From contig CAVVOP010000008.1 in the NCBI GenBank assembly GCA_963749915.1, positions 864,001-928,000 on the forward strand: a stretch of DNA of 64,000 bases, given 5' to 3'. The translations under genes and the position numbers were made by a program. The stretch is from an uncultured cyanobacterium (GTDB lineage: Bacteria; Cyanobacteriota; Cyanobacteriia; Cyanobacteriales; Cyanobacteriaceae). Positions 1 to 64,000 of this stretch are shown piece by piece; positions within the stretch are counted from its first letter, which is position 1, and each line of letters begins with the position of its first letter. Under the pieces are notes generated by a model. That model was given only the letters and a program-made list of their open reading frames with translations. It made no database searches and was not told the DNA's origin.

Positions 1-194
1 CACTGACGAAAATGAGTTTCTAAACTATCAATACCAATCAGGCGAATTTGTACATGATTATACTCGTTTAATTGTGGAGAAATACCAATTAATTTTGACC
101 AATTTTCAGGATTATCGGCTTTGAAACGAATTGAATCACCATCAGGAGAATAGCCGACAACATGAAATGTGCCCTTGATTAATGTAAAAGACAT
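1..194 (-). CDS. Thermonuclease (SNase-like) family protein, 5' part, runs off the window
   Basis: Manual translation from ATG at 194: MSFTLIKGTFHVVGYSPDGDSIRF...VQIRLIGIDSLETHF. DGD and RLIGID are SNase motifs. Confidence 0.7.
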   Translation of the reverse strand, partial: MSFTLIKGTFHVVGYSPDGDSIRFKADNPENWSKLIGISPQLNEYNHVQIRLIGIDSLETHFRQ

Positions 195-514
195 GATATT
201 GATAATTGACAGTTAATAATTAACAGTAGACAGTTGCTTGCCGTTACTAACTATAGTAAATGGTTACGATCTTTTCTCTTATTTTAGGATGAAGTTCGGA
301 AGCGTGCCAAAAAGGTTACTGTGAGGGTAATTTAGAATTTAGAATTTAGAATTAAAATTTCACCGAATTTATTCCCTTCTGTCTCCCCTCTTGGGGCGCT
401 ACCAAGTGCGTCTTTCGCCGAAGACGATGAAAAGCAATGGGGGCAAGCTGTTGATATTGTAGAGAAAACAGATCAGTTTTTCTTAAATGTGGTCGATGTC
501 TAATAATTAAATCC

Positions 515-1357
515 TCATTCCTTATCCATAACGGCGGTAAATTTTAATAAAGGTGTCATGTTCTCATGATTGAGAGTTAAAACATTATCCTTCATAGCAT
601 AGTTATCAACTTGCTGCAAGGTTTCCATAAAAGTAGTTTCCATTTCCATATTTTCACAAGCCATCATCGTCGAAGCCATTTGCTCAAATTTAATTTTATT
701 ACCCTCTTTCATCTCAAAGCCACCCATAAAATTATTACAGCCAGCAAAGCCATTTACTTTATTATTTTCAGGGTCAAAAGTAATAAAAATTGCCTTTGTT
801 TGAGTGTCGGTTTTCGCCACAGGTTCACCCATCATTTCCACTAATTCCCACCTAGTATTTCCCATTGTTGCTTCCATGTCACTAATTTTACTCAGCACAT
901 ATTTATCAGCTAAATCTCCAGCAACCCTATTACCTGACATATCCAATTGAATCAAGGTATTTTCGCCGACAAGAAACTGATTTGGGGCCTCTTTAATGCC
1001 ATCCAAAGTGATAGTATTTTCTGCCTCATTCCATTTAAAAGTGCCTTTTACCTCAAATACCTCATCACTTTTACCTAAATATTGGGTGAACAAGACAAAA
1101 GAAAGATCTTCATTGAGAATAAGAGTAGTTTTAATTCCTTCACAACTAGCACAAGGAACAACACCTTGATAAGTACCATTCCAATCTAAAGAATTAGCAC
1201 TAGTATCGCCGACACTTTCCACCATTGTAGGCTGATCTGACTCCATTTTCATATCAGCATCAGCCTGAGATGGCTGGATATAACTACTCAAGGATAATGA
1301 GCTTAATAGTGCTAGAGAAATAATTAGGGATTGATTTTTCATGATGTTTGTTAACAA
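515..1357 (-). CDS. NlpE N-terminal domain + META (HslJ-like) domain secreted protein
   Basis: Signal peptide; NSLDWNGTYQGVVPCASCEGI (NlpE CxxC); C-terminal GFAGCNNFMG...STMMAC (META). Confidence 0.85.
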   Translation of the reverse strand: MLTNIMKNQSLIISLALLSSLSLSSYIQPSQADADMKMESDQPTMVESVGDTSANSLDWNGTYQGVVPCASCEGIKTTLILNEDLSFVLFTQYLGKSDEVFEVKGTFKWNEAENTITLDGIKEAPNQFLVGENTLIQLDMSGNRVAGDLADKYVLSKISDMEATMGNTRWELVEMMGEPVAKTDTQTKAIFITFDPENNKVNGFAGCNNFMGGFEMKEGNKIKFEQMASTMMACENMEMETTFMETLQQVDNYAMKDNVLTLNHENMTPLLKFTAVMDKE

Positions 1358-1606
1358 TTAGACCTGTAATTTTACCAAAGTTATATCAATGACGTTTTTT
1401 TTGTTTACAAAAGTTCCCCATTTCTACCTCTAAATTATCTCGCAATTATCCAACGCCTTCGATTTTCCCTCGCATGTTAGCATTAAATTAAATACACATT
1501 AAAATCCCTTAAAAATTTTTTTTGTCCTGTACTCAGAAGGGCATGGTCTGTTATGTCCCTACTTGCCTATCTATTGTGCAACTTCTGAAACAAATATATT
1601 CTATTC

Positions 1607-4600
1607 CTAAAACCGCATTTGATAACGCACCTTAAATTCACCATAAATATAATCATAGGAAACTGTGACATTAGAATTATCTTTTATCTCATAAACCCCC
1701 TCAACTAACGGGAAAAGCCGTAAATCTTTCATTCCTACTGGTTTACCCCAAGTACTGACTTTTTCATTTACCCCAAAACTGATATTATTAGCTAAAGGCA
1801 CTAAGATAAATTGTATCAGACCATTTTCAAATAATTCCTCACCGCTTAACTGCTGTAATTGAGTCGCTAAGTTTAACAACTGTCCCCCCACAATTAAGTT
1901 AATTAACTCCCCTTCAGTGCGGTTAGGACTACTACTTAAAGACACTAATGGCGAGTTTAACAGATTCAAATTTGTACCTTGTTGATTAGTTAAAACTGCT
2001 AAATTGATACATTGCGATACTTTGCTTAATTGTGAGGGTGATAGTTGAATATTCTCAGCAATAGGAGTAGAAGACGGCACACGACACACACCATAACCAT
2101 CATCCGATAAAACCGGGAATAGTTGAGCTAACCTTCCATAAATTCTTAACACAACCTCTATATTTTCAGCTCTCCCACCCCTTATAATCGGATCTGATAC
2201 TTCATTTCTCTGAATATTGGGTAATTGTCTTGAATAATCGGCAATGTCAGCTTGTAATTCTATATCAATATTGGGATTAAGAATGCTTTCTTCTGGTCTG
2301 AATGTTATTATATTCTCATTAGTACGAGATAAAAAGAATGTAGTCTGTCCTATAGACGAAACAGATGTTAAACTTGTCAGTGGGCTAGCACCGCCCAAAT
2401 AAATTCGCCCTCTACGGACGTTTATTGCCCCTTCAGCCTTAAGATTTTGCCAATCAAATACACTCCCATTAAGGGTAAGTTCACCCCCAAATAAAAACCG
2501 ATAAAGTCGCCGTTGACTCGCTTCTGTATTATCTAGTTTGAGAGTAAAATTGTTTAATTGTGGCTGGAAGAAACGGGAATTTGAGGCGGAGGTATCTCCA
2601 AACCAATTCTGCCATAGCTGTTTATTTTCTGGTTCTGTGATGATTGTTTCGGCTTCGGGAAGGGTATTGTTAACTATTTTTGAGAAAATATCTTTGACTG
2701 CTTTGGGAAGGTTTGTTTCAAAAAGGGTAAAGTTCCCATTATTTAAACTTACATAACCGGCGATTCTAGGCTCTAATACTGTACCATCGATTGTTATATC
2801 TGCATCGACTTTTCCTGAGTAAATATTTTTCACTTGTAAGGCTTGATTAGGAATATTTAATGTGAGGAGATTTTCGTTACCTTTTAATGGTTTAATTAAT
2901 GGTAAAATTCCTGATATATTAACATCAGTATCATTAATTTTAGCCTGTAAATTAGTTACATCGATGGCTTGTTTTTCTTTTAATAAGTTTATAGTACCCG
3001 AGAGATTCAAGGGAGTATTTAAAGCAATACTATTAATTCTTGCCCTTTCAAAATTTATATTTCCCCCTAGGGCTATTTGCTCTAAATTAAATTTATTAAA
3101 TAACTGTGATAATGATGCTATTGTTATAGTTAAATCAGTAGATATATTTCCTTGAGTTAGTTGCAGTTGTCCCTTAGTAAGTAGCTCCAAAAATCTTATA
3201 TTTTCGGTGTTTAATTGTACATTAATTATTGCCGGTTTATCCGTTAAAACTAAAGGATGATAAGGTAAAGAGGCGTTAAGTTTAATATTTTTATTGTCGA
3301 TAGTGGCTATATCTAATTGATAATCTTTATAGGCAAAATTAGTATCTATTTTATCCTCAATAATTGATCCATCTATGGAGGTATTATTTAAACTTAACTT
3401 CCCTTTTATTTCAGGATTAAGTAAATTTCCTTCCAATTTCCCTTCCAAATCAATTAAACTTTCAACATCGAAAGGTAAAGGGAAAAAAGCTGTAATATAA
3501 TCTAGGGAAAAGTCTTTTATTTTAAAATTACTTTCTTGACTTTTTGGTGACAAATTTCCAGCGAATAAAATTTCACTATTCCCAATATTTAAACGAAAAG
3601 GTTTTACCGTTAAATTATCATTGTTAAAGTTAGCGTTGACGAAGATTTTTTGAATAGGAATTGTTTGACTTTCTTGGATAATTAAACCTAACCCATCGAC
3701 AATATTCGGGAAGCGTTGTTGGGGTAGCCATTGCCATTGATTGCCCTCAAAGTTAACGTCAATCTCCGGCTGAGTTAGTTTCCCGCTGAGAAGAATCTCC
3801 CCTTGATAGCCACCAGTTATCTCTAAATTGTTAGGCATTGTACCAGATTCTATCTGTTTTGCGATCCCACGGATCTGTTGATCTATACTGGAGAGTAAAT
3901 TTACTTTGGTTTTAAGAGAATCGTCTTCCTTGCCAACAGATTGCGGAGGAATGGAGGAAGCGGCGGCGAAGAAATCTTGATTTTGGAATTGTTTTACTAA
4001 ACCCGTTAGGGTAGCGACATCGGTTATTTTCAACGTGTTAAAAATGTCTTCCACGTTGCCTTGTAAGTTAACTTTACCGTCAATATTTTGCGTCGCTAAG
4101 TTTATTTTTCCTTGGAAATCATAGATAGTATCACCAAATTTTAGTCGCCCGTTATTTAATTGTGCAATGTCATTTTGGTAGTTAAAATTCGTGGTGAATT
4201 GTTTGCCGATAATATTCCCAATGCCGAGATTGTCTAACTTTAAGTCACCTTTGGCGGTTAAGTCAGTTAAATTAATAGTAAAATTTGTCGTCAAGTTTCC
4301 CTGAATTTTACCGTCTATACCATAATTAATGACTGGTTGGATTTGTAGATTTTCTAAGGGGAAATTATTAACGGAAGCAATAAACTGGTTATCTTCTCGT
4401 CTTCCTTGAAAGTTGAAAGGAAAGTTACCGGTTTTATTAATTTCCAAACTATTAGGTGTAAAGGGAATAGTTAAATTAACAGAGGGAATTGATAAGGTTT
4501 TTTTTAGGAAATTGGCAGCGATAATATCTTCTTTGCCTCGTAAATCTAAGACAATTTTTTCACTGGGATTAATAATAACTTTTCCCGTCAAAGAAGATTC

Positions 4601-7600
4601 AAATTCCAGTTGATTAAAGTTAAGGTTAGTTAGAGTTAAATTTCCCTGAATATTAAGATTATTTTTACCTAGGGGATTAGTTAATAAATTTTGTGCCGTG
4701 ACAACTCCTTGAAATTTAGCATTGCCACCAAGATTCACCGATTGAGGAAGAAAACTGATACGTTGATTATTAGATAAAGAGGAAAAGAATTGATTAACAG
4801 GGATAATATTTAAGTTAGAGTCGGCCGTTATTTGCAGTTGTAAATTATTTAGGTCCGGTTGAGTCAGAATATTGACAAGATTAAATTTACCTTGGGCGTT
4901 AATAGTATTTTTTCCCGACTCGATAACCGCTGACTCAACATTAACAGGAAAAGAAACAGCCTTCTGAGAAAAAAGAGGAAGATTCCCACTAATATTTATT
5001 TGACTATTGATATTCTCTAAATCACGGAGACTGATCTTCGAGTTACCATCAAGAAAAGACAATTGTTGATTGAGACTTTCAAGGTTAAGGTTTTGGGTAT
5101 TAATTTGACTTTGCCATTGATTATTATTAACTTTCATGGTGAGATTGAAATTTCCCCCTGCTAACCCGCCTCGAAAATTTCCCGTCAGGTTGAGACTATT
5201 AATGGTGGCAAAATTATTAAAGTTAAAGGGTTGTTTTACTAATTGATATAACTCCCTTGTTTTCGCCGACAGGTTTATCTGACCGGATTTAACTTCCCCT
5301 TCAAAGGCAGGAAAGATTTGATTAACACTGAGTTGACTAACATCCGTAAAAAATTCTGTCTTTTCCTCATCAATTTTAGCGACAGTATTTAGTAAACCGT
5401 TTTCGATTCGCAGTTGACTATCAGCAGTAATGATTAAACTAGGAGGAAGATTTCTCCTTTCTTCATTGCCAATGTCGATTAATTGTACAACATCGCCAAC
5501 AATCTCAAATTGACTATTAACAATATGAGTCGTCGTCGGTAAAGAAGGGAATAACTTATTAACAGATATTTGATTAAGGTCACCGTTGATAAACAATTTA
5601 CTATTAACCAAACGAGTGTCCAACTGTAAATTACCACCATCAATAACAAGGTTAACTTTTCCCTGCCCTTCTATATTATTAAAGTTGATTTTTCCTTTCT
5701 TTTCTGCTATCTGCTGTCTACCCTCTGCCTTTCCTAATTTTCCCCTCACACTAATATCCAAGTCTTTCGCATTCATCGGCAAATTGACATTAATGGGAAG
5801 ATTCTCACAATTAGAAGGGTTTTGACAAAATTGATCGAGCAAAGGAGTTAGATTAACATTATTACTGACCGCCGAAACTTGCCAGGTTTTTTCCTTCAAG
5901 TCACCATTACCACCAACTTGGATGCGACTTTCATTAACCACTAACTCGGTGTCAAGAAGATTAACTCGATTCTTGTCGATAACTAACCTTCCCCTTGCTG
6001 AGAAGATTCCCAAATTTTCACCGTTCATATTCACCAAAGAAAAAGAAACTCTTCCTTGGGGTTGGTTAAGATTCCCTTTTATTTCTCCTGCTGCCGATAA
6101 ATTACCAATATCCACCCCAGGGGATAAAAAATTATAACTATCAATTAACTGACTCGATGGTAAATTGGCAGTGAATCGAAAATTGAAAGGAATCTTCGAA
6201 CCTTGAACGGGTTTTCCTGAGGCAAGATTTTCACGGAAATTAGTATTAATAATGCCCTGAGTAACGATTTTCCCACCCTTTGGTGGTTTAACAGCGATTT
6301 CTTTAACGGTAACTTTATCTAAATCCGCCAAAAATTGACTATTAATTTCTCCCAAATCTAATCTATCAACTCGACTATTTTTTACCTTAATTTTTCCTTG
6401 GATTTTCGGATTATCTATGTCTCCTTTGACTTGAAAATTCCCTGACAACAATCCATCAACTAAAACAGAAGACTTAATACTTAAACTCGGTAAAACTCGA
6501 CTGAGAACAACAGGGTTAAGATTCGCTGTCAGATTGTACCCTGATTTGATACCAATATCACCGTCAACAGAACCTCCTAAATCCCCTAAAGTAAAATTAG
6601 CAGTGGCAATGTTAACAAATTCTTCCTCTAGATCTAAAGATACATTTGCTGTAAAACTTTTTCCTAGGAGGGGAATCTTCCGCACTTTTTCATTATCACT
6701 AATCTTGCTACCATTGAGTTGTCCTTCTACATCCTCTAAACTAATTTTTCCCCTAATAATTGTCTCTTTAATTTTCGGCAGGGAAGAAGTCATCAACTCT
6801 AAATTACTGTTTAATCTCCCTTCCTTTATCTCGAAGGGTAAGTTAGGAATTAAATAAGCCACCTCCGGTAGATAAAGATAACGAATTTCTAGCTGATTTT
6901 TACTCTTGGTGTTGCTTAATAAGGTTTCTCCCTCAATATCAATGTGACTGTTATTGATAGTATTCTCTAGCTGATAGCTTAAGGGTTGAGTGTCATCATC
7001 ATAAAGTAACTTCAATTTTCCCTTTGTCTTTATCTCTACCGCCTTCGTTTGTGCATTGGGAGTAACGGCAATCTTCCCGTGATTTAACCGTAAATTAATT
7101 CTCGTCTCTATCGGGATCGGTAACGGCGGTAACTTGAGGGAATCTGGTAAAGGCTTTTGTTTGTCCTTCAATAATAAGGTGTCTAATTGCCCATAACCGA
7201 CGGCATCATTAACAATAACATTAACGAATAGACTGTGGCGCAAAATTATCGACAATAAATCTACACTAATTTTAACCGCATCTATTTCCAAAAAGCTTGG
7301 ATCTTCCTGGGTTGGTGGAATCGCTAAATTTTCAAAAATAACTTGATTAAAAGAAAAACTACTAACCTCGCCTAAACTAACATCTCTGTCCAGAATTTTT
7401 TCTAACTCTTCTTCCACCCTTAAAGGAATAACCGTTGTGACTAAATGCCTACCTCCAGCGTAACCACCTACAACCATAGCCGTTAACGTTACCAAAGAGA
7501 TAATTTGAGTCTGGGGTTTTTTGAGAATTCCTATTATCCTATCGGTGAAAGCCAATGGGGATTCATTATAATCCGAATCTGGTGGTTGTTGATTAGTCAT
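1607..7600 (-). CDS. tamB: Translocation/assembly module TamB-like (AsmA/DUF490) protein
   Basis: 1997 aa; single N-terminal TM; long beta-rich repeats; C-terminal DUF490-like region (LSSSPNRTEGELINLI). Confidence 0.8.
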   Translation of the reverse strand: MTNQQPPDSDYNESPLAFTDRIIGILKKPQTQIISLVTLTAMVVGGYAGGRHLVTTVIPLRVEEELEKILDRDVSLGEVSSFSFNQVIFENLAIPPTQEDPSFLEIDAVKISVDLLSIILRHSLFVNVIVNDAVGYGQLDTLLLKDKQKPLPDSLKLPPLPIPIETRINLRLNHGKIAVTPNAQTKAVEIKTKGKLKLLYDDDTQPLSYQLENTINNSHIDIEGETLLSNTKSKNQLEIRYLYLPEVAYLIPNLPFEIKEGRLNSNLELMTSSLPKIKETIIRGKISLEDVEGQLNGSKISDNEKVRKIPLLGKSFTANVSLDLEEEFVNIATANFTLGDLGGSVDGDIGIKSGYNLTANLNPVVLSRVLPSLSIKSSVLVDGLLSGNFQVKGDIDNPKIQGKIKVKNSRVDRLDLGEINSQFLADLDKVTVKEIAVKPPKGGKIVTQGIINTNFRENLASGKPVQGSKIPFNFRFTANLPSSQLIDSYNFLSPGVDIGNLSAAGEIKGNLNQPQGRVSFSLVNMNGENLGIFSARGRLVIDKNRVNLLDTELVVNESRIQVGGNGDLKEKTWQVSAVSNNVNLTPLLDQFCQNPSNCENLPINVNLPMNAKDLDISVRGKLGKAEGRQQIAEKKGKINFNNIEGQGKVNLVIDGGNLQLDTRLVNSKLFINGDLNQISVNKLFPSLPTTTHIVNSQFEIVGDVVQLIDIGNEERRNLPPSLIITADSQLRIENGLLNTVAKIDEEKTEFFTDVSQLSVNQIFPAFEGEVKSGQINLSAKTRELYQLVKQPFNFNNFATINSLNLTGNFRGGLAGGNFNLTMKVNNNQWQSQINTQNLNLESLNQQLSFLDGNSKISLRDLENINSQINISGNLPLFSQKAVSFPVNVESAVIESGKNTINAQGKFNLVNILTQPDLNNLQLQITADSNLNIIPVNQFFSSLSNNQRISFLPQSVNLGGNAKFQGVVTAQNLLTNPLGKNNLNIQGNLTLTNLNFNQLEFESSLTGKVIINPSEKIVLDLRGKEDIIAANFLKKTLSIPSVNLTIPFTPNSLEINKTGNFPFNFQGRREDNQFIASVNNFPLENLQIQPVINYGIDGKIQGNLTTNFTINLTDLTAKGDLKLDNLGIGNIIGKQFTTNFNYQNDIAQLNNGRLKFGDTIYDFQGKINLATQNIDGKVNLQGNVEDIFNTLKITDVATLTGLVKQFQNQDFFAAASSIPPQSVGKEDDSLKTKVNLLSSIDQQIRGIAKQIESGTMPNNLEITGGYQGEILLSGKLTQPEIDVNFEGNQWQWLPQQRFPNIVDGLGLIIQESQTIPIQKIFVNANFNNDNLTVKPFRLNIGNSEILFAGNLSPKSQESNFKIKDFSLDYITAFFPLPFDVESLIDLEGKLEGNLLNPEIKGKLSLNNTSIDGSIIEDKIDTNFAYKDYQLDIATIDNKNIKLNASLPYHPLVLTDKPAIINVQLNTENIRFLELLTKGQLQLTQGNISTDLTITIASLSQLFNKFNLEQIALGGNINFERARINSIALNTPLNLSGTINLLKEKQAIDVTNLQAKINDTDVNISGILPLIKPLKGNENLLTLNIPNQALQVKNIYSGKVDADITIDGTVLEPRIAGYVSLNNGNFTLFETNLPKAVKDIFSKIVNNTLPEAETIITEPENKQLWQNWFGDTSASNSRFFQPQLNNFTLKLDNTEASQRRLYRFLFGGELTLNGSVFDWQNLKAEGAINVRRGRIYLGGASPLTSLTSVSSIGQTTFFLSRTNENIITFRPEESILNPNIDIELQADIADYSRQLPNIQRNEVSDPIIRGGRAENIEVVLRIYGRLAQLFPVLSDDGYGVCRVPSSTPIAENIQLSPSQLSKVSQCINLAVLTNQQGTNLNLLNSPLVSLSSSPNRTEGELINLIVGGQLLNLATQLQQLSGEELFENGLIQFILVPLANNISFGVNEKVSTWGKPVGMKDLRLFPLVEGVYEIKDNSNVTVSYDYIYGEFKVRYQMRF

Positions 7601-7698
7601 TTCCTTACCCTCACAATATCAATTTGATTCTGATATTTTCTTTCAACTATAACTATAACAGGTTGTCAAAAATTAAAAGTTATTAATTAACCTTATAT

Positions 7699-9823
7699 CC
7701 CACATTCCGCACGTCAAACTGTATAATTTCAGATTATGAAATTAGAGACTGAAAAGTGACTATCAAAAGAAACTCTCAGTATGTTTTTTAAGTAAAAATA
7801 CTCAGTTACAAGTTAGTTCTCTAAATAATTAAGAGAACTTAGATAAATTATTATAAAACTAAGCCTATTAAAGGGATAATTAAATTAAGTTTTTAAGGGA
7901 ATTTTGATGATGATTTCCTCAGAAGAAATACAAGTTCAAACTATTAATCATTTAGGATTAATCGCTGGAATTATAGATGAAATTGGCCTTGAAAAAATTA
8001 TTAATGATGCCCTTGGGATTGACGAGAGGGAAATTGTCACAGCTGGTCAAATAGTCAAAGCAATTATACTTAATGGATTAGGATTTATTTCTCGCCCTCT
8101 TTATCTATTTCCACAGTTTTTTGAAGACAAAGCCACGGAACATTTAATCGGAAAAGGAATACTACCAGAACATTTGAATGATGATAGGATTGGGAGAATA
8201 ATGGATAAACTTTATGAGAAAGGATTATCTTCATTATTTTTAATAATAGCTTTGGCCGTAGTAAAAAAATATAAGATCAACATCGATTTTTCCCATTTGG
8301 ATTCAACTTCTTTTGCGGTAGAGGGCAAATATAGTCAAGAAAAAATTACCGGCAATTTTGTTAAAGAAAATACACAACAAGAGCTAATAAATCAAATTCC
8401 AATTAAGATAATTAGAGGTTATTCCCGTGACCATAGACCAGATTTAAAACAATTTATTCTGGATTTAATTGTAAGTAGTGATGGCGATATTCCCTTATTT
8501 TTAAGAGTAGCAGACGGCAATGAAAATGATAAAGCAATGTTCGGAAAAATAGCTTCTGAATACAAATCAATGATAGATTTTGAGACAATGATAGTGGGTG
8601 ATAGTGCTTTATATACAGAAAATAACCTCAAATTAATGAACGGAATGGAATGGTTATCAAGAGTTCCATTATCAATAAAAGATGCCCTCAATTTGGTTTC
8701 AGAATTACCATCATCTGATTTTATTCCTAGTAGTTTAGAGGGATATTCATGGTATGAAGTAAGGAATAATTACGCAGAAATTGAACAGAGATGGCTAATA
8801 GTAGAAAGTGAAAAAAGAAAAGTATCAGAGCTAGAAAAACTTAGAAAAAATATAGAGAAAGAAAAAGAAAAAACGGAAGAAAAATTGAAGAAATTGATGA
8901 AAGAAGAATTTAGCTCGTCACCAGGAGCAGAAGAAATAATATTGACACTGAATAAGACGTTAAAATATCATCAAATAACCGAGATAAAAATTAGCTGCAT
9001 TGAATTAAATAATCAAAAGAAAAAAACAAAAAAGAAAGAAGAAAAATCGGGAAAAACTTATCAAGTTACGGCTATTTTGAAATCAGATTTAACGAAAATA
9101 AACGAATCAAAAAAAAGAGCAGGAAGATTTGTGTTAGCTACAAATAGATTGGATAAAAGTAAATTTAATTCTGATGAAATTTTAATTAAGTATAAAGAGC
9201 AACAAGCCGCAGAAAGAGGTTTTAGTTTTCTGAAAGATCCATTATTTTTTGCCGATAGTGTGTTTTTAAAAACCCCAAAAAGAATCGAAACAATGGCAAT
9301 GTGTTTTTGGGGTTATGTCTGTTAGTCTATTCTTTGGGGCAAAGAGAAGTGCGTCGCTTATTAGAGGAGAGAAAAACGGGGATAAAAAATCAGCTAGGAA
9401 AACTAACGGAACGTCCAACGTTAAGATGGATATTTCAATGTTTTCAGGGGATTCATTTAGTAATAAATCAAGGAATAAAACAGATAGTAAATCTAACAAA
9501 TGAACGAAAACTAATTTTAAGTTTTTTCCCGATTTCTTGTCATAATTATTATATTTTATCTGGATAACTTATGGGATTTAAGAGTCTAAACATTCTCAAT
9601 TATAATACCATAAATAAAGAATAGAAAACTGATAGATTTGCTCTGTTTATTTATTCTCATTAAAGGTGAAGTTATTGACAATGAGATTTTAATTTGAGCA
9701 AAGTTCGCAAGTACAAAACGCGAATAAAGAAGATATTGAGTATGATTACTTATATTTTGTCCAAAATAAGTTGCTTGGTTTTAATACTTTTATCATCTTA
9801 CAAAGTGACGTGCGGAATGTGGG
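7699..9823 (+). mobile_element. IS1634-family insertion sequence
   Basis: 18-bp perfect TIRs CCCACATTCCGCACGTCA (7699-7716) and its reverse complement (9806-9823) enclose the transposase; no target duplication. Confidence 0.9.
7904..9567 (+). pseudogene. IS1634 transposase, frameshifted near 9300
   Basis: HLDSTS, GYSRDHRPDLKQ and ERGFSFLKDP motifs; the C-terminus (GLCLLVY...PTLRWIFQCF) is in another frame (9301-9567). Confidence 0.85.
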
Positions 9824-10124
9824 TTACAGATTAACTAAATCATTTCCCAAAGAAGAAATCTATGGTTTAACCAGTCAGATACGCCGATGCTCTGTAAGTA
9901 TCAGTAGTAATATAGCTGAAGGTTACGGACGCAGAAGCACAGCTGAATATATCAGATTCTTAAACATAGCTCAGGGAAGCTGTAATGAATTGGAGACTCA
10001 ATTAATTATTGCTCAGAGAATTGGTTACTTAACGGTTGAATCTATCAGAGAGATTAACCAAGAATTATTAAGCATTACCAGAATGTTGATTAGTCTTACC
10101 AACAAACTTAAAGAAAAACTCTAA
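9824..10124 (+). pseudogene. Four-helix-bundle protein (23S rRNA IVP-like), 5'-truncated by IS1634
   Basis: YRLTKSFPKEEIYGLTSQIRRCSVSISSNIAEGYGR...GSCNELETQL starts right at the IS end. Confidence 0.8.
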
Positions 10125-10186
10125 CACTACTCCCCACTCCCTACTCCCCACTCCCCATCATTATCATTAAATTAAGGAGAAAAACC

Positions 10187-10714
10187 ATGAAACTATATGA
10201 ATTAACCAGTAAATTACAGGAATTAGAGGACACTATAGAGAATCTGGAGGGTGTAGATATACCTGCTGATGTACACTTGGAATACTTAAAATTATTAGCA
10301 GAAGCAGAAGAAACAAATGATAAATTTATTGATAAAATTGATTCAATTTTATGCTTAATACAGTCGAGAAAAAGATGGTTGGAAATGAGAAAAGCAGAGG
10401 CAGAAAGACTGAACAAATTAATTAAAAAGGATGAGAAAACTATTGACTGGTTACAAGAATATCTTAAACAACATTTAGAGAAAATAGGTAAAACTAAGTT
10501 CAGAACAAATAAGTTTAATGTATCCATCAGAAAAGCTAGTATAGCTCCCTTACATTTACTCAGAGAAGATGCTAAAAGCTATCCTCAACAATACCAGAAG
10601 GTAACAATAGAAGTAGATAAAAAGGCACTTAAAGAAGCAGTAATTAATGGTGATGCAGAAGCCTTAAAGTATGCAGAACTAGGAGAAAAATCAACTTATC
10701 TATCAATTAGATAA
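10187..10714 (+). CDS. Siphovirus Gp157-family protein
   Basis: MKLYELT N-terminus, coiled coil, and EVDKKALKEA...LSIR C-terminus typical of Gp157; RBS AGGAG upstream. Confidence 0.8.
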   Translation: MKLYELTSKLQELEDTIENLEGVDIPADVHLEYLKLLAEAEETNDKFIDKIDSILCLIQSRKRWLEMRKAEAERLNKLIKKDEKTIDWLQEYLKQHLEKIGKTKFRTNKFNVSIRKASIAPLHLLREDAKSYPQQYQKVTIEVDKKALKEAVINGDAEALKYAELGEKSTYLSIR

Positions 10715-10739
10715 ACTATATGGGGCTTTAAATAGCCCT

Positions 10740-10787
10740 AGTAAAATACTAAGTAAAATACTAAGTAAAATACTAAGTAAAATACTT
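10740..10787 (+). repeat. 4 x 12-bp tandem repeat AGTAAAATACTA
   Basis: Read directly; two further copies in inverted orientation at ~23255-23280. Confidence 0.85.
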
Positions 10788-10971
10788 GGCAAAAACTATT
10801 TATTACTTGTAACGAACCGGAATATGCGAAGCGGAAGACGAGAAGGCTAGAAGGCGAGCTTTGACCTAGATTAAGGTTTAATAGAAAATATATTGTTACT
10901 TGAATAGCGATCGCTCGCTTACTGAAATAGGTTAAGATTATAAGTAATTACTTATAATCTGGAGAAGCAAG

Positions 10972-11337
10972 TTGTCAGAAACCAGTGAAATTAAATCAGT
11001 TATTTGGATGGGAGATAGTCTCGAACAAGTTAAAAAATTTCCTGATTTTGTTCGCCGTGAAATTGGTTCATCTCTGTATGATGCGCAGTGTAGAGACAAG
11101 CCATCTGATGCCAAACCTTTTAAGGGAGTTGGCAGTGGAGTGTTTGAAATTGTAACCAGATTCGATTCTGATACTTACAGAACAGTTTATGCTGTACAAA
11201 TCGGCGACTGTATTTATGTTCTTCATGCTTTTGTTAAAAAATCACCGAAAGGAATTAAAACTGCCCAAAAAGATGTGGATTTAATTAAAAAACGGTACAA
11301 ACAAGCATTAGAAAAATCTAAGGAGAAAAATCAATGA
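10972..11337 (+). CDS. RelE/HigB-like (Gp49-type) toxin
   Basis: AKPFKGVGSGVFEI...YRTVYAV...YVLHAFVKKS motif. Confidence 0.85.
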   Translation: MSETSEIKSVIWMGDSLEQVKKFPDFVRREIGSSLYDAQCRDKPSDAKPFKGVGSGVFEIVTRFDSDTYRTVYAVQIGDCIYVLHAFVKKSPKGIKTAQKDVDLIKKRYKQALEKSKEKNQ

Positions 11338-11666
11338 CTGAAGAAATCATGTCCTTTGAATTTACACAAAGTAGTGGTAATGTTTTTGCTGATATGGATT
11401 TAGATGATGGAGATGAACTTCTGACTCGTGCTAAACTCGGTTTTGCTGTCCGGAAGATGTTAGAAAATCGTAATTTAAAACAACAAGAAATAGCTAATTT
11501 ACTCAATATTAAACAACCAGAAGTTTCTAATTTAATGAAAGGGAAATATCATCTATTTTCCGAAAGTCGTTTGTTTAGTTTTTTGAATAAACTAGAACAA
11601 AAAATAATGATTCAGATTACCCCTCATCATACAGGAGAACCTTTAATTGATGTTGCAATTAGATAG
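11334..11666 (+). CDS. XRE-family HTH antitoxin
   Basis: SSGNVFADM...LKQQEIANLLNIKQPEVSNL; overlaps the toxin stop. Confidence 0.85.
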   Translation: MTEEIMSFEFTQSSGNVFADMDLDDGDELLTRAKLGFAVRKMLENRNLKQQEIANLLNIKQPEVSNLMKGKYHLFSESRLFSFLNKLEQKIMIQITPHHTGEPLIDVAIR

Positions 11667-11833
11667 ATGACATAAGAAGAATAACCTATGAGTCGGCGAA
11701 AATAGAAGGTTCTTGCAACGAGGGGCAAGTGACAAACAGTTCTTCTCAATTAAATTTTTAATGTCTCTGTCTTTTACCCATATCATTTTCGATCGCGCAG
11801 CGGCAGGCAAAGCCTGGTCGCCTCTCAATTTCC

Positions 11834-11922
11834 CACTAACGTTGCCCATCACCCACCGCAGATAACCTTTGCATCAATACCGAATCACTTTCGTCGGTCG
11901 GTGTGCATGGGCGTTGTTAGCT
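11834..11922 (-). repeat. attC-like (integron cassette) imperfect palindrome
   Basis: Minus strand reads GCTAAC-AACGCCCATGCACACC...GGTGGGTGATGGGCAAC-GTTAG: core boxes ending AAC and starting GTT, with complementary arms. Confidence 0.6.
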
Positions 11923-12066
11923 GCAATCGCTTGCTTCAAGGAATTTATAAGAATAGTGAGTTCCCCAAAATTTATCGGTGGGGTAGTAGGAGTTGAAGTG
12001 GGGAACGCACCCTACAAGATCGGCGATCTAACCTCGACGGGTTGCCCATTCGGCTCTCTTGATCGC

Positions 12067-12747
12067 TCAGGTCAGACCTTTGGTGTCATCTTCGAGTTCC
12101 TCGACCATCCACTCACCACCGACCTTATCCCACTTCTTGACCTTAGCCAGTAAGTAAGCAAAGCAGGTGTTCTCGGGAATCTGAACTTTGCTAGAAGTAG
12201 TTGATGAGGAACTGGCTCCAACGTTCAAAGTGAAGCCCGATGTTCCCAGGGGGGCGCTCACCGAAACGCTGCCGCCAGTAGTCACCCGTGACGCGAGCTC
12301 CGCCTCCATCACGATCCACACGTCGCTCACGATCCGCGCGTCTTTCCCTTCTTCCTTAAGATTATTGCGTGCGACGTCCGCATGCTTGTTAAGCAGTCTT
12401 TTCAACGCGTTGCTGGGTACGCTGAGCTTGATCAGAACCAGGTTGGCTGATTTGGCTGCGCCGCGGCTGAAGGCAACCTGACCACCGGCAGCGGTCAGGT
12501 ACTTGATCCCAACGTTCACTTCCTTGTCGGAGAAGTTGTCCCATTCAATGAGGTAGGGGCCGGATGTCGTGACGTCAACCTTTGCAAGGTTAGCCGGACT
12601 GACGGTTCCTGCAAGGTATAAGTAAGGCGCTTTGCCCAAAGGCGTCTTCTTCTCTCCAAAAGACACAAGGTTGACATCTTCGCAACCACCTCGGAAATAG
12701 CTCTTGCCGGAGTAGACAAATTTGGAGTCAGAGATTTTAACTGTCAT
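12067..12747 (-). CDS. Putative gasdermin-like pore-forming protein (high GC, foreign)
   Basis: Motif order KLSVPSNALKRLL / LKEEGKDARIVSDV / Ser-Gly-rich hairpin / KVQIPENTCFAYLL parallels the gasdermin N-domain. Confidence 0.55.
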   Translation of the reverse strand: MTVKISDSKFVYSGKSYFRGGCEDVNLVSFGEKKTPLGKAPYLYLAGTVSPANLAKVDVTTSGPYLIEWDNFSDKEVNVGIKYLTAAGGQVAFSRGAAKSANLVLIKLSVPSNALKRLLNKHADVARNNLKEEGKDARIVSDVWIVMEAELASRVTTGGSVSVSAPLGTSGFTLNVGASSSSTTSSKVQIPENTCFAYLLAKVKKWDKVGGEWMVEELEDDTKGLT

Positions 12748-13068
12748 GATACTTAACGTGTCTCCATAGAATTCAGATTTTTCAATTGTGCCGGACGTAC
12801 TTCATCGTTAATCAGCACTCTCAGGATATTAACCCCATACAGGATGATATCCCGAAATTTTCTGTATATTCTGTGATAATAGCAAGAAACTTTCTGGGTA
12901 ACATGCTAAATAGTTATACTATCAAGAAATATTCTGGATATCATATTAGGTAGGTCAAAACCTCCTAAAAAATTTCTTATAAATTTGTTTTATTCAATAT
13001 AACTGAAAAACCATTACCGAGATATTTTTCTTAACATATATTTATATCTAGCTTGAAATACAGTTAAA

Positions 13069-13306
13069 AACATAGTCTTTTTGCCTTCGGTTTATCTCAA
13101 AGGCTACTGTTTCCGACCCTAGGTCACTGCGTGGCTGGAACTGGTGAGACAATGACACGACCGCTTTTCTATTATACCCGTTCTGTGGTGCGACTAGGCA
13201 ACACCTTAATTGAAGTCGCTCCGCCGCCATAGTTTAGTTCTACTTGCCTATAGTCTTCGTAACGGCTACGCTCCATTTATTTATTTTTGCCTTGCGCACA
13301 GATCAA
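13069..13306 (+). repeat. 238-bp structured element, copy 1 (inverted copy at 23795-24031)
   Basis: Manual alignment shows near identity with clustered differences; contains hairpins (GCCTT..AAGGC, GACC-CTA-GGTC) and a TATAAT on the opposite strand. Confidence 0.9.
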
Positions 13307-13321
13307 AGTTCACTGTGAAAA

Positions 13322-13654
13322 ATGAGAACGGGTGAAAAGAAGCTGTTCTTTCGTTGGGGGTTTGTTCCCGTGGTTTCTTTCCGTGTTGTTTCTGGTTCTG
13401 CGTTGGCTTGTTCTGCGGTGTCTTGGTGGTTGCGTCCGGGGCGTTCTGGTGGTGGCTTCCGTCTGGTTGCCCGTTTTCCTTCCTTGGCTTTGGCTTCTTT
13501 GTTTGCTCGGCGCTGGGCTGGTGCTTGTGGTTTCTCGGCGGTGGCGGTTCGTCCTTGTCCTGCTGTTCCGGGGTGCTGGGTTGTGTCTGTTCCCGTTGTT
13601 GTTCCTGCGTCCTCGCCCGTTCGTGGGTGGGGTGCTTGGTCGGCTCTTCCCTAG
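13322..13654 (+). CDS. Adenine-free ORF, hypothetical 110-aa protein
   Basis: No A between 13342 and 13652; the only A in 13342-13700 lies in this ORF's TAG stop. Confidence 0.5.
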   Translation: MRTGEKKLFFRWGFVPVVSFRVVSGSALACSAVSWWLRPGRSGGGFRLVARFPSLALASLFARRWAGACGFSAVAVRPCPAVPGCWVVSVPVVVPASSPVRGWGAWSALP

Positions 13655-13947
13655 TGGCTCTGGTGGGGGTTGTTGCCCCTGCCTTCTTTTTTTTGTCGTT
13701 AAACTTTAACTGCCCTTCTGCCTTCTGCCTTCCTGCCTTCTTTAAGATCCCAAGTATATGTGATACATACAATAAATTTAGGGTATGCTAATGCAACCTT
13801 TTCGTACCCTTTGACAGCAAGACTCTTTTTCCCTACAGTTATTTATATAAAAAGTCGATGATTTTTTATTATCAGCAAAACCCCTGAAGTGTAAAATAAC
13901 TACCAAGGGCTTGGTAGCTATCGATTTTAATCTGATTAATTAATATT

Positions 13948-14469
13948 ATGACACAGTTAGCTACTGCCAATGGTGGCTTGATTCAGCCTTTGAATCAGTC
14001 ACTCGATTGTATTATTGAGGCTTTAATTGCTTCTAAGCATAAGGCTTCTACCCGTCTAACTTATCGTCAAAATCTCAAGTATTTTGCTCATTATCTGATT
14101 CATGGGTTCTTAAATAAATGTCAGAAGATAGTTTTACCTGACATCCAAATCAAAGCGGTTATCGGTGAGTTTTTAGGTTTTGAAAAGGTGAGGGCCATCG
14201 CTTACACTGCTCAATATCAATTAGATTTAATTGAGGCTGATTATACTCCCAATAGTATCGGTAAACAGGTCATTCATTTAGCACCGAAGACGGTATCAGC
14301 TTTAAATAATTGGCTATCTTGTTACTCTAATCCTCAACCTGAATCACCCCTGTTTATTAGTCTAGCCAACAATACTAGAGGCAATAGATTAACAGGAAAA
14401 AGTATTTACTGCATTGTCAGAAAATATAATGTACCTAAACCTAATACTGTTACTGTAGGGAAAACATAA
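13948..14469 (+). pseudogene. Tyrosine recombinase/integrase, internally deleted and truncated
   Basis: STRLTYRQNLKYF N-domain is joined directly to ESPLFISL...RLTGKSIYCIVRKY; the catalytic R and HxxR/Y motifs are missing. Confidence 0.7.
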
Positions 14470-14928
14470 TCTATTCTTATGTGGCACTCAGTTAATTTAA
14501 TCATTATACTGCTACGCGATCGATCTAGGAATTATAAATTATGAATGTAGAAGAAAGTGATGAAACTTAAAAAGTTAAGTTGATGATTATTAAGAGTTTA
14601 GTTTGTTTTCCTAATTTGATACTCTACATTTAAAAATCTTTTACCCTTGCCCGACTCTCTTCCTTTACTTTTAATGGGAGGAACTCGTGATGGAGTTATC
14701 GCTAATAATACTCAACTTTATGGAATGACGGAAAAAGACCCAATCTACTCAAATGAACATAATTTGCTCATTGGTTACGACATTCCCATATCACTGAGGC
14801 GATTAAGGGTGGTTGTGATTTATCACTTTTTCACCAGTCATTAGGACATTCAAGTATTACTACTACCCAAATGGCTCTTCAAAATAGTACAGAAGAATTG
14901 ATTGCCCCATGTCGCACCAACCTTCTAT

Positions 14929-15375
14929 TTAGGCCGTATAAGTAGAGAAATATGCCTTGGGTTGATATCCCAGTCGTTTATACACAGGAACTCCAGCAGG
15001 TGTAGCATGAAGAATAGTGCGACTCTTCCCAAATTTCTTCTCTGCCTGTGCTAGGCAATGTCTAATTACGGTTTGAGCATAGCCATGATTACGATATTCG
15101 GGTAATGTTGCCACAAACGCTACATAAAATTTCCCCTCGAGCCACAAAACCATAGCAGTGGATACAGGCTTATTCTCTAAGTATCCCACCGTGCCCAATA
15201 CAGTTTTTCCCCAAAATTCTTCTCTTTCTAAAGGTTCACAAAACTGTTCGGGTCGCATCTGATAACTAACTGCATTAATATAACCCACTGCTTTTCTTGT
15301 TTCTTGATTATCAACACAGACACACTCAAGAGTTGGAATTGGTTTGACTGATGGTATAAGTTGATCCGTCGCCAT
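14929..15375 (-). CDS. GNAT acetyltransferase (possibly 5'-truncated)
   Basis: VATLPEYRNHGYAQ motif A; LHATPAGVPVYKRLGY. Confidence 0.8.
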   Translation of the reverse strand: MATDQLIPSVKPIPTLECVCVDNQETRKAVGYINAVSYQMRPEQFCEPLEREEFWGKTVLGTVGYLENKPVSTAMVLWLEGKFYVAFVATLPEYRNHGYAQTVIRHCLAQAEKKFGKSRTILHATPAGVPVYKRLGYQPKAYFSTYTA

Positions 15376-15473
15376 TAGTTCATACTGAAAATATTTATGA
15401 AAAATAAGTTTTTATGTGCTATCTTAGTTTCGTTTGATTTCCGTAAATCTGTATTTAAAGATTTCTGTAAATA

Positions 15474-16259
15474 ATGATAATCAGTATTCAAAGTCAAAAA
15501 GGAGGGGTAGGAAAGACTACTCTCTCCATTAACCTTAGTTATGCTTTAACCAAAAAAAGGTCGCCCAATAAAGTATTACTCGTTGATTCAGATCCTCAAG
15601 GTTCAGCTAGAGATTGGGCTAATGCTAGAGAAGATGAATTACCTTTTATGGTGGTGGGATTACATCGTCCTACTATTCATCGAGATTTACCAAAAATGGC
15701 TCAAGATTATGATTATGTGGTTATTGACGGTTCACCTAGAGTATCAGATTTAGCTAGATCTGGAATCCTTGCCGCTGACTTAGTTGTTATTCCTGTGCAA
15801 CCATCTCCTTATGATATTTGGGCAGTAGCAGAAACAGTTAAAATAATCGACGAAGCTTCTGTATTTAAAGAAACACTGAAATCTGTATTTGTAATTAATC
15901 GTAAAATCGTAAATACGGCGATCGGTAGAGATATAGCGGAAGCTCTTGAACAATACTCCATTCCTGTAGCGAAAACTCAAATTTGTCAACGAGTTATTTT
16001 TGCTGAATCGGCCGTTACTGGTCAATCTGTATTGGAAACCAGTCGTACTAATAAAGTTGAGCAAATGGAAGAGTGGGTATCTAATCGTAATCTAGAAGAA
16101 GTAAAACAAGAGTCGCCAAAACCAAAAGTAAAGATGAAAAGATTAACTCTTGATATTAGTGAAGAGCTTCATAAAGCAATCAAACTTAAATCAGTTCAAG
16201 AAGGGATACCTATGGCTGACTTACTAAGAGAATTATTACAAGAGTATTTCTATAAATAA
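15474..16259 (+). CDS. parA: Type Ib partition ATPase ParA fused to ParG-like RHH protein
   Basis: QKGGVGKTT, DSDPQGSA and DGSP motifs; C-terminal MKRLTLDISEELHKAIK RHH; AT-rich parS-like repeats at ~15435-15472 and ~16255-16310. Confidence 0.85.
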   Translation: MIISIQSQKGGVGKTTLSINLSYALTKKRSPNKVLLVDSDPQGSARDWANAREDELPFMVVGLHRPTIHRDLPKMAQDYDYVVIDGSPRVSDLARSGILAADLVVIPVQPSPYDIWAVAETVKIIDEASVFKETLKSVFVINRKIVNTAIGRDIAEALEQYSIPVAKTQICQRVIFAESAVTGQSVLETSRTNKVEQMEEWVSNRNLEEVKQESPKPKVKMKRLTLDISEELHKAIKLKSVQEGIPMADLLRELLQEYFYK

Positions 16260-16380
16260 ATAAAGAAATACAGATAATTGTATTTAAAGAAATAAAGATT
16301 TACAGAAAGATGAAATGCTCTAATTTTTTGATTCAATCTATAAATATAATAAAAGTAGGAATAAAAATAAAAGTAAAGTT

Positions 16381-16584
16381 ATGACATTAAGCGATATCAA
16401 AGAAACTAAAAAAGACGCTGAATATTACCGAAAAAAAATAGGAGTAAAAAAGAAAAATCCTGAAGAACTCCGAAAATTATTTGATGAGATCAATAAAAAT
16501 CTAGAAGAAATGGCAAAATCTAGTGGTATGAGCGTAGAAGAATTAATTGAAGTCTTAGATCCTAGTAATCCTTCTCCTTTTTAA
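16381..16584 (+). CDS. Small putative antitoxin
   Basis: Immediately precedes the PIN gene (2-bp gap). Confidence 0.55.
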   Translation: MTLSDIKETKKDAEYYRKKIGVKKKNPEELRKLFDEINKNLEEMAKSSGMSVEELIEVLDPSNPSPF

Positions 16585-16586
16585 TT

Positions 16587-17030
16587 ATGCTTTTGGTTGT
16601 CGATGCCAACATTTTAATTGGTGAATTATTAAGGAAAAGAGGACAAGAATTAATCCAAGATTCTCGACTAATTCTGTATATTTCTGAAAGAGTTTTTAGT
16701 GAAGCAAACCACGAGTTAAATAAAAGAATCAAGTTAATGATCCAACAGGGGAGAGTATCTTCATCTGAAGGAGATTTACGGTTAATTAATGCTCAATCTA
16801 TCATCGATAATGTTGTTAATATAGTACCTTTAATTGATTATCAACACTTAGAAGAAGAAGCAAAAAATCGTATTCCTCAAGATCCTAATGACTGGGAAAC
16901 AGTAGCGATTTCATTATTGCTCGATGTTGATATTTGGACAAAAGATAGTGACTTTCTCGGTTGTGGTCGTGCCACTTGGACAACGGAAACTTTAATATAT
17001 TATTTGAATAAACATAAACCAAATTCATAA
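16587..17030 (+). CDS. PIN-domain protein (toxin)
   Basis: LVVDANIL...DPNDW...IWTKDSDF acidic PIN motifs. Confidence 0.85.
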   Translation: MLLVVDANILIGELLRKRGQELIQDSRLILYISERVFSEANHELNKRIKLMIQQGRVSSSEGDLRLINAQSIIDNVVNIVPLIDYQHLEEEAKNRIPQDPNDWETVAISLLLDVDIWTKDSDFLGCGRATWTTETLIYYLNKHKPNS

Positions 17031-17783
17031 ATCAAAAACAACCTGGGTTAGATGTAGCAAATCAGTTTCTAAGAGCAAAATTCCTTAAGGATTTTCCCGA
17101 TTTGTTAATGCTTCTTTAATAGATTTAGTAAAGTTGTTGCCGCCCGTAACGCTTATCTTCCTCATCCCGAACATGAGCGGGTTAAAGCTGTATTACTGGA
17201 ATGTATCGATGATGCTGTCGCTTTCGACTTTGAGGCTTGAATATAAATAGTAACTCTAACCGTAACCCACAGACAGGACAAGCTCAAATTCTGGCACTTT
17301 ACGTCCGGTTAAAGGTCTCGGTCAATATCCGCCATCCTTTGGATGATCGTCTTTGTAGTTGGAGATGTGATATATGCCCAAAATAAAGCAATGCGATCGT
17401 GCAGCGCTACTTCGTGATCGTTGTAAATTCTACTCAAACAATCCTAATTTAGTATGTGCCGTTAATCCTGGTGGCGTGGACACGGATACTTGTATTGATT
17501 TTAGAAAGTTTTTTCGTCTTATTTAGTACTACTTGTTTCTCAGAGATAGGCTAAATCTTCGGTTTTTTTAAGTTTTCTCCTCAAAGTCTCCTTCGGGAAC
17601 AATCCCTAGACAGAAGCACTCAGAAGTGATTGGAGCAAAATCCGCCCCTTCTCCAAACAAACCGAAATCTGAGTTCAGTTTTTCCCTTTGTAACAATTTG
17701 CCCAGTTTTATTAAGATTTGTTGCATTAACTTGTCAAACTTGTTAGGCTGTGCGTGAACAGTGCTAATAAAGGAGTAACTTTC

Positions 17784-17891
17784 ATGACAACTATGACGAT
17801 CGCTTTAATTTCCGTGTTGGTTCTCGGCTGGCTTCTAGCTGCCACCATTGGGACTTGGGCCTACTTTGCCAATGAACGACCCGACTCTTGA
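17784..17891 (+). CDS. 35-aa single-TM small protein (Psb35-like motif), not in the ORF track
   Basis: AAGGAG RBS; MTTMTIALISVLVLGWLLAATIGTWAYFANERPDS*. Confidence 0.6.
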   Translation: MTTMTIALISVLVLGWLLAATIGTWAYFANERPDS

Positions 17892-18281
17892 GGGTATGAG
17901 AAAAACCCCGCCGAGAATGATGAAAATTCTCGATGCCAGGGCTTTCCATTACCCTAATCAGTAATTTAGTTGTGAGTTTTCTCAACACAAGTAATTAACT
18001 TTCAATCCCGTAAACCGACTAGTCCAGAAAGTTTACGGTTAATATCATACAATATTCTCGCTCTCTACTTTCCTTTAATTCGCTACAGAATTCAAGAGCA
18101 GTAATTGGTGATTAATTTCTGTGTTTTCTAGTAGTTGCTTTTCATCCATACTGTCTAAACTACCATATTTCGTTACCCCTCTGAACGGTTACGATATTTC
18201 TCTACTGGTGGAATGCAGAATTAAGAATGTAGAATGCATCAGTGGAAAACCTTTTATTTTGAATCATGCCCAATTTACATT

Positions 18282-18881
18282 TCAAAAAAAGGAAATTTGA
18301 CACCATTCGCACTTTTCTCCGTCGTTACCATTATGATCGATAGCCCAGACTCTCCATCTTAAGCTATCGCAACCTACATCTTTTGCTCTAAGATGTATTT
18401 TTGAACTATAAATAGGATTATTCATCAGACGAAACGCTACCCCACGTTTGATGAACCATGGATGATCTTCTGACCCACGCCATGCAGTTGGATCATCTTT
18501 GCTACTACGGCAGTCAATCTCGATTCCATAGGATGCCGCTCCTTCTACAGGATGCCAGTAAATAGGAAAAAAATAATTATCCGGTGGCCATTTCCTGGCT
18601 GAGTTGCACTTAGGTTCTTTCATCACAGGTGGAGGTAATTTAGCTGTCAGATCAGATGTCGATTCCGATGAGGTCGATGGTGGCAAAGAGGAAGGTTCTG
18701 GTATCGTTGAGGAAGGAGGAGTGTCTCTTGTTAGCAATGGACCTATTACAGCAGAGATTAATGTTGTAATAACTGTGACTACTCCTGTAATAATGGCAAT
18801 CGCGACAGCCTTGTCTCTTCCTTGAGAAGATTTCTTATTTTCTGGAGATTCATTTATCTTTGAAGGCTCTTGTTCGTTCAT
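18282..18881 (-). CDS. Membrane-anchored hypothetical protein (TM, P/S/T linker, Cys/Trp-rich beta domain)
   Basis: TM at aa ~25-50; WHPVEGAASYGIEI...RWRVWAID suggests an FN3-like fold. Confidence 0.6.
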   Translation of the reverse strand: MNEQEPSKINESPENKKSSQGRDKAVAIAIITGVVTVITTLISAVIGPLLTRDTPPSSTIPEPSSLPPSTSSESTSDLTAKLPPPVMKEPKCNSARKWPPDNYFFPIYWHPVEGAASYGIEIDCRSSKDDPTAWRGSEDHPWFIKRGVAFRLMNNPIYSSKIHLRAKDVGCDSLRWRVWAIDHNGNDGEKCEWCQISFF

Positions 18882-19198
18882 AAAAATTTACTCCATCGCT
18901 TGCCCATAAAATCATGATAGATATAGATATTCAAAGTAGAAATAAACTTCACAATCTTCCAGATTAAAACAGTATTAGCTGCAACAGTTTCCGTTCAAGA
19001 TTCGACGATCGTCCTCAAAGATATAGTTATTTATGATAACTCCTCCCATTCCAAATTCGAAAAGCTGCGACGGCACAAGAGAGGTAGCTTTAGCTAATCT
19101 CTTTACAAATACAATTCGCTTTTGTCCTAATGATTGCTTGAGGAGTCTTATTGGCAATGTTCCTTCGCTCTCTTTTATTTTGGAAAAATAGATTAGAG

Positions 19199-19531
19199 TC
19201 AAATTCTAGAAAAGGGAGAACAAGGTCTTTCAACACAGGGACCTCGACGAACCTGAATACCTCCAAACCGAGAGTCGAAGCAATAAGTAACTTCTCTGAT
19301 GCTTTGTCGAAAGCCAAGAAATCCAAATGGTGGAATGGGCTGAAGCCGGCAACGGCTACATTCTTCAAACAGGCTAAAACAATTAAAAGGTGCTACTGGA
19401 ACTCCTTCTAGAATCTCTCTTGGGTCAAAGAAACCTGAATCAAAATTTGGTTGAGATGGAGCAATCTTGGCAGTAAGTGGTCTCATGTTACTGTTTCGAT
19501 TGGTGCCAACAGATTGTATTGGAATTTTCAT
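19199..19531 (-). CDS. Cys-rich peptide with cyanobactin-like leader (#3)
   Basis: MKIPIQSVGTNR...KIAPS leader; 6 Cys. Confidence 0.6.
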   Translation of the reverse strand: MKIPIQSVGTNRNSNMRPLTAKIAPSQPNFDSGFFDPREILEGVPVAPFNCFSLFEECSRCRLQPIPPFGFLGFRQSIREVTYCFDSRFGGIQVRRGPCVERPCSPFSRI

Positions 19532-19878
19532 CTTTCTCTTCTAGAAATAGTTCGGGTATTAATTTTACGTGAGGCTATATTAGGCTTTGATTCGATTAAG
19601 ATCACGATACTTTGCCTTTTACCAAACGGACGAAAAAGGGTTCTGTCTAAAACCAAATACTTGCTCAGGTAATCTAATTAGTAATACTCCTTAAATTGAT
19701 AAATTTTTCGAATAAAATCAATTATCGTTTGTTTTTGTGTATTGTGCTGTCGCTAAAACACTTAACACCTTACTAATAAGATCACAAAGAGCAATTAATC
19801 TTTTTTACCAATTTGTTTCAACGAGCAAGTAACCTCTTCCAAAAACCTGAAAATAGGTAAATTTTCTATTGTCCCTTT

Positions 19879-20136
19879 TTAACCAAAGCCAATAGTAAAG
19901 TTTTGTGCTATGCAAAACCCAAAAGGAATACAACCAAAAGTATTGTTGCAGATGCTAGTTAATCGGCAAGCAAAACCTTGGGGACAGTTAACGTATCCTA
20001 AAATCTCGCGACAAATACGACGATTATCACCAGGGCAACATGCCGCAGGATGCACTCCTACTTTATCTAGATTACTAGCGTGAACACTAATGATACTAGC
20101 TCTCACAGTAGAGTTAGCCTGTTTGGGAAGTTTCAT
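19879..20136 (-). CDS. Cys-rich peptide with cyanobactin-like leader (#2)
   Basis: MKLPKQANSTVR...GVHPA leader; 8 Cys; RBS GAGG. Confidence 0.65.
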   Translation of the reverse strand: MKLPKQANSTVRASIISVHASNLDKVGVHPAACCPGDNRRICREILGYVNCPQGFACRLTSICNNTFGCIPFGFCIAQNFTIGFG

Positions 20137-20381
20137 TTTTCTATCCTCTTAAACAAAAATTTGAACGAATAAGTAATATAAGGTAGTTAATATTGCTAAA
20201 GACTCGTTATCTAATAAACCACGATCGCACTATTTTTTCAGCACTATTATCTGGACAAAAAGCACATCAGGCGATCGCTAATTCTAACTGAACGACTTTC
20301 TTTCCCTAACTCAAACACTTACGGTTTAAGAAATTCTGCCGTTTAATCTACCATTGTAAGATTGAGAGGTACGTACGCTAC

Positions 20382-20684
20382 CTAAGGGAAAACTGGCACG
20401 GGTCTTGGCCTCGCTTGGAATGGGAAAGGTGGGGATGCCGGATCCTCAGGAGGAAGCCCAGCAATCGTGCACGCAAAAGTGCAGCCGTCATGACAAATAT
20501 CAGGAGGAACCCATATAGGACAGGCAAGCTTGCAGAGATCTCGGCACAAGTTGCCGGGACCCTGCGGTTGCGGTTCGCGTAGGATAGTACCGAAGCGACC
20601 AACCCAAGCTGCATTAATGCCAGTATAAGAGGGCATTGCTCTTGTGCTGCGCGTAACATTGACGGATTGAACTGGGAGTCTCAT
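20382..20684 (-). CDS. Cys-rich peptide with cyanobactin-like leader (#1)
   Basis: MRLPVQSVNVTR...GINAA leader; CxxxCxxxC...CxxxCxxxC core; RBS AGGAGG. Confidence 0.65.
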   Translation of the reverse strand: MRLPVQSVNVTRSTRAMPSYTGINAAWVGRFGTILREPQPQGPGNLCRDLCKLACPIWVPPDICHDGCTFACTIAGLPPEDPASPPFPFQARPRPVPVFP

Positions 20685-20846
20685 TTTTGCCTCCTTTTAC
20701 TAGATGATTGAATTAATTGGAAGTTTCATTTTTGTATTCTTCTTAAAAAGTCTAAATTTATCGAGTTGTAGTTTTACACGAAGACTACGAATTAAGCAAA
20801 TTCACGATCGCACTAACACACCCTACAAGATTAGCGATCGCACTAG

Positions 20847-22444
20847 GTTGGTGTCTTGAATTTTTCGCCACAGATATTAACCATAAAAAGGCGATCTGCT
20901 TGCAGCAGCGCTTCGCTCCGCCAAATCTCAAAGGCGATCATTAAACCTCAAAGGAGATCGTTAAACCTCAAAGGCGATCATTACCACGAAAAGATGGTGG
21001 TCTGCTTCATTAAATAATAGATGTCAGTAATTCAAAATTAAGGGAACAGTGAGTCAAGCCTCAGGGAAAGGGTCGGTTGTGTTTCGCGTGTTCTCGTTGG
21101 ACAACGAGGAAGAACAAAGTCAGACAACTCATTTCATTGGGAAAAGAGCCGATTTCATCAGCCTTACGACGAAATTCTTCAAAGAGGCGTTCGAGCAAGT
21201 TGGATGTCCGAATTCGGGGATGCAACTCCGCTTCAAATTGGTAAAAGGTGAAAGTCAGCTCAATATCTCGCAGAAAGACTTCTACCGCTTTCGCTTCTAA
21301 GTTTTGCCACTTTTTGACAAAAGCATTGAGTCGTTGCCGGGCCTCAATCCAAGACTGAGCACGATAGATATCATAAGCGTCTTCTTGAATCTCAAAGCGG
21401 CGTTGCTGTTTGGCTTGCTGCTCATCGAAGTCGGCAGTTGTTGTCTCGGACGAGGGAGACAACTGTTGATAGGTGAGATAGCGCTTCATTCCTCTCACCT
21501 TGTGAGTTGTGCATCGTTGCTGTTGGGCATTGGGTAAGCACTGTGTCATCACACCTGGCAGTCCTGAAATCCCATCACTGACTATGAGCTTAACCGCTTG
21601 GGGGTCGAGTCCTCGCTCAGTTAAGTGAGTGAAGAAATTTAGCCAAGATTGACTGTTTTCTCCTTCAGCTATTTCATAGTGCAACAACTGGTAGGTGCCA
21701 TCGGGCCAGACCGCCATAGCGGCTAAGATAACCCGCTCTTGAGCTTGGCGTACTTGACGAAGATGTCCAGCTCGGTCAAGTTTCTTCTCATCCAGTGTGT
21801 ATAAAATATCTATCCAGACTCCATCCACAATCAGAATCGGTGGGGTTACCTCAATCAGAGACTGACGCCGGATTTCCATCTGTTTTTGAGCCTCCAGAGT
21901 TACACGATTGACGGCAGTTAGTGAGAGAACACTGCCAAGTAGATGATACAATGCTTCTTGGAGATTTCGTAGAGATAATCCCAAGACATAAAGACACAGT
22001 GTCATGTCTAGTAAGCTCTGAAGCCCTCTTTGATAACGTTTGAGAATCTGCCATTCTCGTTCATGATTGGAGTCGCGCAGTTTGGGGACTCGTAACTCAG
22101 GGATTCTCCCATACTGAGTGTCCAACAGACGATGGAAATAACCTGAACGTCTTGCCTGAGGACCACTTCGGCTAGAGCGAAACGACTCTAACTCTTCCAC
22201 TAGGGCTGCTTCGACGGTGGCTTTGATAACTCCTGTAACTTCAGTACGCAGAGTGTTTTCCAGTTCTGAAGTAATTTCTGACTGAAAGCTTTGAGATTTG
22301 ACACGGAGAATTTGCTGTTCTCGTTCTGCGAGCTTCATAAACGAGTCCTTAAATATCAAGTTTAATTTCTTGGTTTATCTTGTTTATCTTGTTTATCCTG
22401 CTTTCATCAGCTTGTCAAGGTGGCGAAAAATTCAAGACACCAAC
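20847..22444 (-). mobile_element. IS256-family insertion sequence
   Basis: 25-bp TIR GTTGGTGTCTTGAATTTTTCGCCAC (20847-20871, inverted at 22420-22444); internal 3 x 20-bp repeat at ~20923-20982. Confidence 0.85.
21061..22359 (-). CDS. IS256/Mutator transposase
   Basis: RSGYFHR.LDTQYG.I..LRVPK, LIVSDG, QQRCTTH and RTSNLLERLFEEFRR motifs. Confidence 0.9.
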   Translation of the reverse strand: MIFKDSFMKLAEREQQILRVKSQSFQSEITSELENTLRTEVTGVIKATVEAALVEELESFRSSRSGPQARRSGYFHRLLDTQYGRIPELRVPKLRDSNHEREWQILKRYQRGLQSLLDMTLCLYVLGLSLRNLQEALYHLLGSVLSLTAVNRVTLEAQKQMEIRRQSLIEVTPPILIVDGVWIDILYTLDEKKLDRAGHLRQVRQAQERVILAAMAVWPDGTYQLLHYEIAEGENSQSWLNFFTHLTERGLDPQAVKLIVSDGISGLPGVMTQCLPNAQQQRCTTHKVRGMKRYLTYQQLSPSSETTTADFDEQQAKQQRRFEIQEDAYDIYRAQSWIEARQRLNAFVKKWQNLEAKAVEVFLRDIELTFTFYQFEAELHPRIRTSNLLERLFEEFRRKADEIGSFPNEMSCLTLFFLVVQREHAKHNRPFP

Positions 22445-23042
22445 TAAAAAGATAATCAATCCCTTCCTGCCTTAACTCTTGTAACTCCTCCCACAGATTC
22501 CGAATGACTAAAATAGTTCTTTGTTTACTTCCCTTACCAACGATCGATAAATTAACTAAATCATCATCAACCCTAAAATTCGACCACTTCAAATTAACCG
22601 TCTCACTCACCCGTAAACCCAAACCAAACATCACCTTAACTAATAGCTTATCTCTAGTCGTTTGGGCATGGTCAATTAATTTCTGTATATCCTCCACCGT
22701 TAACAACTTCTGAGAAATAGTCTCATTTACCTTGGGACTCTCAATCATCGATGCAGGATTAACCTTGAGATAGCCTGTCTTCACACAGTAGGAAAACAAA
22801 CTCTTAATAATCATCAACTTCACCTTAATAGTTGATGCCTTTTGTTGTCTTAATTGTAGAGATCGCAGATAATCTTGAATATCCTCTAACATAATCTCCG
22901 ATAAATCCTTACCCGTAAATGCCATAAATTGTTGTATCGTACAGGTATATTGACTTTGCGTATGTACAGACCGCTTATTGGTTAACCAACTTAAGAGCAT
23001 TTCCGAGTCGTTGTTAGCACGAGTGACTTTCTCCGAGCGCAT
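22445..23042 (-). pseudogene. Tyrosine recombinase/integrase, 3'-truncated by IS256
   Basis: RDKLL...GLRVSE...VGKGSKQR present; the last ORF residues derive from the IS end; catalytic HxxR and Y are absent. Confidence 0.85.
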
Positions 23043-23496
23043 GATGACCCCAGGATTTTAGAGAATGAAATTATTATATCTGAGTGAGGATTACTTTGAA
23101 CATTATATATAGTTATGTTCAATCCGACCTGGCACAGACAAACTTATTGAGTCAGAATAATTCACCCTAATCTTTACGGTCATTACTTTTCAGCCTGTTG
23201 CCACCTGGCTCAAATAACCTTGACTCTTTTGACACCAAAACTCTTGATTTCACCAAGTATTTTACTGAGTATTTTACTAGTATATTATTAGTTTGACGGA
23301 CGGGCGATCGCTTTTTTGAGAATAATAAAATTAATTATTTCACACTTCTAAATCAATATTTATGGCTCTACTGAAAGAGTCAAATAACTCTTAACCCCCT
23401 GTTGCCGCACTAGTAAGCATCACCAAAGTATTTCACTTCTTTTCCATCAAATGCCATCAATAAGTGCTGACCTTCTTCGTCTTCAATCTGATATAA

Positions 23497-23794
23497 CCCA
23501 CATTCCGCATGTTCTTTTAGAAAACAATCATATTTTAATGACTTTTACGCAACTTTACTATAGGTAATACATATATTTATTGTTTTTTGCGAGCAGCTTC
23601 GCTGTGCCCTTGGCATCGCATAGTGACAATTGGCGAGCAGCTTCGCTGTGCCTTTGGCATCGCCATATACAGATTTTTACAGTATTTATATTTGTTTAAT
23701 CTCAATTTCGTTGTTTTATTACTTGGGGAATATTTTGTAAACAAGGCGTTAAGGTATTACATGGCATAGTGCAAATTGACGTGCGGAATGTGGG
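23497..23794. mobile_element. MITE / deletion derivative with IS1634 ends
   Basis: CCCACATTCCGCA...TGACGTGCGGAATGTGGG, the same TIR as the 7699-9823 element; 298 bp; internal 2 x 31-bp repeat. Confidence 0.8.
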
Positions 23795-24031
23795 TTGATC
23801 TGTGCGCAAGGCAAAAATAAATAAATGGAGCGTAGCCGTTACGAAGACTATAACTAAGTACAACTAGACTATGGCGGCGAAGCGACTTCAATTAAGGTGT
23901 TGCCTAGTCGCACCACAGAACGGGTATAATAGAAAAGCGGTCGTTCATTATCCCCACAGTTCCAGCCACGCAGTGACCTAGGGTCGGAAACAGTAGCCTT
24001 TGAGATAAACCGAAGGCAAAAAGACTATGTT
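23795..24031 (-). repeat. 238-bp structured element, copy 2
   Basis: Reverse complement of 13069-13306. Confidence 0.9.
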
Positions 24032-24149
24032 CTTTAGGGGTGACAACAACAAAACACTGTAAGCCGCTCTAGTTCTCGCTTATAAGTAGAGAATTAGTAC
24101 ATGCGTTTTGGTGAAGTTTAGTTTCAAATTGGGGTGAAGTGAGTCGAAG

Positions 24150-24320
24150 AACTGTTCGGCTAATGCTTACCAAGCTCCCCGACTCGGTTTGATTTTTGGA
24201 TGCTGTTACCAGCATCACAGGAACAGGCTGGACTCTTCGGATACACCCTCGACAGATTCCCACCTGCCAACTCTCGCGATGAAGAGACCTCCCGCCAACG
24301 CACACCACACGAAAACCGTT
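24150..24320 (-). ncRNA. DGR template-repeat 3' end plus spacer RNA remnant
   Basis: AAC GGT TTT CGT GTG GTG TGC (NGFRVVC, the CLec/FGE VR-type terminus), followed by a GC-rich segment and the hairpin GATGCTG-N4-CAGCATC (24199-24216). Confidence 0.7.
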
Positions 24321-25213
24321 CAGTCTTCGTCTTCCCCGATGTAAGTTACTATTTCTGACCCGAATTCGATCGCCTAAAATGCGGAAGCCAAGGAAGCTAG
24401 CACCGTATTTAGTGGCAAATAGTTGACTCTTGATGGGATGAATTTTTAGTCTGAGTATTGCCAAATACTCTTCTATTGCTATTCTGGCATCGGCGAGAAA
24501 ATCTCGTTCGTCGGCAAATAAAGCGAAATCATCAACGTATCTTACGTATTGAGAAGCTTTGAGAGTTTCTTTGACAAAGTGGTCAAAAGGATTGAGTATG
24601 ACGTTCGACCAGAATTGACTGGTTAAATTGCCTATAGGTATGCCTTTTCGCCTTTGTAAGGGGGTTAGCAAATCATCACCTGGAAAATATTCGATGACGG
24701 GTTCTTGTTCATTACTATTATCGATGATGGTATCAATCAGCCACAAAGTATCAGGACATTTGATTTTACGTCTGATTTGTCGTTTGAGAATTTGATGGTC
24801 GATACTGGGAAAATACTTCTTGATATCGCATTGCAAGACGTAGCGGCTGCGACGAAAAAACTCGATAAATCTTCTCAAAGCTCGATGGGTGACAAATCCC
24901 ACTCGGTTGGCATAAGAATCACGAATGAAAGTACGCTCAAAAATGGGAACGATTATATTACACAGGCCATGGTGAACCACTCTATCTCGGTAGGGAGCGG
25001 CAGAAATCAGACGGCTTTTAGGATCTCTGATATGAAAAGTTCGGTAATTTCCTGGTTGATATGTTTTAGCCGTAAGCTCCTGTTGTAATTTGATTAACTC
25101 CCCTTCTAAGTTGTAGTTGAAGTCTAAAATATTATCTCTAAATCTTTTGCCCAATTGTGCTTTTCTAGCGGCTAAATAGAGGTTATCAAATGTGATAATT
25201 TGGGGGTAGAGAT
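24321..25213 (-). pseudogene. DGR-type reverse transcriptase, truncated at both ends
   Basis: [40 protein letters not shown] and YVRYVDDF motifs; start replaced by the IS1 end; C-terminus fused to the TR. Confidence 0.85.
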
Positions 25214-26166
25214 GGTCGTGCATCAAATAACTGTGGGATAGCTAATTAAGTCATGCCAAGTCCATCTCTGGTCACTCAATCCCGATCTTTGAGCGGCTGT
25301 TGTCCCTAACCGAATATTTTTCCAAATCCAGTTGAAATAGCTGACGACTAACCTTGCCGTTACTTTCGTTTGCTCCCAGACCTTGGCAAATTTATTTTGT
25401 TGCCGATGCCATCTTCCTGTCTGTTGCCGGAGAATTCCATTAGTCCTCTCCAGCCTTTGGTTTCCTTTTTTACTGATCTGGTGCTCTATCTCCTCTGTTA
25501 ATACCCTTTGATAACCCCTTAAGCCATCAGTATTCCAGTTTTGGCATTGGGTTTTTCCTTCTGTGGTCACGAGCATCTCCTCCAGAAGTTGATCCTTCCG
25601 TTTTCCTACACGAGCTGCCAGAATCAAGCCACTATCTTGAGCTAAACTAATTCCTATCCAGCAATCCCCGGCTATTATTTCGTCTGGTTCGCATTGGCAC
25701 TGTTTTGTCTTGGTGCGCGTTCCCTTGCGTCTTACGCCGACGCGGGGTCGCACCGCTTTTCGACAAATGACCACATTTCATCAGCGCTTACTTGTTCTGT
25801 TTCCACTTGTTGAACCTCAGCATTATGTATCATTTGAGCTTTTTGGCTAGCATCCCTAATCAAAGAAACTACGGTGCCGTAAGCCCTGCCACTGATTCGA
25901 CTCACTCCTCTCAGGCTACTGCCTTCAGCATGAGATTGAAGAATGGTATGAACTTCGGCCGGATTGAGATGGCGGTTATAGTAAAGAGTCTCAAAATGTT
26001 CAGGAAAAGTTTTACCACAATGAGGACATTTATAACCCTGGTGTCCTTTCTCAGTTTTGCCATGTTTGTAAGCTTTATGGTGACCGCAGAGAAGACATTT
26101 CATAGAAATAAATAGAATACTACTTTTCTCTCATACTCTCATCCCACAGATTTTTGTTTCACGACC
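25214..26166 (-). mobile_element. IS1-family insertion sequence (InsA 25732-26103, InsB 25223-25774)
   Basis: Zn ribbon CLLCGH...CPHCGK, DEMWSFV and LERTNGILRQ motifs; TIR GGTCGTG(C/A)A(T/A)CAAA at 25214 and 26166. Confidence 0.85.
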
Positions 26167-26480
26167 GAATTATGTTTGAGAACCCAAGTTGGTATGAGAT
26201 CCCACCAGCCCACTAAGGAAAATTGTCCGGCGAAGCGAATTTTTGAGTGCGACTCGACTGTCCAGCACTAGACCACAGACAACTTCCTGCCAGCTAATTA
26301 AGCACCAAAAACGGCAATTTTCCGTCTGCACCTTTTCCTCATAAAAAATAAAATCCTCAAAAGTTTGTTTCAGCCAAGTCAATTCGATTTTAGATTTTTC
26401 TTTTGACAACTAGGTTTTCAATCTGCAAACATAGATAATAAGTTTGTTCGCAGAAAATCAGACTGAGGATCTATGCCACA

Positions 26481-26783
26481 ATGCACTTAATTTCGGCAGG
26501 TAAACTGAAACAGGTAGCATCTAAATATCCAGATGTAACTAAAACGATTCAAGCCTTTTGCAAAACGATCAAACAAGCCCAATGGCAAAATTTAATTCAA
26601 TTACAACAGGTTTATCGAGATGCCGAAGCTGTGGGAAGTTTTACCGTTTTAAACATTAAAGGGAATAAATATCGTCTCATTCTCGACATCGACTATGAAG
26701 AACAAGTAGCATATTTTAAATATTTTCTCACCCATGCAGAATATGATAAGGAGCAATGGAAAAATGACCCTTACTTTAAATGA
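26481..26783 (+). CDS. higB: HigB toxin
   Basis: NIKGNKYRLI...FLTHAEYDK. Confidence 0.9.
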   Translation: MHLISAGKLKQVASKYPDVTKTIQAFCKTIKQAQWQNLIQLQQVYRDAEAVGSFTVLNIKGNKYRLILDIDYEEQVAYFKYFLTHAEYDKEQWKNDPYFK

Positions 26784-27183
26784 AAAAAATTACCTCAAAC
26801 TTTTAGCTCAAATCAAGATTATTCCCAAAATAATTGAATCAGAAGCTGAATACGAACAATATTTAGCAGTAGTTGAAAGGCTCATGGCTAAGAAAAATAA
26901 CCGCACCCCAGAAGAAACAACCTTATTTCGATTGCTGGTCAAATTAATTGAAGACTATGAAGAAGAATCTTATTCTTTAGAGGATTGGAGTAACCTTTTA
27001 CCTCATGAAATTTTACAACACCTTTTAGAATCGAGCGGCAGGAAACAAGCAGATTTAGTCGGAGTTATCAGTTCTTCTAAAGGGTTGATCTCATCCGTAG
27101 TCAATGGTAAACGAGCCATTAGCATTGAACTGGCGAAAAAGTTAGGGGCATATTTTAAGGTGAATCCTAGTTTATTTATTTAA
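26764..27183 (+). CDS. higA: HigA HTH antitoxin
   Basis: LIEDYEE...PHEILQHL...GKRAISIELAKKLG; overlaps higB; likely start MTLTLN. Confidence 0.85.
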   Translation: MTLTLNEKNYLKLLAQIKIIPKIIESEAEYEQYLAVVERLMAKKNNRTPEETTLFRLLVKLIEDYEEESYSLEDWSNLLPHEILQHLLESSGRKQADLVGVISSSKGLISSVVNGKRAISIELAKKLGAYFKVNPSLFI

Positions 27184-27321
27184 TCCCTTTTTGGCAGATT
27201 CCCACCAGGGAATCGCGAGCGCAGCGAAGCCCGAGAGCGATGCACCCAGCTTCAACCAGCAAGACTAACTTTGGCGGGGAGTGCCACCATGATTCTTACT
27301 GAATTGATAATTGATTTTAAA

Positions 27322-27798
27322 TTAGATGTTTTTTGTCCGTTTGCTGTTGGATGGCCACCACTGACGAAATTCTTGTTCGTATTCTGACCCCGACAGTTGA
27401 TAGGTCTTTCTTGCCTCAAAGGCTAATCCAATTCCCCAGCCTAGTATAGGCCAGTAAGACCAGTCGAGGCTGCCATCGGTAATCAGGTCGATAATCACTA
27501 AGAAGGCGTTAACGACCAAATAAGAGAAAAGATGTTTCTGGAATTTTTCCCGACGATAGCTAATAAAGGCACGTCTGGCTTTTTGCTCGTGTTTTTGCTC
27601 GAACCACTGCTGTTCAGCTCGCTCAAGCTTCTGGGGGGAAATGCCAAGTTCCGCCGCCATTTCCAAAAGTTGCTCTGGGGAAAAATCCGACTGTTCCCAT
27701 TCCTGCTTCATAGCCAGAGCGAGAATTTGCTGGATATCCTCTTGACTGTACGAATCCGTCATCTCCTTTCTCTCCTGCGCTCTTCGTCCATTGAGCAT
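27322..27798 (-). CDS. 2TM-domain protein
   Basis: YSQEDIQQIL; FQKHLFSYLVVN...WSYWPILGWGIGL. Confidence 0.8.
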   Translation of the reverse strand: MLNGRRAQERKEMTDSYSQEDIQQILALAMKQEWEQSDFSPEQLLEMAAELGISPQKLERAEQQWFEQKHEQKARRAFISYRREKFQKHLFSYLVVNAFLVIIDLITDGSLDWSYWPILGWGIGLAFEARKTYQLSGSEYEQEFRQWWPSNSKRTKNI

Positions 27799-28063
27799 AA
27801 TTTTAGCCTGATATTTCGATACTTCAAACAGAATTTTAAAAATTGCCAGCCAAAATTTCGTCCACCCTCTTACCCCTAATTCGCTCTAGCGTAGTCTACT
27901 TAAATTATCAAATAGAGCTCCTCTCTCAGAGAGGGATTAACTCTTCAGTTTTTTTCAGTTTTCTCCTCAAAGTCTTGTGAGGAAAGAATCCCTAGACACA
28001 AGCATACGGTTACAATAAGTTAAACCTTCTACCTCAATAAAACTTAAAACAAGGATAAAAGTC

Positions 28064-29025
28064 ATGGCTATATTACAACAAGATCAGTTTGATCTGAGGG
28101 TTCTCCAGCTTGTTAATCAATTTCGGGCACAAAATGGTCGGACACCTCTCACATTATCTGAAAAACTAGATAAGGCCGCCGATAAATACGCCAATCTCAT
28201 GGCAAATAAAAACATCCTGTCTCATACTCTTAATAACTCGACTATTGGTTCAAGAACAACAGCAGAGGGCTATATTTGGAATAGTGTACGTGAGAATATA
28301 GCGAAAGGGTATACAACCCCAGAACAGGTAGTTGGAGCTTGGATCAATAGTCAAGGACATCGCAACAATATGTTAGCCACCGATATTACCCACATGGGAC
28401 TGGGATACTCATCGAATGGAAATTATTGGTCTCAATCGTTTGCTCGTGGAGATGCCAATCCAGGAACGTATGTGGCCCAAACAAATGGCGGTTCTGGAGG
28501 AGGAGGAACGACTCCAGGAACGTTCAATGGAACTAACGGTAATGACATCTTAAATGGTACAACGGGTAACGACAAACTTTATGGATATGGAGGTAATGAC
28601 AAACTTTATGGATATGGAGGTAATGCAAACTTTATGGTGGAAAAAATGACACCTTAATAGGCGGATCTGGTGATGACACCTTAATAGGCGGATCTGGTGA
28701 TGACATCTTAAATGGAGGAAGAATTGCAGGAACAACAGCTGGTGAACTTGATGTTCTTACAGGAGGTTCTGGGAGTGATACCTTTGTTTTGGGAGGTTCT
28801 TGGGGAGTTTCTTATTTAGGGGCTAGCAATGCTGTCATTACAGACTTCGATTTTAACTATGATTGGATTCGAGTGAAGGGTAGTGCTAGCGATTACCGCA
28901 TGACAACGGGTAATTGGGGAGGAACTTCCGCGACAGATACAGCTCTCTACAAAGGTAATGATTGTATTGCTCTGATCCAAGATACGACTAATGTTAATTT
29001 TGGACGGGATTTTCATTTTGTTTAA
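28064..29025 (+). pseudogene. CAP/SCP domain + RTX calcium-binding repeat protein, frameshifted in the repeats
   Basis: ENIAKG...WINSQGHRNNM (CAP); GGND nonapeptide repeats; C-terminus continues in another frame to 29025. Confidence 0.8.
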
Positions 29026-29232
29026 TATCCAATTTGCCTAGCGACTTAACTGTAACTTATAGTTGGTAGCAGTATTGTCACTTCTGTTGCTACTCCAGGC
29101 TTTGGTCAGATTACCCTTAATGGATTCACAGGATTAGATGCGGGTGACTTCATCTTTGTATATGTATAATCACCTCAAATCAGACGCTGAGCTAACTCAG
29201 AGTTAGGTTAAACAACTTTTTATGTTTTATCT

Positions 29233-29643
29233 TCACTTGAGAGCCTCTAAAGCTTTTTGGTTGACAATTCCTTTCTCTTCGGCGAGAAATTGGAAGAATT
29301 TTCGCAAAGCCACTCTCAGATCATTTTCGGTGGCCGAATCCCACACCTTTCGTTTATACCATTTTCGGAAATGAGAATTGACCATGCCCTTGGTAATTTC
29401 TTCAATCGACTCAACATCAGTTTGCCGACAAATGAAATGGACAAATGTATCCACGATATTAGTATGCTTTCTTACCGTCTTCTTGGTATATTTGTCGCTA
29501 AGATAGTCAGCAAAGTCCTGATTGAGACTTTCAAGGTGGTTCCGGAAGGGTTCTCTAGCTGCTTCTGCCTTAGCTAGTGCTTCTAAGTACTGTTCAATCT
29601 GATCGCCGGGGATGGCGACTTTACCAGTAAACACTTTGGCCAT
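29233..29643 (-). CDS. Hypothetical protein, integrase SAM-like domain
   Basis: FADYLS..YTKKTVRKH...ALRKFFQFL. Confidence 0.6.
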   Translation of the reverse strand: MAKVFTGKVAIPGDQIEQYLEALAKAEAAREPFRNHLESLNQDFADYLSDKYTKKTVRKHTNIVDTFVHFICRQTDVESIEEITKGMVNSHFRKWYKRKVWDSATENDLRVALRKFFQFLAEEKGIVNQKALEALK

Positions 29644-29739
29644 CGGTTAACCTCATCAAAAAAAACACCGAATAATCTACCTTGATGAGAGATTATTCAT
29701 TTTCTCTTTAATTATTGTAGAATGGGGTTTTTTGCACAA

Positions 29740-30085
29740 CCCCCCAAAAAGCGGTTCTGTTTGTCTGCTCTGGTCATATATGTTTTACTGATAATTTGTT
29801 CGACCTCAGCAATAAATTGTGGGTAGACTTTCCAGCCATCTGTAACGTAGAAATAACACTGCCACTTTTTTACTTCTGCCCACAATGGTTCAAAGGTTTC
29901 CGCACTATGATCTCCAATTACCCAGTCTAAAATACCTCTTTTAAGTAGCTGAGAAAGATGTTATGGAACAAAAGAATTTTGTGGAGTCTCTCTCCGGGAT
30001 TGCTGTCTAAAAAATAGAGTACTCTTAGGAGTGTTATGCACTTCAAAAGTTTTTGCAACAGAACCCAGATTTTTGTTTCACGACC
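29740..30085 (-). mobile_element. IS1-family remnants (InsB fragment and isolated IS1 end)
   Basis: Minus translation GDHSAETFEPLW...YVTDGWKVY; CAGATTTTTGTTTCACGACC at 30066-30085 is identical to 26147-26166. Confidence 0.7.
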
Positions 30086-30165
30086 GCTTGTCTTTGGGGC
30101 TGATTGAAGGTATGGTGAAGAAGAGAAAAGACATCAGGAAAAGTGATTGACCCTCCCAAGTTATT

Positions 30166-32655
30166 GTGAGCAAGCATCGAGTACGAAAAAAGCAGAACCG
30201 CCCTCAAGAGCTTTCCCCTTCTGGGGAAAAGCTCCCCCAGCAACTGCAAAGTCTGATTGGGCAAAAGAGATATAGGGAAGCCTTGAATAAGCTCTCCCAA
30301 ATCCGCCGCTCTTATCCAGAGCTCGAAATTACTCCTTCAGAAGAAATTCTTTGGTCTCTACAGGGACAGCAGGAATGGGCTCAGGGGCACTATCGCTTAG
30401 CAGAGAAATCCTTTCGAAAATCCCTAGAACTAGGTCTTAATGGAGAAGCACACTATTGGTTAGCCAAGTGTCTTCTCTCTTCAGAGCGATTACAAGAAGC
30501 CGTCGAGCTGTTCCGCACCGCTTTCGAAACTCGGGTTCTGCCGACCGATTATGCAGGATGCTACTTGAAGCTTTTATTTCTGGCGGGTGAGACGGCAACA
30601 GTTCAGGAGTTGATTAGTTCTCAGCAGCAGCGGTTTGAGCCCTCTCAATTACACTGGGCCCGAGGAATGCTAGCTGTAAAAGCAGGAGAGCCGGCGAGAG
30701 CCTTAGTTCACTGGCAGAAAATGCAGCAGCCCGTCACCCCGGAAGATTGTCCTGACGCTTGGCTGGTCTATGCTCACCAGCAGATGGAAAACTGGTCGGC
30801 GGCTTCCTCGCTGCTGGGCTGGCAGAAAGGAACTGATGGGGTCAGGTTATCTTTGAGCAATACTGAGCCCAGCCACCCAGCCGAGCAGCGGTTATTAGTG
30901 GTGCAAGCCATAGCCACGGGGAATTCCCTGAGGGAGACAATGATTGTCGAGGAGCGAAAGCTCCCTAACTCGGAAGCCATTCTCGTGTTAGAAATGCTTC
31001 GCCTAATTGACGAACAAAACTTCCACGAGGCGGCCCATATAGCCTTAAAATTAGCTCGCCCTTGTCGGCAATTTCCCGAAGTCGATACCCTCTATCGCCC
31101 ACTCATGATCCTAGCTGGCGAGCAGGCTTGGCGAGAAGGAGAGCCAGAATGTACCCAAGAGTTCTGGTGGGGAATTGCGGTTGAGACCCCCTTTAACCCC
31201 CAGCTGGCAGTGAGACTAAATCAGATCTTGATGGAGATGGGTTCTTATAGCCAAAGCCAGCGCTTATTGACGAGACTGCTGAATTGGCTCAAAAAAGAAG
31301 CACAACAAAATCCCTCGGACTGGCCGTCAAGCCGATTGAAACCGACTCTAGCCCAACTTAACTGCCAGCTGGCGGATAGCTGTATGGCAGCGGATCAGCG
31401 AGAGAAAGGCTTCGGGTACCTGCGATCAGCTGAGCGTCTGTGTCCCAACTTGCCGGACGTGGTCGGGCGCCAAGGCCTGAGAGCCTACGCTCACGATCAG
31501 ACCCAAGAATCTATCACTCTGCTGACCAAGGCCCTGGAGTCAGGCTGTCGCTATGAGGAAGTCTACACCACCTTAATAGAGTGTTTGCAGGAAATCGGCG
31601 ACCAGTCAGAGAGAGCGGAAGTTCGCCGCCGTTTCGGCAAGCAATTTGGGGATCTCACCGCTGACCTAGAAATTGAGGTACCCGCCTGGGTTGAGGCCTT
31701 ATCCCAGCCCAGTTATCGAAGCTTTGAAGGTTTGGCTGTAGAAATCCGCTCGCAAGAGCCTGCATTGCAGGCCTGTCGCATTTTCCTTCGAGGGGCAGTA
31801 GATGAGCCCAATCGGGACCAGCGGGTGACCTTGGCCCAAGAACAAGTGGCCTCACATTGGGAGCAACTGCTCGAGAGCTTAGACCCCGACGAACAAATTC
31901 CCGTGCTCCAGGCCATCGGTCTGTGCCTGCTCCGTTTTGCCAAGCGTAAAAAAGGTCTGGCTGGTTTAATCAATGATTATTTGCAGAAGCTGTTGGATTT
32001 AAGCCAGCAGTATCCAGAAGCACAACTAGCTCACTTCACCTTATTGGTGGTTAAGGGAGTGAAACCCGAACTTTGGCAGGGGACTTTGCGCCAATACGTA
32101 GAGAGAGCAACCCAGCCAGAGACAGCTCTGGCTCAGCTGCAGCTGAAAGTTCGGCGCTTCGCCCAAACTGAAGCTCTTCTCCCCTTCCTGGACGAAGCAC
32201 TCCGCCGTCACCCCCAAAATCCTCTGGTGCTGCTGGCTAAAGCAACGGTGTTTCCCGCTGACAGCCCGGAGTATCAGCAGCTATCAGCACAAGGATTTGA
32301 ACTGGCCCGTCGCTTGCAAGATACCCAGTCCCTAAAAGCTTGGCGGGAAGAGTCGGCCTTCCAGTCCAGTCTGAGGACTCAAGAAAAGCTGCCAGAGCTG
32401 TTCGGTTTAGGAGATCATGGCCGGCTAGACCTGACAGAAGTCCTCGAAAATTTAGCCCAGCAAATTTTGGGAGAAGATCTGTCCCCGGAAGTCTTGGAGA
32501 AGATGTTGCCAGAGCTAGAGCAGCTCCTGAGTGACGAACTGCCTGAGGGTTCAGAGCCGGAGTACGAGACCCCTGACTTCCGCTTTCCCTTTGACCGCCC
32601 GTCTCGGTCGCAAAAGTCCTCAAAACGAAAACGCCCACGGGGATTTCAAAGCTAA
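30166..32655 (+). CDS. Large TPR-repeat helical protein
   Basis: EAHYWLAKCLL and other TPR-like helices; first gene of a high-GC operon. Confidence 0.7.
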   Translation: MSKHRVRKKQNRPQELSPSGEKLPQQLQSLIGQKRYREALNKLSQIRRSYPELEITPSEEILWSLQGQQEWAQGHYRLAEKSFRKSLELGLNGEAHYWLAKCLLSSERLQEAVELFRTAFETRVLPTDYAGCYLKLLFLAGETATVQELISSQQQRFEPSQLHWARGMLAVKAGEPARALVHWQKMQQPVTPEDCPDAWLVYAHQQMENWSAASSLLGWQKGTDGVRLSLSNTEPSHPAEQRLLVVQAIATGNSLRETMIVEERKLPNSEAILVLEMLRLIDEQNFHEAAHIALKLARPCRQFPEVDTLYRPLMILAGEQAWREGEPECTQEFWWGIAVETPFNPQLAVRLNQILMEMGSYSQSQRLLTRLLNWLKKEAQQNPSDWPSSRLKPTLAQLNCQLADSCMAADQREKGFGYLRSAERLCPNLPDVVGRQGLRAYAHDQTQESITLLTKALESGCRYEEVYTTLIECLQEIGDQSERAEVRRRFGKQFGDLTADLEIEVPAWVEALSQPSYRSFEGLAVEIRSQEPALQACRIFLRGAVDEPNRDQRVTLAQEQVASHWEQLLESLDPDEQIPVLQAIGLCLLRFAKRKKGLAGLINDYLQKLLDLSQQYPEAQLAHFTLLVVKGVKPELWQGTLRQYVERATQPETALAQLQLKVRRFAQTEALLPFLDEALRRHPQNPLVLLAKATVFPADSPEYQQLSAQGFELARRLQDTQSLKAWREESAFQSSLRTQEKLPELFGLGDHGRLDLTEVLENLAQQILGEDLSPEVLEKMLPELEQLLSDELPEGSEPEYETPDFRFPFDRPSRSQKSSKRKRPRGFQS

Positions 32656-32682
32656 CCAAAATCTATCGGAGCAACTCTCAAA

Positions 32683-32979
32683 ATGAAAGAACACTACCAA
32701 AGCTTAGGGCTCGACCCCGATGCCACCCCAGCTCAGATCAAGTCCGCTTATCATGCCAAGCTGCGGGAGTTTCCCGCTCATTCTCACCCCCAAGAGTTTA
32801 AGGCCGTGCGTCAGGCCTACGAAGCCCTCCGCCAGCGCCGAGCGAATCAAGTTGAGGACTTCTTCGAGCCGCCGCCGATTAAGGCGACCATCCCCAAGGA
32901 GCTACTCAGCTCCTTACGGCAACAGGCACTCGCTCAAGTGCAAGTGAGTGAGGATGACTTAATTAGATTGACTTTTTAA
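32683..32979 (+). CDS. Small J-like domain protein (no canonical HPD)
   Basis: HYQSLGLDPDATPAQIKSAY...FPAH...FKAVRQAYEAL. Confidence 0.8.
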   Translation: MKEHYQSLGLDPDATPAQIKSAYHAKLREFPAHSHPQEFKAVRQAYEALRQRRANQVEDFFEPPPIKATIPKELLSSLRQQALAQVQVSEDDLIRLTF

Positions 32980-33006
32980 ACAACTCAGACAGATCCCAAG
33001 ACCCTT

Positions 33007-33570
33007 ATGAACCAATCCCCTCGAGAACTAGCTGCCCAAAAAGCGCAACTCGCTCGCGAGCAGAAGCTTTTCCTTCAAGACCTGTTAGGGATCGTCGATG
33101 CCCTCGATCAGGCCTGTGCTCACTGGCAAAAGGCGGAACAGAAGCAAGACCCCTCTGGAGCCCGGTCTCCTCAGAAGCCTACCACCCACTCACCGAGGTG
33201 GCACCTGTGGCTGCAACATCTTTGGCAGTGTTTCCTGAGGATGCTGGGGAAACGGCCCGACTCTCCCGGTCAAACAGAGTCGGAGTCCCTAAGGGAAGTT
33301 TTAGTTAGTGCCCGGGAGGGGGTAGAGATGATTCGGCAGGAGTTGCTAGAAGTCTTGAGCCAGCGACAAGTTGTGCCTTTGGAGTCCGTCGGCCAAACTT
33401 TTGATCCCCAATGGATGTACGCCGTCGGACGGCAGGAAAGTGAGGAGGTCGAGGAAAACACAGTGGTTCAGGAGGTTCTGCGGGGCTATCTATGGCAGAA
33501 GAAAATTTTGCGAGAGGCCCAGGTGATTGTCGCCGTGAAGCCATCAGCGTCGTCGGAGCGGAGGGACTGA
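33007..33570 (+). CDS. grpE: GrpE-like nucleotide exchange factor
   Basis: LLGIVDALDQA...GQTFDP..MYAV...VVQEVLRGY...LREAQVIV. Confidence 0.85.
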   Translation: MNQSPRELAAQKAQLAREQKLFLQDLLGIVDALDQACAHWQKAEQKQDPSGARSPQKPTTHSPRWHLWLQHLWQCFLRMLGKRPDSPGQTESESLREVLVSAREGVEMIRQELLEVLSQRQVVPLESVGQTFDPQWMYAVGRQESEEVEENTVVQEVLRGYLWQKKILREAQVIVAVKPSASSERRD

Positions 33571-33657
33571 ACTAATAGTTATTAGTTATCAGTTATTAGT
33601 TATTACTTATTACTTATTCGACATACAATTAATTAGCAAAAGTGAGGAAACCGAGAT

Positions 33658-35385
33658 ATGGGAAAAGCAGTTGGAATTGACTTAGGCACAACAAATTCGG
33701 TCGTGGCTGCCCTTGACAACGGGCAACCTTGGGTCATTCCTGACGAAGAGGGTGAGTTAATCATGCCCTCCTGTGTGGGCTGGGGACCGACAGGTGGGCT
33801 GTTGCTCGGTCGGGCAGCTCTGCGACAGTATGCGGCCGCTCCCGAGCGAACCGTCAAGTCGATCAAGCGCCAGATGGGCACAGACCATCGGACTCGATTA
33901 GGGGAGCGGGACTATCTACCACAGGAAATCTCGGCCTTGCTCCTGCGAGCTTTGAAACAGCAGGCTGAGATGGCTTTGGGAGAGGAAGTCACCCAGGCGG
34001 TGATTACGGTGCCCGCCTACTTTACAGATTCCCAGCGACAGGCGACGAAGGAGGCTGGGGAAATCGCGGGGTTGGAGGTATTGCAAATTCTCAACGAGCC
34101 CACCGCCGCTGCCCTGACCTACGAATGGCGGTCTGAGGAGACCGAGGTCGTTTTGGTCTACGATTTAGGCGGTGGAACCTTCGATGTCTCGATTGTGGAA
34201 ATTACAGGAGAAGTAACTGAGGTTCTCGCTAGTCATGGCAACAACCGTTTGGGGGGTGATGATTTCGACCGCCGACTACTGCGGCATCTACAGGAACAGT
34301 TTCGTCAGAACCACGGAGTGGAGGTGCCGGACGAGGCCGCCGTTGAAGCCCGACTGCTACGAGGGGCCGAGCAGGCCAAGATCTCCCTGAGCGAACAGGC
34401 CTTCACCACGGTTCGCGAACCCTTTTTAGGGAGTAAAGGTCAGACGGCCTTACACCTGGAGCTGGAGATCTCCCGGCAGGAATTGGAAGCCCTGATTGAG
34501 CCGATGCTCCAAGAAACCTTAGAAGCCATTGACCGAGCCCTGTTAGATGCACAGCTGACAGCTGCGGATCTCGACCGGGTCATTTTAGTGGGAGGTTCCA
34601 CGCGGATGCCACTAGTACGGCGCCTAGTGGAAGAACACTTGGGACAGGCTCCTTTTGACAGCATCAACCCCGAATTGTGTGTCGCTTTGGGAGCCGCACT
34701 CCAGGCTGGGGTTTGGGCGGGGGAGTCGACCGAGGCCATTTTGGTGGATGTCATCCCCCATTCCCTAGGAATTGCGGCAGCGGTAGACACACCCCTGGGA
34801 TTGCTCCCAGGAATGTTCAGCACCATCGTGCCCCGCAATAGCGTCATTCCCGTGTCCCGCTCTGAAGTTTACACCACCCTGAGCGACAATCAGGAAATCG
34901 TCGAGATCGAGATCTTTCAGGGGGACAACACTATTGCCCAAGAAAACGTCCCCTTGGGCTCATTTCGCATTGAGGGCTTGCCGTCCCGCCCCGCCGGTGA
35001 GGTTCAGGTTGAGGTTCACTTTGACTTCGATCTCAATGGTATTCTCACCGTGACAGCGACGGAAAAGAGTGAGGGGAAACAGGCCGCCCTAGTGGTCAAT
35101 GATGCTACCAGCCGCCGCCTTGACAGCCACGAATTACAGCAGTCTCGGGCTGAGATAGAATCACTGTTCAACCGGGGAGGACCCGTCAGTTTGAGCAATG
35201 AAGAACTTCTTCACTTAGCTAATCAGGCTCTAGAGACCCTCGAGGGGGAAGCTACTGAGCCGTTGTGCTCACTCCTGACACAAGTTGAAGAGGCCCTCGC
35301 TGCTGAAGAGTCAGAGAGAATTTCATCACTTTTGGCTGAATTGTCGGAGTTGCTCCATGGTCTTGGTCCAGAAAAATTAGAATAA
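33658..35385 (+). CDS. Hsp70/DnaK-family chaperone (accessory paralog)
   Basis: GIDLGTTNS, TVPAYF, YDLGGGTFDVS and LVGGSTRMP motifs. Confidence 0.92.
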   Translation: MGKAVGIDLGTTNSVVAALDNGQPWVIPDEEGELIMPSCVGWGPTGGLLLGRAALRQYAAAPERTVKSIKRQMGTDHRTRLGERDYLPQEISALLLRALKQQAEMALGEEVTQAVITVPAYFTDSQRQATKEAGEIAGLEVLQILNEPTAAALTYEWRSEETEVVLVYDLGGGTFDVSIVEITGEVTEVLASHGNNRLGGDDFDRRLLRHLQEQFRQNHGVEVPDEAAVEARLLRGAEQAKISLSEQAFTTVREPFLGSKGQTALHLELEISRQELEALIEPMLQETLEAIDRALLDAQLTAADLDRVILVGGSTRMPLVRRLVEEHLGQAPFDSINPELCVALGAALQAGVWAGESTEAILVDVIPHSLGIAAAVDTPLGLLPGMFSTIVPRNSVIPVSRSEVYTTLSDNQEIVEIEIFQGDNTIAQENVPLGSFRIEGLPSRPAGEVQVEVHFDFDLNGILTVTATEKSEGKQAALVVNDATSRRLDSHELQQSRAEIESLFNRGGPVSLSNEELLHLANQALETLEGEATEPLCSLLTQVEEALAAEESERISSLLAELSELLHGLGPEKLE

Positions 35386-35688
35386 ACCCGTCACAGAGCA
35401 CTCAAAATTAGTTCTACCTGTAAATTTTCCTTTGATAGACTCAAACCTTCTCAATAAGTCACGGGAAAATTCTGGTTCTAACGGATTTTGTAGTCCAGGG
35501 AAATCAAGGACAATCAGTGTCGGCGATCACTCCGTCAGGACAAAACGTCTGTGATTGGCTAAAGTAGATTGATTCACACGCTTTCGCCATCCTCAAAAAG
35601 ATTAAACTGAACAATCACCAACAGCAACTGTAGTTTCCCAATGCTACCGTCACCTAGATCTCTAGATTTTCTTTACAGATGGAATGTT

Positions 35689-35889
35689 TTAAGCAGATTG
35701 TAGCTCTTCTAATTCTTGAAGGGCTTTCGCAATTGCCTCTCTCAAAAATTTAGTCCGATTGGGCAAGGCTCTAACCTTAGCATCCATATCTGTTGGTAGA
35801 CGCACAGAAATGGGTCTAATTGCCATTTCTGCTACTCCACTTTCGACATATTTGCCTGTTTTTAAATCTCTTTTATATTTCCCAGCCAT
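35689..35889 (-). CDS. CopG/RHH-like small DNA-binding protein
   Basis: PISVRLPTDMDAKVR...FLREAIAKAL. Confidence 0.65.
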   Translation of the reverse strand: MAGKYKRDLKTGKYVESGVAEMAIRPISVRLPTDMDAKVRALPNRTKFLREAIAKALQELEELQSA

Positions 35890-36255
35890 AGTTGAGCTTT
35901 AAGAAAAGACCTTTTAACTTTTTTTTACTCCCCGTCCCAATTGTAACTGATTTTTACCTAAGCAGACAAGGTTAATAGGTTGACACCTGCGTATACGTAG
36001 GTTATGATAGTTAAGATGAATTAATTAACCCAACCTCCCCTGAGCTAATGACACTAGCTCAAGGGGAAACATTCAAAACCGATAGAGTTTTCGAACTATG
36101 ACTATTCTAACCCAACCACCAAATCAATCATACCAAATCTCTCGATTTTGTGAGAGTGTCGTCATCTGCGGAACGTTAGCCGGAGAAGTTTTTAACTGGG
36201 GCAACGGTACGGAAAATCATCCTGCCTTTCTCTTTTTACGGTAAGGAGAAGAAAA

Positions 36256-36749
36256 ATGAAACTAACTGAAATATTAGAACGCCTGCGGCAGCCCGTTCCC
36301 CAGAATCTAATCAGCTACAAAACCATTAAAGGCAACCCCATAGATTATATTTCTTGGGTCAATTTAGCAGATTTACTGGACGCACGTGCGGGCATCGATG
36401 GTTGGAGCTGGAAGTTGATCGACCAACAACAGATCGGCCATAGGTTAACCCAAGTCTGGGAGCTAACCTAACCATTATGGGGGAAGATCGTTCCATCTCC
36501 CGTCAAGCCAGTGGAGATGAAGATGTGGACCTCGATGCCTATGGCACTCCGGCCACGAACGTCGAAGCTCAATGCCTGAGAAGATGCTGTTCAAAGTACG
36601 GTCTTGGCAGAATCCTCTGGAAGAGGGAGCACAAATCAAATCCCCAGCTTTCCCCCACTTTCCCAAAAGTCCCATCATTCCCTAATGGTGAAATCACTAG
36701 ACAGGAGTGGTTATACCGTTTTGGAAACCAACAAACCCAAAAAGTATAA
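36256..36749 (+). pseudogene. Rad52/Rad22-like ssDNA-annealing protein, frameshifted by a 5-bp duplication (TAACC)
   Basis: YISW...WSW...SRQASGDE...AQCLRRCCSKYGLG; CTAACCTAACC at ~36464-36474. Confidence 0.7.
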
Positions 36750-36937
36750 CCCGAAAAAGCCTCGTCTCGTCAGGGGATGGGGTCTCAATACTGCTTAGTT
36801 ATTACCAAAAAAGGCCATTATTAGGGGAATTTAGAATTTAGAATTTAGAATTTAGAATTCTGAACTTAGAAATCTAAGCATTTTATCTTCCTCTTTCGTA
36901 ATTCGTAATTCGTAATTTTAGCTCAGAGTGAGGTGTA

Positions 36938-38146
36938 ATGATGACGACATTAAGCATTGAACAAGAGACATTTAAGTCTTTCTTCCAATTATCTAAAGAG
37001 GCGATCTCCAAAATATGGAGTACCAAGTTATCAGGGAACGACTGGAAGGTTTACAGTTTTCTCAGTTTAATAGATCCCTTTGGAGACCGTTGGTGTGAGC
37101 TGCCTGACATTGAGAATATTTGCCAGCTTTTGACCATAAGTCAAGCCAGCTTTTATCGAGCAATGTCTAAACTGAAGGAGTCCGAATTAATTAACGCTGA
37201 GGACAAGGGTTGGAGATTTAAGAATATCTTAGGATTCGCAAAAATGAGAGGCTATTCTCAAAATTGCGAAACTTTTCTCAAAAATGAGAGACCACTGTCA
37301 AAAATGAGAATAGATTCTCAAAATTGCGAAAACCAAAGCCCAGAACCATTGCCAAAACTTGATTCTAATCTCTCTCAGACTATCCAGACTAATAAAACTG
37401 TTCATACTCTTTCAGACTGCGACACACACATAGATTATTGGAGTATTGCAGAAAAAGAAGAAAATAATCAGCTAGAACAGTATATTAGTTCTCTTAACCA
37501 AGAACCTAAGACAAATGTACTCGTTAACCCTCCTTCTGCCTCCTTTAATTCCCATAACCTCAAGGTCGAGAAAAATGTCCCGGCTGGTAGTATTGTTGTC
37601 AGAAACCAAGAAACAGACCATGAACAACAGGATATTAATCATTCATCATTCATCACTCGTAATTCGATTTGGCAGTGGTTGCCAGAGGGGGCATGGAATG
37701 TTAACGGGAAATTAGATTCTGCCTTTCAGGAGTGGTTAGCGAAGAAATGGGTGGTTAAATATCAAGATTGTGATATTTATGAGTCGAAGGCGAATGTCTT
37801 GGCTTATTTCCGTAATGATCCTGCTAAACTGCCTATTCGCTGGAAACAGTACCAAGAAGAGTATTTAGCTAAAGTTCAGAACATTAAAAATCGTCTCGAT
37901 AATGGCTGTACCATTTCCCCAGAACAACAACAGGAGACCATCGCCCTGTTGGGTGCATTAAGACCTTTAGATCCCGAACAATCAGTATCTTTTGAAGGGA
38001 GTGGTCAACAGGGAGTAGGCAGTAGTGAAGAAATCATTATTCGTCAATTACCCCAAGTAAAAGAAGGGAAAAGGGAGGTAAAGGAAGAAGAAAACACCGT
38101 TCCCAGTTCCCCGTTGCCCGTTGCCCGTTCCCTCTACCGTTACTGA
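36938..38146 (+). CDS. Putative replication initiator (N-terminal wHTH) with intragenic iterons
   Basis: ISQASFYRAMSKL HTH; five 20-bp-period repeats at 37235-37330. Confidence 0.6.
   Translation: MMTTLSIEQETFKSFFQLSKEAISKIWSTKLSGNDWKVYSFLSLIDPFGDRWCELPDIENICQLLTISQASFYRAMSKLKESELINAEDKGWRFKNILGFAKMRGYSQNCETFLKNERPLSKMRIDSQNCENQSPEPLPKLDSNLSQTIQTNKTVHTLSDCDTHIDYWSIAEKEENNQLEQYISSLNQEPKTNVLVNPPSASFNSHNLKVEKNVPAGSIVVRNQETDHEQQDINHSSFITRNSIWQWLPEGAWNVNGKLDSAFQEWLAKKWVVKYQDCDIYESKANVLAYFRNDPAKLPIRWKQYQEEYLAKVQNIKNRLDNGCTISPEQQQETIALLGALRPLDPEQSVSFEGSGQQGVGSSEEIIIRQLPQVKEGKREVKEEENTVPSSPLPVARSLYRY
37235..37330. repeat. 5 iteron-like quasi-palindromes TCTCA-N5-TGAGA, 20-bp period
   Basis: Units start at 37235, 37255, 37275, 37295 and 37315. 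Confidence 0.85.
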
Positions 38147-38732
38147 TGCTGAATTAATAGATTCTACCAATACTAAACCCACTAAAGGAAAACAGAAAAT
38201 AACTAATCCCTTATCTGTAGGCGCTCAGCGAAGCTGCACCGTAGGTGACCGCGTCAGAATCAAAGATAATCATTATTTTGGTGGAAAAGAAGGAGTCGTT
38301 ACCCAGATTCCCTCTCCTAGTTCTCTTGTGGTTGCTTTTGATAATGACCAACGAGAGTTAATCCGACTTCAAGATTTAGATTTACCATCATTATCTAAAC
38401 CACAAAAACCTCAAAAGAAAGAAATTCTGATTAAAGAAGGGCTTAATTATAAAGCCGGACAAGGTTGTAAATGGTATGTTGAGGTTGAGGAAGAAGATTA
38501 TCGTCTCTTTCAAGAATATCAAAGACAAGTTAATGCTCCCAGTATTCGCTCCTGTTTAGTCAGAGCTGTAGAGGGGCAAAAACAGGAAAAATCACCGATT
38601 AAAACTGATGATTTACTGATTAATTTAAGTAGTAAAATTAGTTATCTTAATCAAGAACAAAGATTGTTGTTAGCGAAACAATTAATTGAATCAGACCCAG
38701 ATATTTTCAACAAAATCATCAAGGAAAAATAA
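38121..38732 (+). CDS. KOW-motif hypothetical protein
   Basis: VGDRVRIKD..FGGKEGVV. Confidence 0.55.
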   Translation: MPVPSTVTDAELIDSTNTKPTKGKQKITNPLSVGAQRSCTVGDRVRIKDNHYFGGKEGVVTQIPSPSSLVVAFDNDQRELIRLQDLDLPSLSKPQKPQKKEILIKEGLNYKAGQGCKWYVEVEEEDYRLFQEYQRQVNAPSIRSCLVRAVEGQKQEKSPIKTDDLLINLSSKISYLNQEQRLLLAKQLIESDPDIFNKIIKEK

Positions 38733-39217
38733 AATATGGAAGATAACGAAACAGTTTTTGTTACCCAAAAATTTGATGGTAAACAAATCAAAAATGTTTA
38801 TCATGTACCAGTCAGTCCGGAAATCTACTTTCAACTAGAACTACTGAGAAGACAATTAAACTTCAAAACTCATAGTGAAGTTATTGGCTATTTATTTAGC
38901 TCAAAAGAATAATATGTGGTTCTGTCGCCAAAAAAAATCTAACAACGCTATAGGTAGTGTCAGTGTAAAAAACTATTGAGCTATAGATAGTGTTCAAAAA
39001 AAATTGGCAACAGAGCTATTAATTAAGTTATGATTCAGAAAAAAAGGCTGACAAAAATTTGGACAAGCCCTGGATATCAGCTCAAACAGATTCAGGAAAG
39101 AGAAGATTTGAATATGACCTTTATAAAACCAGCCGGATAATGATACCATTCATAATTAAGTTGATTTATTTCCTCTTGACTAAAGTTAAGATAAATCATG
39201 GAGTGATCCCTTGATTG

Positions 39218-40015
39218 TTAAAGGAGTTTTCGGAAGAGGTTTCGTTCGACCAAAGTTTCAAATTGACGAACCATTCGGGAGGCTATAACTGGATCAACTA
39301 TTAACACTCCCGTTTCCAGGTTGCGTTCATGGGCTGCTTCTGTAAAGTTGGCGGAAGTGACTAAAGTTTTTGTTTTGTCAATTACTACGCACTTAGCATG
39401 AAGGCAGGATTTAGAACCTATTTGTGTAGACAGCGATCGCTGATAGTAAAAGATTTGCGGAGATCGTTTCCCTGACCAGATCTGAGTGTAGAAGTCATGG
39501 ACAAAATCTCGCAGTAGTGATGCGTTAGAGGTTTTGCTACCATAGGGACGAGATATATTAACAAATAATTGGACTTGTAAATGAGGATTTGTATCCATGC
39601 GATCGCCGAGCACCTGAAATATTTCCTGAGTTTTTCGACTTTTGTCAAAAACATAAGTGGCAATCAAAACACTATGTTGAGCAGCCTGAAACAGTTCCCT
39701 GACAACTACCGAAGTGTCTCGGTTTTGGGAACCTAAGAAATCCTCCCCAGTCCAAACTAAATCGATTTTGTCATTAACAGTTTGAGCAGAAGCTCTTTCC
39801 TCTGCTAAAAGTTTCAGAGTGTAGGCGATATGGACTTCAGTCATGGAGAGAGAGGATAGTTTGTTTAACTCCTTCGCTACTTCGTCACATAGGGAACTGG
39901 GAACATAACTGGTTAGATGAATAGGTAAGAAAGGAGTGAGAAGCCTTCCTGACTCAAGAGCAATCGCCAAATTATTTAATGCCGGGTAACTTAATTGGTG
40001 AAAATAAGAAGACAT
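39218..40015 (-). CDS. drmC: DISARM phospholipase D-like protein DrmC
   Basis: LVWTG; HAKCVVID...TSANFTEAA; last gene of the DISARM operon. Confidence 0.9.
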   Translation of the reverse strand: MSSYFHQLSYPALNNLAIALESGRLLTPFLPIHLTSYVPSSLCDEVAKELNKLSSLSMTEVHIAYTLKLLAEERASAQTVNDKIDLVWTGEDFLGSQNRDTSVVVRELFQAAQHSVLIATYVFDKSRKTQEIFQVLGDRMDTNPHLQVQLFVNISRPYGSKTSNASLLRDFVHDFYTQIWSGKRSPQIFYYQRSLSTQIGSKSCLHAKCVVIDKTKTLVTSANFTEAAHERNLETGVLIVDPVIASRMVRQFETLVERNLFRKLL

Positions 40016-41908
40016 TAGGACACAGTATCAGGGAAGAATTCCGCCCCTAACTCCTCAACCGTATCAACGACTAAAGCTCGATCGAGAAATTCATTCCGTC
40101 GTTCACAAGAAGTTTCTGCTATGAGCAAACAGCCATGACAAGCCGAACCATGTAAGTATCTCTCTTCTTGTCCATTAGTAGGTTGATGGCTAGAACAAAC
40201 AGGATCATTGGAGCATAGCCTGCCTATTTCCAAAGCTTTACTCAAATGTTCTTCAATTCTTCTGCCTACTTCTACCAATCCTCCTAATGTTCCCTCTGAA
40301 CCAGATGTTCCCGTGTAAAGTAAGATTCCATAGCCTGTATCATTAGCATAAATTCTTTCTTTAATGGCACTGGGAGCATAACCGCACTCTAAGGGAAACA
40401 GCGGTGATCAGTAAATGAGATAGAGAATGCAACATTATATAAGCTGCACCTGGAAAATTGGCTTTTTCTCTGGATATATTGCGAGAGTCCAACCAGAGAT
40501 TAAAACCATCTGACAACTCCTTAACTCTTTGTTTTACGGGATTTTTGTTCATCCACTCTTCTATTTTCTCGGGACGGAAATTAAGGAATACACCTTCTCC
40601 TTTATTCTCGATCGCTGGAACCCATTTATGCTCAAGATCTTCAAAGTCAAGACTAGCTCTTCTAACGTTGATTGCCAGGTCATCTAATTCACCCTCGATA
40701 TTAGGCATAGCCGCTTCAAAACGAGTAAAACCAACTAAAGCAATTACCTCTCGCAGTCGATGAACTAAGACAATGCGATCGATGAAAGGATACCATTGAG
40801 AATTTTGGTCTTCTATTAGTAAGGCTTGAGCGTCAAAGTTATCATTTTCACTGCCTGAAGTAGCGTTTCTCTCTTCTCCACAGTTGAGTAGAGCTTCTAA
40901 CTCTACCTGTTTGATACTCTTTTCCACAGGAGGTTGTCCACTTTTACGTCGTTGTATTTCCTCCCAAACTTGAGCTAAGGAAAATGATTGTAGGTCAGCA
41001 TACTTAGGCTTTTTTAATGTTTTTCTGACATCATCAATATCTTCTTCGTATTCCAGGTCATCATCGTAAAATTTGTCCAGAGCTGTATTCAATTGGGCAT
41101 GGGGATCTGGAAGAGAAATAACACTGAGAATTTGGGTGAAATAAGCATTACTGGCAGAACGAACTAATAAACGATTGTACTCGGGTTTATCAGTGGGAAT
41201 TGTTTCTCCATCTTGAACTCGATAGGTATGGCAGGGAAATTGTCTTCCTTGTTCACCTAACCAAGGGCGATGTCCTTGACAAATACCTAAAACTTTGGAG
41301 TGTTTAACTTTAGCCTGTGATAAAGGTCGGCGTTTTCCACATTCACATCGAATATAAATATCCTCAAAGTCATTGCCTGAACCTGCCTCATCTAGCCACA
41401 ACTGACGACGACAAGAAGTATTGAAATCATCATGAGCAAATCCATACCATTCAATGTCGTTTAAATGTCCATTGACACAGGCTTGAACGAATCTGACTGG
41501 AACAACTGAGATGTTATTTCCCTCAAACTTGGCACCCCCTTTTACGGCATTGTACCTTAACAAAGGGCGAGTTCGATATTCTTTTACTCCCGTTCTGTAG
41601 GTTTGAGCAACATTGCCTAAGAACCATTGAGGAAAAACATAGGCATCAATCCCAGAAGAAGGGCTGGTGGGATCTGTATTTTTCTGTGGTGGGGTATAAA
41701 ATTTAACATCATCGATAGCCAATACTTGACAAACTTTATGTCTCAATCTATCTTCCCTGATGTATGTTTTCTCGCCCCTCCAGAAACTTAAACCAGATAT
41801 GATGACTGATTTTTCAGGTAAATCCACCATTGACCCTGGTCCAAAGGTAGTCAATAGTTGGCTTTGTCTTAATTCACTATTGGGAATTGATTTTTTGTTT
41901 GTTTTCAT
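40015..41908 (-). CDS. drmB: DISARM DrmB (DUF1998), frameshift near 40380
   Basis: RQSQLLTTFGPG...LHSLSHLLI; C-terminal CSNDPVC...ACHGCLLIAETSCE in another frame. Confidence 0.88.
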
Positions 41909-41929
41909 CGTGAGCTACCTCCGCATTAA

Positions 41930-44900
41930 CTATTTAGTTGATGAATCTTTAATCCACAATTCCACCGTTGGCTCAACGTCCCTTAAACTTCTTTGGGCTT
42001 TGAATTTCTGTTGTTCAAGAGGAGCTTCTTCGGATTTTAGTTCAAAAGCTGATAGCAATAAAGCAGAAACACTATCCACTTCGTTTTTATCGTATTGAAG
42101 TCGTAGTTCTTTATCGGCTCGACTTACCCATGTATCTACTAAATCGTTAATTCTGCCACGCAATTCCTGTCTTAATGTTTCACTTTCTTGACCCGATAAT
42201 TCAGGATTATGGGCTTCCGCACGACGTGAGATAATTTTGATAATGTTTTCTAATTCTTCCCTATGTTGATTCACCTGACTAGCACCAAGAGGCTTGGTCA
42301 TTTTAGCAATACCTAATCGAGCGAGGGCAACCATAACTCCTGCTAAACCTCGATCTAGGGCACGAGGAGAAAAGGGGGTAACGCTGGTGGCTTCTACAGC
42401 ACGATAAAAGCTATTATGCCAACTCTGAAAACGTTCATAATGCGATCGATCTCGGGGACGATGAATATTTAATAATGTGACTACTAACCCCGGACGTTTG
42501 GCATCTCGACCGACACGACTGGTACTCTGGATATATTCGGCGGCGGATTTTGGTTGTCCTAATACCACCATTAAACCGAGACGCACAATATCTAACCCCA
42601 CCGAAATCATGTTAGTAGCTAGGGCAACATCTACTCCGTTCTTTTTTTTATAGATAGGTGGTTTTCGACCTTTTGTAATCTCAAAAGTTGAGGTGAGCTT
42701 ATTTTTGGTTTCGGCTACTTTATCAGTGCTAACACGGGAAGTTAGTTCCTCTGGTTGGTCATCTATTTTTCGATTGTTAAAGTACGGGCTGACAGTTTCT
42801 CCTTGACGAATACGACGAGCGCCATAATTTGTTAACTGAGGGTTGATTTCATCTTCGACAATACGCCGACTACCTCCTAATTCCCTTAGAGAATTAAAAT
42901 ATCCTAATACTGTCATGTAGGGATCTGCTGGATTGGGGTTAATTCTCTGTTCATGGGCTGATTCCCATTCTTTTTGAGCGGTAGCAAGGAGAGCAAGATA
43001 AACTCTTAACAGAATTACTTTGGGACTTCTGCCTTGAGCGGCTACTCCTAAGTAGAGTCTGCCAGAGGATTGATCATTGCATTCATCAGGGAAGATTGTT
43101 TGAGCAAAAAATGAGTCATGACGATCTGAACTAGGAGGTGGAAATATATCTACACGAGGACGATCGAACAGAGCTTGTATTTGTTTTTGGGCTCTTCTGA
43201 CAGTAGCAGTGGAAGCAATTATTTTCGGGCGTATTTTTTTCTCTTCTAATTCTGTCTCAGATAGGCTTGAATTAATTTTTAAACTATTTTTTTCTTCTTC
43301 TGTTAATTCTCTGGTGCAAAGAGAATCGATCGCTGTTTCGTAAAGTCCTACCATTGTACCTAAGGGACCAGAAATTAAATGTAACTCATCTTGAATAATT
43401 AAATCTGGCGGTGGCAAAGGTTCAGATAAAGGCTTACCTCCTCTCGTGCCGTCAGCAGGGCCAAAAAAGCCGATATTTTCTAGATAATGGGTGACTTTCC
43501 CAAATAATGCTCCTGTTTGTCCCACCCAAGGAAGGTTAGCAAATTTATCCACGGTGGCAATTATGAAGCAGGGTAAACGACGATAGATTGTTTCATCTAC
43601 CGCAACTATGGGTAAACAGCGATCTCCTCTAAATGTGCAACGACGACTAGGACAAGTAACTCTTAAATCTTGAGGTTGATCTGGATTTGGTCTTAAAGCA
43701 AAAGAGTCGGGATTGAAAGGTTCACCACACCAAGGACATTTTTCCAAAGGAATGGGAGATGTTTGAGTTTTACCTCTTTGAAAGTCAAGGGTTTTTTTCC
43801 GAGCCGAATAATCATCTTTATCCCCTTTTTTGCCCATCTTATTGGGAGTAGCGGCACTACCTACCCACAAGCCAATCTCAAAGGGATGTTTGCCTAAACG
43901 AATATTTTTCATCCGTTCGATTTCTAAGGCACAGATCAAGCGAGATGCTCTTTCTAACTGATCTAAGGTTAGTAAGCGGAGGGTATAACGCATTAACACC
44001 GTCAACCCAGCCGACTGAATCCCAGGGTAACGAAATCTTCTTAACACAATGGTAAAAGCCGCTAAACCCAAATAGGCTTCCGTTTTACCACCCCCTGTAG
44101 GGAAGAAGAGCAAATCCACAACTTCTCGATCTGCACTGGCAGGGTTTGCCATACCTTGGAGATTTAGCAAAATAAATGCTAACTGGAATGGTCGCCATTG
44201 AGGTGGGTCAAATTCTGTGGGAGCTTTGCCTTGTTCTTGAGCTAATTGTTGACGGCGGGAAAGAGCGATCGCTCTATTTGCTATTTGAAATGCCTCTAAT
44301 ACATCGGGAGCTTCTAAAAGGTTTAAACCTTCCTCAATGCGTTTACCAGCCCTCTGAGCATCATTTAAAAGCTTATGAGCAACATCTTGACACTGTCCTA
44401 CCAATGGTGTTTGTCTTTGTTCTGCGATCCACTGCTCGTAGGCTGTCACCATGGGGCTAATCATAGCTTTGATCGCTTCGGCTGAGGGGGCGGAGGCGAT
44501 CGCTTCCATGCCTAATTCCACATCGGGAGGAGTAAAGGGTGCAACCCTTGGCACTTCGGCAGTAGGTAGCCATGTAGTCGCAATTTTATAACACTTATCT
44601 TCTTGGGCAAAGGAAATTGCTGAGACGTTATGCCCCACCGCAAATTCATAATCATGACGATATTGCAAATTCGCTACTGCTTCATCCCAATCATTGCCAT
44701 TTTCACCGCGATTGTCACAGCGACCAATAAAACCTTCTTTAGATTCTAAAGTCAGATGAGTTTGAAAGGCAAAACTGCAATCAATAGCTTCATCAAGGGA
44801 GAATATCACGATAGTTGACCACAAAGATTGAGATCGAGCGAGTGCCTGGAGGGAAAGAAGCCGAATGAACAGGGCGATTAGTAATAAAGAGTTTTAAACC

Positions 44901-45527
44901 TCTGCTATTAGGGATATTAATTCTTTGTTTTTGTTTATCTGGGGAAAGAGGAATCGTAATTTCTACAGAGTTAGGTTTGCGTTGCCATAAGACTAAATCT
45001 TTCTTGTTAGTTTGATTGTCCGCTATGGCTTCTGTTTTATCCTTATCTCCTGATTCCATATCGCCCCCCTTACTGAGATTTAATTCTAGATTGCCCCCCT
45101 TAGTAAGGGTTGGAGGGATCTGGATCTCATTCTCAGCTTCAACAGAGGTTAGAGAGACATTTTCATCCACCACAAAATAATCACCCCAACATACTTGAGC
45201 TTTTATGTCGCTAACAGTATCCCTCAGAAGGAAACTTAAACCCATAGAAGAAGGAAAAGGTACTTTCTTCGCCGTCACATTCTCTGGTATCGGGTTATCT
45301 TCGGCGGAGAGATTCCCCACTTCCTGCTCTAAATTTTCATCGCCACTATCATCGGATTTTTGTTCTAATTTGGCTCCCAAGGGGGCTAAAAACCCCGTTA
45401 AATACCACTTAGAAGGAGCTTGAGTTAGCTTTTCCGTTGCATATTTATCATCATCAGATGTTGGTCCAATTAAGTCTAATTGCAGAGCCTCTACCAATCT
45501 ATTTCTTACTTGAGCTGATGTTGTCAT
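41930..45527 (-). CDS. drmA: DISARM helicase DrmA, frameshift near 44810
   Basis: PTGGGKTEAY, QDELHL, ATNMISVGLD and QSTSRVGR motifs; N-terminus in ORF 44793-45527. Confidence 0.9.
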
Positions 45528-45587
45528 AAAATTAACTCCTCATCATAGCAATCACTATCTGTCTATTCATCAATTAATCTTTCTCCC

Positions 45588-45872
45588 TTAATGATTGCTA
45601 ATTTCCCCAAGAGCATTATTAATAACCTTTTCTTCTACTCCGTGACGTTTTAAGCTATCAATCAATTCTAGAAGATGGCCCTGTTCTAGTTTCTCCAAAT
45701 CCTGACGTAATCCTTGTCCTATATAAGCTCTAATTAAAGGTTGATAGCCTGAAAATCCTAATAAGGGGGCGATGGTTTTTAATTCCTCCACTACGTCTTC
45801 AGGAATACGGAGGGTAACACTCTTCATGGGGCGATCTTTTTTTAGTCTCTGTTTCAAAGTCTCAATTTTCAT
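45588..45872 (-). CDS. BrnA-like antitoxin
   Basis: SVTLRIPEDVVEELK...GYQPLIRAYI; downstream of BrnT. Confidence 0.75.
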   Translation of the reverse strand: MKIETLKQRLKKDRPMKSVTLRIPEDVVEELKTIAPLLGFSGYQPLIRAYIGQGLRQDLEKLEQGHLLELIDSLKRHGVEEKVINNALGEISNH

Positions 45873-46167
45873 AGTAGTTACGTTCTTGACGGGTTGCTCG
45901 ACGAGCAGAAATAATGCGAATCATGTCGTTTTCTTGTTGAATATGAACGACAAATAAGAGGTAATTATTTTTATCCATGCCGATAACAGCATCTCTGGTT
46001 TCATGATTACGACTTGCATCTACTACCACTAAAAAGGGGTCAAAAAAAGCTTCTGCCGCTCTTTCAAAGGTAATGCCATTATGCTTAATCGGGTTTTGTT
46101 TGGCTTTTTCTTCATTCCAAATAAAGGTTATACCATTGAGGATAAATTTGAGATCCATTCTACTCAA
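45862..46167 (-). CDS. brnT: BrnT toxin
   Basis: WNEEKAKQN..KH.GITFE.A...RIISARRAT. Confidence 0.88.
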   Translation of the reverse strand: MSRMDLKFILNGITFIWNEEKAKQNPIKHNGITFERAAEAFFDPFLVVVDASRNHETRDAVIGMDKNNYLLFVVHIQQENDMIRIISARRATRQERNYYEN

Positions 46168-46287
46168 TTATAGTTAACTTCGTATTGACAATGTCAATAT
46201 TTTATTCTCTCATCAATTTGTCTTTTATCCTTCAAAACAAAGTTGCCAGAGCATTAGCCTAAATAATCTTATATTTCTGATAACGAT

Positions 46288-46695
46288 TTAATTATCTGAG
46301 CTAAACCCTTTACCTTTCTGGGATGATTTACTTGGCTTGATCTGCATTTTGTTATTAGAGGATGATTTGATAGTTTCACTACCTTCCTCTTTTTGATTAT
46401 TTCCCTTAGAAGTTATCGCCAATAAGCCCATAAAGCCAATTGATAATCCTTGAACGGGAGGAAACATCATCAATGGTACTCCGAGAAAAAATGACACGAC
46501 TCCCAGCCAGATTAAATGAAATGGCGATCGATGAAATGCTAAAACCACTACAATACAAATAATATAAAGTAACAAAGAAGGTATAGTGGCAGGAAATACA
46601 CTTTTTCCATTAGCAATAAGATATCTGAGGGATAAAAACTGCCACAATGCCCAAAATAATGCAATTCCCAGAGTGATATTTTCAGCTATTTCCAT
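46288..46695 (-). CDS. Hypothetical membrane protein
   Basis: 3-4 hydrophobic segments. Confidence 0.55.
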   Translation of the reverse strand: MEIAENITLGIALFWALWQFLSLRYLIANGKSVFPATIPSLLLYIICIVVVLAFHRSPFHLIWLGVVSFFLGVPLMMFPPVQGLSIGFMGLLAITSKGNNQKEEGSETIKSSSNNKMQIKPSKSSQKGKGFSSDN

Positions 46696-46733
46696 AGGTA
46701 AAACTTGTTTAGATCATGACCATATAATATAGT

Positions 46734-47154
46734 TTATGGCATTTTTTCATATTCAATTAGATTAGCAATAGCGGTAGTGATTTCCTGTAATTTTTCAGGA
46801 CTTACCATTCCTAGCTTACGGATATAGCGTTGAAAATCTATGCTTCTGGTTTATAAAGCATCGGCTGCCGATTTTTTCCTTAATCCATTCGTGGAATTTG
46901 CTTCGAGTTCAATATGCCAAAGATTATTGACAAAGTAGTCTTTCCAGTCGGTTATCGGCACGACTAATTTAAACGGTAACTTACAAGACTGCTGGCTAAT
47001 TCGTAAAACTACGATTATTTACTACTATGCTCCCCTCTCCCAAAGTTGGGAGAGGGGCTGGGGGTGAGGGCTAAAGAGTTTTCTTGATTTCTGCCCCAAT
47101 GGTAAGATCTAAGTTGACTAGCCAAATTTCAACTCTTTGAGGCTTAATAGTCAT
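46734..47154 (-). pseudogene. PemK/MazF toxin pseudogene interrupted by a REP-like palindrome
   Basis: EIWLVNLD.TIGAEIKKT, then the insertion at ~47030-47072, then LVVPITDW...NGLRKKSAADA...RKLG. Confidence 0.7.
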
Positions 47155-47206
47155 ATATCTCTCCTCTATCAAGGTTAACCCACTCCTGCCATAATTTATC
47201 TTGCTC

Positions 47207-47452
47207 TTAGTGCCCTTGAATAGCTTCTGCTTGTTCTGCTAACATTTGACGATGTTCGGCAAGGGATGTTTTTATAACGTCATATTGAGAGTTAGTCGAT
47301 TCAGAGGAGTCATTATTACTATCATTGATAGTTTTATTTTCAGGCACGATTAAAATTACTTCTACATTCTCCCCTTCTGGTAATGCGGGGAGGTTTATCT
47401 CTAAACGATTTCCTTTTTGTATTGTTGCTGTAAGATAGTGAGTTATTTTCAT
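47207..47452 (-). CDS. Putative antitoxin of the PemK pseudogene
   Basis: LEINLPALPEGENVEVIL; directly upstream of the toxin remnant. Confidence 0.55.
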   Translation of the reverse strand: MKITHYLTATIQKGNRLEINLPALPEGENVEVILIVPENKTINDSNNDSSESTNSQYDVIKTSLAEHRQMLAEQAEAIQGH

Positions 47453-47460
47453 ATTTGGTG

Positions 47461-47793
47461 TTAATCATCAAAGCCTAACCATTCTCTGAGAGCATTTTTC
47501 AGATTTTTTACGTCTTCTGAGTTTAAAATTCCTATTTTTTTGATAATCAGAGTTTCTTTAATGGTAAAAATACCTCTTTTTACTGAACTCTCTACGTTTA
47601 ATCCCGCACTTTGCCAATTTGCTAGAATAAACTCTCCTCTTTGTAAATTTTGAGTGCGACTGCTTAGAGGTACGATAAAGTAGTCTTGAGAAGGATGAGA
47701 AGCACTAACAATAATAGCAGGGCGAACTTTGGTCGTAGATAAATCAGAGAAGGGATATTTAACCAAAATGACATCGTGTTTAGAGTAGCTCAT
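47461..47793 (-). CDS. PemK/MazF-family toxin
   Basis: DVILVKYPFSDLSTTKVRPAIIVS...GLNVES. Confidence 0.85.
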   Translation of the reverse strand: MSYSKHDVILVKYPFSDLSTTKVRPAIIVSASHPSQDYFIVPLSSRTQNLQRGEFILANWQSAGLNVESSVKRGIFTIKETLIIKKIGILNSEDVKNLKNALREWLGFDD

Positions 47794-47983
47794 TGTAAAC
47801 TTCCTCGTCTGGATGCTCCCAAATTTGTTCTAATGATGCTTGACTAGCCTGTAACCAAAATTCTTCTTCCTCCACATCGTTAATTTGTTCATCCTTAGCT
47901 ATCTCACCAACTAAAAATTGTAAGAGGCGAATTTTGTCTAGTTTATTCAGTTGTTTAACGGTAGGAAATAAGTCTTGAATCAC
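47780..47983 (-). CDS. Antitoxin partner of PemK
   Basis: SLEQIWEHPDEEVYNEL C-terminus; overlaps the toxin start. Confidence 0.65.
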   Translation of the reverse strand: MIQDLFPTVKQLNKLDKIRLLQFLVGEIAKDEQINDVEEEEFWLQASQASLEQIWEHPDEEVYNELL

Positions 47984-48094
47984 TTGTAATAATTTCAGGT
48001 GTCATCATAAAGAGGATTTCACATATTATAACAATGTTGTTATTTCTCAACGATTCTCTTTTTGTACTTTTGCGCTGAGATAGTGAGTTGTTTT

Positions 48095-48621
48095 TATAAT
48101 GTTAATAAACGAATAAAACCTGCTTGAGTAAAATGTTTATCAGTAAGCTAGTTTGCATCTAAGTTGACTAGTGAAGAGAGGGAACAGGCAACAGGTAATA
48201 TTTTCAAGCATTTATTATAGTTAATCTCAAAAAATGTAAGTTAAATGCGTCTTAGCTTAGTAAAGGCTTCAGTTATTCCTTCTTGTTTCATAATCACGAA
48301 ACTGATACAGTCAGTCAATCCCCAATCTTTATCCAAACGTTGACAATACAATTTCCACCCTTGTTGAAAAAGCTCATTACTAACAGGAATAACTAATAAA
48401 TCAGATACATTTCTCAAACGATTAATAAAGTTAATTGTCTGCTGTCTAAAATTAGCAGAATTTAAGGCATCAGCTACTTCTAAAAAGACAAAATCAGAGG
48501 TAATAAATTTATAATGTTCTTTCTTTAATTGCTTTCTTATTCTAATAGCAGAGTCATGAAAATTATCGTGATTATTGATTAATGCTAACCAGGCGGCAGT
48601 ATCGACAAAAACTTTTTTCAT
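48095..48621 (-). pseudogene. vapC: VapC/PIN toxin interrupted by a MITE
   Basis: VFVDTAAW...WGLTDCISF...EAFT, MITE, then TDKHFTQAGF. Confidence 0.8.
48146..48257. mobile_element. 112-bp MITE with TA target duplication (IS630-like)
   Basis: TA|AGCTAGTTTGCATCTAA...TTAAATGCGTCTTAGCT|TA; removing it restores the vapC frame (AFTTDKHF). Confidence 0.75.
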
Positions 48622-48846
48622 TTACTCTGTTTCTCTTTTTGGTGTGCCATGAAGATAATGATCGTGTTGATAGGCTAAATCCTTAATACCTGTATCAATT
48701 TGACAGTCTTGAATAATTGAATCCCATTCATCAATATCTTCATTTTTTCTTCTCTGACTACGACTTTTTAAAAGTTGATAAATTTCTTCTAAATCTTCTT
48801 CTGATAAGTAGTCTAATTCGGCTTTGATTAATTCTTTAATGCTCAT
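48622..48846 (-). CDS. VapB-like antitoxin
   Basis: DTGIKDLAYQHDHYLHG C-terminus; adjacent to the PIN gene. Confidence 0.75.
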   Translation of the reverse strand: MSIKELIKAELDYLSEEDLEEIYQLLKSRSQRRKNEDIDEWDSIIQDCQIDTGIKDLAYQHDHYLHGTPKRETE

Positions 48847-49095
48847 TTTTTTACTCTCCTATAATATTAGTTATCAGCTAAAATTTATCTAGTTTACGGT
48901 TGGTGATAAGAGGATGTTTGAAAAGCATCAGACGAACATTTGTGAAGAATTGTATGAGGTACTTAAACCCTGATTTGTTCGTGAATAAATCACTAATCCA
49001 AAATCTAAAATCTAAAATCCAAAATAAAACACCTGTTAATTAAGTACTTCTCAAAAACCTCTAAGTCGTTATTTGTTTATGTTAGCTCTAATTTC

Positions 49096-52000
49096 CTATG
49101 GCTCATTCCCTGTTCCCAAAGAAAGCTCTGTTTGCTCGCCACTCACTTTCGTTTTCTTCTTCTTAGGCTTCCTCGTAGTTTTTTTCTTGGGTTTACTGTC
49201 ATCTCCACCAACTCCCCTTAAGGTTTCTTCCTCAGCCCTCTGTTGATTTAACTCTAATAATCTGGCTAAGACTTCATCATGGGTGGTTTCATGCCAACGG
49301 TAACGCCACGGTAGTTTACGTTTACCTGTGCGCACCATACCATCAAAATTCATGGCTTCGTCGGCTGTGTCAAAGAAGTAGTCACCTGTGGCAATCCTTT
49401 CCTGTGCTTCTGTGGGTAACTCGGTATCGTCTTCAATGTCAAGGTAGTCGAGGGCGAATCCGCAGGTGGTGTCGATGTCATCCCAACCGTAAGCCTTTAA
49501 TACTGATTTATCCATTTCGTCATGTAATTCCCGCAGTTTAATTATCTCCTCATCGGTTTCGTGGGGGTTATGAAAACGGTTATAGGTGTCCGTTAAGCCT
49601 TGATTATTCCGTACCATTAATTCGGCTCGATATTCATAGTAGGTTTTACCGATTTCCTCTAATTCAGCTTCACTTCTGGCTTGTCTGCCATCAAAGGTAT
49701 TATCACCCTCACCCCTAACCCCTCTCCCATCGAGGGCATTGTCACCCTCACCCCTAACCCCTCTCCCATCGAGGGCGAGGGGAATATTATCAGACTCCCT
49801 TCCACCCTTGTGGGGGAAGGGCTGGGGATGGGGGGTATTAAGAGGATAGGGAAAAGGGAAGGTTTCAAAGCAGTCTGATAGGAGTATAACGTAAGTCTAT
49901 CTTCTAGTGATGAACCAAAAAATCTAGCCCATACTTCATGAATCTTGATTGAAGGACAGCAAAAGCTGAATAATTGTCTAATGGAAATACATATTAAAGT
50001 ATTAGAAAAAACCAGTTTTAACAGGTAGAAAAGTAAAGGATAAGTATTGTGTACTAAAACAGACATAACTAAAACACGATCGAGGGGTGCGATCGCCTTT
50101 TTCAATCCTGGTCTTTTTTCCGCATATTGCCACCAACGAACTCTTAAAGCATCTCTTTTTTGTTTATCTCTATCTGGCTTAACCTTTTCTTTTATAATAG
50201 CCATCAAATCAGGATAATCTCGCCAACATTCTTCCTCTGGGCGATCAAAAAAGTCAATAGCATAACGATAGTGACTATGATCGGGATTGCTATTAACTTC
50301 CTCACCGCCAATATAAGGAAAAATCACTTCTGCATTCTTGGGATTTTGCTCAATTAAACGGTGCATCTCAGCGATAGGAGTAGCATCGGGGTTACTATCA
50401 TCAAAAGTAAAACCCATCCCTAAAACAATGCTACCTTGAAAACTCTTATTCTGATTGGCTTTTAACTTTTCAGGATCTTCATTTCCCCCTGCATGAAATA
50501 GGAAAGCCGTGATTTTATCAGTTTCTCGTCCACCAATGGTTTTTCTGCCCTGATAGTCGCCTTTAAAGACATTAACCACACTGACAACAACTGCCGCCGC
50601 CCCTTGCCATTTCACTCGTTTATCGGCGTTGTATATAGTTGCACCGTTATTACAAATAAACCTTAACCCCGTAGTGCGTGTATCCCCTTGAGCGATGGTA
50701 TTAGTAGCAATTAGTCCAAAAGTACCATGCTGGCGAATGATCGTAAAAGCCCGACGGAAGAAATGGGCTACTAAATCAGAGTTACCATGAGCTTCAGGAT
50801 GAACAATTTTCAGCCAATCGAGATACCCTTCAGGATTGCTGTTAATGGTAGTATTTTTACCAGCAAAGGGAGGATTACCAATAATGGCATCAAAACCCGG
50901 ATTATCTCGCTCAAACACCTCTGGAAACTCCAATTCCCAATTAAAAGGAGTAATAGGCTTCTCTGTCTGACGGAGACTATTAGCAATGTTGTAAACGGGA
51001 TGATCAATTTCACCCTCACCCCTAACCCCTCTCCCATCAAAGGCGAGGGGAATCTCTGACTCCCTTCCCTCCTTGTGGGGGAAGGGCTGGGGATGGGGGG
51101 TATTCATTGATTGTTCACCCTCTTGGGGTAAAGACTGAGAATGAGGGGAAAAAGATAATTGAGATGCTCTCCAATGACGCACCACTTCGGCATATTCGCT
51201 TAACTTCTCCTCCCTTTCTTTTGTCTTGCTACCAGAGAAAAATGCCGCTACTTTCACATCACCGATTAATCGAGCCTCTTCTAACTGCATTTCCGCCTGT
51301 CGCCACTGCTGTAACTTAATCTCTGCATCCTCATCGGTTTGAGTATCTACCGATTGAATTTCATCTCGATAGGATTTAGCTTTATCTATTTTCTCCTTAA
51401 GCAACTTCATTAGCGGTAAATCTTGAGTACTATCCTTACCAAAAGAACCAATTTCCGCCCTGGTTAAACCGACAAGGGAATCCCCGCATTTAAGAGCATG
51501 ATCGACAAAAGTAAAGGGCAAATCTTTGGCTAAAGTGACTAACCAAAGGGATAACTTAGCTAGATTGACAGCAAAAGGATTTTTATCCACCCCATATAAA
51601 CACCGTTGAGCCACTAATCGTCGGGCATAAAGTAACGGCTCGATATTTTGAGGGATCTCCCTTCCACCTTTGTGGGGGTGGAGATGGGGGGTAATATCAG
51701 ACTCCCTTCTACCCTTTTGAGGAAAAGGTTGGGAGGTATTTAATGCTGTCCCTCTCCCATCGAGGGCGAGGGGAGCAATAGTAGAAGAAGTTAAGCTATT
51801 TTTAATAATTTGTAAGGCTTGAGGTAAGTCTTGCTCTACTCTCTCACTGGGTATTCTGACAAAACGAAGTCCTAGTGACTCCAAAAGTTCTTGACGTTGC
51901 CTATCTAAATCCTTTTGAGCTTCATGAATGCCACCGTCAATCTCTACAATTAACCTTTGTTCAGCACAGAAAAAATCAACTACAAAATTACCAATAGGTT

Positions 52001-54269
52001 GCTGACGACGAAACTTTAACCCTTCTAATTTACGCTCTCGTAATGATTGCCACATAATAGCTTCACTAGGTGTTGGTTGTTTTCTAAAATCCCTAGCTAC
52101 CTCAATCATCTTCTTTCTTAACGTCTCAGGAATCTCCCAATAATCTTGACTACCGACTCCCCTCTCCTTTGATAGGAGAGGGGCTGGGGGTGAGGATGAC
52201 ATTCCCTTCTCCTTTGATAAGGTAGAGTTAAGAGTTGAAGCTGATTCCAAACCATGATAATCCCACGCCTCCACCAAGTTGTCTGCCAACTGCCGACAGG
52301 CTTCCACTAAGAATGCCGCCGAACCCATTGCCAAATCACAAATCTTCAATGATAAAATCTGCTCTGGAGTAGGATGTTCTCCCAACTGCTCAAAAATAGG
52401 TCTTAAAGTGTTTTCAACTATCGGCTGTGTTAACTTTCGGGGAGTGTAATGAGAACCTGTGCGACGACGCTCTTCCCCCGGTTGTAAATACAAACTGCCT
52501 TTGGGCAAGAGATTAGGGGTTCGTTCTGATACTTTCCGATCTAATGCCGCCACGATTTCTTCAATGGTTTCTGCTGACTTAAGAGCCTTGAGACTGTTAC
52601 CCTTAAGCTCGCATTCAGCCCAATCCTTAAGTAATTTGTCTCTATCACCTGCCTTCGCCTCTAATAAAGCCTGTACATCTACCACAACTGTTGTCGATAT
52701 TTTTGAACCCTTGGGCTTACTTTTCACGCCAATAGAAGGATTAACCGCCACTTCGACTTCGTAACCCATGATGGCTTCATAAACTGAACCGATTTGCTCT
52801 ACATCCAAGGCTCGATAGGACAAACGCTCACCATCCAACATTAATAACTTATCTAAGAGGCGATAAATTACCCCGTCAGAAATCCGAGGAATATTGGGTT
52901 GATAATTTTGGATTTTACTCCCTTCCACCCTCGTGGGGGAAGGGTTGGGGATGGGGGGGTTCAATGTCTTATCTCCCTCACCCCTTGCCCCTCTCCCATC
53001 AAAGGCGAGGGGAATATTAGTTCTACCCTCAAGGAAGGGATATTCATCGGGGTCAAATAATTGTCCATGACGGGCGGGTAAATATTCTGGTAAAGCCCCA
53101 CCGCCATCATAAACTAAACGGAAAAGACTTAAGATCCATGCCCAAGCTCCATAACGCATATCCATTGTATCGGGATAGTTACTCATATCCTCTCGCAATC
53201 GCTCATATAAGCCTGAGACAGAGTAGTTTTGTTGATAAATAGCATCATCAGGCATTAAACCCTCATCTTCTGCGTAGAGAAGGAATACCAACCGCATCAG
53301 AGTTGTAATTAATCCTCCGTATATGTGCTTTGCTCCCTCTTTATATATTTCCTCCTTTTTAAGTGGAGTTAGAGGGGATTTATTCTCATCAAGGGCGAGA
53401 TTACCCTCACCCCTTGCCCCTCTCCCATTAAGGGCGAGGGGAGCAAATAGTGAGCCATCACTAGCGGCATTAGCCGATTGAAAACCTCGTAATAATTCCC
53501 ACAGGGCATCTAATACCTGATCTGCTAACTTCGTCGATACTTCCGCTTGATAATCCCGACTGCTACTGAGAATTCTACCCAGACGGCGATCGCTTTGTAC
53601 CTCAAATAATCGAGCCGAGCCAATTAACATCTGTAATGCACCCAGAATCGATCGTCCTGCCACTTCTGTCATGGCTTGAACAGGAAAGGTTAAATGTCCC
53701 GAAGATTCGCCACGGGGTGCATAAACTAAGCGAATTTCCGTGCCATTAGTTAATAACCCGATGGGGATTTGAGTTTCTCGTAATAATCGTTCAAATTTTG
53801 CTTGAATAGTTGCCTTCCATCCGTTACCCTTCTCATTATCAGGAGGATATACCTCATCCAGAGATAAACCTGCCTCCACCGTTTTAACTAATAATACCCA
53901 TTCCCCACCATCAGGATCTGCCACTCCATAAGTTGGCTTTAATATTTCGCCATAGTCAGGTAATGGTACTTCTAATTCTACAGGTAATGGTTTTTGTCCT
54001 GGAGTTCCCACCAAATCCTCTGGCAACCAATCCAAAACTTTTTCGGCGAAGATGGCAAAGTCTTCAATCCAGGGTTTACCTTCCTCTATTCTTCCTGTTA
54101 CCGCAGATGTAGAGACTATTTCCGTCAATTTTTGTTGCACGGCGATCGCTTCGGAACGATTCACAAAGGCTTGATGCTTAACTAATGCCAGAGGAGATAC
54201 CACTAATCCCACTGGCTGTAATAAACCAAGCCATTCTTTATGTTGCCAAAGTTCTGGATCTGTTTTCAT
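49096..54269 (-). CDS. drmMI: DISARM class I N6-adenine methyltransferase DrmMI, with inserted DUF559 domain; frameshifts near 49.6-50.1 kb
   Basis: GSHYTP, DLAMGSAAFL and IIGNPPF motifs; C-terminus in ORF 49096-49617; lies between drmD and drmA. Confidence 0.85.
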
Positions 54270-54279
54270 CTCTTACCTC

Positions 54280-57200
54280 CTAACTGGATACTGGAATTAG
54301 ATAAACTAAGCCCACAGGTTCAACTCGACTAGCCTTAACTTCATAGGCTGATTGAATGCGTTGAGGTTCACTTTCCATTTCTTCCCGCAACTGCTCTACT
54401 CTAATTCGCCAATGACGACGATCTGCTTCTATCTGCCTCATTTCCTCGCTATTAAACAAAGATAACTGGTAATTTGCATATTCTCCTTGTTGTTCCAAAA
54501 TGCGTTTTCTTTGCTCCTCTAAAAGCTGTTTCATTTCCTTGGCTTCTTTTTCACCTCGTTCAAGTAATTTTCTTTCTGCTCTTTCTGTTAAAATCTCGGC
54601 TCTTTTTTGGAGAGGCGACAATAAATCCTCAACATCTCTAGGGGCGTATCCTTTATATCTTTCTAACAGCAATGGTTTTACTTCTCTTAATCGGGGAGTA
54701 GCCAAACAGCGATCTAATTCTGTGAGTATATCCGCTTTTTCTCCTTCATTTAATGAACGTAATTTACTATTACCTCTGATTTCAGGTTCTATCCACTCTG
54801 CGGCTGCCGTAACTATCTCATCATGTAAACGAGAAGCTCGATCGCCATATAATGATAAACGTCCCAAAACGATCACCTTGGGAACAGGATCATCTGTATG
54901 ACAAACACAAGCACGAGTCAATTCGTGATAGAGGAATCCTTGGGAAATAAATCGCCCTAAGAGTCTTTGTACTAAACGATGCTCTAAGTGCAGATGAACC
55001 ACTTTGCCATCTAATGTTCCGGGATCTTTGAATACCACAGGACGAATATCAGTTTCTTTACGCCACTCCCATAACTTCTGTTTTTTCTGACGGGGAGTTC
55101 TCAAAGTATCAAGAGTCGTTGCCCATGTAGGATCACTCCCTGTACGTTCATTGAGGACAGGTATAACCCAACGAGCTTGATCTCCTTTGGTTACAACTTC
55201 TTTGGCATCTAAAGGCTCTAACGGCTCTACTCCGAGCATTTCTAATGACACAGATAATGCTTCTCGAAAATGATTATCTTCTAATCCTAACCATGTTTTA
55301 GAATCCCTCAACATATTTTCGAGTTCGATTTGTTGTTGAGCTAACTTATCTTTACCCATGCGAATAGCTTCTAATTCTTCTTTAATAGTTGTGCCTTTGT
55401 TGGGTAAATGGTTATCCAATGGTGCTTCTCCCTTAATTTGTTCGATTAATTGAGTCTCTTGATCGATGCTTATACCTTGATCCAGTAATTTAGAAACATT
55501 ACGAGCAATCACAGGAGATAAACTACCTAATTCTTCCTGAATAGTATTGGTTTTTTTGATCAAAACATCTAAGACACGATCTTCTGAGCGTTGAGTAAGA
55601 TGAAAATAATAACATCTCACTATTGGCGATCGCTGTAATTTACGGTCAATTCTGCCATTACGTTGCTCCATACGACTGGGATTCCAAGGCACATCGAAGT
55701 GAAACAAATCGCTACAATAATTTTGTAAATTAACCCCTTCCCTTGCTGCATCAGTAGCAATGAGAATTCTTAAGGGGTGATGTTGCGGATCTGCATTAAA
55801 AGCATTTTTGATCCTTTCTCGTTGTTCATCTCCCATTCCCCCTGTAAAGACATCAATCCTTTCCTCTGCTAATTCCGAAAGGGCGATCGCTTGATTTAAC
55901 TGTTCTTGTAGATAACGTTTTGTATCGATGTATTCAGTAAAAATTAAGAGACGGTTATTATTCCATTTAGCCCCCTTGCTACTCAAATCAGAGCATTGAT
56001 TTTCTTTAATCCAATCAATGAGTTTTTTAATTTTACTATCTGGCTGACCACGATTCTCTTCGGCTATCTTTGTCATCTCTGCTAACAACTCAAGCTCTTT
56101 TTTCGTAATACTTTGCCCAGTAGATTGACTAGCCATTTCCATCTGCATATCTTCTTCTGCTTCAACTTCCATCTCCGATAAATCTGCCCTATCATCGTCA
56201 TTCCCCACAGATTCTTGTAAGAGCGAAAAATTTACACTGACTAACTCATCTTCTGCTTTCACTTCATGACTTTCAATTTGACGATCGATCCCTTGACTAT
56301 GCACTCTTAGGGTACGAGCAAAGGCTTCAATGGAAGATAACAAACGTTTCTGCAGAGAAGTCATTACCAGCATGGCAGTAGCTTGTTTAGACTTAGCAAC
56401 ATCTTTGAGCCTTTCTTCCCGACAAGCCCGATACTCTTGTAATAAGCGAGATAATTTTAACTCTGGGGCATCTTCATCTAAGCCAGCTATCACTATCGGC
56501 ATAATTTGTCGTTGAGGAAAATCACTATCTCCAATTTCTCTCAAATCTTGTTTTAATCGCCTTACCATAACTGCATCGAGAATTTTCTTACTCTTGACAG
56601 GCACACCTCGACAGAAACGTTGAGGATCTAAGATTTCCAACAAAGCGGCAAAGCTATTAGAGTGACCATTATGGGGAGTAGCTGATAAGAATAACTTATG
56701 TTCAAATCGGGGAGCCAAATCTCTTACTGTGCGAGTTAATTGAGAATCGATCCCATAGCGAGAAGCACCAGCAGGAGCGGCATTATGAGCCTCATCTAAG
56801 ATAAACATTGAACCAGAACTAAAATCTCCCAACCAATCTCTTAGAGAAGCTGCATAAGTTTCATCCCTTAGCAAAGCATGGGAAATAATGAAACGAGAAT
56901 GAGTTTTCCAAGGATTAATACCGTAGCCTCTCTCCCGACGCTTAGAAGAGACAAAATCTCTGTCAAAAATCTGAAACAACAAACCGAAACGACTTTCCAT
57001 CTCTTCTTGCCACTGTTTTACTACTGAAGGAGGACAGGAAATAACTACCCGTTTGATTTTCTGCCTCATGATCATCTCTCGCAGAATCAAACCAGCTTCG
57101 ATCGTTTTTCCCAAGCCTACATCATCAGCTATAAACAAAGCTACTCTTGGTTGTAATAGAGCCTTGCGTAAAGGCTCTAACTGATAAGCCTTAACTTCAA

Positions 57201-57540
57201 TTCCAGCACGATAGGGAGCTTGGAACAACTTGGGATTTGTTGAAGTAACACAATTCCATTTCAAAGTATGAAAATAAGCAGAAAAATAGCGAGGATTATC
57301 AAATCCTTTTTGGGTTACAGAATCCCATGAAGAAGCCCCCACCAACCGAGCATCTATTTCTCTTTCCCAAAATACTTCCAGACTTTGTCCCTGAGCATCA
57401 TCTTCCAAACAGGAAAGTCTAACGACGGTATCCCCACCACCGACATTAGGAAGGATTGATTCTTCCACTATGTATTGTCGGGAACGAATATGAACTATTT
57501 GCCCTGTTTCTAGTTTCATTAGCAGAGTGTTAATTTTCAA
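54280..57540 (-). CDS. drmD: DISARM SNF2 helicase DrmD
   Basis: ADDVGLGKTIEAG, DEAH, SATPHNG and WNPSRMEQRNGRIDR motifs. Confidence 0.92.
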   Translation of the reverse strand: MKINTLLMKLETGQIVHIRSRQYIVEESILPNVGGGDTVVRLSCLEDDAQGQSLEVFWEREIDARLVGASSWDSVTQKGFDNPRYFSAYFHTLKWNCVTSTNPKLFQAPYRAGIEVKAYQLEPLRKALLQPRVALFIADDVGLGKTIEAGLILREMIMRQKIKRVVISCPPSVVKQWQEEMESRFGLLFQIFDRDFVSSKRRERGYGINPWKTHSRFIISHALLRDETYAASLRDWLGDFSSGSMFILDEAHNAAPAGASRYGIDSQLTRTVRDLAPRFEHKLFLSATPHNGHSNSFAALLEILDPQRFCRGVPVKSKKILDAVMVRRLKQDLREIGDSDFPQRQIMPIVIAGLDEDAPELKLSRLLQEYRACREERLKDVAKSKQATAMLVMTSLQKRLLSSIEAFARTLRVHSQGIDRQIESHEVKAEDELVSVNFSLLQESVGNDDDRADLSEMEVEAEEDMQMEMASQSTGQSITKKELELLAEMTKIAEENRGQPDSKIKKLIDWIKENQCSDLSSKGAKWNNNRLLIFTEYIDTKRYLQEQLNQAIALSELAEERIDVFTGGMGDEQRERIKNAFNADPQHHPLRILIATDAAREGVNLQNYCSDLFHFDVPWNPSRMEQRNGRIDRKLQRSPIVRCYYFHLTQRSEDRVLDVLIKKTNTIQEELGSLSPVIARNVSKLLDQGISIDQETQLIEQIKGEAPLDNHLPNKGTTIKEELEAIRMGKDKLAQQQIELENMLRDSKTWLGLEDNHFREALSVSLEMLGVEPLEPLDAKEVVTKGDQARWVIPVLNERTGSDPTWATTLDTLRTPRQKKQKLWEWRKETDIRPVVFKDPGTLDGKVVHLHLEHRLVQRLLGRFISQGFLYHELTRACVCHTDDPVPKVIVLGRLSLYGDRASRLHDEIVTAAAEWIEPEIRGNSKLRSLNEGEKADILTELDRCLATPRLREVKPLLLERYKGYAPRDVEDLLSPLQKRAEILTERAERKLLERGEKEAKEMKQLLEEQRKRILEQQGEYANYQLSLFNSEEMRQIEADRRHWRIRVEQLREEMESEPQRIQSAYEVKASRVEPVGLVYLIPVSS

Positions 57541-57697
57541 TCACAGGTTAAATTATAAAAAAACCATCAACAGTACAAGTAACAATAGCAGTAGCAATGA
57601 GCCTAGTAGCGTTACTACCTAATAATCCAGCAATAGAGGTAACAATTCCACTTTCTCTTTTTTTCTTCATTAACCACTTGATAACCAAAATATATTA

Positions 57698-58030
57698 TTA
57701 AAATCCCGATAATTTCTGTAGTTGTAACACAGGCTCTAAAGTATCAATATTTACATCAGTTACTACCTCTTCTTCTCCAACCGCACACTTATAAACCATA
57801 TAAGTCCAAATACCGGGATTACCCGCTTCCGCACTTTCAGCTTCATAAAAAGTAGTCGTGCCATCTTCTTCACATTCATAGTAAGCAGAATAGATATCTT
57901 CCCAATCACAATCTGAATCCTCTAAAGTTTCTCGAACTTCAGCTAATACACCAGCAATATGATGTGGTTGAGTTTCTACTTGAACTAAACGTTCTTCTTC
58001 CCAAATGAAATTGTGTAACTCAAGAGCCAT
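57698..58030 (-). CDS. Acidic hypothetical protein
   Basis: 110-aa ORF with AAGG RBS, upstream of drmD. Confidence 0.55.
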   Translation of the reverse strand: MALELHNFIWEEERLVQVETQPHHIAGVLAEVRETLEDSDCDWEDIYSAYYECEEDGTTTFYEAESAEAGNPGIWTYMVYKCAVGEEEVVTDVNIDTLEPVLQLQKLSGF

Positions 58031-58534
58031 AATAAATACCTTTTGTTAATTAGTTTATTTTTTGTGCCAGTTGCTATATATCCTGCCCTACAATCAAAAG
58101 GAAAAACATCGGTATTTCCACTTAAAAAGTTTTGCAAATATCATCTAGCAATAGTTTCAAGCTAGTTCTAACCCTAAATGATAGAATTAATTTCCCACTG
58201 GGTGTTTGAACAAGATATCTCAAAAGCGACCAGGCTTTGCCTGCCCCTGCGCGATCTGCGAAGCAGGCGTTTTCAGCGATCACAGGGTAGCTGTGCTACT
58301 GGTTCGCACTCTTATGGGGGCGTGCTACAGACGAAACCCCACAATCGCTAACACAACAATCATTTCAGCTTCTGTCTGAGTGAACAAACCGCCCGTGCTG
58401 CCGCACCGGCTACAGGTGAATAGATGTCCGTGCTAAAGCACAGACAATAGCATTAAATATGGGGACGTGAACACAATTTCAGTAGATGGAAAAGTTTGGA
58501 TTTAATGCGTGAATTAAAGTCGCCAACAGTATCC

Positions 58535-60655
58535 TTATCTCGGTTCTCCTCGATATACATTTAAAGTATCAATAGATAATTCAATAATTTTAGTTTGCAA
58601 CACTTCAGGTTTATATACCTTAATGCTACCACCAAAGCCTAAAATCCATCGGAGTAAGTCATAATCCTGTAGTGACCACTCTGGTAAGGTCACTTGAAAA
58701 CGATAAGGTCTTTTTATATCCTTACTTTTGTTGAGGGTAAATAATGATTGATGATGACTTAAATTCGAGATTGATTTCGATGGTTTTGTCATCTTCATTC
58801 GTTGTGGAGGAAATCTTTTTGTACCTTCGGCGATAAAATTAAAAATATTTTCACTAAACCATAATTCAAGAGTTATTTCTACCGTTTTTTGTTCTTCTTT
58901 ATTACTACTTAAAAAGGCTTTTTGTTTACTAGCATCGTTACCTAAAAATATTCCTGCACTAGCAGATAGTAATTGACTTAGTTTTTTTAAGGCTTTTTCT
59001 TGTTCTTTTTTGCCTCTAGTTTCTGGTAATTCACTTTCTAAATATAAGCGATCGAGTCTTTCTAAATGCACTAAACCATCTTGTTCTCCTCCGTAACATT
59101 CAAATGCTAAATACCATGCAAAATTATAAAAAGTTATTTGTAATAACCATGCACAAAAAGCTCCTATTTCTTCCCCTTCATGAATGGGACGATTAGCAAA
59201 TTTATTTAGTTTTACTAATTTTCTTTGTTCTATTATTTCCTCTATTCTACTGGTTTGATGGCTTAATGTTCTTATATTTAATGAATCAATATCTACTATA
59301 GAATGATTAGCGATTGCTCTAACAGGATAGGTATAATGTTCATCAAAATTAGCCCATTTCATTTTAGTTTCAAATTTATTATATAAATCTAAAGCAAGGG
59401 GATCATCAAGATTTTTAGCTTGATTTTGTAATAACCGAAAAGTTTGGATTAATTCGTTTTCTGTGAAAATACCCGTACCGAAAAAATAACCGTTTCGCAT
59501 AATATTATGGGGGAAAAGTTGATAAGGATTAAGGACTATTTCAATATCTTTTCTGAGCAAATCTCGTCTTGTTTTTAAATAACGTTCATGGCTATTTTCC
59601 CATTGGATTAATTCAAAAGCTAGATTGGTTAAATGACCACTAGGAATATTATCCCATGGTAAACTTTCGTTATCTATTTTAGGAGAAAAAGGATAATAAG
59701 TAATAGTTTTAATAGTATTTAAAATGCGTTCAAAAGTATATTTGTCAGAAGCATAATGGGTAATAATAGGAGAAGAAGAATCTATAAAAACTTCATCAAC
59801 AATAACCCTAAACTGTTCTAATTTAATCTCTTTTTTATGACTGTTTATTAAATTATGATTGCTCAAAAAGTTTATATCCTGTTGAATCAATATTTTATCA
59901 GCATAAATATTCCCTTTTAATTTTGCCATCATCGCCGTAATTTCTGATAAAGAATCATCAAAACTAATGGATTTACCAAAAATTCGCTTTAAAATATCAG
60001 GATTAGTAAACTGTAAATTACCTAAATCTGGATAGTTAATCAGCAAAGAAATGAGGTGCATTAATCGCTCAAAATCTAATAACTTTGAATAAGAATGTAA
60101 AACTAAATTATCGTTTTTAGTACGGTTTTGTCGATTAATTAAACTACGATTTAAACAATTAATTTTTTGCTTAATAAATTCTCTTTGATATTCCTGATAA
60201 TTTTTGATTTTTTTTAGATCAATAAAACCCTCAGCTACATGGGGAGGAAACTGTTTCAAGGATTGTGCCATATTATCAATAATCTCATCAGGTACTTGTT
60301 TTTCTCTTTGTCTATTCCATTGTTTACAAGTGCCTAAATCAATATTAAGATACCATGCTAACCAGTCAATTTTACCGATGTTTCTTTCTAGTTTCTGTAG
60401 TAATTCCATCCGCCACGAGCGTTGAGCGTTGGTAGCATCATAAATAACAGGAGTATTAATGACCATCGCTTTTTCAATTTGATGAATAACTTCCGCTTCT
60501 ATTTCTAACCAATTACCCTGTATAGTTTCATCTCCATAAAGTTGTTTTCTAATGGCATCGGTAGAAATTATTTGACAGTTATAAAGTTGGGCTAAAAGTT
60601 GAGCAAAAGTTGATTTACCAGCCCCCGGAATACCGATTAAAAAGTGACATAGCAT
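58535..60655 (-). CDS. P-loop kinase (AAA_33) + WYL-domain protein, CRISPR-associated
   Basis: GIPGAGKST...DATN; C-terminal AWYLAFE...ERLDRL and RWILGFGGSIKV (WYL/WCX). Confidence 0.85.
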   Translation of the reverse strand: MLCHFLIGIPGAGKSTFAQLLAQLYNCQIISTDAIRKQLYGDETIQGNWLEIEAEVIHQIEKAMVINTPVIYDATNAQRSWRMELLQKLERNIGKIDWLAWYLNIDLGTCKQWNRQREKQVPDEIIDNMAQSLKQFPPHVAEGFIDLKKIKNYQEYQREFIKQKINCLNRSLINRQNRTKNDNLVLHSYSKLLDFERLMHLISLLINYPDLGNLQFTNPDILKRIFGKSISFDDSLSEITAMMAKLKGNIYADKILIQQDINFLSNHNLINSHKKEIKLEQFRVIVDEVFIDSSSPIITHYASDKYTFERILNTIKTITYYPFSPKIDNESLPWDNIPSGHLTNLAFELIQWENSHERYLKTRRDLLRKDIEIVLNPYQLFPHNIMRNGYFFGTGIFTENELIQTFRLLQNQAKNLDDPLALDLYNKFETKMKWANFDEHYTYPVRAIANHSIVDIDSLNIRTLSHQTSRIEEIIEQRKLVKLNKFANRPIHEGEEIGAFCAWLLQITFYNFAWYLAFECYGGEQDGLVHLERLDRLYLESELPETRGKKEQEKALKKLSQLLSASAGIFLGNDASKQKAFLSSNKEEQKTVEITLELWFSENIFNFIAEGTKRFPPQRMKMTKPSKSISNLSHHQSLFTLNKSKDIKRPYRFQVTLPEWSLQDYDLLRWILGFGGSIKVYKPEVLQTKIIELSIDTLNVYRGEPR

Positions 60656-60661
60656 AAGTTA

Positions 60662-61924
60662 TTAATGTCTGTTGGAAAAGGTATTGAGATTATGCAAAAT
60701 TATTCTATTTAAAGTATCAAAAGGATTTTTATCAGGCATTTTAGTTAATAGTTGTAAAATTTTAAACATCGACTTTTCCAATACTTCTGGATTATAAATA
60801 TCATTAACCCCTGTTATTTCATGAATATATAAATGTCGATCTTGAACATATCGATCGATAGATTTTATTTTATTTAATAAATCTTGCTCATCTTTTTTAA
60901 TATCTGATACAAATCTCATCATTATGGGAATATTTAAGTGGCTGATATTAGAGTATTTTGTATTAATTTTTTCATATAGTTTACCTTGGTCAAATATTTT
61001 AATTTTATCAATAAGTTCTGTCTCAATATCCCTCCATTTTTTTTTAAAAGAGATAATTTTGGGAATAAATTTTTGTATTAATAAATATTTTAATAAATTT
61101 TCTTGAAAAGCAATTAACCACACCACAAAATCAGCATATTCTTTTTGTTGTAATTTTATACTAGCTTTAAAGTAAACTTCTTGAAGTAGAGAAAGTATCT
61201 GTTTTTGTCTTAACAAACCAAGCTCATTAGCTAAATTTTTCATCACCTTATCTTGATGTTTATTCACCTGACTATAGGCTTGATTAAAATTGAAAGCTAG
61301 TCTTAATTTTCCGTAAATAATTGCATCTTCAATTTTAGAATGATATAGCAAACTTTTTTTAATAGTAAATAATGCACCACTATAATTGTAATTTTGTATT
61401 TGTTGAGAAATAACTTTTAAATCAATTTCTTTTTTTAGACTGTTTAAATTAGTAGTAAAAACACGTTTTTGATTGGTTCTAACTTGATCAGGATGACGTA
61501 CCTGCCAGACATTGCTAAGAGGTGCATAACCAGCAGATTGTAAAATAGCCCAAGCTGATTTCATGATGGGAGTACCAGAGGAAGCATTTAAAGCTAATAC
61601 ATCCCCTTTCTGTTGTAATTTCTGAGCAAAATAAAGGGCTTTTTTTGCTTCTTGTATCGCTAAAGTTAAGTTAACAGGATCATCTGATAATTTATTATCA
61701 ACAGGAATTAATGTTATTTTTTGACAAGTATAATTTTCTTCTATCCAATCTTTAGTTAATTCAGCTTCTGTTAATGTACCTTCTGTGTGCAATAAAATAG
61801 CATTTTTTATTATTTGATTTTCTGCGGATAATTCTTTAACTAAGGTAACAATAGATCCTTCCTCTCTATTTTTCGATGAAAATGGGTCTTGTTTTCCCAC
61901 AAAAGATAATAAGATGATAGCCAT
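60662..61924 (-). CDS. CARF-HEPN (Csm6/Csx1-like) protein
   Basis: SFVGKQDP and LNASSGTP (CARF); RHLYIH (RxxxxH HEPN). Confidence 0.7.
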   Translation of the reverse strand: MAIILLSFVGKQDPFSSKNREEGSIVTLVKELSAENQIIKNAILLHTEGTLTEAELTKDWIEENYTCQKITLIPVDNKLSDDPVNLTLAIQEAKKALYFAQKLQQKGDVLALNASSGTPIMKSAWAILQSAGYAPLSNVWQVRHPDQVRTNQKRVFTTNLNSLKKEIDLKVISQQIQNYNYSGALFTIKKSLLYHSKIEDAIIYGKLRLAFNFNQAYSQVNKHQDKVMKNLANELGLLRQKQILSLLQEVYFKASIKLQQKEYADFVVWLIAFQENLLKYLLIQKFIPKIISFKKKWRDIETELIDKIKIFDQGKLYEKINTKYSNISHLNIPIMMRFVSDIKKDEQDLLNKIKSIDRYVQDRHLYIHEITGVNDIYNPEVLEKSMFKILQLLTKMPDKNPFDTLNRIILHNLNTFSNRH

Positions 61925-61970
61925 TGTTTTTTTATTGATTTTTTAATAATAAAAAAAAATAAAATATTAT

Positions 61971-63479
61971 TTAAATAAGGGAATCAGATAACTTCTTTAA
62001 TTCATTCGTTAATTTTTCTCTGGTATAATCTAAGTTTATTAGTTTTATTGCTTGAAAAAAAGGTGTTTTTACTTGTTCATTATAAACTTTGGAAACATCA
62101 TCTCCAGAAGCATTTTGATCAGCTAATAAATATTTAATAACGTCTTGTTTTTCTATTCCTCTTAAATTATGCATTAATTGATTTCTCAAGTCATATTCTC
62201 TATTACGAAAAGATTCACAAGACCATTTTAACAAAGCCCAAGGTTTTAATGTTGGTTCTAATAACTCTAACCATTTTAACATTATATGATTTTTGTTAGT
62301 GTTATATAAGTCTTTATCTTGATTAATAGGATATGATTTATAGGGATAAAATAATTGATTTAAAACTTCTTTTTTTGCTCCTATTGATTTGACGATATTA
62401 GTTAAAAATAAACCTTCATTATTCCATTGTAAACATTGAGAACCTAAGAAAGATTTTTGCTCACATTTGACAGTAATATTTTTGGTTTTTTCTAAAATTG
62501 CTATCTTCATAAATGTTTCCTGAGCTGAGGATAATAAAGTAATTCCTGCTAAAAAATTCTCTTGATTAAAAAAGATTCCGATTAAATCAAGAACATCTAT
62601 AATTCTTTGAGTAGCTGATTCAATGGAAAAATCATTATCATTATTATTTTGTGTTCGATTAAGGTTGAAAAAATCAACAAAATATTGTAATTTATTAATA
62701 GTTTCTGGTTTGATGTTATCAATATTGTTTAATAGCTTCAGGGCAGCTCCGGGGGAATTAGTAACTAAACTTTTAGCTTGTTGTATTTTTAAACCTCTTA
62801 AATAACGAGAACTATCGATAAGTTCACAATAGTTTTGTTGTGATTCACTACTAACTAAAAACTGAACTTTATCTCCAAATTTTGCCAGACTAATAAATTG
62901 TAAAGCAGAAGATAATGCAGGAGTCCCTGCTTGATGACTAATATATACTTTTTCTCGATCGAGGATGGTAATTTCTCCTAATTTTTTATTAACTAAATCT
63001 AAAGTGCTATCCCAAGAATCTAAACCTTTTGTATTAAGTGAAGATCTTAAAATAAGAGGTTTAATTTTGGTATTTGGAAATTTATTTTGCAGATATTTAT
63101 TAATAATTGGTTCAACGGTACAAGTATCTTTCCAATAAGGACATTTAATCGAATAACGATCGCTATCATCAAATAAATTAGACTGATCAGAAAGTAAAAT
63201 AATAATCTGATCTGGAATAATATTTTGCTGTAGTAAAAGCTCTGTAAAAGAGTCTAATAAAGGGAAATATAAATATTGATAGTAGTTATCTAAATCTTGA
63301 GTATAAGCTAATCCTACTGCCCTCGCCGGTACTGTCCATAAGTCTTCATTTTCTACTTTATTTGGTACAAAAGGGCAGTCATATAGTTGATTGTAAATAT
63401 TCAATAGTAAATCATCCCAATGCTCATTTGTTTTGAGTTGAATGTCACTATTTCCGATGGTTAAAATCCATGTAGTCAT
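61971..63479 (-). CDS. CARF-like + HEPN protein
   Basis: TIGNSDIQL and ISHQAGTPA (CARF-like); RNQLMH (RxxxxH HEPN). Confidence 0.7.
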   Translation of the reverse strand: MTTWILTIGNSDIQLKTNEHWDDLLLNIYNQLYDCPFVPNKVENEDLWTVPARAVGLAYTQDLDNYYQYLYFPLLDSFTELLLQQNIIPDQIIILLSDQSNLFDDSDRYSIKCPYWKDTCTVEPIINKYLQNKFPNTKIKPLILRSSLNTKGLDSWDSTLDLVNKKLGEITILDREKVYISHQAGTPALSSALQFISLAKFGDKVQFLVSSESQQNYCELIDSSRYLRGLKIQQAKSLVTNSPGAALKLLNNIDNIKPETINKLQYFVDFFNLNRTQNNNDNDFSIESATQRIIDVLDLIGIFFNQENFLAGITLLSSAQETFMKIAILEKTKNITVKCEQKSFLGSQCLQWNNEGLFLTNIVKSIGAKKEVLNQLFYPYKSYPINQDKDLYNTNKNHIMLKWLELLEPTLKPWALLKWSCESFRNREYDLRNQLMHNLRGIEKQDVIKYLLADQNASGDDVSKVYNEQVKTPFFQAIKLINLDYTREKLTNELKKLSDSLI

Positions 63480-63559
63480 TTTATTTTTTTCTTGATTAAT
63501 TACTTTAAGTTGTGGACATATTGCTATTCAATAAAAGGGCTAAAGTCCTTACTATAAAA

Positions 63560-64000
63560 TTACCAAAGTCTCTGAAATTCACTGCTATTTGAGTCTAAAT
63601 ATCCAAGAAAATCTGTTGTTTTTTGGCTATTATCTGGAAAAATAGTTAGTAATTCTACATATTCTTTAGTCATTCTCATTTTTTTGTCATCATCTTGAAT
63701 TTTGCGAGGGTACATCCGATGCCATATTCTGCCAATTTTCCCCATTCTTCCTGTTAAATCAGAAGCCTTAATGGTTCGATTTTGTTGATATTCTTCGTGA
63801 AAAAAGTAAATAGCTTCACTATCTTCTTTATCTTCCGCAATTCTTCCCCATACTTGTACATTACCTTTTTTGAAGGCTTCTCGCCAATTTGTGCCTTTAG
63901 GGTTTAATTGTTCTTTACTTACTTTAGTTACCCAATTTTCTATATTTTTATGAACTGCGTCAAGAAAAGCAGTAATATCAGCTAATTGATTAACTGTAAT
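63560..64000 (-). CDS. Type III-B RAMP (Cmr1/Cmr6-like) C-terminus, starts beyond the window
   Basis: Frame is open from 64000: WREAF..GNVQVWGR...IGRIWHRMYP...YVELLTIFP, as in cyanobacterial cmr RAMP proteins. Confidence 0.65.
   Translation of the reverse strand: MTVNQLADITAFLDAVHKNIENWVTKVSKEQLNPKGTNWREAFKKGNVQVWGRIAEDKEDSEAIYFFHEEYQQNRTIKASDLTGRMGKIGRIWHRMYPRKIQDDDKKMRMTKEYVELLTIFPDNSQKTTDFLGYLDSNSSEFQRLW

What the first reader, a model, noticed from the sequence alone, without database searches (positions are those of the whole stretch)
12067..12747. Orphan gasdermin-like protein carried as a foreign cassette
Seen: a 226-aa gene clearly richer in GC than its flanks. Its motif order parallels the gasdermin pore domain as recalled from GSDMD: G/A/S-rich hairpin, KLSVPSNALKRLL (vs SLSVDPNTWQTLL), LKEEGKDARIVSDV (vs LRSRGDNVYVVTEV), second Ser/Gly hairpin, KVQIPENTCFAYLLAKV (vs TVTIPSGSTLAFRVAQL), then a short acidic tail. 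Known bacterial gasdermins usually have a neighbouring protease; none is present here. It could be a divergent, differently activated abortive-infection pore former.
Basis: inference. Interest (0 to 1): 0.8.

Follow-up and report, generated by a model that had tools for sequence, protein, structure and literature searches.

The report
Stand-alone minimal bacterial gasdermin family
This gene belongs to a scattered family of small bacterial proteins with the fold of our own cell-killing gasdermins but none of the usual safety catches, and because many relatives carry export signals it may punch holes in other cells rather than in its owner.

Summary
The 226-aa ORF is real, foreign (GC3 0.63 vs genome 0.31) and a gasdermin homolog. 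A 139-sequence family profile hits human GSDMD-N at E=2e-5, with ten gasdermin entries ahead of any other protein. Structure searches also rank gasdermins first, but weakly (Z ≤6.3). It is not a canonical bacterial gasdermin: no N-terminal cysteine, no 17-67-residue inhibitory peptide, no conserved protease neighbour, and almost no match to the bGSDM model (2 of 76). The 'acidic tail' is mostly the fold's last strand; only five residues follow a near-invariant Asp. About 250 clusters exist across phyla, nearly always as solitary genes. 50 of 253 near-complete members carry Sec-type signal peptides, scattered over the tree; this copy has none. A predicted trimer is head-to-tail (0.56 vs control 0.00). 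Here the gene sits in a decayed integron slot whose sister slots carry restriction genes. Best reading: a cleavage-independent, pore-domain-only gasdermin, more likely aimed at other cells (0.45) than an abortive-infection effector (0.3). Pore activity is untested. I found no description in nine literature searches, and no earlier scan note.

The parts
12067..12747 (-). Gene for a 226-aa single-domain gasdermin-fold protein (P0001); no signal peptide in this copy
   Evidence: an in-frame upstream stop leaves only 18 non-hydrophobic codons
12433..12555 (-). Predicted membrane hairpin 1 (residues about 65-105), alternating hydrophobic/polar columns; partly helical in the monomer model
   Evidence: (column hydrophobicity in 139 sequences); aligns to GSDMD 58-125 region
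12178..12285 (-). Predicted membrane hairpin 2 (residues about 155-190), Ser/Thr/Gly-rich with hydrophobic positions 161/163/165 and 172/174/176
   Evidence: period-2 amplitude 0.23-0.29
12070..12165 (-).
   Evidence: Asp in 138 of 139, exactly five residues after it in 113 of 138
11834..11922 (-). attC-like recombination site (AAC/GTT cores, L boxes pairing 6 of 7 with one extra base, 6-nt spacers)
   Evidence: z about -2; rank 8 of 145 heuristic hits in the genome; weak similarity to sequence beside full IntI genes
11695..11840 (-). 3' flank shared with two other loci of the genome (C21, C23) from the GTT crossover onward, each with a different cargo gene
11944..12028 (.). REP-like host repeat between the stop codon and the attC site (the REP label is recalled)
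   Evidence: 83% match to C32, 88% to C1; sequences
12751..12757 (-). Possible core site GTTAAGT three bases before the ATG; uncertain, since it does not complement the attC R'' core
12817..12978 (.). Remnant of a cyanobacterial intI-attI interval; homology ends about 60 nt short of the conserved attI core
   Evidence: 76.5% over 162 nt, E=7e-29, to the region upstream of a full-length IntI (L103); 79-83% to two other remnants in the genome
12950..13020 (+). Decayed 5' end of an integron integrase gene, divergent from the gasdermin gene
   Evidence: no intact IntI in the genome (0 over cut-off)

Best explanation
The protein is a pore-domain-only gasdermin from a separate bacterial lineage. SHOWN by computation: gasdermin homology and fold, two amphipathic hairpins, no inhibitory domain, no N-terminal Cys, solitary gene, Sec-type leaders in a fifth of the family. 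INFERRED: monomers bind a target membrane, join head-to-tail into a ring, and unfold the two hairpins into a large beta-barrel. The trigger is contact with the right membrane (a lipid or receptor the owner's cytoplasmic leaflet lacks), not cleavage by a dedicated protease. The family's normal role is then to damage other cells such as grazers or competitors. Exported members leave by Sec. Leaderless members such as this one are released on lysis or ingestion. The cyanobacterial copy was acquired horizontally and sits in a decayed integron.
For: Homology: profile vs PDB gives GSDMD-N E=2.1e-5 over 158 positions, bias 0.0; ten gasdermin entries precede the first unrelated hit at E=0.37. PF04598 hits 44 of 76 members, best 1e-9. 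Models have pLDDT 91. Gasdermins fill the top 11 rows of 48,161 chains and the top 21 rows of the second look. Amphipathic hairpins are conserved. Trimer score 0.56, best control 0.00; 20 of 30 solved pairs and 1 of 23 single chains reach this mark; runs agree in at least 86% of contacts; partner pLDDT at least 84. The middle copy uses two different faces, an open-ended chain. Outward role: 50 of 253 near-complete members have leader-like N-termini; in the 139-row set, 32 do, 26 with an AxA motif. The label needs 14 changes on the tree (shuffled mean 29), and the query's leaderless 4-row clade sits among leader-bearing branches. There is no conserved neighbour, immunity gene or protease partner among 89 ORFs from 34 loci. 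Pyroptolysins are a precedent for solitary, outward-acting gasdermin folds that are not toxic inside E. coli (10.64898/2026.10.05.756811).
Against: No activity was measured. Structure scores are modest: no Foldseek hit at E≤0.001 (best 0.012), and Z ≤6.3 with rmsd 4-5 A over 130-150 residues, below the level the tool calls clear. The trimer was folded with my own alignment and three copies, outside the calibration, and solved gasdermin pores may have been recalled. This copy and about 80% of the family have no leader. There is no receptor-binding domain like the Ig domain of pyroptolysins, so how a target is chosen is unexplained. The N-terminus is modelled as a beta-hairpin rather than the alpha-1 'thumb' helix of gasdermins. 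Starred branches force only 2 leader changes, the tree is the quick one, and it is unrooted. Leaders were called by a hydropathy rule, not SignalP. The integron context points towards defence.
Confidence: 0.45

Rival explanations
1. Single-gene abortive-infection effector: the cytoplasmic protein is held shut by its own fold or by a 5-residue C-terminal latch, and is opened by a phage protein, a phage or host protease acting in trans, or membrane stress, killing the infected cell.
For: The gene lies between an intI/attI remnant and an attC site. Sister integron-like slots in the genome carry a GmrSD nuclease, type I-like restriction-modification genes, an NTPase with a weak STAND hit and a pYEATS protein. 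Integrons are stores of anti-phage genes (PMC13434031, passages). A DISARM set and Csx1 genes lie 27-50 kb away. In structure alignments residue 226 falls on residues 251-260 of resting bGSDMs, inside their inhibitory peptide. Exactly five residues follow Asp221 in 113 of 138 members. The genome encodes unlinked C14 and CHAT proteases.
Against: Close homologs sit among housekeeping genes (pyruvate kinase/psiE, yggT/proC, hydF, tctC). No convincing attC lies behind 46 homolog loci, with a rule that found 4 of 6 own-genome sites; 8 rows (4 distinct sequences) passed at the weakest level, one resembling an attC start. A Sec leader makes little sense for a suicide effector. No members were found in viral contigs, phages or plasmids. 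The C21 and C23 slots with the same flank carry genes with no defence match.
Confidence: 0.3
2. A gasdermin-fold protein that oligomerises but is not lytic: for example a large envelope ring, an export channel or a membrane-remodelling scaffold in the producer.
For: Sec leaders would place some members in the periplasm. There is no immunity gene and no obvious safety catch. Conservation is strong within the close clade across phyla (65-92% identity). A 93%-identical relative appears in a marine metatranscriptome contig, a weak hint that it is expressed without killing.
Against: The distribution is patchy: 1 of 401 genomes of the host phylum and 3 of 401 in another class, one with an internal stop. 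That is typical of conflict genes rather than structural ones. The hairpins keep membrane-spanning amphipathicity.
Confidence: 0.15
3. Two-component activation like fungal RCD-1: the protein is inert alone and forms pores only with a partner variant from another strain or element.
For: Pore-domain-only architecture. RCD-1-2 ties for the top structural match (Z 6.3). The RCD-1 mechanism is described in PMC12547243 (passages).
Against: Single copy in this genome and in the other genomes checked (the two pieces in G409 are one gene split across contigs). The homo-oligomer prediction passes.
Confidence: 0.05
4. The resemblance to gasdermins is convergent (Ser/Gly-rich hairpins plus a mixed sheet).
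For: The single sequence reaches only E=0.003 with PF04598, below the cut-off, and has no PDB sequence hit. Z-scores are under 8.
Against: Sequence profiles and two structure methods independently rank only gasdermins first, and the E-value improved from 0.039 to 2e-5 as the alignment deepened.
Confidence: 0.05

Closest known systems
Mammalian gasdermin N-terminal pore domain (GSDMD, GSDMA3; Pfam PF04598)
   Same: Best sequence match (GSDMD 58-221, E=2e-5). Same order of hairpins, helices and terminal strands; model 2-221/222 aligns to GSDMD about 7-234.
   Different: No C-terminal inhibitory domain or linker. N-terminus modelled as a beta-hairpin, not the alpha-1 helix. About 14% structural identity. 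Bacterial, and sometimes exported.
Canonical bacterial gasdermins (Runella, Vitiosangium, Bradyrhizobium, Lysobacter; PADLOC bGSDM)
   Same: Shared fold (Z 4.6-5.9), bacterial, similar size, hairpins partly helical at rest.
   Different: No palmitoylated N-terminal Cys, no 17-67-aa inhibitory peptide, no protease operon (43 of 50 bGSDMs have one). bGSDM model hits 2 of 76 members weakly. bGSDM chains are not hit by the profile at E≤10.
Trichoplax gasdermin and Neurospora RCD-1 (pore-domain-only, cleavage-independent)
   Same: Single-domain architecture without an inhibitory part. Tied top structural matches (Z 5.8-6.3). TrichoGSDM has a weak profile hit (E=0.15).
   Different: No conserved cysteines for a disulfide-locked dimer (best Cys column 20 of 139). 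No second allele seen. Bacterial, with Sec leaders in part of the family.
Pyroptolysins (gasdermin-CDC chimeras, bioRxiv 10.64898/2026.10.05.756811)
   Same: Solitary genes of environmental bacteria, gasdermin fold, no protease operon; the closest functional precedent for an outward role.
   Different: Pyroptolysins are 325-400 aa with a C-terminal Ig-like sterol-binding domain. This family is 210-278 aa and ends at the pore domain. That study filtered out shorter proteins. I had no pyroptolysin sequence to compare directly.
CDC and CDC-like toxins
   Same: Next structural tier (Z 2.7-4.4); secreted beta-barrel pore formers.
   Different: No sequence hit; much smaller; no domains 2 or 4.
Integron gene cassettes / CALIN elements
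   Same: Divergent intI remnant, attI-region homology, gene in cassette orientation, terminal attC, exchangeable cargo in sister slots.
   Different: Integrase decayed; attI core replaced; attC 145 nt from the stop and separated by a repeat; cassette ends do not complement; homologs elsewhere lack attC.

Membership tests
Gasdermin superfamily (pore-domain fold) | Sequence homology to the gasdermin N-terminal domain | tested here: met
   Family profile vs PDB E=2.1e-5; PF04598 in 44 of 76 members at E≤0.1, best 1.1e-9. The query alone is below the Pfam cut-off (17.4 vs 25 bits).
Gasdermin superfamily (pore-domain fold) | Gasdermin three-dimensional fold | tested here: met
   Top 11 of 48,161 chains are gasdermins, Z 4.6-5.9; top 21 rows Z 4.5-6.3, rmsd 4.1-5.1, 127-149 aligned. 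Met by rank; absolute scores are modest and rest on a predicted model.
Gasdermin superfamily (pore-domain fold) | Two amphipathic beta-hairpins per subunit | tested here: met
   Alternating hydrophobic columns at about 65-105 and 155-190 in 139 sequences.
Gasdermin superfamily (pore-domain fold) | Ring-type homo-oligomerisation | tested here: inconclusive
   Trimer 0.56 vs control 0.00, head-to-tail; a prediction outside its calibration, possibly recalled from solved pores.
Gasdermin superfamily (pore-domain fold) | Membrane pore formation and cell killing | not testable with these tools
   Needs liposome and toxicity assays.
Canonical bGSDM anti-phage system | Conserved N-terminal Cys (palmitoylated) | tested here: not met
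   First Cys of the query is residue 22, a column that is 72% Ala; 2 of 107 leaderless members have a Cys in the first 12 residues.
Canonical bGSDM anti-phage system | Cleavable C-terminal inhibitory peptide of 17-67 aa (PMC13475620) | tested here: not met
   251 of 253 members end within 3 residues of the model end; 2-7 residues follow Asp221. A 5-residue latch is not excluded (alignment ends).
Canonical bGSDM anti-phage system | Adjacent caspase-like, trypsin or subtilase protease gene | tested here: not met
   None near the query. Protease-domain genes within 3.5 kb at 3 of 34 homolog loci scanned, only one caspase-like (L045 TPR-CHAT); many contigs are short.
Canonical bGSDM anti-phage system | Match to the bGSDM profile | tested here: not met
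   Query no hit; 2 of 76 members, best E=0.0086. hhalign to two single cyanobacterial bGSDM-type sequences 0.2-0.3% (a weak test). Against this: 13% of the nearest Atlas cluster carry PF26164 Bact_GSDM, a model not held here.
Pyroptolysins | C-terminal Ig-like CDC domain 4 with WP motif; 325-400 aa | tested here: not met
   Lengths 210-278 aa; no longer forms found among 8,000 candidates of 465-2,000 aa (weak); best 120 of 288 hits in the 115-468 aa search are all ≤278 aa.
Pyroptolysins | Sterol-dependent pore formation from outside | not testable with these tools
   Needs liposome assays.
TrichoGSDM-type redox gasdermin | Conserved cysteines forming an intermolecular disulfide-locked dimer | tested here: not met
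   No Cys column above 20 of 139; many members have no Cys.
Integron gene cassette | attC site downstream of the gene | tested here: met
   11834-11922; three loci share sequence from the GTT crossover onward. Own heuristic, not the IntegronFinder covariance model.
Integron gene cassette | intI and attI upstream, divergent | tested here: inconclusive
   Remnant of the intI-attI interval at E=7e-29, but integrase decayed and attI core not recognisable.
Integron gene cassette | 5' core site complementary to the cassette's own R'' | tested here: not met
   Expected GTTAGCT; nearest is GTTAAGT (5 of 7). The sister cassette on C21 does show the match.
Sec-exported protein | N-terminal signal peptide | tested here: not met
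   Absent in the query; present in 50 of 253 family members by a hydropathy rule.

The most novel reading that the evidence does not exclude
This is a third bacterial gasdermin lineage, distinct from bGSDMs and pyroptolysins: a bare pore domain that is often Sec-exported, works without cleavage, lipidation or targeting domain, and is nearer in sequence to animal gasdermins than canonical bGSDMs are. It could be the living intermediate between outward-acting bacterial toxins and the self-killing gasdermins of animals, and its repeated gain or loss of a leader would show how one fold flips between offence and suicide.
Probability: 0.3. Interest if true: 0.92.

Novelty: new variant of a known kind. 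Interest (0 to 1): 0.74.

Why it matters
Bacterial gasdermins in the papers I read come in two forms: protease-activated suicide proteins, and toxin chimeras with an extra targeting domain. This family (251 clusters at 50% identity) has neither control, so it must be held off and switched on in some other way. Members with signal peptides would be plain gasdermins that are exported. Johnson et al. proposed that self-killing gasdermins arose from toxins that hit non-self membranes (PMC10153256, section 5). This family gives small, well-folded, naturally paired test cases, with and without a leader, for that idea. It is also a candidate bacterial sister group for a tree of animal gasdermins. Current defence annotation misses it.

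Tried and rejected
Single-sequence PDB search: 0 hits. NCBIfam: nothing relevant. Foldseek vs PDB: no E≤0.001; vs viral structures: nothing. No family member found in viral contigs, plasmids or phages. No longer or fused forms (weak evidence). PF26164 is not in the library. My first attC rule was too strict and missed the window's own site; the looser rules were set after seeing the site. A second attC directly behind the stop (core-like motif at 12026-12032) was rejected because the relative differs there. Promoter and terminator scans were at chance level. Run contigs X1 and X2 bridge both gene junctions with identical sequence but may be the source material, so they are not independent. The RNA-library contig cannot prove expression. 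The careful tree did not finish; the quick tree was used. Contamination was rejected: the gene is inside a 940-kb contig with host repeats on both sides. Four look-ups of earlier scan notes gave nothing relevant.

Full report
OBSERVATION. The ORF at 12067-12747 (-) encodes 226 aa. It is compositionally foreign: GC 0.53 vs 0.375 for the genome, and GC3 0.63 vs 0.31±0.08, with 14 of 2,455 long ORFs as high. It is single-copy and was found in 1 of 401 genomes sampled from the host's phylum, namely this one. The host looks cyanobacterial (my inference from HIP1-type octamer density, and gene content). Against seven homolog genes, dN is 0.11-0.31 with dS saturated in six and omega 0.065 in one, so it is a conserved protein gene.

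FAMILY. Word-based search gave 80 relatives among 516 candidates. The full HMMER scan gave 251 representatives at E≤0.001 and 145 at ≤1e-10. The few with names are 'hypothetical' proteins of Nitrospira, Desulfobacter, Lamprocystis, Meiothermus, Piscinibacter, Chloroflexota, Bryobacterales and Deltaproteobacteria. Of 287 stored proteins, 253 are near-complete; they are 210-278 aa long. 251 end within three residues of the model end, and one of the two exceptions is an internal insertion. Asp221 is present in 138 of 139 aligned rows, and exactly five residues follow it in 113.

IT IS A GASDERMIN HOMOLOG. The query alone gives only PF04598 E=0.003 and no PDB sequence hit. The 76-row profile gave seven PDB hits, all mammalian gasdermins (best E=0.039). 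The 139-row profile gave GSDMD-N E=2.1e-5 over profile positions 43-200, ten gasdermin entries first, and the first unrelated protein at E=0.37. PF04598 hits 44 of 76 members. Two AlphaFold models have pLDDT 91. Foldseek found nothing at E≤0.001, but its first 11 rows are gasdermins. VIA ranked 11 gasdermins on top of 48,161 chains (Z 4.6-5.9; first unrelated 4.2) and 21 on top in the second look (Z 4.5-6.3, rmsd 4.1-5.1 A, 127-149 residues), followed by CDCs. These Z values are below what the tool treats as clear, so the case rests on the agreement of sequence and structure rankings. Family-wide hydrophobicity alternates at residues about 65-105 and 155-190, as expected of two barrel hairpins. 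A three-copy prediction scored 0.56 against 0.00 for the best of three controls. That mark was reached by 20 of 30 solved pairs and 1 of 23 single chains; runs agree in at least 86% of contacts; partner pLDDT is at least 84. One face (19-24, 31-48, 125-133) packs on another (11-16, 60-66, 107-114, 216-222), an open-ended chain. The job was outside the calibration and could reflect likeness to solved pores.

IT IS NOT A CANONICAL bGSDM. Those are defined by a palmitoylated N-terminal Cys, a cleavable C-terminal peptide and, in 43 of 50 cases, an adjacent protease (10.1101/2021.06.07.447441, passages; PMC10153256, passages and section 5; peptide 17-67 aa in PMC13475620, abstract and section 5). 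Here 2 of 107 leaderless members have an early Cys. The PADLOC bGSDM model hits 2 of 76 members weakly, and the bGSDM chains are not hit by the profile. Against this, 13% of the nearest Atlas cluster carry PF26164 Bact_GSDM, and structure scores for bacterial, fungal, Trichoplax and mammalian gasdermins are tied. The 'tail' is modelled as the hairpin E195-209/E212-221; residues 221-222 align to GSDMD 232-234 and to residue 233 of the active Vitiosangium pore. However, residue 226 aligns to residues 251-260 of resting bGSDMs, within their inhibitory peptides. Alignment ends are noisy, but a five-residue latch stays possible.

NEIGHBOURS. I scanned 89 of 102 predicted neighbour ORFs (13 near-duplicates dropped) from 34 homolog loci, some of them redundant. 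No partner recurs. Protease domains lie within 3.5 kb at L015 (C39), L022 (S9, M19) and L045 (TPR-CHAT). None lies near the closest homologs, which sit among housekeeping genes. Many contigs are under 3 kb. In the window no protease domain was found in 35 ORFs; the genome's C14 and CHAT genes are unlinked.

SIGNAL PEPTIDES. 50 of 253 members have a basic-hydrophobic N-terminal extension. In the 139-row set 32 do, 26 with AxA and 1 with a lipobox-like match (my hydropathy rule, not SignalP). On a quick IQ-TREE tree of the mature domains the label needs 14 changes (shuffled mean 29; 0 of 500 shuffles as low; starred branches force only 2). The query's leaderless four-row clade (SH-aLRT 99) lies among leader-bearing branches. 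The tree is unrooted, so gain and loss cannot be told apart.

THE LOCUS. The flanks are repeated elsewhere in the genome with different cargo. Three loci share sequence from GTTAGTG at 11840 onward, each preceded by an attC-like end. The window's site (11834-11922) has AAC/GTT cores and L boxes pairing 6 of 7; I took the attC model from PMC4889954 (passages) and from recall. Upstream, 12817-12978 matches the interval before a full-length cyanobacterial IntI (76.5%, E=7e-29) and runs into a decayed intI start. The genome has no intact IntI. Other slots carry GmrSD, type I-like RM genes, an NTPase and a pYEATS protein; the two slots with the identical flank carry genes without any match. Weak points: homology stops about 60 nt before the attI core, the 5' end does not complement R'', a REP-like repeat separates gene and attC, and 46 homolog loci show no convincing attC. 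I put an integron-derived slot at about 0.85 and true cassette capture of this gene at about 0.5. A marine RNA-library contig covers 12004-12812 with 52 differences and diverges before the attC; contigs cannot show expression.

MECHANISM. Shown: fold, hairpins, missing catches, solitary gene, leaders in a fifth of the family. Inferred: membrane-triggered ring assembly and barrel insertion without cleavage (pore former of some kind about 0.8). For the target I favour other cells (0.45). Leaders come and go within one family, there is no immunity or sensor partner, and homolog neighbourhoods are not defence islands. Pyroptolysins show that solitary gasdermin folds can be harmless inside E. coli yet act from outside (10.64898/2026.10.05.756811; abstract, first two parts of the text, section 7 and passages). 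That some cytolysins lack a leader and are released by lysis is recalled knowledge. Abortive infection (0.3) is favoured by the integron slot (PMC13434031, passages) and by this copy being cytoplasmic. Cleavage-independent single-domain precedents are TrichoGSDM and RCD-1 (PMC12547243, passages), but their cysteines or second allele are not seen.

NOVELTY. Nine full-text searches (listings only, except the papers named above) showed no description of leader-bearing or pore-domain-only bacterial gasdermins. The library lacks most subscription papers. The Science version of Johnson 2022 was not held, and Table S4 of its preprint (387 metagenomic homologs selected by PF04598 hits) was closed, so some members may already be listed there. 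A few members carry automatic PF04598 labels. Verdict: new variant of a known kind; interest 0.74.

Noticed in passing
window 39221-57519 (-): DISARM class I gene set drmD-drmMI-drmA-drmB-drmC by PADLOC; drmMI appears split into 49662-54269 and 49099-49617, with unassigned ORFs between drmMI and drmA.
   Followed up: partly
window 58538-63479 (-): Two Csx1 CARF-HEPN genes followed by a 706-aa AAA_33/KTI12-type kinase-like ORF; probably the edge of a type III CRISPR locus.
   Followed up: partly
window 10187-11666 (+): Siphovirus Gp157-like gene plus a Gp49/HTH_37 toxin-antitoxin-like pair; parts of this block recur at 94-98% on four small contigs (C10, C12, C13, C15).
   Followed up: partly
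window 13280-13710: Strongly strand-biased, almost A-free tract (AT skew -0.98) with overlapping low-complexity ORFs; near-copies on C7, C8, C13, C23 and at window 23795-24000. Looks like a repeated part of a mobile element.
   Followed up: no
G000 C21:212759-214008, C23:14951-16903, C13, C22:156.7 kb and 232.7 kb, C21:501 kb (L090-L095): A genome with no intact IntI but at least six decayed integron-like slots holding foreign genes: GmrSD, type I-like RM, an NTPase, a pYEATS membrane protein, a 228-aa and a 396-aa lipoprotein-like unknown. The C21 cassette seems inserted at a secondary site with A instead of G at the crossover.
   Followed up: partly
window 7700-9826: IS with DUF4277/DDE transposase, frameshifted here, with more than 20 copies in the genome.
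   Followed up: no
window 21061-25223: Mutator-family transposase, truncated tyrosine integrase and a reverse transcriptase gene, likely a group II intron.
   Followed up: no
window 20382-20684 (-) and 19879-20136 (-): Short Cys-rich ORFs with similar N-terminal leaders (MRLPVQS.../MKLPKQA.../MKIPIQS... at 19199-19531), GC-richer than the host and without a Pfam match for the one tested; possibly a cluster of peptide precursors.
   Followed up: no
L045:1146-6675: A family member with an N-terminal extension lies beside an ECF sigma factor and a TPR-CHAT protease: the only caspase-like neighbour seen.
   Followed up: no
L083:1492-1947 and L085:3998-4954: Canonical Cys-bearing bGSDM-type genes in other cyanobacteria: one truncated at 151 aa, one of 318 aa on a Gloeothece plasmid with no annotated protease next to it.
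   Followed up: partly
L084:1426-2109: Another short (227-aa) solitary protein with a weak bGSDM hit (E=1e-8) and no Cys near its start; not matched by this family's profile, so possibly a further minimal gasdermin type.
   Followed up: no
G000 C13 (about 16.7-19.3 kb): A block with window-like flanks on both sides carries what look like a C39-type peptidase, an unknown 203-aa gene and a radical-SAM gene (labels by eye).
   Followed up: no

Follow-up and report, generated by a model that had tools for sequence, protein, structure and literature searches.

What could remove one base from almost an entire gene, and is the removal real? The locus that raises this question lies in a stretch of 64,000 nucleotides from an uncultured cyanobacterium (the window), where the initial annotation had described 311 consecutive bases free of adenine (A), with the only A in the stop codon. 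Base counts showed this description to be exact. The plus strand contains no A over 311 nt at 13342-13652 (127 T, 109 G and 75 C), and the sole A in 13342-13700 is position 13653, within the TAG stop. The next A-free runs in the window measure 47 nt (13654-13700, adjoining the first) and 34 nt, and the longest T-free run is 33 nt. At the A frequency of the window, a 311-nt run has a chance of about 1e-48; were A as low as 20%, the chance would still be only about 1e-30.

An adenine-free gene and its transcript

The run is no simple repeat, as the annotation had held, because TRF gave just two 2-copy 13-15-mers inside it. A low-complexity assembly artefact, the objection that the annotation itself had foreseen, was excluded because three further full copies of the gene, with substitutions, lie on other contigs of the 4.69-Mb genome (G000) and because contigs of public DNA runs also contain the A-free stretch. 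The genome thus holds four full copies of the gene, together with fragments on contigs C8 and C9. When the runs without A or without T in this genome are ranked by length, the top five all come from this element (contigs C13, C23, C8 and C7). A different A-free stretch of 74 nt is present in two copies (G000:C12 13869-13942 and C15 15914-15987).

The start of the gene had been misplaced. The 110-aa ORF reported at 13322-13654 contains 10 A among its first 20 nt, and its ATG at 13322 was ruled out as a start, because the copy on C13 does not keep it in frame and because it falls within an arm of the upstream hairpin described below. Five of the seven other close homologs (P0004-P0008) start near GTG 13370. 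The A-free gene probably starts at this GTG and encodes 94 aa (Table 1). The reading frame and the TAG were kept in all four full G000 copies. In the annotated frame pN/pS was below 1 in 17 of 17 pairs (range 0.07-0.79); the +2 frame exceeded it in every pair and the +1 frame in 16. The lowest value was that of the G222/G205 pair (34 silent and 6 replacement changes), whereas copies within G000 came down only to 0.5-0.7. Frames +1 and +2, near or above a pN/pS of 1 and devoid of Pfam matches, were rejected as alternatives, and an antisense frame of 163 aa had no Pfam match either. Homologs with a conserved frame, purifying selection (dN/dS below 1 in every pair) and the loss of A at silent sites agree with the earlier claim of a real, conserved gene selected against A.

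The 94-aa protein (computed pI 11.9) is limited to Val, Ala, Ser, Gly, Arg, Pro, Leu, Trp, Phe and Cys; codons for Lys, Glu, Gln, Asp, Asn, His, Tyr, Ile, Met and Thr are missing from the A-free gene. Its structure model (pLDDT 89, pTM 0.80) has a small alpha/beta fold. Fold searches against solved and viral structures gave a best Z of 5.8 and no E below 0.001, and LAGLIDADG-, RRM- and PulL-like folds were discarded as background-level matches. Searches of Pfam, NCBIfam, PADLOC and PDB sequences, which also served to look for a known anti-CRISPR or anti-defence inhibitor, gave no match. ESM Atlas gave no usable match for the 94-aa protein, and an A-richer homolog led to unnamed clusters. The modelled product is probably a small basic protein binding nucleic acid. 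An A-rich homolog with ordinary amino acids aligns with it (probability 94%, E 9e-8); as such homologs exist, the protein fold does not require the ten-residue alphabet.

A profile search returned 48 representatives at 50% identity among 1.84 billion, some of them low-complexity or fused. Family matches were present in 15 of 401 genomes of the phylum, some being fusions or A-rich homologs. The named relatives are cyanobacterial, apart from one labelled Gammaproteobacteria, and a partly A-poor relative lies in a phage-like contig (L105). A tblastn search of plasmids with the low-complexity filter on gave no family match, and locus L009 was dropped as a false match. A 150-nt A-free run occurs in 53 of 201 phylum genomes, a figure that is no gene count because many of the 30 returned loci are simple repeats. 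One protein of 4561 aa (P0009) has 60 matches to the family profile, possibly a repeat artefact.

A second A-free gene family adjoins the 94-aa family gene or is fused to it, and a third is present in genomes G027, G205 and G162. The motif G(F)SGSR...GCARGVD of the partner gene resembles IAGSR...GTARGAD of the YAcAr gene on a Microcystis plasmid. The partner shares this motif likeness with the SLOG superfamily (YAcAr, DprA) but had no significant Pfam, PDB or profile match, two of the underlying alignments each containing one row that is or may be out of frame, which weakens these searches; the SLOG label is a lead only. Where the partner gene lies on this plasmid, the PLSDB table lists no feature.

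The depletion goes beyond the codons. At fourfold sites, A was found at 10 of 1013 positions over 16 genes (0 of 74 in this gene), compared to 26% in window genes. The leaders of the 16 units contain 24 A in 400 nt, mostly from loci L049 and L080, compared to 39% A in host genes, and their 3' ends contain 7 A in 480 nt. A run of G usually serves as the ribosome site. Of the 16 units, 15 stop with TAG (TAG:TGA 15:1), compared to 21% TAG in the host. GA was not specially avoided at these loci, although the preference for TAG over TGA would agree with such a bias. In all eight units checked, A content was 17-25% in the hairpin zone, 1-5% in the unit and 21-30% downstream, the low-A zone spanning from the hairpin base to the hairpin-plus-T terminator. 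The purge acts on nucleic acid and spans leader, ribosome site, GTG, TAG and terminator. A before G in the mRNA was the one context spared; all other A contexts were purged, which argues for an agent reading A as such. The predicted mRNA is about 355 nt long with one adenine.

Table 1. Position, strand and basis of the features assigned at the A-free locus (window coordinates).
Feature	Position	Strand	Basis
Frpo-like hairpin, candidate ssDNA promoter, on the template strand	13164-13339	-	folds and comparison of 10 loci
Candidate -10, TATAAT; first T paired, rest bulged	13171-13176	-	fold; hexamer alignment
Candidate -35, TTGCCT; paired with the complement of 13287-13292	13196-13201	-	fold
A-free leader; GGGGG (13356-13360) replaces the AGGAGG ribosome site	13342-13369	+	sequence
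94-aa gene (probable start), GTG...TAG	13370-13654	+	frame conservation, model; no Pfam, NCBIfam or PADLOC family
Intrinsic terminator, GC stem and T run; A resumes directly after	13662-13700	+	same ending in 8 of 8 units checked
Truncated copy of the left part of the hairpin, without the gene	23795-24034	-	95% to 13066-13306

Metatranscriptome contigs cover the gene: one contig of X16 spans 13340-13693, X19 covers the same span in pieces and X20 covers 13502-13639. These RNA-run contigs do not extend over 13210-13311, which is crossed by a DNA contig. The X16 and X19 contigs run about 14 unaligned nt past 13340, to about 20 nt upstream of the predicted start. As such contigs give neither strand nor transcript end, may be DNA and may all belong to one campaign, they are a weak hint of transcription of the gene in RNA libraries. 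To the left of the hairpin, where the TATAAT would point in dsDNA, 12955-13107 is covered by RNA-library contigs of high depth (up to about 1000 when summed); as this stretch is repeated in the genome, they may derive from another copy and from either strand.

A candidate single-stranded-DNA promoter and its mobile context

Passages of PMC9849209 and PMC11541004 describe the Frpo design, in which the transferred strand is the template and a hairpin reconstitutes the promoter boxes. The hairpin in front of the A-free gene, which the annotation had missed, has a comparable layout. At its base, 13164-13170 and 13176-13184 form a stem with the complements of 13334-13339 and 13325-13333. The TATAAT faces left in dsDNA and so away from the gene, whereas folding turns it towards the gene; its bulge would create a fork-junction geometry. 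Positions A2 and T6 of the hexamer were invariant in nine of nine aligned hairpins, at loci that had been chosen by the motif. The linear -35/-10 spacing is off consensus (19 nt here, 15 nt at L109). L109, a Microcystis plasmid locus that was not used to derive the motif, has TTGACA in a perfect duplex and TATAAT unpaired.

Fold energy compared to shuffles was unexceptional here (z -1.25; -6.3 in G201 and -4.3 in G147), so the support for the hairpin is comparative. The hairpin motif was found at 10 of 23 non-repeat A-poor segments, from which it had been derived, compared to 2.7% of random windows. All 10 motif loci have a basal stem that finishes 35-47 nt short of the start codon, although it has just 2-3 bp at two of them. 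The stem beside the box varies between loci, mean pairing being 5.7 nt with the own partner and 3.2 nt with those of other loci; another stem test gave 6.25 (own) compared to 5.2 (cross) of 8, and both differences are modest. The C13 copy has a double change from A:T to G:C. Rfam returned no match for the interval 12700-14000. Counting from the -10, transcription would start at about 13342-13346, which coincides with the onset of the A-free run. Taken together, the hairpin is quite probably active as a promoter.

Directly upstream of some A-free genes there is a TATAAT of the usual kind on the sense strand, L049 and L080 have A-containing leaders, and genes with 29% and 43% A also stand behind hairpins of this type. 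On Microcystis plasmid p1 (L109), two like hairpins (12640-12960 and 15200-15470) stand before A-rich DUF4326 and YAcAr-SLOG genes, on one strand together with zincin-like and methyltransferase genes.

The surrounding window segment, with Gp157, ParA, a deleted recombinase and insertion sequences, has the look of plasmid DNA that decayed within the chromosome. The only leading-type markers in the window itself are Gp157 and ParA. The contigs that carry relatives are small and also encode ParA, CyRepA1-like replicases, ArdA, SSB, DdrB, Rad52 and TrwB/HerA-like ATPases (the ATPase matches in G010, G235 and G147 being below the cut-off). ArdA, SSB, DdrB, Gp157 or Rad52 were co-oriented with the family gene of the A-free unit in 7 of 10 marker-bearing genomes. 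In the other three (G286, G235 and G147) the orientation was opposite to ArdA/DdrB; two of these are the most A-containing.

The locus resembles Frpo/ssi of F and ColIb-P9 in its long upstream hairpin and in the -35/-10 boxes on the template strand, and its relatives resemble the leading regions of these plasmids in co-oriented ArdA, SSB and ssDNA-annealing genes. The likeness to Frpo is architectural, the comparison being one of design and not of sequence, and the hairpin promoter itself would by this analogy be a further case of a known design. It differs in the A-free message, and in that no Pfam relaxase or oriT was found here (the scans covered 244 of 283 ORFs in one set and 120 of 206 in another); a candidate relaxase gave a model with a pLDDT of 45. 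As no relaxase was found, the term "leading region" denotes a likeness only. On balance we favour entry into the new cell as ssDNA, for which natural transformation is another possible source.

Three further observations concern this mobile DNA. YdjM, SNase, a TrwB/HerA-like ATPase and a membrane-fusion protein like DevB recur together as a module at L055-L058, L047, L049, L060 and L063, and might be an unrecognised transfer system of plasmids in which no relaxase is recognised. Directly left of the hairpin, 12067-12747 (-) holds a GC-rich gene of 226 aa, single-copy in the genome, which Pfam matches only weakly to gasdermin (E 0.003, short of the cut-off). At 39218-57540 (-) there is a DISARM class I-like locus (DrmD, DrmMI, DrmA, DrmB and DrmC), broken by PemK, PIN and BrnT toxin-antitoxin genes.

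Candidate causes of the adenine loss

The A-free unit is real and selected. We propose that plasmid-derived mobile DNA carries here a transcription unit complete with hairpin promoter, leader, 94-aa gene and terminator. The element would enter the cell as ssDNA, the template strand would fold and offer a -35 duplex and a pre-melted -10, and host RNA polymerase would transcribe the single-adenine mRNA from the folded strand. A would have been removed from the RNA so that the message stays translatable during an adenine-directed RNA attack by the host, the most plausible attackers being cOA-activated Csx1/Csm6-type RNases of type III CRISPR. Resistance to RNase E would be a side benefit. Our leading, though tentative, reading is thus of an early gene of incoming plasmid DNA with an mRNA made to withstand RNases that attack at adenine, for instance Csx1/Csm6; with the same reserve, the attacking enzyme may be a defence RNase of this kind. 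The 94-aa protein would help in establishment or counter-defence together with the second, often fused, A-free protein, a role that we regard as speculative.

Two results favour selection on RNA. The template strand retains T where it is single-stranded but untranscribed: 109 of 546 unpaired hairpin bases are T (20%), and T makes up 28% downstream of the terminator. Moreover, as the same hairpin type stands before A-rich Microcystis plasmid genes, ssDNA transcription needs no lack of A. A suitable specificity is reported in PMC7694759, where Csx1 of P. furiosus is adenosine-specific.

The PemK/MazF and HEPN genes that the annotation had listed are present in the window (PemK at 47464-47793, two CARF-HEPN Csx1/Csm6 genes at 60665-63479 (-)), and a Cas10 palm domain lies 4.6 kb past its end. 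Many of these genomes carry such systems, so that Csx1/Csm6 genes near the unit are an opportunity and not evidence. A Cas10 palm match over the cut-off was obtained in 6 of 10 carriers, a count that has no baseline and comes from a family that also matches in E. coli. The local gene order (58535-63479 (-) and G000:C8:932628-939556) is a WYL/AAA protein, two Csx1/Csm6 genes, then Cas10 and a 37-repeat array; in G010, similar genes adjoin its A-free unit. CRISPR self-targeting was rejected, as none of 50 crudely extracted spacers matched the island or related loci.

An extension of this reading takes in both message and template. In such three-letter units of mobile elements the hairpin-driven A-free mRNA and the T-free template might both be blind spots of type III CRISPR collateral cleavage, in which Csx1/Csm6 would cut RNA at A and the Cas10 HD domain would cut ssDNA at T, and the ten-residue-alphabet products would be first-minute inhibitors of this response; we hold this to be doubtful.

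Selection could have acted on the DNA template alone, a T-free strand evading thymine-directed ssDNA nucleases or modifiers until it is transcribed (Cmr HD, Cas3, or DarT-type toxins, which are motif-specific). The promoter design does imply a single-stranded template. According to passages of PMC4762430, T. maritima Cmr cleaves ssDNA after every T and spares a T-free substrate, and Cas3 likewise prefers T. However, the T persisting in unpaired hairpin and downstream DNA of the same strand weakens this escape, which the annotation had also proposed. The residual T is not clearly at the poorly cut TC step (G precedes A in 41 of 133 cases compared to a 35% background; 18 of 38 in coding sequence), and units behind ordinary promoters are A-free as well. 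We consider selection on the DNA unlikely.

Stability of the message without any attack is rather improbable as the cause. Here, the promoter would be active for minutes and an RNase E-resistant mRNA would prolong expression. RNase E of cyanobacteria favours A at -3/-4 and U at +2 (passages of PMC8682795), leading-gene expression is transient (passages of PMC9849209), and the RNA-library contigs that contain the unit point weakly in the same direction. Against this, A-rich genes stand behind the same hairpin type, ten amino acids would be a high price for a weak RNase E motif, and the phage-like contig carries a partly A-poor relative.

We give little credence to an economy of nucleotides or tRNAs, that is, transcription nearly without ATP or translation without tRNAs reading A-containing codons, although a transcript with one A and without the codons of ten residue types would suit it. 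The agents would be ATP-depleting or ATP-deaminating defences and anticodon nucleases. An attack on tRNA leaves the A-free leaders and 3' ends unexplained, and translation still requires ATP, which is consumed in tRNA charging.

The physics of ssDNA transcription is a very unlikely cause. A lack of T would keep the template unstructured or weaken the RNA:DNA hybrid, and the template fold was indeed weak (-0.047 kcal/mol/nt, compared to -0.083 ± 0.018 in 120 host pieces and -0.145 ± 0.021 in 42 GC-matched pieces). But the hybrid was stronger than that of host genes (-1.49 vs. -1.29), net release is no easier, and the same hairpins also stand before A-rich genes. If unfolding the template were the aim, a message lacking C would do so better and retain more amino acids.

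Mutational erosion of the DGR type, another suggestion of the annotation, is barely credible. An adenine-mutagenic RT would recopy the transcript onto the gene, which would give start-to-terminator borders. A truncated RT at 24069-25226 (-), with DGR-like motifs and a best NCBIfam match below the cut-off, adjoins the second hairpin copy, and an RT fragment with an FGE-sulfatase gene is present on C23. Silent transversions were somewhat raised in the A-free genes (GT 0.56, CG 0.52 and CT 0.64, compared to 0.32, 0.34 and 0.46), which may be saturation. Like DGR variable repeats, the locus has a strand-specific loss of A and a DGR-like RT nearby. It differs in that whole genes of up to about 1 kb are affected, in purifying selection instead of diversification and in the template repeat, of which none was found in G000 (15 isolated 40-mer chance matches with 18-22 A). 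With the query used, the RT was found in 1 of 10 other carriers, G286, where it is 76% identical to the window RT and on the same contig as the A-free units; this genome has one of the most A-containing copies. The window RT is cut at its C-terminus where the second hairpin copy starts, with an IS1 just upstream.

Avoidance of short target sites fits poorly. Mobile DNA can lose the motifs of toxin RNases. Invaders also lose restriction sites recognised by their hosts (passages of PMC13478746). The A-free locus shares with these cases that mobile DNA drops what a host enzyme recognises, but here what is lost is not a motif of 3-8 nt but a whole base from one strand, throughout the transcript, and ten amino acids are given up for it. 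For MazF-type ACA cutters alone, which the annotation had put forward, as for restriction enzymes, loss of the motif would suffice. Avoidance of UV dimers was dismissed, as purine-flanked template T is also gone and the residual T mostly follows C (G after A in the mRNA, 73 of 133).

Implications for mobile DNA in cyanobacteria

The adenine-free transcript fits no family found, and no description of one was found in the literature searched, which leaves most subscription papers outside. The word "adenine" occurs 0 times in the main-text parts seen of PMC11541004 and of PMC13478746, which examined the composition of leading regions in 2026. This family could be among the uncharacterised leading-region families tabulated in PMC11541004.

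To these accounts the locus contributes a protein family, sharp start-to-terminator borders and a conserved promoter geometry. It also offers natural, folded proteins under purifying selection that are made from ten amino acids, their RNA being barred from adenine. The hairpins mark candidate ssDNA promoters in cyanobacterial plasmids with unrecognised transfer machinery. If the cause is the specificity of a host RNase, A-free runs would flag counter-defence genes that annotation has missed.
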